A DNA stretch of 64,000 bases from Takakia lepidozioides (lineage: Eukaryota > Plantae > Bryophyta). Below are positions 1 through 64,000 of the stretch, one piece after another. The translations under genes were made by a program, and so were the position numbers. Location of the stretch: positions 26,350,001 through 26,414,000 of the forward strand of contig CM060733.1 in the NCBI GenBank assembly GCA_030704615.1. Reading direction: 5' to 3'. Under the pieces are notes generated by a model. That model saw nothing but the letters and a program-made list of their open reading frames with translations, was not told where the DNA came from and searched no databases. Position 1 is the stretch's first letter, and every line of letters starts with the position of its first letter.

Positions 1-200
1 GATAGCGGCATAGCAGTCATGAAATCCATCGAGACGCTTTCCCAAGTCCCCTCTGGAATCGGCAAGGGTTGTAACAGCCCCGCTTGCTTTTTGTACTCGC
101 TCCGGTTTTGTTGGCATGTGGTGCATGTCTTGACATACTCCTCTGCCTCCTCCCTCAGTTTGGGCCAGAAATACTCTTTCTTCAGGAGTGCCGCAGTTCG
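1..200 (-). mobile_element. Ty3/Gypsy integrase fragment (zinc-binding domain and start of catalytic core), running off the left edge
   Basis: Manual translation of the minus strand gives RTAALLKKEYFWPKLREEAEEYVKTCTTCQQNRSEYKKQAGLLQPLPIPEGTWESVSMDFMTAMPL. This contains the CxxC of the HHCC finger and the GLLQPLPIP..W.SVSMDF signature. It is not in the ORF track, and similarity stops abruptly at about 200. Confidence 0.9.
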
Positions 201-404
201 CACATGTGTTATCCTAGTGGACAGTCCAGCAGGGAAAGTCCACTAAAGAAAATTAAATCTAAAATCCAGTCACAGCGGTTACAGCGAATCGAAAGCCAAA
301 AAAGGGATCAAGAAATTGGAAGGAATTTAAGCGCAAGAGTCAGCGTCGTTCTAAGTAACAGACGTCTCGACGGGACAAACCATCAATGCTATAGCTTTGA
401 AGCT

Positions 405-3400
405 ATGGAGGAACTAACAGACTATACGCTCGCAATATTACTTACGCAGTGGCATAGGGACGAAAGAACAGAGCGGATCTTTTCTCTTGATCGATGCTTG
501 CAAGCCCCGCAGGCTTACAAGAAATTACCCATAGCTTTTTGTGGCAACCATACGTTTATGCTTTGTGCCCTGCAGGCATTTCTTCAATTGTTACAGCCAA
601 AACATTTCTGTGGGTCTAGAATGAAGAGAGTGAGAGGAATGGAGGAAATCAGGGTGAAGAGCACCACAATCCTGCAGAAACAAACGATTGCTACTCCACA
701 GGCGGTACAGTTACTGAAGGAGCTGCGATTGCAAGGATTGCAAAACAAAGATTGGACATTGCACCATAGACAGTACATGTTACAATTCTTGCAGAACTTT
801 GAGCCTAAGACAGGAGCAACAACGGTGAAGGGAGTTGAATTAGAAATTACTCCCCTATACCTACAGCAATTGTTTCAATTGCCAGCAGATCAGGTGCATG
901 TGGAGGAGCACAGGGCAAGACTGCAAATATGGGACTTATTCCAAGAAGGGAGTTTCTTTAAAACTCAGGGTTATGCTTGTACGAAGGCCGTGTACCCAGG
1001 GCTAAAGGAGGTAGGCCAGGTATTGAACGTTCTGTTTGCCATGAAACAGAACCAACAGTATTTGAGCAGATCCTTCACAGAGGAAATACTCAAAGCCCTG
1101 AGAGGAGAAGAGGTAGAATGGGCGGACATAATGTACAACGCACTGGTAGAGGAGATGAAAAGATTACAGGGTACTGCTGCAAAGTCTCCTATCATAGTGT
1201 CTGGCCCAATCATTGCTCAAATAATTCTTGATTCTGGCATACTTGATGCTCGAGAAATAAAGGAGATGGGAGTGTTTGAGCCAGAAACCACTACAATGGA
1301 AGAGCAAGGCTCTTCACACAGTGAGGGTGGACTGGCAGGGCAACCCCAAACTAAGAGACAGAGGCGGGGAAAGACTGTAGTGGCGGATCCATTGGCTTCA
1401 CGGAATCCGCATGATAATGTTTCCCAAGCTCTTGTGCAGGAAGGGGCACAGCAGCACAGAGAACTGCTATTATTGGAAGCGGGACCTTCAGAGAGGGAAG
1501 AGGAAGTTACTTCAGTATCACAGCCATCACAGCCAGATGATCGGCCTGTCACAGAGTTACCACAAGTTGTCCATGCAGTTCCACCAGAAATAATTGATTT
1601 GGAGAAAGAAGGGTTAGATATTCCCACTACAGAACAGGTTGTGGCAGAAATTGAGAACGGGGACCTTCTCTATGAATATTCTGGTCTGGTCAAGGAGACA
1701 GTGATTCCAGAGGTGCAACAGTTGTCCAAGGGAAACCCTGCGGTGCATATAATACACACACCTGTGCCGGAGGTACCACAGGTAGAATGTCAAGACACTG
1801 CAGCACCGGTGACGGATGAAGTGGTTCAGGAAGAAAATCTGGTGGGATAATGGCCTGAGTGGTTCGTGAGGCATCACACTGTTGAGGATCAGGGAGAACA
1901 GCAGCAAGCTCACAATGATGACCCTCAACAGGCCATGCTTATGAGTTCCATAAGCAGGACACTTAATTTGTTGGGGACTTATGTCAAATCCCATGTTCCA
2001 ACTACCCAATTGACAGCTTGGAACTCAGGAAGGAGTTTGAGGCTCGACTAGCCACTGAGTGTGCAAACAAGGTCGATGAAGAGGTGACTCTCAAGATGCA
2101 GCAAGACTTGGAGAGTACAGAAACGGCTTTGCAATTGGCCAATGAATAATTGATTGAGGCAGGCCTCGCGCAAGACCAGTTGCACGAATCACATAAGCAA
2201 CAGCTATACCAAATGCAGGTGAAGCATGAAAACAAGTTGCAATAAGTGAATGCACTACATACGGAGTTGCGGACAGTGCATGACAGGATGGCCATACAAT
2301 GTGCTACACTCACAACTATGCTTGACCAATCTACAATAGAAATAAACAGTCAAGCGGAAAGATGTACGAAGGCAGAGGCAGAAAATGTTGAGCAAGTGAA
2401 ACTCATTGTCGATATGAAGAATACAATCTGTCGCAATGAGGATACTTTCAAGCAATACAGGCAGGTTGAAGCTGACCAAGAGAGGCACATCCTTGAGTTA
2501 CAACAAACGGTCATGGCCAATAGAAGTGAAATCTCTGTTGCTAACAAGGCTTGGAAGGAAGCCAATAATCTGCTTGCTGCCTATGCGAATTTGGTTGAAC
2601 CTCATGCGAAGCGCATGGAGGCTTTACAACAACAGTTAGATATGTACAAACTCAGAGAGGAGCAGACTCTCAGAAGTACCACAAGCAACTTGGTGGATAA
2701 CCACCTTATGTAGGTCTGGTTAGCACAAGGGCCAGTGGAGGGCAAAGCACCACGAAAGCTCACCCAAAGTGAGATGAATGAGCTCAGACTGCAAGTGCAG
2801 AACATTGCCACAACTACTATAGACAATGTCTATAGTAGGATAGCGGAGTTACAGGAGGATGTAGACGACTTGCAGACTCAAGTGGAGGACCTCACTTCAA
2901 ATATCGACAAGAGAGTCTGTATACCTGAGGAACAGCTAATGGCTTCTTATTTAAAAGCGAGAACTTTAGTTTTTCAGTCTTCTTCACAGGAGGTGCAGGA
3001 GATGCCAATGGTACAAGAGCCAGTGCCACCAACACCACAACAGGTCACTGTGCCAGTAGCTGACCCGGTGGTTACTACAGCCACACCACAGCCACCACAA
3101 CCTGAGGTATGGGGGAATGCTGCTTTTAACCCACCTAAAACTCCAGCTGCAAGGGAGTACAGTAGGGCTATGATTATGCCCTTCAACCAAATTCCCATTG
3201 TGTTGGATTTGGCTTGGAAAAAATTTAGTCCTCCGCAGTCATTGGCACATTACTATCAAATCATGCGCATTTGGCTGCCAGTGGCAACTAGGACTAAAGT
3301 TCTTCCGAACAATCGACCAATTGAGGATCATCACTTTGCACAGTACTGGCATGAGGCAAGTACCATGTTGAAGGAATTAATTGCCTTCCAAGTTGTACAT

Positions 3401-4171
3401 GGATTCATTTATACCAAGACCAAGGAGGTAGCAAGTATTGTCATGGGCTGCGGGTTATACTACGCTGCTTGTTTTCTGGTACGTTATCACATTGAGCAGC
3501 ACAAGATGCAATCGCGCTTTTTGAGTTATTCCAGTGGGGATCATTGGGTCTTACCTTTAGTGCCACCTCATATGTACCTATATGAAGCAAAAGTTATGAT
3601 GCAAAAAGATTCTCAAATTCGTTCATGGTTTCATGCGGCCTGGAACAATTTGTCAACACATAAATTCGGCCCTGACGATATTTTCTTTAAAAGACATGAG
3701 GCATGGAAATACTTGCACAATTCACAAGTCATTGGTACCCCACTCACCTGGACAGACAAGGAGCTCAGGGTCTTCACCAATTTTACCATTCAGCGTTTAC
3801 AACAAGTTTTAAAGTTTAAACTTCTAGACATGGTAGGACAACATTGTATGCCCCAGAGGATTCCACAAAAAGTTCGGCAGTTAAAACACCTGAGAGGCGA
3901 TGAGGATTCTGATACAACTGTTTCTTCAGCGGACTCTTTTGATATGGGAGAAGACTATGCAATTCAGATGGCAGAGAAGAAGCAACGGGGGTCTCCTATG
4001 CCTGAAAGATTACCTCGATATCAGCCTCCAGAGGGCCTTACATATCCAGGTAGTGTTCAATCATCTCCGTCAACCAGTGACAGACCTCGGGCTCGTACAC
4101 AGAGTCATTCACGAGACTCTCAACGTCAGAAAGGTGCTCGCTCACAAAGGTTTGCTAATCCCAATCAGTAA
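405..4171 (+). pseudogene. Large accessory (env-position) ORF of an LTR retrotransposon, disrupted. N-terminal putative plant-transposon-protein-like domain plus a long coiled coil
   Basis: ORFs 84-1850, 1866-, 2246-2713 and 2735-4171 join through in-frame TAA/TAG stops and one frameshift near 1990. TVKGVELEITPLYLQQLFQLP and ALRGEEVEWADIMYNAL resemble the Transposase_32-type domain of plant LTR extra ORFs. A heptad-rich region spans about 2020-2900. The ORF ends about 20 bp before a PPT and LTR. Confidence 0.65.
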
Positions 4172-4192
4172 ACCGTGAGGACACGGCTTTTT

Positions 4193-4209
4193 GAGAGGGG
4201 AATGGGTAA
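4193..4209 (+). promoter_or_regulatory. Polypurine tract (PPT)
   Basis: GAGAGGGGAATGGGTAA immediately precedes TGTTAG at 4210. Confidence 0.75.
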
Positions 4210-5062
4210 TGTTAGAGGACTGTCTGGGACTTAGACACTTTATGGGATCTGTGGGGTACCCTTAATTTTTGCACAGACTGAGACCAACAGGAGCCTTAGG
4301 GGTGACAGCAGCGCACTTTAGGGGGGGTTACACAGCCCGTCACAGCCAACACAGCTCATCACAGTCCGACACAGCCCGTCACAACCAACACAGCTCGTCA
4401 CAGCCAACACAGCCCATCACAGTCCGACACAGCTCGTCACAGCCAACACAACCCGTCACAGTCCGACACAGCCAGTCACAGCTCGACACAGCTGACACAG
4501 TCCAACACAGTCGCACAGCCAGTCATAGCTTGACACAGCTGTCACGACCATAAGGAACGGATAGCAGGACAGGGAACGACTTTGGGGAACAACATCTGCG
4601 AATGGAACATGTTAGTTCACGGGTGACGGTTAGTGAGGGAAACGGTTAGAACAATGGGTAGGAAGATAAAGCGAGGAGCGAGGACTGGAAAAGGATCACT
4701 TCTTGGGGAATCACTGCTAGAAGGAGTGGGGGAGCACTTCTTGGGGGGACTTCGGACATCACTGGGGGAAATGAGGCAGAGAGCGTATCTCTGAGCAGAA
4801 AGAGGGAGAGCACGGAGTAGGAGGAGGATGATCTGTTGATGCTTAATGAATGCATGCAGTAGAATTGTAATGTAGAGCAGATTAGAGACTCCATGGCTTC
4901 AGCCTGATACTTGATAGATATTAATCTGATACACACTTCATACTCACACTGTGTAGAGAGATCTGAGTGAAGCTGTGGAATGAATGGATGAGTTGATGGA
5001 ATCCGATAGATTATTGAAGCAAACTGATACTTAATTACCAACAGTAAGGTAACTAGCTAACA
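4210..5062 (+). mobile_element. 3' LTR (853 bp) of a plus-strand LTR retrotransposon
   Basis: It starts TGTTAG and ends CTAACA (perfect 6-bp terminal inverted repeat) and follows a PPT. Confidence 0.75.
4330..4548 (+). repeat. Degenerate (CACAGC/CACAGT)-core minisatellite inside the LTR
   Basis: About 20 copies of 9-10 bp units such as ACACAGCCCG, TCACAGCCA and ACACAGCTCG. Confidence 0.85.
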
Positions 5063-5227
5063 TGAATGCGGGAAGGAAAACAAATAGGAAACACCCCCAT
5101 GATACACTAGTTGTAGGTCATGACTGATTGTTCTGAGCGGGCTGAGTGCTTAGATATTTCCAACTCTTCTATCTTGGAGTTTCCGCCTCGGATAGCGAAG
5201 GGATGGGTGAGTAAAAGCCGCGCGACA
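5063..5227 (-). mobile_element. Probable start of a third, nested LTR, itself interrupted by the LTR ending at 5062
   Basis: Pol-like coding on the minus strand (..WEDGRVRIV) breaks at 5228 into TGTCGCG, a typical LTR start, followed by non-coding-looking sequence. Confidence 0.35.
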
Positions 5228-5593
5228 CAATCCTTACTCGACCATCCTCCCACACTCGGAGCATGTGTGTCCCCTCCCACTTGAACCTCTTGGCTTGTTG
5301 TAGGATCCGATCCCTCTCCTTGGCAGTCACAGTGGCTGCAGTGTCTCCAATGCGGAGGTAGTCCAACACAACTGAATCCTCATGTATATCTTTGGCGCCA
5401 CCTTGCTCATTGCTGGCCGCAGGGTCCTCAGACACTTGATCTACAGTCATCCCTGTTGCAGGTCCAACCTCGCCTTCCGCTGCCAAGATACACAGAAATG
5501 CAGATGCATGCCATTCGGGCACCATCTCCTCGTCCGTCTCACCATGCCACCGAGCTCCAGTGTCATCCTGCTAGCTCGTGCATGGATTGCGAC

Positions 5594-6140
5594 TCAACCC
5601 ATCTGCAAAAAATTGACCAAACTCGGTCGATGCACCACCTGAAAGTCATACTCTTGAAGGATGAGTGCCCACCGTGCAAGCTTCCCCGTAAGCTTGTCTG
5701 ACTCCATCAACCACTTGAGTGGTTGGTGATCCGTGACAAGGGTGAAGAGATTGTCGTATAGATAGCACCTGAAGTGTGCCACGGCCCACACTGCAGCTAA
5801 GCATTCTCCCTCATATGAGCTATACTTAGACTCTGCAACGTTGTTCGAGCGGCTAGCATAAGCCACTACGAACTCTCTTCCCTCATCATCCACCTGTGTG
5901 AGCACCGCTCCAAGCCCCAGCATGCTCCAATCTGTATGCAGCTGAAAAGGACGCCCCCTGATAGGTCGTCTCAAGATGGGCGCCGAGGTTAACCTTGCCT
6001 TGAGCTCTTGAAAAGCTTGTTCTTGCTCATCTTCCCACTGCCACTCCTGGTCCACCTTGGTCAGCTTGGTTAGAGCCTTTGCAATGGCACTAAATCCCTT
6101 TACAAACCGTCTATAATAGTTTGCTAACCCCATGAAAGCT
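5594..6140 (-). pseudogene. RT thumb/connection and Ty3/Gypsy RNase H
   Basis: FMGLANYYRRFVKGFSAIAKALTKL, AFQELKARLTSAPIL, LHTDWSMLGLGAVL, AYASR..AESKYSSYEGECLAAVWAV and FTLVTDHQPLKWL. Confidence 0.95.
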
Positions 6141-6720
6141 AAAGATGATGATGTCATCTATGTAGCACCGAGCAAATTCCACCCCTGCTAGAATCCTGTC
6201 CATGACTCTCTGAAACTCTGCCGGAGCGTTCTTAAGCCCAAATGGTAAGAACCGCCACTGGTAAAGGCAATCCTTCTTGTGCTCATTGATCCCCCAGAAT
6301 GTCGTCTTCTGCTTATCCGCCTCCTTGATCGGCAACTGGTGAATCATAAATCCAAAGTGCTAAAGACCTTGGCATGCCCAATGGCATCAAAGATCTCCTC
6401 TGGTGTCGGCATAGCATACCTATCGGACTTGGTCTGACGATTTACAGGCCGGTAATCACCGCACATACGTCTCTCCGTCCAATTGCCATAGACATCCTTC
6501 TTGGTTGGCATCACTGTGGCTGAAGCATACTCTCCCCCAGATAGCTCCACCAAACCAGCCTCCCAAAGGTCCTGAGTTCTCATCTGAATCAAGGACCTCT
6601 CCATGTCACTGTATCTATAGGGTCTCCGAAAGATTGGCGTGTCAGCAGCTAATTCAATGCGAATCTCTTGACCCTTCAGTGCTCCTAAGTCCTTCAAACT
6701 GAAGGCAAAGCAGTTCCTAT
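6141..6720 (-). pseudogene. Reverse transcriptase (Ty3/Gypsy)
   Basis: RRPYRYS, RMCGDYRPVN, FSTLDL*, LPFGLKNAPAEFQRVM and YIDDIIIFS. There is an internal stop at 6344-6346 and a deletion just after YIDD. Confidence 0.95.
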
Positions 6721-7164
6721 AAGCCCTCAAGAACCGCCGTATACGTCGTCTCCCTCCTCCGCTGACTATAGGTCCAACATTAGGCTCCCAGTTGTCCTCC
6801 GTGACTGCAACCTTGAGTCCAGCAGGCTTAGAGGTAGAAGACACGTCCCGTGGTTGCTATGCTACAACCTCTTGAGCAGTGACCACTACCTCCTCTGTCC
6901 GTGACAATGTCTCACCCTGCCCCATCATCCCATCCTTGAGGACCTCCTCAACCCGAGAAAAATCCCCAACCTGATCCATCACTGCCGCCTTGGCTGCCAA
7001 CTCCTTATGAACCTCGAGCACCTCCCACGTGTGCCATGGATGCGGCCTGCACCTCGTGGTCCCCACCTGCTCGCCCCCACTTGCTGCCTGTAACGTCTTG
7101 GTAGGCAGGGAGACCATGAAGGGAAGTGTACTTCGCACTCTGCGCTGCTCAGCCATAGCCAAGC

Positions 7165-8105
7165 TGATGATCGAGGTCAAGCAATTGAGATCCATTGCTT
7201 GCCCCAACACCTGACGACATGATGCCTCAGAAAGAGATGGCACCGCCGTGGTACCTAGGGTAAAACCCATCGCCCGCTCGCACTCGTCAGCATTGGGCTC
7301 CACTAATTGTTGCAACTGGCTATCCCACAAGAGGCCAGGTCCACCATCCCGAAAAGCATGGGATCCTGGGAAGCTGAGCAGTGTAGGTAATGCTGCTCGT
7401 GGTTGACCCACCCTGTTGACCCACCCTGTTGACCACTGCCAAAGGCGAACGGTCATCGTGTCTCACACGTTGAGACTGCCTCCCTGTGTCCAAAATGCTA
7501 TCCACTGTGAGGTGTGCTGGCCGCTGCACCCCATCAAATGCACGCTTGAGCAGTGCGGGTGGCATCAAGTTAGTCCACCATAGCCGTGGACGATGAGCCC
7601 GTGACCCCACTGCAGCTGCATCCAGCAACACTGCTGACCCAAGCCACGACCGGACTTGATGCACACTGGCCATCACCCTGGCCCGAGAATCACCCATCAG
7701 TGGCACATTCTCCAAGATGTATGCTGGAGATACAGCTTGATGAAGCTGCAAGTGGCGCAAAACCCGCACCATCTCCTCGAGTCTCGCAATTCATTGCCAT
7801 GCCCAGCTGATGAATGCCCTTGGCAGGGCCAACCTGCCACTACCAGATCAATGGAGCCAACCTGCTCCAAATCCTGCGCCCCCAGCAACGAAATGTCTGC
7901 TGGCAAGGCTTGTTGGTATACACGAACTGCAGACACTGGCAACAAATCAGGGTACTGCTGTACCAAGTGAGCAACATGGCGTAGTGAGACGCGTCATGCA
8001 GTCTCATCCTTCTCCACATACAGGTAACGTTGAACTCGTACACCTGCCTGCAGCACTGCAGCCAATCCAGTGCTGATCCCGCCAAACAAGTCCAGAAGGC
8101 ATATG
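7165..8105 (-). pseudogene. DNMT3-like DNA (cytosine-5) methyltransferase domain embedded in the retrotransposon pol
   Basis: Motifs occur in canonical order: I LLDLFGGISTG (about 8068-8100), II YLYVEKD, III ADIS, IV DLVVAGWPCQGHS (PC at 7823-7828), VI YILENVP (7704-7712), VIII LDAAAVGSRAHRPRLWWTNL, IX ECERAMGF and X RQVLGQAMD. The domain is broken by a TGA (7994-7996), a frameshift (about 7775) and a 13-bp duplication (about 7402-7434). Confidence 0.93.
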
Positions 8106-8479
8106 CCTTCATCCGGGCACTGCCACACAAGAGGTGTGGTATCTAATGGCGACAACTGAGGTGGTCTTGGTGCAATCACCGCACTCTCCTCTTTTCCTGA
8201 CGGTATGAAGGCCTCTACCCAGGCTTGTTGCACCCGTCCATGAGCAGCCTGCTGCAAATCCATGCTCGTACCCCACAATGGAGTGTGAGCAACCATAGCA
8301 GGCAACTCCGCCGTACCATGCATGTCATCCTGCTCTGCTGAAGGTGGCACATCCTCTGCATGGGCATTGCCTTCCAGCAACTCTCCAGGCCAACTTACTG
8401 CAGCTGTAAAGGCGGCTAGTGTTGGCATCTTGCCCCGCTGGGCAGCCGCAATACCCCCAATGAATGTCACAGGAAGCTA

Positions 8480-8900
8480 TGCACGACGACCATCCCCTGA
8501 CTGCCATCCAGGCCGGTAGGATGCTGACTCCTCCCAAAAGTCCAGGGTGAAGCCCATGGGATATAACACTGCCCCACCAACGAGGACATCGTAAGAGACT
8601 GCGTCTGTCACAATGGCTTTGGCTCGCATCACTGAGCCATCTATAGGATGATCCGGCTGCAGTCTAATGGCCAACTCACGCCGTATCATGCCCTGAGCCT
8701 GCTCTGATCCTCCCAGAGATGTCTGTATCTGGAAAGGACAAGGCTCCATATCCGCCTCCATGAGGCCCAAACCTGCGATAGCAGCTCTGCCAACAATGGC
8801 ATCAATGGCTGAGCTCCCGAGTCCAACAAGACCCAAAGTGGCCGGTACTTCTTGCCTGCTGGTCCACTCAATGAGAAAATGCCCTCATGGTTGTCTAACA
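8480..8900 (-). pseudogene. Retropepsin aspartic protease
   Basis: VLLDSGAQP catalytic motif (about 8806-8832) followed by SYDVLVGGAVL (the D.LLG flap-type motif). Confidence 0.85.
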
Positions 8901-9456
8901 ATATAACTCCAGGTGTCACCATGGCGTGCTCAAAGGCTGGCCTAGCTGGCAGCTCCGTCAATCTGGCAGCTGCAGCTTGCCAAGGCGCAGCCGTGGCAGT
9001 CTTGACCCTCAAATCCGAGGATCCCTCTGCCACTATACTTTCCACTAACTCCGCAGAAGATGAAGTGACCTCTCCACTCTCACAGAGTGTTGCTGCTAGT
9101 CTGAACACTGCAGCTGGTCTTACCCCCGGCGTCGCAATCATGGTTGCCGAGAACAGTGGGGCTTGACACACAGAGGTGGCTGCCCCCAACAACACACCGG
9201 CTGCACTAGCCTTGGTAGCAGGTGTCAGTGCTGCACGTGTAGCTCTCCCCAATGGCATAGTAACCTCCGCCTCGGTAACAGTCGGGCGAGAACTAGGTGC
9301 CATGGATGGCGTCGACACAGTCTCCGCCAATGTGAATGACTGAGGAAGCCTCGCCTGACGGCTTGCCTCCCCACGCCGTGGATCCAATTTCACCTCTGCA
9401 CCTCGTGGCTTAGAAACTCGTGCTGCTCCTCGAGTCACGGTTGCAGCAGACTCCAC

Positions 9457-10971
9457 CTACACTAGTGGTAGTGCTGCTCTGCACATGAATCCCATGCCTC
9501 CCATATCTCCTCCCTCATGAGCAGGAGGTGGGCCATCCCGCCTGGGAGCTGGTATCACCTGAGCTGTAGCCATGGCAGCGAGCCTCTGCTCTAGCTGCTG
9601 AAGCCGGTTGACCATGCCTTGGTCAACACCCTGACCTCCGCGTCCTTGGCCATGTTGAGCTTGCCCTTGGCCTGCACCTCGTGCCCGACCACCTCGTCCT
9701 CTCTGGGCTGGTCCACCTCGCCCCTGGCCACCATTGTTCCCTTGGAACTGGCCTGGGCGCAACTCAGGATGCAAGTCATAACACTGGGCATCTCCATGCC
9801 CATACTTGCCACAATGCCCACACTGCAATTGTGCAGGCTGTGCTTGTGCCAGCCTTCTGCCACTCTCTGGGCAATCTCTCTTGACATGGGGTCCTCCACA
9901 TGTCCAACATATCACCCCTGGTTGCTGTTGGCCTGCAAAAGATGCCACGGGCCTCTGCACCTGAGGTCCCCTGTAAGCTCCATGGAACTTGGGTTGGGAA
10001 ACCTTGCCCCCCTGACCACGCTGTTGGGCAGTCCCTTGTGCCTGTGGGCTGGCAGCTGCGCCTCGTGCAGGCATGTCCTTGCCAAATCCAATGGTAACAA
10101 CTCGCTCCTCCACATCTGCTAATGTGGGTTGGACTGCTTGTAACAGGGTTGCATCTCGCACCCTTCTCTTGAGCTCCTTGTCCAGAATTCCATACCAAAA
10201 CTGGATTGCTTGAGCTTCAGTAACCCCTTGGGTCACACTTATCAAGCGCCTCATACGAGTGTACGCCTCTCGCAGGCTCTCACTGGGTTTGCGCTGGAAG
10301 TCTTGCAAACTTCGCAGCTTCTCAGTCTGTACACCTTGGTAGTTCCTCCGCAACTCCTGGAAGAACTCCACCACCAGGCTGAATCTAGGCACATGTGTTG
10401 TAGTCGTGGGAGGATGAGTAGTAGCACCTTCTGCAGAAGTACTGGCACTACTAGTGCTAGCCGTGGGAGGTATTGGTGTTGATGCCGCTACTGGTCGTGT
10501 TGTTCCTCAAGTAATGGAGACGTAGTCAGGTGACCAATACATCCTCCACTCTTCAATTTCTGCTTCATGTCCTTGCCTGAACTCGTGGTAATCGTCCATA
10601 GGCGGGCCTTCCAAATGCTGGAACAATCCCTTCCGCGCCATGAATGGGGTGAACAGCTGTGGATTGCGCATCTGCTGCAAATCACACCAACTGTCGAACT
10701 CCTGGATAAAGTCATCCAGCTCGATTGTGCCCACAGCTCCAGAGTACATGCGAGGTCCCTTGGTAGCTCCATACATCTCCTCCATGTCGTCCCACAACAA
10801 TGGCGAAGAAAACTGTACACTTGTTGATGAAACCTCCGGGTCTGTGTCAGACTCTACAGTACTTGAGGGTGGGGGTGAAGGTGGTCTGAACCGAATACCT
10901 CGTCTTGTGAACCCACTCTCACTGTTACTGCCTGTAGCCGTACTCCCCTCAAAACCCTTGGGTAACTCCAT
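9457..10971 (-). pseudogene. Gag with two CCHC zinc knuckles
   Basis: PRMYSG..LDDFIQEFDSW, FQRKPSESLREAYTRM (major homology region), CWTCGGPHVKRDC and CGHCGKYGHGDAQC, plus an RGG-rich tail. Confidence 0.88.
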
Positions 10972-11520
10972 GATGATATCACAATGTGCACCTCCCCCAC
11001 GTGACACTATAGGGCTCTAGTACTAATTCTAATAGTGACACGGGTGGGCACCTGTTGCAGTTTAAGGGTCATATCCCAGTGGCTCAGGGCACCTGCACCT
11101 GCATCCACCACAAGAACTCCTATGGTTGGCTGGTCATCAACCCAGTCTCACCATAGAAGAAACACTGGTGGTCTTGCTGGTCATCACTCCAGCCTCACCA
11201 CCGACAGCATACTCTAGGATTGACCGGTAATCAAATCCGGCCTAATCCCTATGAAAGCAAGCGCCCACACAAAACCAACATGGCGCACAGTCAAGCATGC
11301 AGGTGTTGGAGGGGATCCAAACACAAGAAATCAAAACATCAACACCCCCACACCAAAATCCAGCTGCAATGCTGATCCTGCAGAATATCCCAGCCCAAAA
11401 CCCCGGACTGACTGGCCTCCACCAAGAGAGGCTTTGGCAACTACAAGTACAAGGTAATGAAAATAGTACAGAGATGGAGGGGAAGAATAGAAGCCCGACC
11501 AAGCAAGATCTAATCCTGAT

Positions 11521-12273
11521 CTATGCTATCAACTGCCAGACTTCTCTCAAAGTGCCTCGCTCTGCATGATGGTAAGGTGTAGGAGGTATATCTATGTCCA
11601 GAAACCTGCCACTAACCTTGTCCCAAGCTACAGTAGCTCGCTCTAACCAACCCTCCTCCTCTTTCTGCCAGGTAGAGACAAAGCAATACTCCCCTATCTC
11701 CCGCTCACTGAATACTAAAGAAAACAAAAGTAGGGTCTGATAGTCTCTCAACTCGAAAGCTTTGAGACGGTTGCGGGTGTCTTCATTACGAATGACTGCA
11801 TCTCCTTCAAGCAAAACAAACTTGTCATTGCTAATGAACCCCCGCTCATGGTTGCCTTATGCAGAGTGTGTCCGGCTGCAACCATGTCTGATTGCACAAA
11901 CTTGTGTAGCTCCTGCTTCTCTGCTCCAGTACACCACGGCCTTGTGGCTGAACACCTTGGTCCCCGGGGCTGTCTTTGGCTGTGTTCCAAGCCTAGCTTT
12001 CACCCACTTTGGTATTTCACCTACAGCTGCAGAACTGCTGGCTCCAGCAGAGTTCTGACTGTCCAAAGCGATATTGAGGCCCTCAACGCCAACTACAGCA
12101 GTTTGTTGTCTACTGCTAATGCCTGACTCCCAGTATGCAATCAACTCGTCCAACTGTTCTCCACTCAAATCAGTCTGAGTTCCTTGGGAAACATAAATCC
12201 TGTCCCCTTGTGTGCACAGGCTAAGAGAAGAGACCTGCCCTTCAATGACGTCCTCCTCATTTCCCCCAGCCAT
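11521..12273 (-). pseudogene. Frameshifted extra ORF upstream of gag, unknown function
   Basis: Two adjacent minus-strand ORFs (11857-12273 and 11521-11814) with protein-like composition, on the same strand as gag-pol. Confidence 0.4.
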
Positions 12274-12846
12274 ACAAGGAGTACATCCCCAGATTTATCT
12301 CTCATGTAGACCAGAACAGGTTCTAGAAACAGAATTGTGGATCTTTCATGGCACACTCACACTCTAAAAATTCCATAGATTTTTAGCAGAGTCCCAAAAA
12401 CTAAAACCAAGATAGGTAGATTTCCCCTTTCTGCAGCTATCCCCTCAAAAACTGAGTCAAACAGAGTCCATTTGACAAAGATATGACCAATTTGGCTCTA
12501 AATCATTTAAATTAGATCAAAAGGTTTTTTTTTTTTTAAAAATAATTTTTTAAAGGTTTTCATGACGATGGAGGTCGTGGAGCTCATTTCCCCTTAGCAA
12601 CACTTCACCTTGGCACCCTCACAAGTTTCGTTGAAGTAAAGCTGGCAAGCAAGTTCCTGCAAAACCTGCCCCATACACCAGCTTAGCAGTGTCCAAATTG
12701 AGTGATCCCCAGCTGGAACCTTTCTTCAAGCCCGTCGGCTATGTGGAAACCCAGCTGCAGTGCACGGAAGTACGAGTGCCTCGACCACTCTGCAATGTGT
12801 CTGGCTTTGTGGCAGATCTGCCCTCTGATCCTTGCTTACTGGCGCG

Positions 12847-13002
12847 GGCTCTCAAAACCCAAAAGAACTGTTGTCCACTGGCTTCGAGTCCGAGAGCTAG
12901 CTGATCAATCTGTGTGGCAGTGAGTAGTGCTACGGTTCCAAAGGTAATATAGAGAACAGATGACGGAGGATGGCTGTTTAACCATTCTAAGCACCTTGCC
13001 AG
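12847..13002 (-). pseudogene. UDP-glycosyltransferase (family 1 UGT) exon fragment
   Basis: Manual translation gives LARCLEWLNSHPPSSVLYITFGTVALLTATQIDQLALGLEASGQQFFWVLR, the conserved block upstream of the PSPG box. It starts after a TTTTTTCCCTTGTAG splice acceptor. It is not in the ORF track. Confidence 0.85.
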
Positions 13003-14568
13003 CTACAAGGGAAAAAACCCCGAATTTCCTCCTTCCCTGCCCTGCTTAGAAAGAGCAACCTAAGCTGCTGACAGTAAGAGCCTCTTTCCGAGGAAAAACC
13101 AAGACTCTTACGTCATTCAACCACTAGGGGTACAATCCAGTTCACAATAACAGAGTCAGTAAATATCCTTCCTGACAGACTCCTTCACGTTCTACATAAA
13201 GCATATTGCCAAAGCTGCAGTCGCACCATTGTGAAGGATCTTTAAAGAACTCCATTCAGCGCTGTTCCATGCTCCAATGCTGACCTACATGCCAGATATT
13301 CAAAAGGGCGATTCTTCCCTTATAGGCCCCTTCTTCGACCAGATTACTAGGTGCTGGTCAAGCCAAAAGACAGTTCACGGTGCATAGAATACCCGCATAC
13401 AGAAACAGCGAAGTGTTATGACCTAATCTTGTTGGGATCCCTGAAGGCTTCGTAGGAGGCGTAGCTACCACTTGAAAGGGACTCCGTACTTGGGCCTTGA
13501 CAAGTAGCATCCCGCTTTCAGCTCCATAACCCAGTCCTTAATCTGGTCAGCAAGCAAGCATCACGCATCAGTGAAAACCATAATCTGCTGCTCCATTTGA
13601 GTACATCTCTCAATCCCTCTCTACAGTCCCCCAACATTACCAATCACATTCTGCTCTTCCGCTGCCTCCCCAGCACCACAAGATGTGAAATGCTTGTTAT
13701 GCACCCTCGGTTCTTGATCCAAAAAAACTGATGAGCAAAGTGTTTCCATAAAAACAGCGGAACAAAGGATGCGCCCCGCCATCCAGCACGCTCTGCTTCT
13801 CGTTCGACCTTCACTACTCGCACGCCATACACGAGCGCGCAACGCCGAGACTCGTCGACAGCACGTCCGGAGACTCCGCACATGGACAAGCAGCAACACA
13901 GGTGCAGGTAGACAGTTCAGTGGTCACTGCAAGACTCCATCACCAAGAACTTGGGGCCAACTTGGCCAATTTCTACACTCATGCCAACCTGGTTCTTGAC
14001 AAGCTACCGCTCCCGCCAAGTAAAATCATCAGCTCTATAGGTCACGGTGAATCCAGCAACATGCCTGCAAGCCAGAATGGGCTACAAGCCAATGGCCCTT
14101 CTTGAGCTGCAACACAACGGACCACACAAGTTGGGCACGACTGGCCTACTGGGTGCTCAGCCTGCCCCAGCGCTCAGGCAGCAGGGCTGCCAGGGCCCCC
14201 GCGCGCATCCGCCACCACAAACAGGGATAACTACACCCTGATCACCACCAACGCCAATGTGTAAACAACAAGCGCATACCCATGGCAACAGCAGGGCAGA
14301 TGGACTCCTGCCCCAAGATATATATTATAATAGTGCTAAAACAAACATTGTATCTAGCTTAGCACTAGAAAACTAGATAGCGGCATCTCTCTCGAGTGGT
14401 AAGAAGCTAGGAACACACTGTTCACACAAGAAACAACATGAATCCAGCAACATCACTCTTTAAGATAATAGTCGAGCCAGGGGCACCCCAAGCTATGGGG
14501 ACTCCACCCCACAACAACCTATACTCCCTACATAAGCACACTCAGATTCTAAAGCGTGAAGGAGCTCG

Positions 14569-14777
14569 GTCGCGCAGGCTCAACTCGAGAGAGATGAGCT
14601 GCGCGACTGACGCTCTCGTGAAGATAAGATGGTTCAGGTGTCAAGCTCAAACTTGACACCTGACTTAACACTTGAACTAAATCCAAGTGTTAAATACAAA
14701 TAACTAGTTTTATTCTAGTTAGTTTCACACTGTGTTTATTTAATTTGACAGCTCGTTCTTTGGAAACATTCTTCCAA
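14569..14777. other. Cluster of five consecutive inverted repeats (hairpins)
   Basis: Stems: 14569-14607 (16 bp with a bulge and a mismatch, GAGA loop), 14634-14663 (12 bp), 14665-14693 (10 bp), 14701-14721 (7 bp) and 14760-14777 (6 bp). Confidence 0.85.
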
Positions 14778-14817
14778 GCATTGTTAGAGTGATCAAGGGT
14801 GTACCACTAAGGGTTTC

Positions 14818-15098
14818 TTGATGCGAGACCACCGCTGCTTAGGTTTGCACCCATATCGAAACCCGCAGCCGCCGCTATAGGTTTAGGGTTTCTGGCTACA
14901 CAATTGAAGGTTTCGCCTGGCTGAATTGGCGCAGATAAATCGTATAAATGCACCAGTCCTCTATACCCGCTTATGGTTTTATTCCGTTTTGAAAATATAT
15001 AACTCCTATGACCGAGGTTAAAAGACATAAAACTCCCATGACCGTGGGTTGTGCTCATGTGAACATGCTCACACTGTGCTCACGCAATACCAACCCCC
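14818..15098 (-). repeat. Dispersed repeat (DNA-transposon end), inverted copy at about 44045-44336
   Basis: The reverse complement GGGGGTTGGTATTGCGTGAGC..GCACAACCCACGGTCATGGGAGTTTT..AACCTCGGTCATAGGAGTTATAT aligns with 44045-44336. Confidence 0.8.
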
Positions 15099-16279
15099 AT
15101 TAAAGTCTTTAATGGTCAATAATAGACAAATAATCATTACATCTTTTTTTGTTTGATCCTGATGAGACCTTGCATTTTTCTTGTCTTTTTTTGTAGTATA
15201 ACTTCAATTACCTTGTACATCGTATTTATTTGTAAATCAAATATAGTAGTCATGGTGTGTCAAAGAATCAACCAAAGCATATAATGTGTACACCGAACTA
15301 GGGAAAAATGATCATGTTGACTTTTCATATAAAACATCTTAGTGGTCCCACAATAGAAGCAATATTGTCTGCAATCCGATACCTTATAACCATTAAATCG
15401 ATGAATACATTGGGGGTTTTAGTAGTAGTGGCTAAGGGAAGAAAAAGCCAAAATTGTTGGATTGCACTATATAAAATTAGAATTAAACTATTACAGTGGG
15501 GTAGTTGTAGCATTGTAATGTACAACAATATACTATATAATAACTGTTCACCCACTTTTCATATAAAACATGTTAGCGGTCCTACAACAGAAGCAATCCG
15601 ATACCTTGTAACAGTTGGCAACATTAACAAAGCTAAAATTGTTCCACAGTGCATTGTACATATTAGTATTATAATGTCATGAGTTCAAGCTTTCAGATCA
15701 ATATATAAGCCATTAAATCGATTAGATCACATAAAGTTTTTGGCTTTTTCTTCCCTTAGCCACTGCCACCAGAAACACCAATGTCTTTCCCGGATTGCAC
15801 TATAAAACTACAATTAAACTATTGACAGTTGTCTATAGTCTATGTCTATCTATGTTAATGTAACTATTCACGCATATCCAAATCATTGATAGGCCAACAT
15901 TGTGATATCAAATTTCTCATTTTATCTTTATAAGAATGTGATCATTTTCGCCTCCACAATACAAATAATTGGAACTAGAGATGAAGATTCTTGTCGAAGC
16001 CAATATATCTTATAGTGCACTTCAACCCGAAGGGCTACTATTTTATGTTTGGAAGGTGGACATTCTTTTTGTTTTGTATACATATTTAGTGCGAGCTGAT
16101 TATAAAACCAAATTGGTCCATTAACAGATATTTTTATAAAATAATTCGCTGATTTTATAATTAAAAAATTATTATGGCACATTGATTTTTTCATGCCCTT
16201 ATTATTTACAACACACTATTTTATACTCTTTGTTAATTTTACTAAAAAACATTAATCACATTAGGTCAAAAAATAGAGC

Positions 16280-16287
16280 TATATAAA
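16280..16287 (+). promoter_or_regulatory. TATA box of the lectin gene
   Basis: TATATAAA about 160 bp upstream of the ATG. Confidence 0.55.
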
Positions 16288-16443
16288 CATGACTACACAC
16301 GCACTTGTGTCAAACCTTCTTCCCAAAACACTTACTTCATAGCTACATTCAGCAAGACGAGACTCTACTTGTCATATATCTTTATCTTTACATACTCCCA
16401 AGGTTTTGTGGATCATAGCAATAATTGCATTCGGACTTGCAAC

Positions 16444-16914
16444 ATGGTTATGACAAAATTTGTCAATTTCTCTCTGCTTGCATTAGTTCTATTTTTCGTA
16501 CATCTAACTTATGTTAGAGCTGATGAAAATGGTGGATGCTGCATACAGGCTAAATATCGGCTAAATAGTGGCAGCTCTCTCATTAGCTCAAATCGGCGTT
16601 ATAAACTCTTGATGTTGGACAACTGTGATGTACAACTGAGGAATTTGGCTAAAAGAAAAAAGTTGTGGGATAGCGGCAGTGGAGGTGCAGGCGTAAATTG
16701 CTACCTCACTCAACAGAGTGATGGAAACTTGGTGGTTTACAATCAACATAATCAACCTAAATGGGCTTCGAACACAGTAAATGCCGGAGGTTGTTTTGGA
16801 GAGTATGAGTTGATGTTGCAAGATGACGGAAACTTGGGAATTTTTTGCACTCCTAGTGGCACTTATGATTATGATTCTTATCTTGTGTGGAGTACTGGTA
16901 CAAGTGGTCACTAA
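16444..16914 (+). CDS. Secreted GNA/bulb-type (B-lectin) mannose-binding lectin, single domain, intronless
   Basis: Signal peptide MVMTKFVNFSLLALVLFFVHLTYVRA. Beta-prism repeats LMLDNCDVQLR, QQSDGNLVVY and LQDDGNLGIF are each followed by W.S.T/S. The ORF is intact. Confidence 0.9.
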   Translation: MVMTKFVNFSLLALVLFFVHLTYVRADENGGCCIQAKYRLNSGSSLISSNRRYKLLMLDNCDVQLRNLAKRKKLWDSGSGGAGVNCYLTQQSDGNLVVYNQHNQPKWASNTVNAGGCFGEYELMLQDDGNLGIFCTPSGTYDYDSYLVWSTGTSGH

Positions 16915-18007
16915 GCCTCCAAGAAGCTACAGATGCATGACATTGGTTATCGTATTTGAACAACAGAATTTATGGATTTGAGCATTGGTGATAGATTTCG
17001 AGATCCAAAAAAAGATTGTAGTGACTATGGTTGTTTATAGAGGAGCTGAAGAGAGCCACTTTGGCATATTTGTATTGAGGCTTGCATTTGTTCTTTAGTT
17101 TCATTACAAAAGAATTAAAGTATGGATTGGGGTAGTATATGGGTTTGTTGATTTGGTGAAGAATGATAAGAAAAGATAAATGTGGGAAATATGTATTGGA
17201 TTATTTGAAGGAGGACATAGAAGTAATATTACACCTAGTTGTGTAAGTTACTATGTTATCTCCAGCATTTTTTATTTCATTTAAGAACGTGAGCCACGTT
17301 GGCTCCTAGCTGGTCTATGAGGAAGATCAATCGACGACTCTGTGGCATGTGATCTCGAACCGGTGGCTTCTGTCAAGAATGTTTGATGAGTTTTATGCGA
17401 ACTCAACTCATGTAGTGTTCGGTTTGTGGGAGCGACAAGGGAGGTAATTTTTTCTAAGTAACAACGACACTGCATATTGCAAAGCCTAGCACAACTTTGT
17501 CACATGGATACAATCCATTGACAAATATGACTAATCTTGTTCAAGATCAGCAACTCTGCTCAAAGCATGCGCTAGTGCAAGAGGCGGTGCAAGTCTGCTT
17601 AAATGGAGGTGCATGACACGAATACTAGGCGGGTAAGCGAAACTTAAATGAGAGTTCGCTCGATAGCTCAACCCGAAAGCGGGAAGAGTTTGAACCCAAG
17701 GCTTTGCTCCTTGCGCTGCAGGGTGGTAGGGTTTCTAGAAATTGATAGGCAAGATCATCTGGATCTAACAAATCCAAATGGCATGTGGCTCACACGTTAT
17801 CACATTGCAAGTTTATTTCCCCATGATGAAAGTTATCTCTTTTGGAAATATGCAAACAAGCGACTCATCCAACTTATCTCTTCCTACCTTTGTTAGTTAT
17901 CATGGAAAGAGGGCAATATCCGTGTTAGACAATATAGACCCATCCGGATATTACCGCTAATCAAAGTATCCGGATCTGACCAAATTTTTATGTTTGTTGA
18001 CTAATCA

Positions 18008-19550
18008 CTAGGGTAGCCTATGCCTTTGGCCCAAATGTCGAATGTCATCTAAGTCCAAGTGCAATCCCATGTGTATCCAAGTGTGTCTCCTATGTCGAGG
18101 CCCAAATGCGACCTCTAGGATAGCCTTTGCGGTTGGCCCAAGTGTCCAGTGTCATCTAAGCCCAAGTGAAAGATCTTCTATGTATCCCCGTGCGTCTCCT
18201 ATGTCGAGGCCCAAGTGCGACCTCTAGGGCAGCCTATACCTTTCGAGGCTTCATATATCGATATATCCACTTTGCTATTTTTTGTGAATTTCCAGCAACC
18301 AAAAGTACTTGAAATTCCAAATCTCCCACATGAAGGGCCAATCATTGCTCCAGGAACGCCCACTTTGCTATTTTTCTCAAATTTCCAACGACCCAAAGCA
18401 CTTGAAATTCCAGATCTCCCACACCGCTGGTCCAAAAATCGTGAGACCAAGCTGGTGCACTCCTCCTCACCGAGGGCTTTCCAACGACACCAAGCACCAG
18501 CATAGGGGCCCAGCGGTTTGGGAGATCTCAATGATGCCAAAACAAAACAAAACAAACGTCTTGCTTCATATATTGATAGGGTAGCCTGTGCCGTTGGCTC
18601 AAGTATCCAGTGTCATCTAAGTCCAAGTGCAATCCCCTATGTAACAAAGTGCGTCTCTTATGTTGAGGCCCAAATGCAACCTCTAGGGAAGCCTTTGCCG
18701 TTGGCCCAAGTGTCCATTGTCATCTAAGTAAGTTTTTTTCCACAGAGCCTACGATCAGATTTGAACCGGAGACCTTTCCCTTGATATCTCTCCCGTTGAG
18801 GCTCCAACCATTGTCCCACTTTGCCATTTTTGCTATTTTTCGCGAATTTAGCGACAAAAAGTACTTGAAATTCCAAATCTCCCACACGAAGGGCCAATCA
18901 CTGCTCTAGGATAGCCCACTTTGCTATTTTTTGTGCAATTTCCTATGTCTCTAGAGACCCTCCTGTTTGGGAGATCTAGGCCTAGGGTAGCATGTGCCAT
19001 TGGCCCATGTGTGAAGAATTGAAATCTAGGCTCAAGTGCAATTTCCTATGTATCCAAGTGCTTCTCCTATGTCGAGGCCCAAATGCAACCTCTAGGGTAG
19101 CATGTGCCGTCCAAGTGTCCAATGTCATCTAAGTCCAAGTGCAATCCGTATCAAAGTGCGTTTCCTATGTCGAGGCCCAAATGCAACCTCTAGGGTAGCC
19201 TGTGCCGTTGGCCCAAGTGTCCAGTGTCATCTAAGTCCAAGTGCAATCCCCTATGTATCAAAGTGCGTTTCCGATGTCGAGGCCCAAATGCAACCTCTAG
19301 GGTAGCCTTTGCCGTTGGCCCAAGTGTCCAGTGTCATCTAAGTAAGTTTTTTTCCACAGAGCCTACGACCATATTTGAACCGGAGACCTTTCCCTTGATA
19401 TCTCTCCCGTTGAGGCTCCAACCATTGTCCCAGGAATGCCCACTTTGCCATTTTTGCTATTTTTTGTGAATTTCCAGCGACCAAAAGTACTTGGAATTCC
19501 ACATCTCCCTCACCGCTTGTCCAAAAATCATGAGGCCAAGCATACAGAGA
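18008..19550 (-). mobile_element. Tandem/nested non-autonomous Helitron-like elements with a repeated ~105-bp 3'-terminal unit
   Basis: Repeated CTAGGGTAGCCTGTGCCGTTGGCCCAAG (minus strand: GC-rich hairpin then CTAG). The putative 5' end (minus strand) reads (TC)TATCAATATATGAAGCAAG at about 18560-18578. Confidence 0.6.
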
Positions 19551-19868
19551 GTTCTTGTCATCAACATGGACTCTTGTGTTTGGGTAAACGTGTACTTCCA
19601 TCCTCATTATCTGAAAGCTAAAATACCCTGAGACAAAGGATTTGCAATTGTCACTGAGCAGTACTTGTGTGTGAAGTTCGGCCTCCGTCCGGGAACGGTG
19701 TTCTTGGAAGAGGAGACGACGAAGGATGCTTATGGGAATTTCTTGGAAAGTGCCGTCAATCTGCATGCAGATTTTAGAAACGGCAAATAGTGGCGGCTCC
19801 CAGCTTTTGAATCCATCTGGTACAGTGCAATTGGTGAAATCGTGCCTAAAGAGTTCCCACGCTAGAAC

Positions 19869-20500
19869 TTGGCTGATCCTCCTTCCTCAAGAGGGTCTGG
19901 CGTGCAAGATGTGAAGTCTGCCATGAGGGATGTGGGCACCTCCTCACAAGCAAAGAAGCCCACACATGTGAAAAGGGAAACCGAATCGGAGGATTTGCCG
20001 CTCCATCGCTCGTCAGTGGGTGCACTTTGCAGGGAAACAGTCGTCCACAACTTATCCAGTGACGATGAAGACTGTATGGTCCTGCCATCGTATGTGTTGA
20101 AGTCGTCCGTCACTAGAAGTGTGCAGATGTTGGCAGACAATGAGCACACACCCTCGGACTCAACTTCCGTCCGCTCAGTAATTGACATATTGCGGAGGAT
20201 GAAGACAACAAGTTCCCGCTCCAGTGACCTTCTTATACTTGATTACGACAAAACTCCAATCCATTCTGTGGAGACTTTGCCTGAAGTTGTGGATGGGAAT
20301 GTTATCTATTAGTATGTGCCTTGCATGGAAAAATGCGAATTCCATCGACCAGGCGGAGACCGAGTTTGCAACCATACGCGCTTGGTGGGTGTCTTCAGGG
20401 GCAGTGGATGTGAAAGATCAGCCAGAACTGCAAACGTGGCTTGCGTGGTGGCACTACAGATTCCGCCAGTTTGGAGACTACCTGCGACAGAATGAAGAAA
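19869..20500 (+). pseudogene. Decayed coding fragments, probably transposon-derived
   Basis: Protein-like pieces LDYDKTPIHSVETLPEVVDGNVIY and WWVSSGAV..LQTWLAWWHYRFRQFG. No intact gene structure, and the family is not confidently recognised. Confidence 0.3.
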
Positions 20501-21088
20501 GAGGGAGAACAAGAAGAAAACAAGTGAGGTTGAGAGAAAGAGAAGTGCACCTTTATACTGTGGAGTCGTGCTCTTCTTGTGTTCTTTTTTGATGGGGAGT
20601 AGTTATGAATGTGGCAGAGGAAGGGAGACACATTGTCGTCGCTGCAACAGACCAAAGCGGCAGAGGTTGAAGGTGTTCGAGCTGACTCTCAGTGCGCCGC
20701 GCGCCATAGAAGTCATAAACGAAGAAGAGAATGAAAGAGAGTTTCAACCCTAACAACCCTAACCATATAAGACCTAAAACAATAGTTTAGGTGTGCTAAA
20801 AATATTTGAACCCAACACCTCATCATTAGTATCTTTGGGATAAGCGGTCTAACCAACAAGTCACATAGTGAAAAACTTTCGTATACAACTTGGTCCTGAA
20901 CTTTGCGACATGTGTCCTTTCATCCACAACTGAATGAAAAACAATCATTTTCGTTTGTTTTTGGGTCATTTTGCTACCTTTTTATATTTCATCCCCCTCC
21001 GTGGCCACCTTATCATCCTCCTCCGTCGCCACCTTTTTCATTTTACTTGAACTTTTTCATTTAAGGCACTACTTTCTGCAAAAGCCAG

Positions 21089-21156
21089 TAGCAAAAGTTC
21101 GAACCCAGAACCTTTGCGACTCTAAACCAATGCTCTATACCACCAAGTCCATGCTA
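21089..21156 (-). repeat. Degenerate tRNA-derived (SINE head-like) sequence
   Basis: The minus strand has an A-box-like GACTTGGTGGTA and a B-box GGTTCGAAC, bracketed by TAGCA..TGCTA. Confidence 0.35.
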
Positions 21157-21399
21157 ATTATTGAAAATTGTTGTGCACTACAATATATGTACCTTATGTG
21201 TAGTGCGAAACGCCCACAAAGCTGAGATCAACTTGGTGTCCCAATCCCGCTTGTGCTCCCTAATTGTTTTGGAGAGGATGTTGCACAAGGTCTAATTGGC
21301 GCGCTCTACTTGACCACTTGTCTGAGGGTGATAAACATGGTGAGAGCTTGAATTGTTGTTGCTTTAGGCTACTCTTGAACACAATCAAAAAATTCCCTG

Positions 21400-22270
21400 G
21401 ACATTCGGTTAGTAAGCTGCCACCACTAATTTGCAGCTGACTGGATTCGAGCTCCCTCTAGTTTGTGACACTCAATTTCCAGGAGCTGCTACTGAGCTTG
21501 ATTAAGAGAATATCAAACAACAGGGTCAAAAGGTTGGGTCTCAAGAAGAAGTTCACCCTAAGTTACCTGCGATCTAAGAGTATCTTCTTCTTGCCGACGT
21601 TGAGCCTTGGCCCGCCGCCTCCCTTCAGCCCTGCAAAATACTTGCACGCGATGAAGAACTTCAAAGACCCATTGTGCCATTGCAGAGGGGTCAGTAGGGC
21701 GAGGGATCTCATGCCAAGCAAAAAGTATTCTAGCCTTGAGTTCCTCAGACTGAAGAAAAGAAAGATTGAATCTAAAGGGGGGGATCCCAAAATCCGCGAG
21801 GTTAGTACGGATTTGAATGAATACTGGACTATGGTCAGAGATAGGGTAGCCACTCAAAAACCACATTTTACCTCTACTGCTTAGAGCCCAATCGGCTACA
21901 TATACTCTATCTAATCTTTGAAGGATATTATCAGGGCCTTTGTGGCGGTTGCTCCAACTGAAAAGTCTCCCTCCAACTCTGCCAAAATCCGAATCTGTGA
22001 TTCCAACAGTAAAAATGAATCGTTCCCACGCTCCACGTTCCTCCCTAGAGAGGTTGCCGTCTGACTTCCCCCTCCCTTGTCGCTTGAATTTTCAACATTG
22101 TTGAAGTCTCCAACAAAGTCTACCCATGAAGAAGCTTGCGGGAGAGCCTGAACAGAGAGACGACCAAAAATGAGGTCTCTGTGTGTTGTCGTTTGGAGCA
22201 TATATATTAAGAATACCAAGTGTAACCTAGTGCTCTGGTGGTGCACTCTGGACAATATTTTACCAGGAAG
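21400..22270 (-). mobile_element. LINE (L1-clade) APE endonuclease remnant
   Basis: NIYAPN, VGDFNNVE, RLDRVY and ISDHSPV motifs across frameshifted pieces. Confidence 0.85.
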
Positions 22271-23680
22271 ACGTAGTTTTGGCTTTTCTTATCATTAAAA
22301 CCGATCCAGTTCTTTCTGGAAAGTGCAGGGTGCAGTCTTATGTTTCACTGGAGTATGAATTTACAAGACCATGTGCATCCTGCAAGAGTTCCCATATTCT
22401 TGTTCGTGTGCAGCTGAATTCTTGTGTCACCATCTCCTTTGGGGACATACCCCACCACTGCCCAAAATTTGTCAGTCTAGCAAATAAAGGTCAGGGGCTT
22501 CTATGGAAATGCATCCTTGGTGATGATGCTTGTTGTATCTCTTTGTTGGTACTGTTATTGGCGTCTGGGTCCTAATTTGATCCACAGAGGAACTGAAACA
22601 ATTACCTGTATCAGAAGTTGTTGTGCAGTGATACGGTGAGGATTTTTTGTGCATCAAACAAATAGAGAGGGCCAAGGGGTCAAGTTGTTTGGTAGGTCCT
22701 TGTTGGGGGTAATATACTTTAATGGGTTGTGATGTTTTGCAGGCTACCACGTAATCAGATTTGAGGTGATATGTAACCAGATGGCAATGTCCAAGCTTCT
22801 ATTTCGAAACATGTTAGATGCTTCCTCACTAAACATGTGTTTGATAATCTCTAGTAATCTCTAAGGGCTAATGATTGACAAATGTAAATGGTCATGACTG
22901 GGACAGATGCGGAGTATTTGGAATGCCCGATTTGAATATTCAGTTGAGCCCGCTAAGCACATCAGCCATGACCAGCCATGACCGTAGCAAGCCCTGCCTT
23001 TCATGACTACATTGCTATGTGCTATTTAACCCTTTTCCTTACAACTATGGGCAAGATTAGAATCTTATAGCATTGAAGTTATATGGAAGACAAAAAAGTC
23101 TAATGGATGTGGTTATGGTATAAGTTATCTGCTGAAAACTCAGGCTGTTTTCAGAAAAGTAAGATGTCAAGACCAGCGACACTCTATAATCCACAGTTTT
23201 TGAATCGTGCATTTACGTGAGCAGGATTGCTGTGATGGCACATAAAAGCAAGCACGACAAATTTATTTCCATTTCTAGATATATGAAATACAATGATTCT
23301 AGTAGGGTATTTCATTTGTGTAACTAACTGTGACTCTTTCTATCTCTTTCCTTTTTGTTTTTGTTTTTGTTTTTTTTGTTTTTTTTTGTTTCTTTTTTGT
23401 CATCTTAAAATCTTAATATATAATAACTGAAAATCAGGTTATATTGATAACCGATGTATGGGACCCGGTGTTGTTCCACTTGGATAATGACATATTGATA
23501 ACCGGGAAAAAAAATTTGGGGGACCCTTCTATTGATAACCTCTAACCGCCACAATTTCCAAACCCCTACATTATATATAACTGCCTCCATTCCGCTTTAA
23601 GCAAAGATGTTTTACCCGGACCCTTCAATATGCCCAAATTGTCATATCCGCCCAACACTGGTGTGTACCTTCATCGTATC

Positions 23681-24390
23681 TTAGTAGCGCATCTTCAATC
23701 TTTTGGTCCAATGAAATTGTTTCGTGGACATCAACCGGGTTGCGTAAATCACCTCTCCTTGAATTTTCTTCTTCAATCCTCTTTTGAAGTTGTCTAATGC
23801 TTCTGCAAGACTCATGTCTTCGATTTGGACTTGAAGATTAAAAAAATCTTCAATGTAATTCTGTACACTGTCGCGTTGTTCCAAATTCCATAACTTCATC
23901 GAGCAGTTGTAACAGTATGCACTGTCTTGAATTGTTGGAGCAGTCTCACTTTTAAGGTGCTCCGTAGTAAAGGTTCTCCTTTTGCGATCTGTCTTCTCTC
24001 CCATATCTATAACCATGTTGAAGCATCGAGTAGGAAAGATCGTATGAACATTCCGTGGTCCAAATCACTCGATGCAAGGAAATATGATAGATGTATCTCC
24101 ATCCGATAAATCCATCGTTCTAGCACTCCCATGACGTGACTTCCTTTGTACGGCTCGACTTTGCACGTCTTCGTCATCTTTTGTAGTTATGTCTCCGACC
24201 CACCAGCAATCAGTCCCGAGGCGGTTGATTGTCTTACTTGTTTAAGCTTATCCATCAACACGTTGTTTTGTTGTTGGGTCGTGACGAGAGCATTCTGCAA
24301 GTCGTGTAAACGTTCCATTATCCACACCGTCTGATCATTGGCTTGATATATAGTGTGTGCGTTGTCCACCATTTCTTCATTGTCTGCCAT
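23681..24390 (-). pseudogene. Gag remnant of a truncated LTR retrotransposon (Ty3/Gypsy-like)
   Basis: LWNLEQRDSVQNYIEDFFNL..EALDNFKRGLK (Retrotrans_gag-type), downstream of a PBS and LTR. Confidence 0.8.
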
Positions 24391-24965
24391 GTCGCTCCAC
24401 TACTCCTTGCTTTGTAGTGCTTGTCTTCTAAGATTAATGTATATTATATTATTCTCTTATCCTAATACAATATGTAAATATACAATCCCAAACCATCTCG
24501 TACGTGACTATTGGTAATACGAAAGGAACGTTTGAACTCATGACAAGGTTCATGAATTCTATTCCAAATTCTGCAACTAAAAATCCTACAAGATGATGTT
24601 TGTCAATTGCACGCACATTGATACTAAATACATTTGGCGGTGGAAAATTGGGCGGTATGTATCTACCTCGATCCATGAACTACGTATATACACATATGTA
24701 CACCTTCCAATTTCTAATAATAGGAAAGACAATAGGTCGTGGTTTTGTAACACTTCTTGATATCGTTCCTCTCCAGAAATCCGTACTATCATATCTCTAA
24801 TTTCTGCTTTACGTCCACAAATCATTTTAAATTCACACTCAGAAGAAAAATCACGGAAATGGGATCGATTTAGATCTATAAAAATTTTATCCTATCGCTA
24901 TGACACACCATCACTACTACCTATTATTACAACACTACAAAAATATTAACAATCATAATCCTTCA

Positions 24966-24993
24966 ATATACATATATATATATATATATATAT
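24966..24993. repeat. (TA)n microsatellite
   Basis: ATATACATATATATATATATATATATAT. Confidence 0.9.
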
Positions 24994-25050
24994 CTTAATC
25001 GTATCATCCCCAAGAGGGCCGATATTAACTCTCAACTTTAAGAAAGACTA

Positions 25051-25063
25051 GGCTCTGATACCA
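25051..25063 (-). promoter_or_regulatory. Primer-binding site for tRNA-iMet
   Basis: Minus strand TGGTATCAGAGCC, 1 nt from the LTR end. Confidence 0.92.
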
Positions 25064-25064
25064 T

Positions 25065-25508
25065 TGTAACACCCATGATCTACACAGACTATAATTGAAG
25101 TGTTTGTCAATTTTTTCCCAAAACACTCGATGCCCTCTAGGCTTTCATTGTAGGTTTATATAGCCTTCATAATATGATTATTTTAAAGGTTTGACTTGAG
25201 AGCCTCAAGTCAAAACTTCCTAAAGTCAACCTTCCTAGATTTGACATATTCTCCATACTATGACTTTCTCAAACATTTGACCTACTCTCCATAATATGAA
25301 TATCTTATAGGTTTGACTTGACAACCTCAAGTCAAACTTCCTAGGAACCTTCCTAATTATTTTAGAAACTTCTAGGGAACTTTCCTTCTTTATCTATAAT
25401 CTTCTAGATTTTATCCTGTTATTATCAGGAATAGTGTGCCCCATTCCTAAGGGAATAAAACCTTCTTGAAAAATTACCGTCCTATCACATTACTAGGGAC
25501 CATTTACA
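25065..25508 (-). mobile_element. 5' LTR (444 bp) inserted into a LINE RT
   Basis: TGTAA..TTACA termini with an adjacent PBS. LINE RT coding resumes immediately at 25509. Two internal 11-bp hairpins lie at 25190-25214 and 25311-25337. Confidence 0.85.
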
Positions 25509-28293
25509 AGATCATTGCCAAGACATTGGTCATGAGACTTTAGGCGTTGCTCCCAACCCTCATACGACCCAACCAGACTGGGTTTGTTCACGGACGCTGC
25601 ATTATTGATAATGTTTCTTTGGCTTATGAAGCCATGGAGTGGGCAACGTCTGAAAGCTAGCAACCACTAGTTCTACTCTTGTTGGATTTTGAAAAGGCAT
25701 ATGACCGCGTTGATTGGAACTTTTTAACGTACGATGCTTCGAATGGGCTTGTCCCAGGAATGGATAAAGTAGGTGAGAGCTCTATATGTAGATGCTAACT
25801 CTTGTATTTCATTCAATGTACTGACGGACAAACCCTTCTCATTTTCCCGTTTTGTTCGCCAAGGGTGTCCCCTTGCTCCATATGTGTACCTTTTCATTGC
25901 AGATTGTTGGGACATGTGCTCTCAAATGATGACACAATTACATGACAACACCATGTTGGTAGACCAAGAATTTGCAGATGACACTTCACTCTTTCTCAAG
26001 GGTACCAAAGACAACTTGGAGGCATGTCGTCGTGTACTTGATGGTTTTCTGTGCCTTAGGGGCCCATATCAATTGGCACAAATCATGCGTTATTTGGGCC
26101 AGTGAGGCCCCTCGCGCCTTCCATTGGGGCGCAGATGTCCATTTGAATTGGTTGTACCAAGGGAAACTACCTGTTATGGGCCCGTTACCTCGGCTTCCCA
26201 CTTGGTAATTACAAAGTGAGTGCAACATAACGCTTTGCATTGGTGATGGTAGCACTACGCAAAAAACTCTCTTTTTGGGCTTCTCAAATGCTCTCCCTTG
26301 CAGGGCATGTTCTTATTGCCAACCAGGTACTCTTGTCCACCCTGTGGTATGGGGCATCATGTTGGAGCCTGTCAGTCCGTGTTCTGAACCAAGTGAGGGC
26401 CTTGATTCGCAATTTTATTTGGTCAAGGTCAGATGACACCCATACTATGCAGAGCTAATTTAGTTGCATGGACCACGTTGAACTTACCATTTTCACTAAG
26501 GGGAATTGATTGACCCCTCCTTGCAAACAAATGCTTTGCTGGCCAAACTTTTTGTTCGCGGCTTGGCACCGGTATGGAACAATGGAAATCACTGCTCCGC
26601 CACCATGTCACATCTCTACGACCAAAGAAAGGAGGCCGGTTGTGGCCAACTAGCTTTAATTGGGCCTTGCATGCCACCAAAGTTATTGGGACAGGGTCTG
26701 AGGTTTTTTGGGGCATCTGGAAGGCATGGTTATCAGTGTGACGTCAAGCTGAGATCGCTATTCCAAATACTACCTCAACCATCCTCCAACAATGTCTTTT
26801 TCTCAACCCCCCATGTTGTGGATGCACATGTATGGTAGTATGTTTGGGACTAATAGACGTGACTCAAAGTGGGCTGCAAAATGGGCGAGCTATGGTGTCA
26901 CACAGGTCAAGCATCTTTGGGACCCTCACAAAGATGATTGGATTTCCAGAGATGACTTAAGCCAACATGCTGGCAACCACAGTACTTGCCAACATCGCCA
27001 ACGTCTGATTACAGCTTTTCCTCCCAAGTGGGATCCACGGCTCAAACAATCACTTAAAGTAAGTAATCACTGGGTTGGCACATCACACACCATCAATGGC
27101 AAAGAGGAGGTTAGAGAGGTTTGTCAGGTGAAATGGACATCCGCCATGATGGCCTTAGCTCACAGATATCACAAAGATGGCCACTTCAACCAACAACTTT
27201 TTTCCTCTTCAGCCGGCCCCTTCCCTAGTTTACATCCCCCCTCTTCCTATTAAGCTAGTTTGGGGAATCACGTGGGATGGTCCTCAACGGAAATTTCTTG
27301 CCAGGAATCCTCGGTACACTCCAGACCCACGATACACTATTTGGTTATTCTCCTATTATTCTCTTATGGCTTCATTGATAACTTAGAATGGGATCCAAGC
27401 CACCGGCGCTGGTCCAAGGAGATTGGAGCCATAGGGGCTCAAGATTTCTTTGGCTATACTGCAAAAATTGGTTATACTGTTGCCTTGCTCCACCAGCAAC
27501 ATAACTCAAAGGCCACTCAAATCTTACATTCCATGGGATTTGATGCCAAAGACCGCTTCCAGACATGGCGCAGAGTTTGGGATAGAGACAAGGCTAGGAA
27601 GGTGTCTATGTTCCTGTGGCTTGCAATGAATGGAGGGGTTGCTACTGCTATTTGGTGCTCTAAAATGGGACACTCTCTGGTTTGTCAGGTCTGCTTGCAA
27701 CATGACGAGACACTACAACATTGTCTGTGGTCTTGCAAATTTGCTCACTATACATGGACACATTTCCACCATGCTCGCTTGGAAATTGGCTAGTGTGTGT
27801 TGTATTCTACGTGGTTGGAGGCTCTCCTTGGCATTGAGCCCCCTAGCCACTCCATGGACGAGGACTGGGGATTGGAGATTCAATTTGGTAATGTAAGATC
27901 ACCTCGCCATCCACTCCGGGCATGGGACATTTTCAGGTCTAACATTCTTTGGCAAATCTTGGCTCGAGGTGCCGCTTTGTTCGGGGAGGCTAGTCCTTCT
28001 CTGTGCAACAAGTCTTGACTCTGGCATGGAAGGACACCATCTCTAGTGGCATGGCAGAGTGGCAACAACTACGGAAACATGCTCTCAATCGTAGCATTCA
28101 AAAACAATCTGATCTTGAGGCTGAATTTTTATATGTTTGGGCTGGTTCTTCCTTCTTTTGCTTGCATTTGGATAGAGGGGTACGGTGGAATGTTACTCCG
28201 CCCGCATCTCTTTTGAGATGTTGTCATATGCCGCTGGACTGTGCTAACATTTAGAATAAAGATCTCCGTTTCTGCCCAAAAAAAATAAAAAAA
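25509..28293 (+). mobile_element. LINE (L1-clade) ORF2 3' half: RT, zf-RVT and poly(A), decayed
   Basis: KIIAKTL..LIRPNQTGFV.GR.I.DN, LDFEKAYDRVDW, VRQGCPLAPY, FADDT and CQVC..DETLQHCLWSC. AATAAA and an A-tail at 28278-28293. Confidence 0.92.
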
Positions 28294-30525
28294 TCTTCAT
28301 GGATGTGAACCCCTAAGCGCAGGGAGCAGTTGATGCAAAATGGGACCCATTCTCATGGATGAGGTTAATATGCCAGTGATGATTCATCCACAAAAATGAG
28401 CCTTACCAACTCTGAGATACCTACTACATGTAGCTACTGAAAAAATTGTGGAAGAAATGACCATCAGCATGGGCAGATTATAATGAAATGCCATGGTGGA
28501 TTTTTCAACTCCACACAAATATTGAAGGAAAAATGCACTTTGACCAAGGTGTTTTGCCATATTTATGAATTTTCCTGAGGTACGGACCTCCTCGATCAGA
28601 ATCCATGGAGGGTTATAGATGTCCTCTCCAAATTTGAGGACCATATTCAAGTGGCTCCTTCGTATGTCCAATAAGAGGGGTAGAATGGAAGTTCCACAAG
28701 GCTGAGATACAAAAAGCTCCATTGATCCTAGATTTTCTTAAGAAATTCAGATTCATTTGGTGCAATCTTACATTGCGAAAAGATACACATGAATAGGAAT
28801 GCCAGAAAATTCTTGCAAATTTTTAAAACCACATGTGTAGATGGCATTTTGGTAAATTTTGCAATCATTTCCATGTCAGGCTATTGTTGCCAGCGAAGTG
28901 AACATGTCCGGCAGTCTCTAGGGGGCCACGTCACTATTGTTTGAAGCTAATGCACTTTATGGAGCCATGTCCTTCCTATTGAAGCTCGGACCCGGTGCCA
29001 AAGTTACCCAAATGACAACCCGTCGGGAGGGCCCCTAACCGTATTTCAAAGTCACCATGAACTGACAAGAAGTGAGGGGGGCTTAAACCCCTTGATCTGC
29101 CTTGTATGCAGATAGTCCCCCCCCAAAGTAGCCAAACAATCCCCACAGACATCACCCTAGGCCTGGCAGCACAATCCAGCTTCCCCAAAAAATATAAGCT
29201 CGCAAAAAACCATAGAAGCCCAGCCATAGCAGGCCGGTCTTGCGAGAAGAGAAATCGCAGGGCATAAAGAATGGACGTGAAACCATGGCCAGTCGGTTCA
29301 CAGGCTGCCACCCAACATGAGGGGGAAAATGCAGCCCGCCGTTAGGCCCATCGCGGCAAATAGACACTAGTTAGTTACCTACCACGTAGGCAGGTCAACT
29401 TTGCTGGCGGGCTCCAAGCCATAGATTTCTGGGTACCCTTAGGGCTTTGACAATTCCTAGCTGGTTGGTTTTCAGAGTTTTGGGGTGCTATATTTCGCCC
29501 ATGTGTGGCTGGATGCCGCGCCATTTTTCTCATCCACGATCGTTCATGGTAGTTATCCCATGGATGAAAATGGATGCAACCCGCGGTCTCGGGTCGCATC
29601 GGCTGTGAGGGTTAATGTGACAATAATTTGCCCAAATTGTTCTCACTCCTCCTACAAATTGGAGTTTCTCGTGGCTTATCCCATCTTCTTCATTTGTAAT
29701 TTTCAGATATGGCCGACTCATAAAAGTTGCGTCCGAGTTGGGCTTGTTTTCATGTACACACTTTCTGACAGCTCTTGAAATACAGATGTCATGTGCTGGT
29801 CTATGATGGCAAACAACGCCCTGGTCCAACATTAAATTGTGATGTTCAACATTCATTATGATATGAGGACAAAGGGGGAAAAACAAATATCTTGTGTGCA
29901 GCTCTTTAGAGATTCTTACATTGAAGGTATCAACAACTTCTCAAGGTTTTCATTTCGCCTGGGCAGTAACAACCATGTCATTTGCACCCAAATTTCCAAC
30001 TCCCGCATTGCATGGTCTAATTGCAAGCTCACCACCAACTGGAAATTTGTCGACTAAAGAGGAAGAGGGTTGCGAGGATAATTGGAGGCATCATAGAGCT
30101 CGAAACGACCTTATAAATTCAAATTAGTAGTACAACTGAATTTGGAGTGCAGCAACACCAGAATTGTTGTAAGTTCATGAGGCTTAGTGCTAAATGTCCA
30201 TTGGTTTCTGTACTTGATGCCTTCTTAGTTCTCCATGTAAGTGGCGTGGCCTCTGGCTTTCTTTTCTTAGTTTTCATGTCCTTGTCCCTGATCTCATGTC
30301 TGCTTGCTTCTTGGTTTGACAGTTATGTTTTTCTTTACGTGGGGGTATATATATATATATGGTTGTAGGGAGGTGTTTCCTTTGTGACCTTGTACGATTT
30401 ATGTTTTTTATACTAATTGGGGCCTTGGCCCCCCCACCCCCACTCAAAAAACAAAAATAAAAAAGATAAAAGATTCTAATGTCCATGTGATAGACAATGA
30501 ACAAGTGTTTATTATTTATTTATTA

Positions 30526-31028
30526 CTAGAGTAGCCTGTGCCGTTGGCCCAAGTGTCCAACTTGTCATCTAAGTCCTCCTATGTCGGCCCAAGTGCGACT
30601 TCTAGGGTAGCCTGTGCCTTTGGCCCAAGTGTCGAATGTTATCTAAGTCCAAATGCATCAATATATGAAGCAAGCCATATCTAATCATTTTTTTTCCCAC
30701 AGAGCCTACGACCAGATTTGAACCGGAGACCTTTCCCTTGATATCTCTCATGTCGAGGCTCCAACCAATTGTCCCAGGAATGCCCACTTAGCTATTTTTC
30801 GTGAATTTCCAGTGACCCAAAGTACTTGAAATTCCACCTCTCCCACACTGCAGGTCCAAAAATCATGACACCAAGCCCATGCACCCCTCCTCATCAAGGG
30901 CTTTCCAACGGTACCAAGCACGAGGGTTGGGGCCCGCCGTTAGGGACATCCCAACTCTACAAAACAAACAAACAAACAAACAAAACAAAACAAGACAAGA
31001 CAAACGTCTTGCTTCATATATTGATAGA
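30526..31028 (-). mobile_element. Single non-autonomous Helitron-like copy of the 18-19.5 kb family
   Basis: A|CTAG plus hairpin at the left end and ..CATATATTGATAGA (minus strand TC start) at the right end. The internal sequence matches 18250-18580 and 18725-18820. Confidence 0.6.
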
Positions 31029-32562
31029 ACTATCTCACTGAAGACCAGAATTTGTTCTCCTCCAAACGTCAATTCTAGCATCTTTCAGACCCTATTTTCC
31101 AGGGTTGGACTTGCTATTATAAGTGAGATTGAGGTTTCTATTGTTTTAATGATGGTTCATGTTCCACAAAACCTAGAGGGATGCTCCTATCATTATACCC
31201 TCGTACGCGGTACATCGCTCCTTTTGGAAAGCTCTAGAAAAAGGAACCCACCAGCCCACCACCTCATGATGGTTCTTACTTCTATGCTTTCATCAACACA
31301 TGGCCTCACATTAAATCAACCAATCATACACTCCCTACCATTTGACCCCATTCAACATTGACTGCTTCATTGCTCTCCCTTTTAATTGACCTAATTCATA
31401 CATAACCGCTACCAAATTTTAGGACTCTTATTGATATTTTCATTTGATATTGACTCTAGTCCTGACAAACTCTTATGTACAAATATAAACATGGCCAAAA
31501 GTTACAGAAAGTAACAAGAGTTTCAAAAGAGTGCAAAAGCACCGATCTAAAATGCATGCTCGTTAGGACAGGTTTTGGGAGACACCCAGATGTATGGAAC
31601 CTATTGAGCAAGTACAATATGCATGGGGAGTAGGAACACAATGTACTGGGACAATGTACTGAACTTGTAGAAACAAACAAATCTGATATAACAATAACTT
31701 TGTCTGTAAGATCAATATAAGAGTACAATTTCCGTAAACAAGAACTAGGTGTAGCACATTCAAAGAAAATTCGTACCACATCCACCATTTCTAAAACATG
31801 CGATTTTACCATCGCATTCCAGATCGATTGACTCTATTGCAGTCCATACCGCTATTCTAAACGACCCAAGATGCCGTAGGATAAAATTGACCAAATTTTG
31901 AAATGCTAAAGAGCACATTTGGGAAGGCTACCAAGGTGTCTTTGCATTTTGTTTTGATGCTCCAATAAATTTTGGTGTGTGGGACACACTCGTGTTTATT
32001 AGTGTCCAAGAGGCCATACACAATGTGTGTTCATCAAATCCGTGCTACAACTGTTCAGGATACTGTTGCAGTGCACAGATTTGAAACCCATACCCATGCC
32101 ACAGGTAACACTATTAGCTCGTCATTGCTCTAACAAATTTTCCTACATTTCTAGAGGTTCCTTCTAGAAACCTCTAGAAGGAAGGCCCAATTACCCACGG
32201 CCTCATGACGTTTGCTACTAACCTGCTCTACTCCACACATGGCCTTACAAATGAGCCACTCCTACACCCCTTGCCCTTCCGACCAGATTGGCCCGGTGTT
32301 CGGCTTCAGTAAAACAAAACATTGGAAGTGACAAAGGGAAGTTGAATATATGAGGGATGGGAATAAAAAACAATTATAGACATCACCAACTTCAATTCAT
32401 GCCAACCATGATTATTAGGTATATGCAGAAACATAAAAATAAAATAACAACTATGAATTTGCTGGCTGGTGTTTCCAAGAACCAAAAATAAATAAAAATT
32501 GCTTGCACATTGAAATGTGTCCCACACTTCAAGGCATTGGCTTATATTGAGTAACCTTGACA

Positions 32563-32692
32563 ACCAAGTTGTAGCCTAGTGGTATGGGGTGCACACGCCA
32601 CCTCGGAAGTGGTTGTGGGTTCAATCCATCAATTGCTGTCACAAGGTTGTCCACCCTCTTCAGGGTCAAGAGACACCATAATTTCTTTTTTG
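32563..32692 (+). mobile_element. tRNA-derived SINE
   Basis: A box TAGCCTAGTGG, B box GGTTCAATCC and a T-rich tail. The 3' part recurs at about 34865-34935. Confidence 0.5.
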
Positions 32693-33366
32693 ACTGACCT
32701 CGTGTTTGGCTTTGATAAAAGAAAAACCTGAAGGTAGAAAGGGTGGGAAATTGAATATGAGAGGCCGGATGGAAATAGGAAAATTCTTATAGACCACCAA
32801 CTTCAATTCACTATCTTTTCATTAAAAAAAAAAAAACTAGAAGTGACAAAGGATGGGAAATTGAATATAAGAGGCGAGATGGAAATAGGAAATCAATTAT
32901 AGACCACCAACTTCAATTCACTATCTTTTCACAATGATTTGTTTTATGGTATCATGCCAAGCTTTAGTAGGGACTATGAATTTACTGGCACATTGAAAAT
33001 GTGTCCTAAACTTTATATCTATGGCTGATATTGTCCCACCTTGGTGTTTGGCTTGGGTGAAAGCTTTGATAAAAACAAGTATTTGTTTTTCTTTTTTCAA
33101 TCGAAAGGGGACAGAGGCCTGTTCCTCAAAAACAAATGAATTTGCTCTGGCACAATTGAAATGCGTCCTACACTTTACTCGTATGGCTTATATTGTCCAA
33201 CCTTTGTATAGGGCCCACCCCCAAAAGGGGCAGTAGCCGTAAGGCAAAGTGGCTCTTAGTTACGCCGGCTATGGCCAGAGTCTTCTCTCTCTCTCCGACC
33301 TTTGTCATGTTCGGCTTCGGTGAAAGCTTCGATAAAATCAAATCTATATGCAGACATATGTCCTAA

Positions 33367-33805
33367 GGGCCGGGTTCCATGGGCTCTCCCAAGCCCCCCC
33401 AAGGGGGCGCCCCCAGGAAGGAATCGCCCCTTAAAAATGAGAGGGGGTAGTTCCATGGACACCTTTCCATTCACCCCTCTAGAAGCCTTTGGCACCAATT
33501 GTTCCGGTCCCATGACATAGTAAATGGCCCATTAATATAGGTTTTGGATGGAATGTCAAAAATCATTCCCTCTCTTAAAATCTAACTTAGTTTGGATAGA
33601 AAGAAATAATTTTCTGTAAGGCTGCGGGCCCGCTGTAGGAAAAGACGAAGCTGTCAGTTAGGGGCGCCCCGAAATCCATCTCCCCTTGTGAAGGGACTGC
33701 TTTTTTGCGCCACTTCCTAAGGGGCGGATCCGTGGGGGCGCCCTTGGGGAATATCCTATTACGTCCAATAGCGCCTCCTTAATCCTGGGGGCTGGAACCC
33801 GGCTC
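33367..33805. mobile_element. Tourist/PIF-Harbinger-like MITE
   Basis: TIR GGGCCGGGTTCCA / TGGAACCCGGCTC with a TAA target-site duplication on both sides. Confidence 0.8.
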
Positions 33806-33990
33806 TAATGTATAATACATGACGCCTCCATAAGGGAGCGAAAATTACACGTCTTACACTTTATGGGTATAGCTTACATTGTCCGACCTTGGTCATGTTT
33901 GGTTCTGGTGAAAGCTTTGATAAAAGTAAATCAATTTGCGGGCATGCTACACTTTATGGCTGTGGCTTACATTGTCCGACCTAGTTGTTC

Positions 33991-34275
33991 GAGGTGTTTT
34001 TTTTCCCAAATTTGGCAAATAGCACGAGTGGCTACCGAGTTTTACAGGAAATAGCCATATTTTCTGTTCGTCCATTACAATTTGGATAGAATCATCCCTT
34101 TATGTACTTTCATCCATTGATATAATCCATATTTGGTGAATTCATCCAAAATTTATATTTATCTGGAGAAATTTGGCGATTTCATCCATGAAAAACAGGG
34201 AATTTATGAGAGAATATTCCATTTTATTTTTTCAGGTCGAAAAAGCGTGAAAGTTCGCCAGAAATAAAAACACTG
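33991..34275. mobile_element. Probable hAT-like MITE
   Basis: Imperfect TIR (GTGTTTTT / AAAAACAC) and an imperfect TTGTTC-containing duplication. It splits one unit of the tandem array. Confidence 0.4.
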
Positions 34276-35810
34276 ATTGTTCTGCTTTGGTTAAAGCTTT
34301 GATAGAAACAAATTTATTTGCTCTGGCACATTGAACACATCAATTTGTGGGCATGCTACACTTTATGGGTATGGCTTACATTGTCCGACCTAGTTGTTCG
34401 GCTTTGGTTAAAGGTTTGATAGAAATAAATTTATTTGTTCTGGCACATTGAATGTGTCCTATAAACTTTACGGGTATGGCTTATATTGTCCGACCTTGGT
34501 CATATTTGGCTTTGGTGAAAGCTTAACCAAACCCAAACAACTAGGTCGGACAATGTAAGCCACACCCATAAATTGTAGCGTTATTGATTTCATTGAAATG
34601 TGTCCTATAAACTTTACGGGTATGGTTTATATTGTCCGACCTTGGTCATATTTGGCTTTGGTGAAAGCTTGGATAAAAACAAACCAATTTGCGGGCACGC
34701 TACACTTTAAGGGTATGGCTTAACTTTTAAGGGCCGGTTTAGACCAAGCTAGAAACAAGAAATCCTAGAGCATCAAATCGGGCCCAAGCGGTTTACACGA
34801 GGGTCCGGGCCCAAGACCACGAAAATGACATGGCTACCCGTTTGGCATGATTTATGTCGCCCTTGGTGTCACAAAGGTATCCACCTTTCTATCGGAAGGC
34901 AGTAATCCTTCTGGGCGAAGAGATACCATAATTTACGGCCCTTCCTTGGGGAGGCATCAAATATATAATTTTTGATTTAGGGCGCCAAACCGCCCAACCC
35001 TCCCTAAGTTGTCCGACCTTGATGTTTGGCTTGGGTGAAAGCTTCGATAAAAACAAATCGATTTGCAGGCAAATTGAAACGTGTCCTACACTTGCCGGGT
35101 AAGTACGGCTTTATATTGTCCGACCTTGGTGTTCGGCTTCGATAACAACTTCGATAAAAGCTCCAAGTAATGACCGGTGGGAAGGGATGGGAACAGGAAA
35201 GAAACGATAGGCATCGCCAATTTTCCATACATTTGGGGTGGATGTCTAATATAAGCGAGAGGGTGGCGTGGTGATGTCCGTCCCATGCATGGCCGTCGAT
35301 CTGGATGTCGTAGTGGATCAGCGATGGACAGAAGGTGGGCCAGCTTTAAGTTGCATGATCCTTGCTTTAAGCTGCATGCTCCTTGCCCACCCGACATCGC
35401 CACATCTTCCTCGCTCTTCTGGCCAACAGCCTTCAAGAGAAATTCTGCACGCTGCATAGAGAGAGAGAGAGAGATCAGAGAGAACTACATCTGATCAGGA
35501 AGAGACTGAAGAAGACTGCGATTGAGAAGAGAGCCTGCAGATACAAGCTTGAAGAGGTTTCGGGACTCTAGAAAGAATTTTGTATGTGCGTGAGAGTGAG
35601 AGAGATAGCTCGGAGAAACATAGAGAACTAGAGAGCACTACAGATCAGGAAGAGATTAAAGAAGACAGTGCGATTTGGATACAAGTTTGAAGAGGTTTCG
35701 GGTCTCATGATAAGAATTGTGTGAGAGTTGAGAGAGAGAGTTTGAGATCAGGATAGGGATAAGGCAGATACTTGCAGGGAGCGAGAAATAGTTTTGACGA
35801 TATTATATAT

Positions 35811-38800
35811 ATGACGATCACTGCGCCATATGTCATTGTTGAACTGAAGCATAAAGTGGTGAAGGGGGATGAGAGCATGAACATGCATCAGGCAAGAGCT
35901 GTAGTGAAGGTGCGCGAAATAGTCACGGTGAATGTGAAAAAATTTGTTGAAATGACTACGTATTCATCCACATGGAGCGTCATTTTGTACAAGCTGGGCA
36001 GGTTGACGATCCGCCACCTGAACTTCTATCGCCTGCATTTTGCTTACTTTGTGATGCTATCGTTTGTAGGCACGATCCTGCTGTGGGTGTCGCGACGAAG
36101 CCAAAGCGTGACTTTGGTGGATTGCATTTTCAGCTCAGTGTCAGCGTGCACTGTGACAGGAGTGCTCACCGTGAGCCTTCGCGACATCTCCACCTTTGGG
36201 ACGGTGGTGTTGATGTTCCTTATGTTGATGGGCAGTCACGTCTTCACGTCGCTACTGCCTGTCTATGTACGACGCTTTTATTTCTTCCGCCACATCAATC
36301 TCACTGCCTCTGCCTCTGATCTCTCTCACAAGATTCGACATCGTCCTGCACTACACCGGGACAACTATAGATTCAATATCACTGACACTGGTGTAGACGA
36401 TGACCCTGACTCTGAGCCGACTTCTACAGAAAGTGACGTCAATCTTAGTACATCTGTGTTAGAAGATCCATCTCAGAACATGCATCTACCTCCACTTTGC
36501 CAAGATGGATTCGTTGCTACTCCTGCCCCTGATAAGTTGAGTGTTGTAGAAAGCTGCAGGTTTGTTGATGGCAGTACTAAGAGGTCGACTAAATTCCCTT
36601 GTGACGACGTACACCCCCCTCATGATTGGCAGACTGCGTGTCGGGAAGACAATACAGGTCCTGTACAAGGTTTGCCTGGATTTTTGACAATGTCTGATGA
36701 ACGCAGGGTGGGACGGAGACTTAGTTCGACTAAAGAGAATCTGCTCAGGGCATATAGTACTGAAGGACATTGTATCAAAATTTGTACAGGAAAGGAGGTG
36801 GAGGAAAATAATTTGGCTCAATCTGTTCGATTGGAGAGGTCATTGGAACACCAGGCACTGATCACTCTGTGCTGGCTGGTTCCTACCTACTTCGTCGTTT
36901 TACAAGTTTTTGGATTCTTTGCAATTTTATGTTATTGTCTCCTCAACTTTCCTCCGGTGATTAAGGGAATATTCAAGGAGGAGAGAGTACATCCAACATT
37001 TTTTGCTGTCTTCTCCTCAGTCTCTGCATTTTCAAACACAGGGATCTCGCTTATTGACGAGAATTTTCTGCCATTCCGGAGTTCTCCCCAGATTTTGCTT
37101 CCATTGGCGGTGCTCATTCTGACAGGTAACACGATGTTCGCCCCATGCATGCGCTTCATCATTTGGAGTCTTTACAAATGCATGCCCATCACACATCCTC
37201 AGAGGCAAGTCTACGAGTATATGCTTAAATACCCGCGGAGGTGCTACACACATCTATTCCCACAAGTGCACACAGTATGGCTTGTGGTCACTGTCATGGC
37301 ATTCAACATAATCGAATCGGTTGCCTTGTGTGCACTGGCCTGGAATTCACCTGGCGCATTGGCTGGCCTCAGTTTTAGTACCAAGTTGATGGACGGGTTC
37401 TTTCAGTCGCTCAACACACGGAGTGCTGGCATGAATGTGATTGTTCTCAACAACCTCGCTCCAGCTATGCTTGTTCTATATGTTGGAATGATGTGAGTCC
37501 AAGTGCATTTCTCTCGTCATCATTTTCCATGATGTTTCCAACATAGATAAGACTTCATGTAGCTGGAAATATATGCAGTAAATTATAATTTGAGCACTTG
37601 AATAATCTACTTGATCCACATGATTTTGGATCTTCACAATATACCACTAGCTAGATATGGCTCGAATAATATGTGCGAAGAGGTGAATATTCTAAACTTG
37701 CAAGTTCTGGACGACTGTTATTATGTGATCCATATCTATAGATTAGGCTAGTATCTGGTTTCAAACAGAAGACAAGTTACATTCCAGAGACTACCAGTTG
37801 TAGTGTTTTTGATAACTTCCTCAAATCACTTGTTGGCTATTATACACAAGGGGTATAGGTAAGTTCTCTGTTGCTAGCACATTCAATACTTAGGGGGTTC
37901 TGTTTAGGCAACATTTGCTATTTTGAGTATCTTTTCAAAGGGCTGACTAGACACAGTGGTCATAGCTAGGAAGTGCAACAAAGGAGGGTAATGTAGAACA
38001 AGCCAAATCTATGTTTAGGAGATCATTACGTGCGAATCACCTAGATAATTGCTTGCGGAGGTGTTGGCAGTTGTTTGGGTTGTACACTTAGTATCGGGAA
38101 TCTCCCCAATCATGATCCCTTTGCAGGTACCTTGCAGTGTATCCAGTGTTTCTCTCAAGACAGAACTCCCGACCAATACCAGATTCTCATTCGTCGTACA
38201 ATGAGTCCGATATATGCATTTTCCGGAATCTCCACGATGCCCAAATGGAAGACAATAAGATATCAGTGCAGTACAAAAAGCTTATTTCCCAGGACGCGAT
38301 ATATGTCTTCTTCTCTATACTTTTGATTTGTATACTTGAGAGCCAGAAAGTCATCTCAGACCCTCTCAACTATTCAATCTTCAACATCATTTTTGAGATT
38401 ATCAGGTAATCTCGTCAAACTGCAACCAAACTTAGTAGAGGGTGCCTTCTCCTGTTCACACAACTTGTTGATTGCCCAACTCTATTTAAATTATACACAT
38501 GAACATACAACAATTCCCATGATGGAACAATTGTCCGAGTAGAAACAAGAGCCTATTTAAACTCAAAGACTAGCCATGCAGTTCCCATACTAGACCACTC
38601 TTTGTGCAGCTGCATGTATATTAGCTTTTCCAGAAGCACAAAGTTTATCCCAAATAATTCCTATACTCAGGCACGAGCCGCATGTATACATGAGAGGAAA
38701 AACCAGGGATCAGAGGAGATACAGTCTAATTTAGAGCTTCGATATGCGTCGCGCTAGTTTGTGCTAACGTTGCAATAATTCTCTTTGTACGTTGGGGTTG

Positions 38801-39016
38801 TGCAGTGCATATGGCAACGTTGGGCTATCAATGGGATACAGTTGTGAGCAACGCATAGGGGGCGCTGACAAGCCGTGTGAGGATGTGCCCTACAGTCTCT
38901 CAGGCAAGTGGAGTGTGACCTCCAAACTGATTGTGATAGCCGTCATGCTGCTGGGTCGCCACCGTGGCCTGCCTGACAACATTGATTCCGCCATCAGCCT
39001 GCCTCACTACCCCTGA
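35811..39016 (+). CDS. HKT: HKT/Trk-family K+/Na+ transporter. Exons 35811 (or 35952)-37492, 38127-38405 and 38806-39016
   Basis: Four pore loops: [24 protein letters not shown] and SAYGNVGL. Two GT-AG introns sit at the conserved HKT positions (MM|YL and IIS|AYG), and the C-terminal [10 protein letters not shown] is present. The start codon is uncertain. Confidence 0.93.
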
Positions 39017-40339
39017 TGCGGGTAGTTCCTTTAATTTGGTGGCTGTGACATCGTAGTCTTACAATTATACAACATCCCATTAGCCACAATTTTTGTACAA
39101 GCGACCGATGAAAACCCATGGACATCATACTGACCTGCAGAGTTTTCATAGATATGCTGTCGAAAACTCATCAGATGTCCTACACACACAAATCATACAC
39201 TTGATCCTAATCAGACTACATGTCAATCAGGGCAAGTAACCATGGACAATTCAGACTCAAACTGAGTCTACTGTGGTGCAGCAGGCGACACACACACACA
39301 CGCAGAGATGCATGCCGCCTGATAATAATAGAGTGCTCAGCTTAGATCAAACTTCAGGACTTGAGGTATGAATGACGGATGCTGTCTGCATTTTGTTTGG
39401 ATGGACCTTTAGTTTAGGTGGTATTACTTTCGGCCAAAATGGCAATCCCCTAGGTAGAGATAAGTTTGTTTGTGACATGTAAGCTTGCAGAACAATTTAA
39501 GCGAGACAGCTATGTCAAAATTTAATGTAGATATCCAAATCCAAATGTGGGTTTTGACCTCTATATCTGGGGCACTAGGATATCAGATGAGTGCATTCCT
39601 GCCCAACGTGCCTTTCAAATAAAGGGAGTTTTTGATGAATTAGCTCTCTAGCACTCCCCATAGTTTATTGAGGTGGAATTTAAGAGTTGACGATGACATA
39701 TCACCTGGGAGCTTTCCAGCAAAGCATTAGCAGTCACAAGATTCTCAAATGTCTTCTGTTGCTCATGCTGCTGGTTTGTACGTCGAGCCCGGGCCTCAAT
39801 CATCAGATGATGCAACTCGATCCCATCTTGACGGATCTATTTTGCCATTCCCCATCACACAAGCGCAATCAGTCAGTACTAACTTCTGGCAATTACAACA
39901 CTTTGAAGAAGGTAGTAGAGATAGTCAAATAAGATCAAAGCTACTTTTTATCCGAAAGTCGGGTCAAGCTCAAAACGAGGCCCAGCAGCAATGGACCAAG
40001 ACAATTAGCTGGGCTAGTTGATGCGAATGTATCGATCGTAGTTAGACCTACTTCTTGACAGAACCCCAGTAACAGATCTGAGACGGTTCTTGTGATCATG
40101 AATAAGCTTGACAAGACTTTGCCACAATTACTTTGATGGAAACATACACTCAGAACGGCCCCATAAGCCCAGAGGCCATAGAACCACAATTTGTCAGGCT
40201 GACAGGATACTCCGCATCAACTTCACATATACTGTCCATGAATAGTGTGAGTGCTTAGTTTAAGCTTTTAACCTTTCACATGTCTCAGGACTGCAAATTT
40301 ACATTAAGAAACCAAAAAGTAGGGACAAAGAAATTGTTT

Positions 40340-41050
40340 GCACCTGTGCAATGGCTGCAGCTGAAATCTCTAAGCTTTTTCTGAAAGCTGTAGCCACACT
40401 TGTGTCCACAGCACCCACAGTGGCCACAGCTTGTCACGCTCTTCTAATTTCAGAAGAGCTTGCTCTTTTAAGCTCCTTTCTCTAGCCTGCCTCTCCCGTT
40501 CAGCAGCCGTGTCAATGGGGGTGACAGCCACAGTGACCCTGTCACCAGCATCAGGGACACCATGGAAGATCCCATTCGGGTAATTATTGTTAACCCCACC
40601 TTCTCCCTTGGTTGCGCATGCTGGACATCTGCTCTAGACGGATCAAGGCGCTGGAGCTTCTCTAAAATATTGCGCTGCCGTGCAGCTTTGTCCAACTCTG
40701 ATCTGACATCTTCGTCAGTGGGGCAACTGCCATCTTGGCCATCCTTCAAAACCAGCGAATCAGTACTTCCACTGGCTACATCACCTGCACGATCAGGCTG
40801 TGGTCTATCCATCTCTAGATGTGAAGGACATCCATCCTCCATTGTCCCCAAGCTAGCCATAGCACCCATTGTATTTGGATGAGACTGGCTGTAATCAATA
40901 GAAGCTCCTCACTACGTCTCTCCGACACATTCTCAACCCTGGAACTACATTGTTGGTGTTTAACAGGTGCAACGAACAAGAGAAAGATTCCAATCTTGAG
41001 TGTGAGAGACACCCCTGGCTTCTCCTAACGCACGCCGGAAACCTCCAGGA
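40340..41050 (-). pseudogene. Possible decayed host-gene exon fragments
   Basis: Protein-like ORF 40468-40869 and a downstream ..ISAAAIAQ|GT donor-like end. Family not recognised. Confidence 0.2.
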
Positions 41051-42122
41051 TGTGACACATGTTGGTACAGGAGGTTATAACCTCCAATCCGGAGACTAAT
41101 GATGCTACCAAAGATGCTGTCCTTGGACGAGACTGGGGGCAGTCTTCGTCAATTGTATCACAGCTCGGCTGGCTCAATTTCTCTCTGGATGTGAATTATG
41201 CACAAGATAAGCACTCACCTTCCTCTTTTGCAACAAGAGGCCTAAGCTAAGAGCCATTGCATTTCATAGAACCCAAAACCCTGACTTCTTTTGCTGTAGT
41301 AAACCGTTCACAAATGGGCATATCAACCACATTCTGGTTCAATGCATGAACTCATGAGCATCTACTTCCTGAAGCTAACCTGAAGATATCAACATTAAAA
41401 CTGACTCCCAAATTGGTACTCTGTGCCAGCTATTTGCAGCACGGCAGTTTCCATGTCTCCAAGGCCAGGAGCTTTGGTTTGAGGATGAATAAGAACGGGA
41501 GGAATCACGCAGAGCTTCGAAGCTCTGAATTTGCATGTACTAGTGATCTTGATTTGCCACACAAACAATAGCTGAGCGTGATTACAAGCAAAGTGAAATG
41601 ATCCTCAATGATCCTCCTGATGTTGAAGTCAAAGAATGTCGAGGTACTTTGAACTTCTGACAGCACTTATCCAAGTAAGCTCAACATGGATCAGCATCAG
41701 CTCCATGAACTATCAGTGAATCAATGATAATCAGAGGGCAGTTCTTCTCCAGACTGCCCATCATCTATCTGCATGCAGACTAACAAGGCACAAGGCCAGC
41801 AAATGCTCCAGCTCTTGCACACGAGAGTCTAGTGACTTACAGTAGGGTACCTGTGCTAGGGTAGAAACATACTTTAACCTTTGGTGAAAGCTTGTGAAAG
41901 TTCAGGGGCATATGGATGTAGTTAGTTAGGTGGCACATTTTTGTAAGATTACTTTGTGTGGATGATTCAGGGTAGGAAGTTAGGATATCATCTATGCCAC
42001 TATACACCGTTTTGGGGCTGGCCCACCAAAATGGTGGTTGTCGCAAAACAAGATACCAATGGAAAGCTCTTTATATGCCCCATCATTTTGTAGTTGGAAC
42101 AATTTTCAGTAAAGTTCATCTA

Positions 42123-42321
42123 CCATAGTACCTTGCCAAGTTCGACACAAATTTTAATATTTTAAAGACTGTTGAAAATTTTGGAAATTAGTTTTATGAA
42201 ATTAAATAATTTCATGAATGATAATATAGTATCTTTGGGAATATTCTATATTTCGAAATGGAATTCTCAAAATAAAATAAATATTCGACAGATGAGTGTT
42301 GAACTTGCCAAGGTACTACGG
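42123..42321. mobile_element. Tc1/mariner-superfamily MITE
   Basis: 26-bp TIR CCATAGTACCTTGCCAAGTTCGACAC / GTGTTGAACTTGCCAAGGTACTACGG (3 mismatches), TA TSD and an AT-rich interior. Confidence 0.8.
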
Positions 42322-43096
42322 TATTTAAAATAATTCGAGTATAAAGCGATGGGATGGGTCATATGGTGTATAATGATTCATTCCTCTTTGGATAAGCATA
42401 TTGGCCTATCATGGCGCACCCGGGGGTGCTTTTTATTTCTTTTTTCCAAAAACATATCTAAAGAGAAATAGGTACCCGGGAGCGACCCGCTCACAAATAG
42501 TGAGATGAGAAAATAACTATAATGTTTTTGAGGCCTCTGTCCGTCTTCCTTAAGACGAAAGAAAAACCTCTTTCATAGTAACCGTGTCATGGCGCTGAAT
42601 ATAAGGCTCAAGGGACACCACCCAATGGAAGGGGGAGAAGATTATAGGATCGTACCACACCCGACAAGGTAGCAGGATACGAACCCAACATCATGTACTA
42701 AGGGCCAACTTCCAAGTCCTGGCCCTCCTGGCCAAGTTATCCAAAGTTAGCCCAAGTCGGTGGACTAGTGGGATAGATGGTTGCTTTTATGTGCATAGGG
42801 TTCGAAAGCAATCGGGCAGTATGTCCTGCCTCGCTGTCCAAGGCCCGCACCAATTGAGCCGGTAACTTGTCACCTAGTAGTTTGGGGTTCAATTCATGCT
42901 ACCTAGGATCCTACACCCTCTAGCGGGTCCGACGAGTATGAAGAGCTTGTGAGTCTAAAGCGCAGGGCACAAGGCTGCAAGCAACGTGCACAAAGGTGAC
43001 CATGATAGTAAGTAAAAGAGACATAGTAACCAAGTACAACAGGTCAAAAGTGATTATCGGCCATGAACTCTTGCGCCAAATTTCGAGGTATTGCGC

Positions 43097-43288
43097 TCAC
43101 CGATATCTAGGAGCCCGCGAACTTTAACACATGGAAACAAAGTGTCATTTTTGTCATGTAGCGCAATCTTGGCCGAGGGGGACATGGAAGTCGTCGTCTA
43201 GGCTGTAGGCCAAGATTGCACTACATGACAAAAATGCGCAATGCTTCTTTCCGTGTGTTAATTTTCGCCTGCACCTAGATATCGGTGA
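43097..43288. repeat. Fold-back element (long imperfect hairpin)
   Basis: Outer arms TCACCGATATCTAGG / CCTAGATATCGGTGA. Inner arms CATTTTTGTCATGTAGCGCAATCTTGGCC / GGCCAAGATTGCACTACATGACAAAAATG. Confidence 0.85.
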
Positions 43289-45845
43289 TCGAGGTTAGGT
43301 AGCGCGTGAGCATACAATGGCATATTCCCTGAATTTCCACAAAATTTCCACAGCAAAATGAAATTGGCGAAACTAACAATTTTGCGAAACTAACACATAA
43401 AGAACAAGTAGCCCCTATACCTGATGAACTTGTTACCCTATAAGCATGGTTTTTTCTCACGTTGTGCTCATACAATACCAGGCCCTTTTCATAACAGACA
43501 CGAGAGTGGGCGGTGAGGCCTAACCTTAAATTTAAGATCATCACCCATGGATAATTTCGCACGGCGAAACTCTGTACCAACAAGCCTGAAAAGAAATCAC
43601 ACTGTAGCTGAAATGATGAATATGTCACTTTTAAATGCCCTACCCATGTATATTTTTGCAGAGCGAAACTCTCTCCCCTAACAACTAGTACAATTACATA
43701 TTGAGATATGCATTTGCAGTGCGAAACTCTGATCCCTGAAGAGAAGTTAGGCAACGTGCAGTTAAGATGCTCACAAACATGGAAAAATATGAAAAATATT
43801 CTTGAGATGCCCAGAGAAAATCGCACATGGTTCTGAACAAATACAGTGTCAAACAAGAATTTCGTGTTGAAAAACTCTTTTGTTATGACGAAGCAATTCA
43901 AATCCCTCAGTTGATATCTCTCAAAATTTGTTCAACAGTATGCAAGTTTTTGAACAAATGTCAGACATGAGCTTCTTCGATTATCGGCCATGAACTCTGG
44001 TGCCAAATTCCCAGGTATTGCGCTCACCGATGTAGGTCACCAAGGGGGTTGGTATCGCGTGAGCATGCTTACACGCGTGTAAGCACAACCCACGGTCATG
44101 GGAGTTTTGTGATTTTTTAACCTCGGTCATAGGAGTTATATGTTTTCAGAATGGAATAAAACCATAAGCGAATATAGAGCACTGGTGCATTTATACTGTA
44201 CATCTGCACCAATCCAGTGAGGCGAAGCCTTCAGTAATGTAGCCAGAAACCTTGAACTTATAGCGGCGGCGGCAAGTTTCGCGTTGAGAAATACTTGGTG
44301 ATGTGGCACAAACCTACGTAGCGGTGGGTTTCGCAATGTGGAAAAAGAACCTTAAAAGAAAAAATATCGCAACAATTTCATGCAACGAAAACAAAATACA
44401 ATTGTAATGCTATTGAAATGTAATGCTAAATAGAGCTCGAAAAATGTATTTTGTTCCCTCGTCCGAAAATAACACCGAACACACAGTAAGCAGAAAATAT
44501 AACGATATTGATTGAAATGATTTACAGGACAATATAGACATAATAACAAATGAGGATATTTTCGCTTACTGAAATTTCCTTTAGGAACGGAGGTACCATG
44601 TACATCTGTCATTTAGATCATCAATCAAACCAGGATATTCCTTTTTGTGTCGTGAATTTTAGCACATAATCTAAGAAGGTCTCAGATTGTTTCGCTTAGA
44701 TAACATCAATGTCGACAATTTTTAGTAATGAATCCAAAGATTGAAAAGGTTTCCCAACACGAAACTCTTGTCTGTCAGTGAATTTGTTCAAAGCACTACA
44801 TGCTTTTGAACAACTATGGAGGGATATGAATTAAAGGATTTGAAATACTTCGCCGTAACGAAAGTTTCTCAACATGAAACTCTTATCCGACTGTGGTTGT
44901 GTACAAAAACCTGCATACTTTTGAAACAATATGGAGGGATACGAACTGAGGGATTTGAACTCATTTGCCGTAAGAAAGAGTTTCTCAGCACGAAACTTTT
45001 GTTTGACAGTGTTATTGTTTAAGAATCCGCATGCTTTGGAGGGATATGAACTGCTAGTTCGGCATAGCAAAAGATAATCGCTTTTGACCTTGTTGTACTG
45101 GGTTGTCATGTCTCTTTTACCTGCTATGAAGGTCAATTTTGTGCACATTGCTTGCCGGGACACACCACACTCTTCCCTTGCAGGACCCACCCTTTGTCAT
45201 GGGCATTGGACAGAGAGGCAGACCTACTGCTCAATTGCAATCGAACCTTATACACATAAAAGCAACCATCCATTCCACCAGTCGGCCATGCTCCACGACA
45301 TCGGCAAACTTTGGATAACTTGGCCGAGACATGGAAGTAGGCCCTAAGTGCTCTATCCAACTGGACTGGTGGGTTCCATATATATTAATCTATCATAATA
45401 TTATAACTTTGGCTATGCGTTGTTTCATACTACTAGTGCTAACAACTTTTGAGAACAATGTTCCTTTCTATTGGAAATATATTTTATACAAAAACAATGT
45501 AAGAATATAGCATAGGCTATGATGGTACCAATTTTGCCAATTCAGGCGACGTCTAGCTGGTCCCTTGTCAAATCTTCCCCACCTTGTCTTATCGCGATAT
45601 CACTATTAAATACTTTAGAATGCAAGAGATTCTCAGACAATGATAAGTATTGGAGACGATGAGGTCGAACATTTGATTCTTGATAGGTGATAATGTCACC
45701 TTTGGCTTCTATCGTTTGTGTTACCCCCTTTATTTATTGTGTAGCTCCTCTTAATCCATTTAAAACTTCGCCAAATTTGGACTTCATCAAATTTTGAGAC
45801 CAAGTGTGAGCTATACTGAGTGGAGTTACACTTCCTATGGTGTAA

Positions 45846-46226
45846 GAGCATGCCCAACAGGCGCTCTATCTGGCGTGCTATCATCAAAGTAGCGCGGCCG
45901 CCGATGTTGGATGCCCCAGCAGCACTTTCACGCGCATCAAAATGGTGAGCCTCACCAAGTTTCGTCCCACTCGCGCACTATCTACACGAGTTTTGGAGTG
46001 GCATTCTCCCCCACTAGCTACCACTCAGCCTCACATGTAATGACCCGTGGCGGGCAGGTGGCGGGGCCCACTCTCACCTCAACCTGGCATTACTCCCCTC
46101 TTGTTATGATGGGTTGTTGTTGGGGCTCTTGCCAGCCCACGCGCTATCTAGCTTGCCTACCTCACCATACGCCTCCTTATCATAGTGATGGCGGGGCAGT
46201 TTAGTGAGCCTCTCTTGGGCATGCTC
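45846..46226. mobile_element. Tourist-like MITE inside a local tandem duplication (about 45595-46290 vs 46322-46620)
   Basis: TIR GAGCATGCCCAA / TTGGGCATGCTC with a TAA TSD. The empty site is visible in the second copy (about 46555). Confidence 0.88.
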
Positions 46227-47859
46227 TAACCCCAATTGAAGTTTACACTCCCTCTCTATAACTTACTATCATTATTATGTCAAACTGGCTAGAAAACAAA
46301 TAATTTTTTATTTCTTATCTCGGTATCACTATCAAATACTTTCAAATACAAGAGATTGTCATACAATGATGTGCAAGGCGTTGAGCACAAAGGTTTGATT
46401 CTTGATAGGTGATAATAACACCCTGGGGTTTTATGGTTCGTGTCACCTCCCTTTATTGTATAGTTCTTCTTAATCCATTTTAAACTCAACCTGGAATTAC
46501 TCAAATTTGAGACCAAGTGTGAGTTACACCGAGTGGAGTTACACTTCCCGCAGTATAACCACAAGTGGAGTTACCTTCCCACTGTGTGACCGGGACTGGA
46601 GTTTCCATTCTTTCTCTATAGTCTGAAGTTATCTGCTATTTAGTTCCATATCACTCTCAGGGGAAGGTGGAAAAATTTCAATATGTCGGAGACCAACCTA
46701 CCGGTCCTCCCTCTCCCTAGGTTGCCAGGAAACTCGAACGAAGGCTGTCATCGCCACCTTCAGAGAAACTTGGGGACAGCAGGGACTTATCTATAGCTGC
46801 ATTGATGCTAACTCCTGCTCTTGGCCAGGGGTTGTCCCCACTGTTTGGTAGCACCTTAGAGCCCCATCTTCAGCCTCCCCTGAATTTGATAGATTGGATA
46901 GGAACTAGAAACATATCAAAACAACGGCTAAGTCTAGATTGATCTTCCATAGATAATTGTTGCTGTACCGGGACTCTAGCATCGCCGTTTATATTATATC
47001 ACCCCTGATAAGGTTTAAGATCATTGTCTATCCAAAATCATTGTTTCCTAGATACAGCTCTTCAGGAATATCCTACACGGCCCCCGTGTGACAGGCCTCA
47101 TAGCAGCCTTCAGGCATGTAAGGGTTTTAATTTTTTTCCCTTCAGTAATTTTAATAAAGCTCTCAAGGGCCTCCTCCTCTTTCTCCAAAAAAAAAAAAAA
47201 CTACCATCTTGTCAGAGATCACACATATTAACTTCATATATTATTCCTAGGATTCTCCAATTTATGTGTTGTTTTATCTTTCTACAGTAATAATAATTGT
47301 TGGCATATTAACGGTGTTGACATTCCATGTCATTTTCAATATGAATGTATAATGATAATATATTAATAGATCTACATTTTTTGCTGTTCAAAATATAAAC
47401 AAGAGAAAAAATTTCAATATTAAGAGTTTTCAATCTCATTAGCTATTACCATTATCATATTTACATGTGTTATGATAACTTTGTAAGTTGAAACGTTGAA
47501 GCATGTTTCCACCAAATCAAAGTAATTTTTGGAAGTGCTGTTAATTTACTGAAGATGTGAAGAAAAGAAAGAAAGGAAAAAGAAAGACTTATTGGAGCAG
47601 ATTTGACAAAATTAATTTTCATACTTCAGTTTTTTGTATTTTCCTGGGCAGTGCAGGAAGTGTCAAGAAGGTACTGTATTGATGATGTGGCCTTCAAAAC
47701 GTGGCAATGATGACATGGCAGAGAGCCACGACGTCTTTTATATTTTATATCTTTTTGAGCAGTCCATGCAGCTTTAAGCAAATGATGGTGACGATGCATC
47801 AATGATGACGTGGTGACAATGATGTGGCATTATGGAACCCTATTCTTGCTCTATGCTAA

Positions 47860-48316
47860 GGCCTGTACCACACTAGCGGCACACCAACGGCACTGACGTG
47901 GACGTTGCAGGCTAGGGATTGTTGGATGATATAGGTCCATGTCACCAAGCGGCAATGAATCGGCTACCACACTATAGCAGAAGCCCACGGCAAAAAAATC
48001 GCAACTACCTTATCTTTTCATTCTAAAAATAATCAATACCTAGAACCTTTGACGTCGTGTCGCTTTGCGATGGCGGGAGAATCGCGACACGACAAATGTT
48101 TTCCTAAAATTGTGGATTTTCAGGGGACACCGCCTTGGAAATCCGTATTTCACTGTAATGTGACATGTAGGCGCCAGGTCGGAGCCATATCAACGCCTCT
48201 CCGCCGGCAGCAACCACTAGTTTGGTAGGCAAAACGGCACACTGCCTCCCTTAAACCAATAGGAGGGTCTGAAATTGAGTGCCGCTGCCCCTCTTGCCGC
48301 TAGTGTGGTATCGCCC
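47860..48316. mobile_element. Tourist/PIF-Harbinger-like MITE
   Basis: TIR core TACCACACTAGCGGCA / TGCCGCTAGTGTGGTA with a TAA TSD. Confidence 0.88.
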
Positions 48317-48373
48317 TAAGACTAGTCTCTGACTTTCAGTCGTCACTAGAATATTTAAGTACATATGTCAAAA

Positions 48374-48670
48374 TTCTAGCGACGACCGAAGGTCGGAAGC
48401 TAGTTTAGCGTAAAGCAGGAATAGGGTGCCATAGTGCCACGTTTTTGTTGCCACATCATCGTCGCCATGTCATCGTCACCACGTCATCGGCGCCACATTT
48501 CGTTGCCACGTTTCGTCGTCAAATTCTTTGGAATCTGCCCGGACTGCCCGCCCAAAATATGCCAATAGAATTCGCCGCTTTAACTTTTTCGAAACTGCCC
48601 GAAATGCCCGGATCTTGATCTTCTTGAACTGCAGGAGTTCTGTGTTTTCCGCCATCGTTCACCATGCAAG
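48374..48670. mobile_element. Helitron/Helentron-like terminal repeat. Copies at about 51480-51690 and 58811-59070, inverted copy at about 47690-48349
   Basis: CTAGCGACGACCGAAGGTCGGAAGCTAG (hairpin bracketed by CTAG) followed by about 270 bp of conserved sequence. Confidence 0.5.
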
Positions 48671-48679
48671 CTGCAAGCT

Positions 48680-51460
48680 CTCAACGAATTGAGGAAATCC
48701 TATGCTGAGCTGAAGAGATTGTCTTGGCAGATGAAGGATCAAGCATAGAAATGTGCTTTCGACATTGGGTGAGCTAGTGAGGGTTGTGAAGTTCAAGAAT
48801 TTGAGTGGTATAGAAACAGAAACAACTGGATGGTGAACGCTATGGAGAAGTGTAGTGGAGGGGATCTGTCATGGAGAAGGTATTTACTGAAGTTGAGGTC
48901 TTGTGGATAAAACTCACATTGAAGTGAGAAAACAAATTTAGTTGAAATTTGAACAACACTGTTTGACTGTGCTTCCAATGGCCTTCATTTCAGAGTTGGT
49001 GTGAAGTCACAGCAGGGGCGCGGGATGGAGGCCTTGGAGACCTATGAGCAAATGATGGGGAAAGGGGTGAAGTGCAACCACATCACGTTTGTGTGCGTTG
49101 GCACTGCTTGTGCAAGCCTTGCAGGCCTGGAAAAGGGTAAAGAGGTGCATGGTGACATCATCAAAGCTGGAATTGCATCAAATGTCATTCTGGACACTGC
49201 CCTGGTGGACATGTATGCGAAATGTGGGTGCATCAAGGATGCAAAGGCAGTATTTGACAATGTGGCTGAACGAAATGTAGTGAATGCGATGATTGCAGGA
49301 TATGCCCAGCCTATTTCAGCCTGTTTTGCCCTCTCATCAGACTCGGCCCTGAGATGCATATTGAATTCTGTAAGTTAGCTCGTTGGCTGGATCTGTGGTA
49401 GTTTGGAATGACTTTGACAAGTAACTGCCGATGTGGCAGCAGGAAAGTATCCAAAAACAGATAACATAGATGAGGAGAAGCTTTGGTTTGTACTCAGGCA
49501 GGGATAGCTGAAGGATTCATCCAAGATGGCTGGATTTCAAACATAAGATTACTTCTGATTCCCTGTGGATCAATAGCTACAAGAAATTTGCGTGGACAGA
49601 TGGTCAACTGGAAACAACAGCGACAACAGCACAACTTTGTTGACATCACATATGTTATTGTCTTTCAGCCATGGGCCTCAACACTAGCTTGTGGGGGCAT
49701 TGAGGATGGTTTTATGGCCCATGTTTGCAACAAAGAAGTACGTGTATACGCCCCCCACCATAGCAGCCCATCTTGCTTCCTCTCTGTTATTCTTGGATAT
49801 CTCCTTAGGGCTTATGCATAAGCTTGGGAGCAGTAGCCATATACTATCATTCTGGCTCTATCACAACCTTAGCTCTTATCATGCTGGGACACGCCGTGCC
49901 GTGACTGGTGGTGTGTTTGAAGTGTTCGAGATTCAGCAATGCTTGCTAGAGGCAGAGTTGTCATGCATCTCTATTCAAGGACAATGTGGTGAGGGTACCT
50001 TCTTCTTCGACCTATTTCAGCCTGTTTTGCCCTCTCATCAGACTCAGCCCTGAGATGCATATTGAATTTTGTAAGTTAGCTCGTTAGCTCATAGGCATGG
50101 ATAGCTGAAGAAGCAGGGATAGAGTGTGGGTCCAGATTCATCCAAGAGGGCCAGATTTTAGGCACAAGAGTACCTGTGATTCCATGTGGATCGATAGCTA
50201 CAAGAAACCTGCATGGGTAGACGGTCAACTGGAAGCCGTAGCAGTGCAGCGGCACAATTGCTAAAATCAGGCATTGCTAATCAAGGCACCTTCTTCAGCA
50301 CATTTCACCCTTTTTTCTCTCACAACAGGAAAGCAGCCAAAAACATGTAACAGAGATGAGGAGAAGCTATGGAATGAATACTTTTCTGAGCCCAGTCACT
50401 GGTGACAGCACTGGAAAAGGGCAAAGAAGTGCATGGTTGCATCACCGAAGCTGGAATTGTACCAGATGTGATTCTGAACAATACCCTCGTGGACTTGTAT
50501 GCCAAATGTGGGAGCATTGAGGATGCGGAGGGAATGTTCAGCACTATGGCTGAATGAGATGTGGTGTCGTGGAATGCGATGCTTGCAGACTGTGCACAGC
50601 AGGGGCGCGGGATGAAGGGTTTGGAGACCTATGAGCAAATGACGGGGGAATGGGTGAAGCTTGACCACATAACGTTTGTGTGCGTGTGCAAGCCTGTCAG
50701 CCCTGGAAAAGGGCAAAGAGGTCCATGGTTGCATCGTCAAAGCTGGAAATGTACTAGATGTAATTCTGAACAATACCCTTGTGGACATGTATGCCAAATG
50801 TGGAGGGAGTGTTCAACAATTTGGCTGAATCTGCCTGTTTTGCCCTCTCATCAGACTTGGCCCTGAGATGCATATTGAATTCTATAAGTTAGCTCGTTGG
50901 GTGGATCTGTGGTGGTTAGGAGTGACTTTGACAAGTTACTACCGATGTGGCAGCAGGATAGTATCCAAAAACAGATAACATAGATGAAGAGAAACTTGTT
51001 GGTGGATCTATGGTGGTTTTGGAGTGATTTTGACAAGTTACTGTAGGTAGGGTTCTAATTATCCCACCAACGTTCTTTATCGCCAGATTACACATTTGAC
51101 TTTGTACAAATGATCCATATCTGCTCCAGAAACCCTGCCTAATAACATTCTGGTCACAGCCTATGATGCGTAATTGAATAATTTGTTGCCTCTGGAACTT
51201 GTCAGGGATTGCACCAAATGATGCAAGTCTTTTGATGATGTCTAAATATTTCATCCTTGGGACGCGTGAGACAGAGAGTAACATCAATATGCATTATCAC
51301 TTGCCTGTCCTAGACCAGGGCAGGCCCTAGTCCAAACTTTTTATGCAACAAATCAATTTTGTTGTTCCTTGATGTATAGATAATGTTGCATATGGATTGG
51401 GATGACGATGCAACCATGGACCTCTTTGCCATTTTCCAGGGCTGACAGGCTTGCACTACG
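48680..51460 (+). pseudogene. Scattered PPR fragments (E+ piece about 48680-48745, PLS pieces 49005-49310 and 50400-50830) alternating with repeated spacer modules
   Basis: QRIEEI/YAELKRLSWQMKD and MEALETYEQMMGKGVKCNHITFVCVGTACASLAGLEKGKEVH..LVDMYAKCG. Confidence 0.85.
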
Positions 51461-52229
51461 GCACTATGGCACTATGGCGATGACCGAAGGTCCGAAGCTA
51501 GTTTAGTGTAGAGCAGGAATAGGGTGCCATAGTGCCACGTCATCGTTGCCACGTTTCGTAGCCACTTTTCGTCGCCAAATTCTATCGAGTCTGCCCGAAC
51601 TGCCCGCCCGAGAAACGCGAATAGAACTCGTCACGCCAGTTTTTCGAAACTGCCCAACCTGCCCATGTCTTAATCTTGTTGAACCGCAGGAGGGGTTTCA
51701 CAGGTCGATCGCGATTCGCAGATGGAGACGTTGGAGACGTTTACAGATTGTGAGTGCACAGCAGCTGCTCTTGCACATGGTGGGACAACCTCAATCGCAA
51801 GGTGTCGCTTTTCTGAATGTGCGATGTGAAGAAGTCCATCCTGCAAATGTGGGCTCTTAGTACCAGGATTTCGTATTGTTCCTGATGTTTACAAGGTTAT
51901 TGGGAGATTCAGCTTGGTCTTAGCAGGCCTTTTTTCAATCTCTGCCTGCTCAGCTGCACCTTGGTGGTTCTCACAGACCAACCCGACATTACCCGTCTAC
52001 AGACACAAGCAGCACACACAAGAGGTTTTTTTGGGGTAATTGTCGGCCAAATCCTGCATGGATGATGACACAAGGTCATGGACAATGTGGTGAGGGCACC
52101 TTCTTCTTCGACCTATTTCAGCCTGTTTTGCCCTTGCATCAGACTCGGCCCTAAATTTTCATGTTGAATTTTGCACGTTAGCTCGTTGGTAGATCTATGG
52201 CGGTTTTGGAATGATGTTACTGCCAATGT

Positions 52230-53051
52230 CACTACAACAGATCGCGGTAGTTATGACTGCCAAACCGTGGTAGTCATGGTTTTCATGACTTTGACCATGA
52301 CTGCACCATGTTTTTATATGAAATTGACCTCCCGCAGTCGTTCATACGACTGTAGTCATATGAACGACTATCTAAATAGTCGTCTGTATGACTACATGGC
52401 TCCGGAATGGGCGGAAGGCTATTCCACGGCAATTGACCAGATTTAGCTCACCATTCATAGTCATTTCCATGACTACAGTGTACGTGGATGAGGTTACATA
52501 GTCAGGATGACTACTGGGGATTTTATAATTTGGTGTGTATAATACAATTAAAACACCATATGATCATATGAATGACTAATGGATGTATTGGTTAACAAGT
52601 AGTGAACTATAACTCTTATAACAAAGAGGTTGCAGGTTCAAACTCCTCTAAGTACAATCAAATGGATAAGATGGCCCTATGGTTGGTAGGCGAGCTAGGG
52701 ATAATACGTGGTACCCTAGATGGACTGCCACGTGGTTTTTTCATTATTATAAAATGCATTATGCCACGTGGCACAATGCGGTGCGACGCAACGTTTGATA
52801 TTTTTATTTTTATTTTTTAAATCAATTGCGCCTCGCCACGTGGCGTGGCAGCGGCGGCTGCAGTATGGTATATATGACTGCAGTGAGAGATATCACTTGG
52901 TTTATATGACTGTAGTCATCCGGACCGTACCATCCTGTACTCATTGTATTGACTTGGTTTGCACGACTTACAGTCATAGAAGTCATATGTACCGTTTATG
53001 ACTACAGAATAGTCATATATACAGTCATAAATACCGCGATCTGTTGTAGTG
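52230..53051. mobile_element. Non-autonomous CACTA (En/Spm) element
   Basis: 20-bp perfect TIR CACTACAACAGATCGCGGTA / TACCGCGATCTGTTGTAGTG, 3-bp TSD TGT and ATGACT/AGTCAT subterminal repeats. The empty site CTGCCGATGTGGCAGC is present in paralogous modules (e.g. about 49425). Confidence 0.95.
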
Positions 53052-53499
53052 TGTGGCAACATGAAAGTATCGAAAAACATATAACAAAGACGAGGAGAAG
53101 CTCTGGAATGAATACGTTTCCGATCCCAGTCAATGGTGGAACAATCGAGGCAAAAAAGTGAATGCCTGTTGGAAGCAGACGCAAGTCAGTAGGCACTAGT
53201 GCGATAAGTAGGGTTGGGGTGTTTGATGGAACAATTCTAGGTTGTCATTGTCAGCTACTAGCAGCAAGGCAAGGATGTATGCATGATTTGTGCAGAGGCA
53301 TGGATAGCTGAAGGAGCAGGGATAGAGTATGGATCCAGATTCATCCAAGACGGCCGGATTTCAAGCTCCAGATTACCTATGATTCCCTGTGGATAAATAG
53401 CTACAAGAAACCTGCATGGGTAGATGGTCAACTAAAGGCAGCAGCTGCAGCGGCACAGTTGATAAAATCAGACACTTCAACCATGACCACAACTTCTGA

Positions 53500-56400
53500 A
53501 AGAGGATCAAGAGAGGGAGTCCACAATGCCTCTTCGGACATGTGAAGTTGCTTTGTGCGGCACGCAGACTGACAGAGGTTCTACAGACTTTAAACCAAGA
53601 AGGCATTTCAGCAGATTCAGATACATATGTCTGTCTCGCTTAAGTGCATCAAGATGGAAGGTCTGGAAGCTGGAAAGCAGGTGCACACTCACATTATCCA
53701 AAGTGGATTCACGCCAAATGTTTTTCTACTCAATACCCTTGTCAACATGTATGTAAAGTGCGGGAGCATCATGGATGCTCACCAAGTGTTCAACAGAATG
53801 CCTCAACAATCTTTGATTACGTGGAATATAATGTTGGCACGATTTACCAAGCATGGGTATGGTAGGAATGCTTTGGAGACCTATGAGCAAATGTTGCGCG
53901 AAGGGGTGATGTCACCATGGACCTCTTTCCCCTTTTCCAGAGCTCCCAGGCTTGCACACGCATTGCAAACACAAACAAATGTGATGTGGTTGTCAAAGCT
54001 AGAATTGTACCAGATGTCATTCTGAACACTGCCCCGGTGGACATGTATGCCAAATGTAGGTGCATTAAGGATGCAAAGGGAGTTTTCGACATGAACGAGA
54101 TGTGGTGTCGTGGAGTGCGATAAACTGGAGGGATCAGGAGAGTAATTTTACCATGGTTCCAGAGGGACAATGGATGATGCCGTTAAAAGCGAATCCTCAC
54201 TCAAGTGCATGCCGCCAACCAAGCAACCAGAATATTTCAAAGTGGGAGCTCACTTGAAGATTACACCAAGTGGGTTTTCTGTTGAAAATCCGTTTGTGTA
54301 TTTTGCAGAAGGTCTGTATTATCCCAAGGATGGGAAAATGTACATGAAGGGCTGTCGACCAGTAGATGCCAATTGGACGCTGCTCCAAGACAATGTAGAT
54401 TCCGTAGATGATGGGCTTGACTGTTCCCTTGAAATTGTTCTGGAGTACCCCGCAATAGTTGCTAGGTGGCTCACAAGACCAACTGTGAAGATAGACATCA
54501 CCAGCCGGCGGAATGTGGACGAACCTTTCTACTTCAAACTGATGAATCTTGAGACTTTCCCGATCAGTTACAAACGACAGCAAGATGAGATCATTTCTCG
54601 GAAGAGTCTGGAAGGGTCATTGAGTGTGGCAACCCTAACTCTGATGCTACTATGTATCGGTGCCCAATTGTCACATGCCAAGCACCATCTGGAGTCGACG
54701 CCCTACATCTCATTTGGGATGCTTGGCGTGCAAACTGTGGACTACATAATTCCTCTTATCACAGGTTAGTATAAGCTGACTGATCACCTAAGATCTCTAC
54801 CCTTTTGAACAAGACAGAGATGGTTATAGCTCTTCCCCAGCCAAAGTCAGCTTTAATTTAGGGCTTCCTTTGTGTGATGTACAGAAATCTATAAAGGAGT
54901 TTGGAGTTTGAGTGGGAGGGGATGATCTACATCTTGTGACATGACCAAATGCAGGTGAACTTCACACAAATTTCATCGATGCTGGACCAGCATGCAGGAA
55001 CTGGAAGGCAAGCGTGTGCCTCGAATGGTGTCAGGCAAGACTTTGCCTTGCTTTCCCCCATGGGGTACTGGTGCTCGCGCCTGTGGTTTCATTAGTGATC
55101 GCTTCTTAACAGGGCTCAGGCCTCAAGAGTACTATTTCCATTGCATGGCAGGCCGCGAGGGGTAGGAAATTCTCCCTCTCTGTCCGTTTCTTGTTTGTCC
55201 TCATCTCTCCTATCAGAGTGATTCTATAATGAAGAGTTGTTTCGAAGGGAGGTGTACCACTGGAGTAAGCATTTAGTGGTGGTAGTAGCCCTCATTTTGC
55301 ACCCTGTCCCCTTCCAGTCTTTTGTGCTCTATCTACAACAGGTGTTTGGGTTTCTGGCCGTTGGGTTATGCAAGCAAAGCCTAATTATACATCTCCCTCT
55401 CCTCCTTGCAGAAAGCCCATTTTATGGTGCAAATTGCTTGCTTGAAAATGCATTGGCCTAAATAGGTATGATATAAGGGAGCAATATCCTACACTAGACA
55501 GTGCATCTTCATTAATAATTTGGTAAAAACATATTGAACATATATGATCCATTGATGTGCATTTTCTTGATTTATGTTTTCACTCATGCAGGCTGGTGGA
55601 TATAGTTGTCAAGACATCACGGAGTGGCTATTTGCAAGCCTGAGAGCCTTGGAAAAGGGGAAAAAGGTCCATGATGACATCGTCAAAGCTGAAATTGTGC
55701 CAGATGTCATTGTGAACACTACCCTGGTGGACATGAATGCCAAATGTGGGTGCATTAAGGATGCGAAGGGAGTTTTCAACACTATGGCTGAACGAGATGT
55801 GGTGTCATGGAACACGATGCTTGCAGGGTATCCACGGCAGGGACGTGGTATGGAGGCCTTGGAGACCTATGATCAAATGATGGGGGAAGGGGTGAAGCCC
55901 GACCACATCATGTTTTTGTGCATTTGCAATGCGTGTGCAAGCCTGGCAGCTCTGGAAAAGGGCAAAGAGGTCCATGGCGACATAGTCAGAGCTGCAGTTG
56001 TACCAAATGTCATTATGAACAATACCCTCGTGGACTTGTTTGAAGGGAGTGTTTGACAGTATGGCTGAACGAGATGTGGTGTCGTGGAGTGCAATGATTG
56101 CAGGATATGCACAACAAGCGCGCGGGATGGAGGCTTTGGAGACCTATGAGCAAATGATGTGCGAAGTGGGTGAAGCCCAAACACATGACGTTTGTTTGCA
56201 TTTGGCGTGTGCAAGCCTGGCAGCCCTGGAAAAGTGCAAAAAGGTCCATGGTGACATTATCAAATCTGGAATTGTACCCGATGTCATTTTGAACACTACC
56301 CTGGTGGACATGTATGTCAAATGTGGGTGCATCGAGGATGCAAATGGAGTGTTTGACAGTATGGCTCGACGTGATGTGGTGTCGTGGAGTGTGATGATTG

Positions 56401-58067
56401 CTAGATATGCACAGCAAGGGTGCGGGATGGAGGCTTTGGAGACCTATGAGCAATCGATGTGCAAAGGGGTGAAAACCAACCACATCACATTTGTTTGTGT
56501 TTGCAATGCGTGTGCAAGCCTGGGAGCTCTAGAAAAGGGGAAAGAGGTCCATGGTGACATCGTCAAAGCTGGAATTGTACCAGATGTCATCCTAAACACT
56601 GCCCTGGTGGACATGTATGTCAATACTATGGCTGAACGAGATGTGGTGTCGTGGAACGCGATGCTTGCAGGGGTATGCACAACAGGGGGGTGGGATGGAG
56701 GCTTTGGAGACCTATGAGCAAATGATAGGGGAAGGAGTGAAGCCCAACGACATCACGTTTGTGTGCGTTTGCAGTGCGTGTCCAAGCCTGGCAGCCCTGG
56801 AAAAAGGCCAAGAGGTGCATGGTTGCATCGCCAAAGCTGGAATTGTACCAGATGTGATTCTGAACAATACCCTCGTGGACATGTATGCCAAATGTGGGAG
56901 CATTGAGGATGCGGAGGGAGTGTTCAACAGTATGGCTGAACGAGATTTGGTGTCATGGAACGCCGTGCTTGCAGGATATGCACAGCAGGGGCGCGGGATG
57001 GAGGCCTGGGAGACCTATGAGCAAATGATGGGGGAAGAGGTAAAGTGCAACCACATCACGTTTGTGTGCGTTTGCAATGCTTGTGCAAGCCTGGCAGCCC
57101 TAGAAAAGGGCAAAGATGTGCATGGTGACATCCTCATTCTGGACACTCCTTGGTGGATATGTATGTGAAATGTGGGTGCATCGAGGATGCAAAGGGAGTA
57201 TTTGACAATGTGACTGAACGAAATGTGGTGTCATGAAATGCGCTGATCGCAGGATATGCCCACCATGGTTGTCATAAGGAGGTCCTGCAACTATTTGAAG
57301 GAATGGAAAAGAACGGCTTGAAGCCAGACAATATCACCTTTATATGTGTTCTCTCTGCATGTAGCCACACTAGCCTACTGAATGAAGGAAGATGCTACTT
57401 CGATTCCCTGAGTCAAGATCATGGTGTCACCCCGTCAGTAAAGCACTTTGGCTGCATGGTGGACCTTATGGACGTGCGGGACAACTACATGAGGCAGTGG
57501 ACCTGATTAATAAAATGCCAATCAATCCAGATGTTGTGGTGTGGAAGGCCTTGCTTGGTGCCTGCAGAATCCATGGCAATGTGGAGATGGCTGGCAACAT
57601 CTATCCTCAAGTGGGATGAACAGGATGCCACAACTTATGTGTTGCTATACCAAACATCTATGCTGCAGCTGGCAGGTGGGATGACACTACAAAGGTGAGA
57701 AGAATGATGAAGGTCAGAGGGGTTAGAAAGGAGCCACATGACAAGTTGCATCCCAGAATTAAGGAAATCCATGCTGAGTTGAGAAGAGCGTCTGGGCAAA
57801 TGAAGGAGGCGGGGTATGTGCCTGACACACGTTATTTATTGCATGATGTGGAAGAAAAGAATATTCTCTTTGCCACCACAGTGAGAAGCTGACCATTGGT
57901 TTTAGGCTAATCAGCACGACTCATCAAGAATCTTCGAGTGTGTGGAGACTGCCACACCTCCACCAAATTCATCTCAAAGATTGTTTGCCGAGCAATTGTT
58001 GTATGGGACGCTAACTACTTTCCACCACTTTGAAGATGGGATTTATTCTTCTGGTGAATACTGGTGA
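53500..58067 (+). pseudogene. PLS-class PPR-E-E+-DYW RNA-editing factor pseudogene
   Basis: N-terminal LLCAARRLTEVLQTLNQEGISADSDTYVCL, several PLS triplets, VLSACSH, HFGCMVDL/GRAGQL, WKALLGACRIHGNVE, MKEAGYVPDT, CHHSEKL (57871-57891), [10 protein letters not shown] and terminal EYW-stop. It has many frameshifts and lacks the PG box. Confidence 0.93.
54125..54769 (+). pseudogene. DUF2921-family gene fragment inserted within the PPR pseudogene
   Basis: AEGLY..GKMYMKGCR..DDGLDC..YP..ARWL..P..I.S.R..YF..PYISFGMLGVQ..PLITG resembles plant DUF2921 membrane proteins. It ends at an AG|GTTAGT donor-like site. Confidence 0.75.
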
Positions 58068-59914
58068 AAGGATGTTTTCTTGGAAAGATGCTAGTGTCTT
58101 GCTTCATTCATTGATCTCTGTAGCTACTCAGACCATCCACCATTTCTTGAGAGTACTGACCATCATGTACTGTTGAGTGCAAGATGCAAGTGTCTTGCTT
58201 CATTCATTGATCTGTGTAGCTACTTAGACCATCCACCATTTCCTGATGGTGGGGTCTACCCGGCATAGGTGGAAAGTCACCCCACAATTGCACTTGACTG
58301 AAGGGGTGATTTTTGACTGATTCTGGTGACAGTGGATGGAAATCAGAGTGTTGTCCTATTTCTGGGTTTGGGTGGTGGAGCTTCTCCAAAGCTTGAAGAT
58401 GGAAGTGAATACAAATTTTAATGAGCTTGATGAGAGGGGCAGCCCTATGCACAAGTTTGTTCAGCATCTTAAATTTGGACATGTTTGTTTGTTTCTCGTG
58501 GTGTGGCTTTGGATAGAGCCCTTGACGAACTTGCATGAATATTGTCAAAAGCTAGGCCCCAATCCCATGGTGGATGCTTGAAAGTTCATATAGTGAATGT
58601 AAGGGTATTTGGGTATGTTGTTATTGATTGATGCGGCTTGTGAAATTTGAACCTTGAAATGCATATCCGCCATTTTTCTTCCAGAAAAAAACAAAACACG
58701 GGATCTCTGCATGTAACACCATGGGATGACCCACCCCTTTTTTTGTGAAAAATTGAAGGTAGTTCTCAGAATTCGTCGCTAGTAGTGCGGAGCAACGCAA
58801 AGCCCTAGTTCTAGCGACGACCGAAGGTCGGAAGCTAGTTTAGCGTAGAGCAGGTATAGGGTGCCATAGTGCCATGTCATTGTCACCACGTCATCGTAGC
58901 CAGGTCATCGTCGTCGTCAATTTCTTTGGAATCTGCCCAGACGGCCCGCGCGAAATAGGCTAATAGAAATCTCCTTGCCAACGTCTTTGGAACTGCCCAC
59001 AATGCCCGGATCTTGATCTTCTTGAACTGCAGGAGCTCTGCGTTTTCCACCATCATTCACCTTGCAAGCACAGGCATGGATAGCTTGAAGGAGCAGGGAT
59101 CGAATGTGTGTCCAGATTCATCCAAAAGGGCCGGATTTCAAGCTCCAGATTACCTATGATTCGAAAAGACAACAAATGGGGAGGAGTTTCTTGCAAACGG
59201 AATCGGAAGCTTTCACTCGTGATTGGGTGGGAAAGAAAAAAAGTGCAGCTTAGATTACACCTTACTTCCTTGTTTCAGACCCGCACAGTGAGTCTCCATG
59301 ATTGATTTTCCATGAGCACGAAGGGAATGGCAGGTTGTGTTTGGTTGCAAAAGTCCCACATCTGCTTGAAGCTAAACCCAAGTTTCAAACCTAATCTTAC
59401 ATTGACTAGATTGTAATTGCTGACTGTCCGCCATAATCTCCCTATAACCAGTGTTCACTGGAAACAATAAATGCAAACTGTGAAACTGACATTCAAAGCT
59501 GAAGGTTGCTCTTTTTCCATGTTTCAGCCTTCTTGGTCATTATTTTTGTGACCATTGTTTTGTTAAACGTGATGATAATGAAAGAGGGGAGTGCCCATAG
59601 ACCTGAGCATGAGCCCTTTAAGCAACTTGAAGAAGAAATAGCACTTTCTGTCATAGCAAATTGAGCTCTTTTTCTGTTTTTGCCTATAGATCCATCCTCA
59701 TCAAAGGCATTCAATTGAACAATTTGCCTGATTCTGGTGATGTCAGGTTGCACGTTGTTGGATCCCGGCGAAATTCCATATCCAGGAGCAATGGTGCCAT
59801 TGGGACTAGGCAGATGGGTAGCACACCCAGCGTGAGCAAGAGTGAAATCCAATTTTGGATGCTGCTTGAATGCAGTTATGGGACTGAGGTGAGTGGGCGG
59901 GCTGGTGATCAGAA

Positions 59915-60013
59915 TTGCAAATTGTCGGACATGCTTGGACCTCCCTGGAGCAAAGAGGACCTAGAGTTCTTCTATCAAGCATTTCGGAAATATGGCAGAG
60001 ACTGGAAAAAAGT
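59915..60013 (+). pseudogene. ALY: ALWAYS EARLY / LIN-9 N-terminal SANT/Myb exon fragment
   Basis: [31 protein letters not shown] followed by GT, matching the plant ALY N-terminus. Confidence 0.8.
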
Positions 60014-60044
60014 ATCTTATGACCACAATTGACTTGTTGAGATT

Positions 60045-63000
60045 GTGTGCAATTGCGATGCGTGTGCAAGCCTGGCAGCTCTGGAAAAGGGCGAAAGAGG
60101 TCCATGGCGACATTGTCAGAGCTGCAATTGTACCAAGTGTCATTCTGAACGATACCCTCGTGGACATGTATGAAGGGAGTGTTTGACAGTATGGCTAAAA
60201 GAGATGTGGTGTCGTGGAGTGCGATGACAATGCGTGTGCAAGCCTGGCAGCCCTGGAAAAGTGCAAAGAGGTCCATGGTGACATCGTCAAATCTGGAATT
60301 GTACCCGATGTCATTCTGAACACTGCCCTGCTGGACATGTATGTCAAATGTGAGTGCATCGAGGATGCAAAGGGAGTGTTCAACAGGTTGAGATGTGGTG
60401 TCGTGGAGTGCGATGATTGCAGGATATGCACACCAAGGATGCGGGATGGAGGCTTTGGAGACCTATGAGCAATTGATGTGCGAAGGGGTGAAGCCCAACC
60501 GCAACACATTTGTTTGTGTTTACAATGAGTGTGCAAGCCTAGGAGCTCTGAAAAAGGGGGAAGAGGTCCATGGTGACATCGTCAAAGCTGGATTTGTACC
60601 AGATGTCATCCTGAACACTGCCCTGGTGGACATGTATGCCAAATGTGGGTGCATGAAGGATGCGAAGGGAGTTTTCAAATGGCTGAACAAGATGTGGTGT
60701 CGTGGAACGTGATGCAGCTTGCAGGGTATGCACAGCAGGGGCGTGGGATGGAGGCTTTGGAGACCTATGAGCAAATGATGGGGGAAGGGGTGAAGCCCGA
60801 CCACATCATGTCTGTGCGCTGGACATATGTCAAATGTGAGTGCATCGAGGATGCAAACGGAGTGTTCGACAGTATGGCTGAATGAGATGTGGTGTTGTGG
60901 AGTGCGATGATTGCAGGATATGCACAGCAAGGATGCGGGATGGAGGCTTTGGAGACCTATAAGCAAATGTTGCGCGAAGGGGTAAAGCCCAACCGCATCA
61001 CATTTGTTTGTGTTTGCAATGCGGATGAAAGCCTGGGAGCCCTGGAAGCAAGGACAATGTGGTGAGGGCACCTTCTTCGTCGTCCTATTTCAGCCTGTTT
61101 TGCGCTCTCATCAGACTCAGCCCTGAGATACATATTGAATTCTGTAAGTTAGCTCGTTGGGTGGATCTGTGGTGGTTTGGAATGACTTTGACAAGTAACT
61201 GCCGATGTGGTAGCAAGAAAGTATCCAAAAACAGATTACAGAGATGAGGGTCTACCAAGCATGGGTGTGGTACGAATGCTTTGGAGACCTATGAGCAAAT
61301 GATGCATGAAGGGGTGAAGCCCCACCACATCACGTTCATTTGTGTTTGCAATGCGTGTGTAAGCCTGGGAGCCCTGGAAAAGGGCAAAGAGGTCCATGAT
61401 GACATCGTCAAAGCTGGAACTGTACCAGATGTCATTCTGAACACTACCCTGGTGGACATGTATGCCAAATGTGGGTGTATTAAAGATGCAAAGGGAGTTT
61501 TCATTTGGACATGAAACGATTGACACTGGCCTTTTTATGCAGTTGGCTGTTTCACTTGGTAACAATAATACTCTTCACTAGGAAAAGGTAGCAAAAGCAC
61601 TACACCCATTTTTCTCGAAGGAGAAGACAACAATGTCCTACTGCGGCAGGTCCGTGCTCCAGTTTTAATTCAGATCCTCTGTGTTGGGAGCATTGAGGAT
61701 GCGCAGGGAGTGTTCAACAGTATGGCTGACCGAGATTTGGTGTCATGGAATGCCATGCTTGCAGGGTATCGAGGATGCAAAGGCAGTGTTCAACAATATG
61801 GCTGAATAAAATGTGGTGTTGTGGGTGCATTTTCAGACCTGCAATTGTACAAAATGTCATTCAAAACAAAACCCTTGTGGACATGTATGAAGACAATATG
61901 GCTAAACGAGATGTGCTGTCGTGGAGTGCGATGATTGCAGGATATGCACAGCAAGGGTGCGGGATGGAGGCTTTGGAGATTTAGGAGCAAATGTTGCGCG
62001 AAAGGGCGAAGCCCAACCACATCACATTTGTTTGTGTTTGCAATGTGTGTGCAAGTCTGGGAGCTCTGGAAAAGGGGAAAGAGGTCCGTGGTGACATCGT
62101 CAAAGTTGGAATTGTACCAGATGTCATTTTGAACACTGCCCTGGCGGACATGTATGCCAAATGTGGGTGCATTGTCAGACTTGCAATTGTACAAAATGTC
62201 ATTCAGAAGTACAATACCCTTGTGGACATGTATGAAGGGAGTGTTCGACAGTATGGCTGAACGAGATGTGGTGTCGTGGAGTGCAATGATTGCAGGATAT
62301 GCACAGCAAGGGTGCGGGATGGAGGCTTTAGAGATCTAGGAGCAAATGTTGCGTGAAGGGGTGAAGCCCAACCACATCACATTTGTTTGTGTTTGCAATG
62401 CGTGTGCAAGCCTGGGAGCTCCGAAAAAAGGGAAAGAGGTCTGTGGTGACATCGTCAAAGCTGGAATTGTACCAGATGTCATCCTGAACACTACCTTGGT
62501 GGATAGGTATGCCAAATGTGGGTGCATTGTCAGATCTGCAATTGTACAAAATGTCATTCAGAACAATACCCTTGTGGACATGTATGAAGGGAGTTTTCGA
62601 CAGTATGGCTGAACGAGATGTGGTGTCGTGGAGTGCGATGATTGCAGGATATGCACAACAAGGGTGCGGGATGGAGGCTTTGGAGACCTAGGAGCAAATG
62701 TTGTGCGAAGGGGCGAAGCCCAACCACATCACATTTGTTTGTGTTTCCAATGCGTGTGTAAGCCTGGGAGCCCTGGAAAAGGGGAAAGAGGTCCGTGGTG
62801 ACATCGTCAAAGTTGGAATTGTACCTGATGTCATCCTGAACACTGCCCTGGTGGACATGTATGCCAAATGTGGGTGCATTAAGGATACGAAGGGAGTTAA
62901 TTTCAACACCATGGCTGAACGAGATGTGGTGTCGTGGAACGCGATGCTTGTAGGGGTATGCACAGCAGGGGGGTGGGATGGAGGCTTTGGAGACCTATGA

Positions 63001-64000
63001 GCAAATGATGGGGGAAGGGGTGAAGCCACATCACGTTTGTGTGCGTTTGCAGTTCGTGTGCAAGCCTGGCAGCCCTGGAAAAGGGCAAAGAGGTGCATGG
63101 TTGCATCGCCAAAGTTGGAATTGTACCCGATGTGATTCTAAACAATACCCTCGTGGACATGTATGCCAAGCATCAAAGATGCGGATGAAGTGTTCAACAG
63201 TATGGCTGAACGAGATTTGGTGTCATGCTTGCAGGATATGCACAGCAGGGGCGCGGGATGGAGGCCTTGGAGACCTATGAGCAAATGATGGGTAAGGGGT
63301 GAAGTGCGACCACATCACGTTTGTATGCGTTTGCAATGCTTGTGCAAGCCTGGTAGTCCTGGAAAAGGGCAAAGGGTGCATGATGACATCAAAGCTGGAA
63401 TTGTACCAAGGTTGCAATGCGTGTGCAAACCTGGGAGCCCTGGAAAATGGGAAAGAGGTCCGTGGTGACATTGTCAAAGCTGGAATTGCACCAGATTCAT
63501 CCTGAACACTGCCCTGATGGACATATGCCAAATGTGGGTGGATCGAGGATGCAAAGGGAGATTTCAACACTGTGGTTGAAAGAAATGTGGTGTCGTGGAA
63601 CGCTATGCACAGCAGGGTATGCACAGCAGGGGCACGGGATGGAGGCTTTGGAGACCTATGAACAAATGATGGGGGAAGTGGTGAAGCCCTCATGGAGTGC
63701 AATGATTGCAGGATATTAAAGTGGAGAACAGCCTTCTTGACGCCAAATGTGGGAGTGGAAAAGATGCACGTCAGGTTTTCGAAAAAATGCCTGAACGAGA
63801 TGTGGTCTCATGGAATGCCATGATTACAGGATATGTTGAGCATGGCTATGCTGAAGAGGCTTTCAAGATACAAGCAAATGGAACTGGACGCGATGACACC
63901 GAATAGGGTCACATTCGTTTCTGTTGTCAATGCATGTGCCAGAGGCCTTGGAAAAAGGCACGCGGGTCCATGCTGATATTAACAAAGCTGGGGTTGTGTC
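60045..64000 (+). pseudogene. Tandem array of decayed near-identical PLS PPR triplets, continuing past the window edge
   Basis: About 10 further copies of the ALETYEQM-HITFVCV-VDMYAKCG-ERDVVSW unit with stops and frameshifts. A more divergent PPR begins at about 63720. Confidence 0.92.

Follow-up and report, generated by a model that had tools for sequence, protein, structure and literature searches.

The window analysed here, a 64,000-nt stretch of the Takakia lepidozioides genome, carries a dead member of a high-copy Ty3/Gypsy retrotransposon family in which a DNMT3-like cytosine methyltransferase (DNMT) is followed by a conserved in-frame stop codon that, judging from related sequences, is probably passed by ribosomal readthrough. 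The element type is already known (KnitGypsy-Dnmt3, 2018); the conserved stop after the DNMT is new here. Gag, protease, DNMT, reverse transcriptase (RT) and RNase H lie collinearly on the minus strand of the window copy, and residues 1-1268 of the Marchantia protein P0001 are matched collinearly by window ORF1 (tblastn). The features are as follows.

10,972-12,550, minus strand: 5' leader of the DNMT element, with the 5' end between 12,242 and 12,558
6,860-10,971, minus strand: ORF1, Gag-protease-DNMT (tblastn of Marchantia P0001; putative start ATG at 10,971)
9,781-10,971, minus strand: gag (P0001 homology; CCHC-type knuckles at 9,909-9,871 and 9,822-9,781)
8,480-8,950 (limits approximate), minus strand: aspartic protease (LLDSGA, 8,829-8,812; homology to P0001)
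7,150-8,125, minus strand: DNMT3-like C5 cytosine methyltransferase (motifs I-X in canonical order; PF00145)
6,851-6,859, minus strand: conserved in-frame stop with 3' context, TAG CAA CCA (aligned relatives); likely readthrough signal
6,140-6,856, minus strand: RT (RVT_1, E 4e-11; YIDD, 6,164-6,153)
5,612-6,139, minus strand: RT connection and RNase H (RT_RNaseH, E 3e-36)
5,228-5,608, minus strand: RNase H-integrase linker (tblastn homology), ending just before the integrase zinc-binding domain
4,540-5,227, plus strand: LTR of a separate nested LTR retroelement (TGTC...GACA, from sequence), which interrupts the DNMT element

The Ty3/Gypsy call made in a first-pass annotation was borne out by the Pfam matches to RVT_1 and RT_RNaseH and by the gag-protease-RT-RNase H-integrase order of relatives, and the DNMT does lie between protease and RT, as had been proposed. 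PF00145 was matched in one fragment (E 3.6e-5, above the cut-off). The Retrotrans_gag match in the window was weak (E 0.0011, below the cut-off), and the proteases of relatives gave weak matches to Asp_protease_2 and gag-asp_proteas. The best PDB match of the window RNase H region was Ty3 RT/RNase H (E 7e-23), and in relative L046 the next domain past the linker is Integrase_H2C2. At the other end of the element, summed contig depth drops more than 100-fold past the 12,242-12,558 bin. The leader holds an ORF of ~250 codons (12,273-11,524) with one stop, for which we found no Pfam match and no counterpart in 74 relatives, and whose first half gave no usable protein-atlas match.

The set of C5-methyltransferase motifs that had been read from the sequence is present in canonical order, with DLFGGISTG at 8,092-8,066, YVEKD at 8,020-8,006, GWPCQ at 7,834-7,820, ILENV at 7,718-7,704, AHRPRLWWTNL at 7,598-7,566, ERAMGF at 7,279-7,262 and RQVLGQAMD at 7,216-7,190. 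Alignment agreed with the DNMT3-like, non-permuted assignment, as motifs I-X follow in order and include the catalytic PC and ENV. The host DNMT3 and DRM enzymes of land plants share the DNMT3-type C5-methyltransferase fold (PMC10952607, PMC12344493, bioRxiv 10.1101/2021.02.12.428880, as far as these sources describe it), but DRM is permuted and the window DNMT is not. An origin from DRM was rejected because the window motifs lack the circular permutation (VI-X before I-V). The best PDB sequence match of a relative was DNMT3A (E 2e-11), ahead of HhaI (4e-4) and entry 4onj (7e-3; phmmer), and phage methylases match similarly weakly (22-28% identity). For the intact homologue P0077 (structure model, pLDDT 89), the best Foldseek match was DNMT3A/B (E 2e-19), and every top match among those listed was DNMT3A/B/C. 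By its motif order, and by the sequence and modelled fold of relatives, the domain is a DNMT3-like C5 methyltransferase with predicted catalysis. The catalytic Cys is kept in 66 of 67 loci, the motif I Phe in 69/69 and the motif VI Asn in 64/65; the motif VIII arginines are often altered (R in 39/65 and 44/65 loci). The element shows no extra CpG depletion (CpG observed/expected 0.48, vs. 0.54 for the window background).

Homologues across bryophytes and green algae indicate a multi-copy family, in line with the earlier expectation, and a one-off capture was rejected, the DNMT being family-wide in relatives. They were found in Marchantia polymorpha, M. paleacea, Riccia, Calypogeia, three Sphagnum species, Closterium and Scenedesmus. 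One protein search returned at least 17 long homologues, 15 of them from Marchantia polymorpha (48-75% identity), and at least 470 protein clusters (50% identity) were matched at E<=1e-30; the searches for long homologues covered proteins up to 2,000-2,140 aa, with longer intact fused polyproteins outside that scope. No protein named Klebsormidium was among the matches listed, and a scan of viral and prokaryotic-genome contigs found no relatives. The full gag-protease-DNMT-RT-RNase H-integrase order was present in 15 of 74 metagenomic loci, and protease adjoining RT without a DNMT in none of the 74, in a search that favoured DNMT-bearing copies. In host run X1, 82,723 contigs fell on the element region, with a summed depth (which is not copy number) of 0.74-1.18 million in the DNMT bins and a similar 0.57-1.11 million in RT-RNase H.

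Alignments showed that relatives keep the stop found at 6,859-6,857, which makes it a feature of the family rather than damage to the window copy. Counted without an anchor on the motif, 33 of 34 relatives in frame have a stop at this codon. With an anchor pattern that included the motif, the stop was present in 51/54 aligned relatives, CAA in 54/54 and both in 51/54; these 54 loci (52 distinct strings) represent one metagenomic family and include some repeated insertions. Any other tested codon is a stop in at most 37% of relatives. The stop itself is TAA in 13 of the 54, and it is kept despite saturated synonymous divergence. The DNA comparison of the ORF1/ORF2 junction covered the window and this one metagenomic family; the stop and its context recur in both host lineages, with the frame continuing past the stop in each. 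At the protein level, 52 of 69 DNMT-clade proteins end 58-169 aa past the domain without RT, 13 end earlier, one is an internally deleted copy and three enter RT, all of them gene models from Marchantia in which the linker is shorter. The ORF ends of the liverwort proteins fall at a place equivalent to the window stop.

The consensus for tobacco mosaic virus (TMV) readthrough is given as CAR-YYA after the stop (PMC2194720); the window TAG CAA CCA fits it at 6/6 positions and the CAA CCC of relatives at 5/6. Since the stop is conserved and its context is TMV-like, Gag-protease-DNMT is likely ORF1, with RT-integrase reached by readthrough. It is also conceivable, if rather unlikely, that with the same architecture ribosomes reinitiate or start internally to make RT-RNase H-integrase, or that the stop is removed by splicing. 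Reinitiation would find an in-frame ATG-type codon 6 nt past the stop in 53/54 relatives (A in 53, T in 52 and G in 53 of 54), the linker is shortened in the three Marchantia gene models and in one Sphagnum model, and the stop region of Candida Tca2 is described as not being read through when placed in a yeast reporter (PMC2194720). Against this reading, the window has CGG at the aligned ATG codon, yet it retains TAG CAA CC, and in both lineages the frame continues past the stop. Packaging of Pol normally requires fusion to Gag. We found no stable RNA structure past the stop (z +1.9, +1.4, +0.3), as is expected of a short TMV-type signal.

Complete relatives have a C-terminal integrase and PHD finger, terminal repeats that are split, and target duplications of 4 bp. 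Their integrase is of the DDE type (Integrase_H2C2 and rve), not a tyrosine recombinase, and a DIRS element was rejected on that basis. The ends are non-identical (A...B or A...B-A-B) rather than identical direct LTRs: L027 has a complete A-coding-B-A-B arrangement, L048 a 3' B-A-B block and L031 a B-A start, and six relatives are A-coding-B only. Such split repeats would be expected to evade paired-LTR detection tools. An exact 4-bp duplication was seen in seven of the eight relatives having both outer ends, a count that leaves out two further rows in which one flank is an internal B-A junction; no duplication is visible in the window copy, and no terminal repeat of this copy was identified in the window.

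We lean towards a mechanism in which ORF1 encodes Gag-protease-DNMT, its stop is occasionally read through, and the enzyme is packaged at a Gag-like level, where it would likely methylate cDNA. ORF1 would end at the stop, and occasional readthrough would add RT, RNase H, integrase and PHD. Lying upstream of the stop, the DNMT would enter particles at about the abundance of Gag; in this way the conserved stop predicts how much enzyme is made. The element's protease would putatively free the DNMT domain, which would then be packaged in the particle. Whether the new cDNA would be methylated inside the particle before integration we regard as evenly balanced. Pre-marked insertions would resemble resident methylated chromatin, or the mark could regulate the element's own terminal-repeat promoter, and the PHD finger past the integrase would, going by its domain family, recognise histone marks where the element inserts. 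The idea of cDNA methylation, also put forward in the first-pass annotation, had appeared in print for the elements of Klebsormidium and Symbiodinium (PMC5890265).

A different role for the DNMT is improbable in our assessment, namely that it is kept for a non-catalytic job (cDNA or RNA binding, shielding) or adds methyl groups to host DNA in trans instead of to the element's own cDNA. A structural or trans function would fit an enzyme made at the level of Gag, GWECQ replaces GWPCQ in many algal members, and the KnitGypsy-Dnmt3 domain is described as giving no methylation in yeast, a result its authors call inconclusive (PMC5890265). The land-plant members, on the other side, retain SAM-binding and catalytic residues, and P0077 has a complete modelled DNMT3 fold, neither of which a pure binder would need.

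The DNMT and RT-RNase H trees agree in grouping the window with land-plant members (clade support SH-aLRT 99 in each), on a branch outside the Marchantia and moss-type copies. Both trees were quick searches with SH-aLRT support only and midpoint drawing; the DNMT tree was built without host DNMT3 sequences, and the RT-RNase H tree used 17 of the 66 homologue rows counted with DNMT after RNase H, with P0072 dropped. Amino-acid identity between the window and its closest homologues, liverwort and moss-type included, is 64-72%. When compared with 61 loci, the window DNMT has a median pN of 0.23 and a pS of 0.755 (saturated), and its RT is close to these values (pN 0.18, pS 0.74; 44 loci). Conservation of the DNMT amino-acid sequence between host lineages is therefore strong. 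It is very improbable that the DNMT came in by an early capture as a neutral passenger and that non-autonomous master copies share the stop as a nonsense lesion: all DNA copies examined are decayed, the DNMT region is free of stops and frameshifts in just 2 of 60 near-complete metagenomic loci, and dN/dS within the decayed metagenomic family is high (DNMT 0.59, RT 0.45, protease 0.57; shared-variant pN/pS: DNMT 0.60, RT 0.83, RNase H 0.18), but the between-lineage identity over saturated synonymous sites, the same stop and context in two host lineages and the equivalent ends of the liverwort ORFs already largely refute it. The within-family ratios would fit recent selection on the DNMT as well as decay. 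More tentatively, and with less confidence than in the packaging mechanism itself, it may be that a Gypsy-DNMT lineage has been passed down in land plants since before the moss/liverwort split, that its switch moved downstream of the DNMT, giving Gag-level enzyme and pre-methylated, PHD-targeted cDNA, and that in genomes where the family is very numerous the enzyme may partly write the host methylome.

The window copy is more damaged than the few lesions noted at first, with five stops (10,509, 9,459, 8,479 and 7,996 in ORF1, and 5,573), five frameshifts (near 8,797 in the protease, 7,775 and 7,420 in the DNMT, 6,345 in RT, and 5,608) and ~215 nt absent at 6,139/6,140 when compared with two sister contigs. 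The reading frame had been thought to run past single stops only; the frameshifts at ~7,775 and ~7,420 in fact split the DNMT motifs over two frames. The description of the DNMT as an integral polyprotein domain stands in that it is integral and family-wide, but it closes ORF1 before the conserved stop and is not part of a continuous pol. The window copy has no integrase because a second LTR element (ORFs at 75-1,847 and 2,246-4,168) is nested at 5,227/5,228, and a simple 3' truncation was rejected in favour of this insertion. Sister copies have other sequence beyond 5,226/5,227, as loose contig ends at that point show (runs X1, X3 and X9), and the ends behind 5,227 in X1 and X3 open with what we take to be a tRNA-type primer-binding-site-like word. 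A separate X9 contig spans 4,000-5,227. An assembly chimera was ruled out by one 5,009-nt contig (organism B) spanning 5,226-8,415 (RNase H, RT and DNMT).

The precedents named at first for dinoflagellates and Klebsormidium are indeed published (Symbiodinium and Klebsormidium, PMC5890265), and our full-text literature search found neither a described land-plant family, as had been supposed, nor a report of a stop after the DNMT; the de Mendoza group now writes of "streptophytes", which could include land plants. KnitGypsy-Dnmt3 of Klebsormidium nitens is a Gypsy element with a Dnmt3 domain (de Mendoza et al. 2018, PMC5890265). Compared by its published text description alone, not by sequence, it shares with our family an intronless, non-permuted Dnmt3-type domain in a Gypsy polyprotein and, with the relatives, DIRS-like A-coding-B-A-B repeats together with Gypsy domains; it differs in its host (an alga rather than a land plant), in that our family is very abundant, and in that our DNMT closes a Gag-protease-DNMT ORF1 whereas the algal domain is described as lying in the "Pol polyprotein ORF". 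That description mentions neither the position of the domain nor a PHD finger or stop. SymbioDIRS-Dnmt3 and SymbioLINE-Dnmt are likewise retrotransposon-borne cytosine methyltransferases, and de novo CG methylation in yeast is reported for SymbioDIRS-Dnmt3 domains (PMC5890265), but the former is a tyrosine-recombinase DIRS and the latter a LINE, unlike our relatives with DDE integrase and PHD. EpiLTRs (bioRxiv 10.64898/2026.05.21.726589) are described with a DNMT4-related module, DAM and a chromodomain, which also differs from our family. With regard to the switch, the window shares an in-frame UAG between ORFs with TMV, MuLV gag-pol and soybean SIRE1, and its CAR-YYA context with TMV, but its putative switch lies past protease and DNMT and before RT, whereas MuLV/SIRE1-type switches are described at gag-pol or pol-env (PMC2194720).

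Plants silence transposons by cytosine methylation, and a DNMT-bearing transposon lineage persists in bryophytes and green algae. The purpose of a retrotransposon DNMT, left open in the 2018 paper (PMC5890265), is now testable in Marchantia, for which methylomes and methyltransferase mutants exist. Marchantia matches such as Mp4g09160 and Mp8g17980 are at loci other than that of MpDNMT3b (Mp5g09290) and carry a gag-protease fusion; as products of a transposon ORF1, such gene models do not belong in a count of host methyltransferase genes.

The DNA had been attributed to a land-plant genome, and the window content agrees: it has PPR pseudogenes (one DYW remnant near 57,880-58,060), a plant UGT-like fragment without a Pfam match and a B-lectin-like ORF below the cut-off.

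The minus strand of the region encodes gag, an aspartic protease, a C5 cytosine methyltransferase (DNMT), RT and RNase H. All methyltransferase motifs named in the first-pass annotation were found in the order it gave, motif I starting at 8,092 and motif X ending at 7,190 (window, minus strand), and a Pfam search, which it had also proposed, placed one window fragment above the PF00145 cut-off. The feature is real. Its description as a copy with few lesions needs correcting: the window copy is more damaged, with five stops and five frameshifts, and ~215 nt present in two sister contigs are absent at 6,139/6,140.

Lesions and interruption of the window copy
10,509; 9,459; 8,479; 7,996; 5,573, minus strand: stops, from the sequence
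near 8,797; 7,775; 7,420; 6,345; 5,608, minus strand: frameshifts, from alignment to a homologue
4,540-5,227, junction 5,227/5,228: LTR of another element interrupting the DNMT element, from loose contig ends

Loose ends of contigs from two organisms indicate that, at this junction, both elements have other continuations elsewhere. The nested LTR retroelement (75-5,227, plus strand; LTR 688 nt) is very abundant in host runs and contains ORFs at 75-1,847 and 2,246-4,168 (the latter coiled-coil-like), neither with a Pfam match, as well as a CACAG-rich repeat tract at 4,330-4,540.

The DNMT is a family trait of the element. With the N-terminal part of the domain as query, 17 long proteins were recovered; gene models of Marchantia polymorpha account for 15 (48-75% identity). 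A profile search matched 75 longer and 535 shorter proteins (120 of the latter listed); the named members among the matches listed were Marchantia polymorpha, M. paleacea, Riccia, Calypogeia, three Sphagnum species, and Closterium. Seed plants, ferns, lycophytes and hornworts did not figure among the names, which only a minority of the matches carry. A metagenome scan gave 218 matches, resolved into 74 loci, of which 15 retained the whole order gag-PR-DNMT-RT-RH-IN and none had the protease adjoining RT without a DNMT, although the query favoured DNMT-bearing copies. With this many homologues and loci, the one-off capture considered in the first-pass annotation does not describe the family. 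In X1, one of the host's own sequencing runs, 82,723 contigs fell on the region, and summed contig depth (a measure of depth, not copy number) was similar over DNMT and RT; in the host runs it drops >100-fold beyond about 12,560 of the window. Within the high-depth region, the element's 5' leader holds an ORF of ~250 codons with one stop (11,524-12,273, minus strand) that had no Pfam match, no usable atlas match for its first half and no counterpart in the 74 relatives, and is possibly a host-lineage-specific extra ORF.

The relatives are ~8.7 kb long and carry a PHD finger after the integrase (E 3e-8 in locus L022). Their termini are non-identical, with a repeat A of ~333 nt and a repeat B of ~112 nt arranged as A-coding-B or A-coding-B-A-B, and the target duplication is an exact 4 bp in 7/8 informative relatives.

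Relatives with split terminal repeats, 4-bp duplications and a self-complementary primer-site signature
L027, 1,679-10,805
L022, 2,507-11,240
L031, 7,566-16,619

None of these three features was identified in the window copy. In the relatives, bases just 3' of the 5' A repeat are complementary to a site ~29 nt past the TATA box inside A; by our own reading of the printed offsets, the register holds in about 18/24 cases, 10 of them at one and the same offset, where 12-14 of 14 positions match. This complementarity suggests self-priming of a kind that we take to be Tf1-like. Self-priming has been described for plant Tcn1 elements (PMC6317226, available text).

The best solved-structure match of an intact relative's methyltransferase was DNMT3A (E 2e-11), far ahead of HhaI. 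A model of the stored homologue P0077, which shares about 70% identity with the domain in the window, had a pLDDT of 89 and best matched DNMT3A/B (E 2e-19, target TM 0.82); phage methylases are only 22-28% identical to the domain. The catalytic Cys is kept in 66/67 loci and in the window, and roughly one third to two fifths of these dead loci show changed arginines in motif VIII. The proposed dN/dS comparison gave a divided answer: between the window and 61 loci, amino-acid conservation is strong (DNMT pN 0.23 with synonymous sites saturated, and similar values for RT), whereas the within-family DNMT ratio of 0.59 and shared-variant ratio of 0.60 in the metagenomic family do not separate selection from decay. 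Quick, unrooted trees (DNMT, 110 rows; RT-RH, 27 rows) agreed in placing the window in a land-plant clade (support 99), outside liverwort and moss-type copies and with Closterium further out, although the host DNMT3 and Klebsormidium sequences that the first-pass annotation had wanted included are absent from the rows. This placement is compatible with vertical inheritance and with the host belonging to a different lineage.

The stop following the DNMT had been counted as a lesion; it is instead shared. The window has TAG CAA CCA here (6,859-6,851), in frame with RT, and a stop lies at the same codon in 33/34 relatives whose linker is unshifted. Two of the 56 loci that extend to the junction did not align; among the other 54, 51 have a stop (38 TAG, 13 TAA; frames pooled) and all 54 continue with CAA. 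No other tested codon exceeded 37% stops, and the window can be aligned with the loci here despite saturated synonymous sites. This junction DNA covers only two lineages. The surrounding DNMT clade contains 69 stored proteins: 52 stop 58-169 residues past the domain without RT, three Marchantia models continue across a shortened linker, 13 stop sooner and one is internally deleted; 11/18 other DNMT-before-RT proteins, three from Closterium among them, run on into RT. The homologue sets are length-limited and would miss intact fused polyproteins. In the TMV readthrough consensus the stop is followed by CAR-YYA (PMC2194720, available text), which the window fits at 6/6 positions and the relatives at 5/6. 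The conserved stop is probably leaky, placing the enzyme in ORF1.

The data show the architecture, the conservation, the fold, and the stop in its sequence context; the model that follows is inferred. ORF1 (Gag-PR-DNMT) would be the main product, and occasional readthrough would yield RT-RH-IN-PHD; the methyltransferase would thus reach Gag-like amounts in the particle and methylate cDNA prior to integration, and the PHD finger would steer integrase to marked chromatin. We favour this model as a whole, with moderate confidence. Expression of RT-RH-IN by reinitiation or splicing seems unlikely to us; reinitiation stays as a rival because the relatives carry an ATG 6 nt downstream of the stop, but the window is without it. 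A non-catalytic or trans-acting role of the DNMT is similarly doubtful, and that it is a neutral passenger is very improbable.

The idea of cDNA methylation was already put forward in PMC5890265. As far as its available text goes, the Klebsormidium KnitGypsy-Dnmt3 described there is the same kind of element as the present family, DIRS-like repeats included; its domain showed no activity in yeast, and SymbioDIRS-Dnmt3 domains methylated CG. Later papers, in the portions available, cite Gypsy-Dnmt3 as occurring in 'streptophytes'. The available text of a plant LTR survey (PMC6317226) had no match for PHD, Marchantia or Klebsormidium, and the two 'methyl' matches displayed concern histones. The novelty suggested at first pass holds in part: full-text searches turned up neither an account of the family from land plants nor any reference to the stop (figures, supplements or subscription papers outside them might hold one), but the element type and the cDNA-methylation idea are published. 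The family extends Gypsy-DNMT3 to land plants and green algae.

A profile search of 50%-identity representatives gave 470 clusters at E<=1e-30, and in many of these representatives the DNMT lies between RNase H and integrase; Scenedesmus was the sole named example among 20 looked up. Stored proteins P0017, P0042, P0246 and many of P0236-P0371 belong to a large Gypsy clade with a related DNMT at that position, followed by PHD (named member Scenedesmus), and many members have GWECQ in motif IV. In chlorophyte-type algae, the same module thus seems to occupy a second position.

Elsewhere in the window, the PPR pseudogenes with a DYW remnant, the UGT-like fragment and the lectin-like ORF point to an embryophyte host.

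Other features of the window
12,560-13,500, minus strand: UGT-like pseudogene adjoining the element's 5' end
16,246-16,911, plus strand: B-lectin-like ORF
18,000-19,540 and 30,586-30,876: repeat family, ~107-nt unit
21,561-27,790: LINE-like remnants (RVT_1, zf-RVT) and a gag fragment
35,763-37,493, plus strand: long, open TrkH/HKT-type cation transporter ORF (Pfam E 3e-35)
48,900-64,000: decayed PLS-type PPR gene cluster, DYW remnant near 57,880-58,060
54,146-54,766, plus strand: DUF2921 fragment
59,631-60,029, plus strand: Myb/SANT fragment
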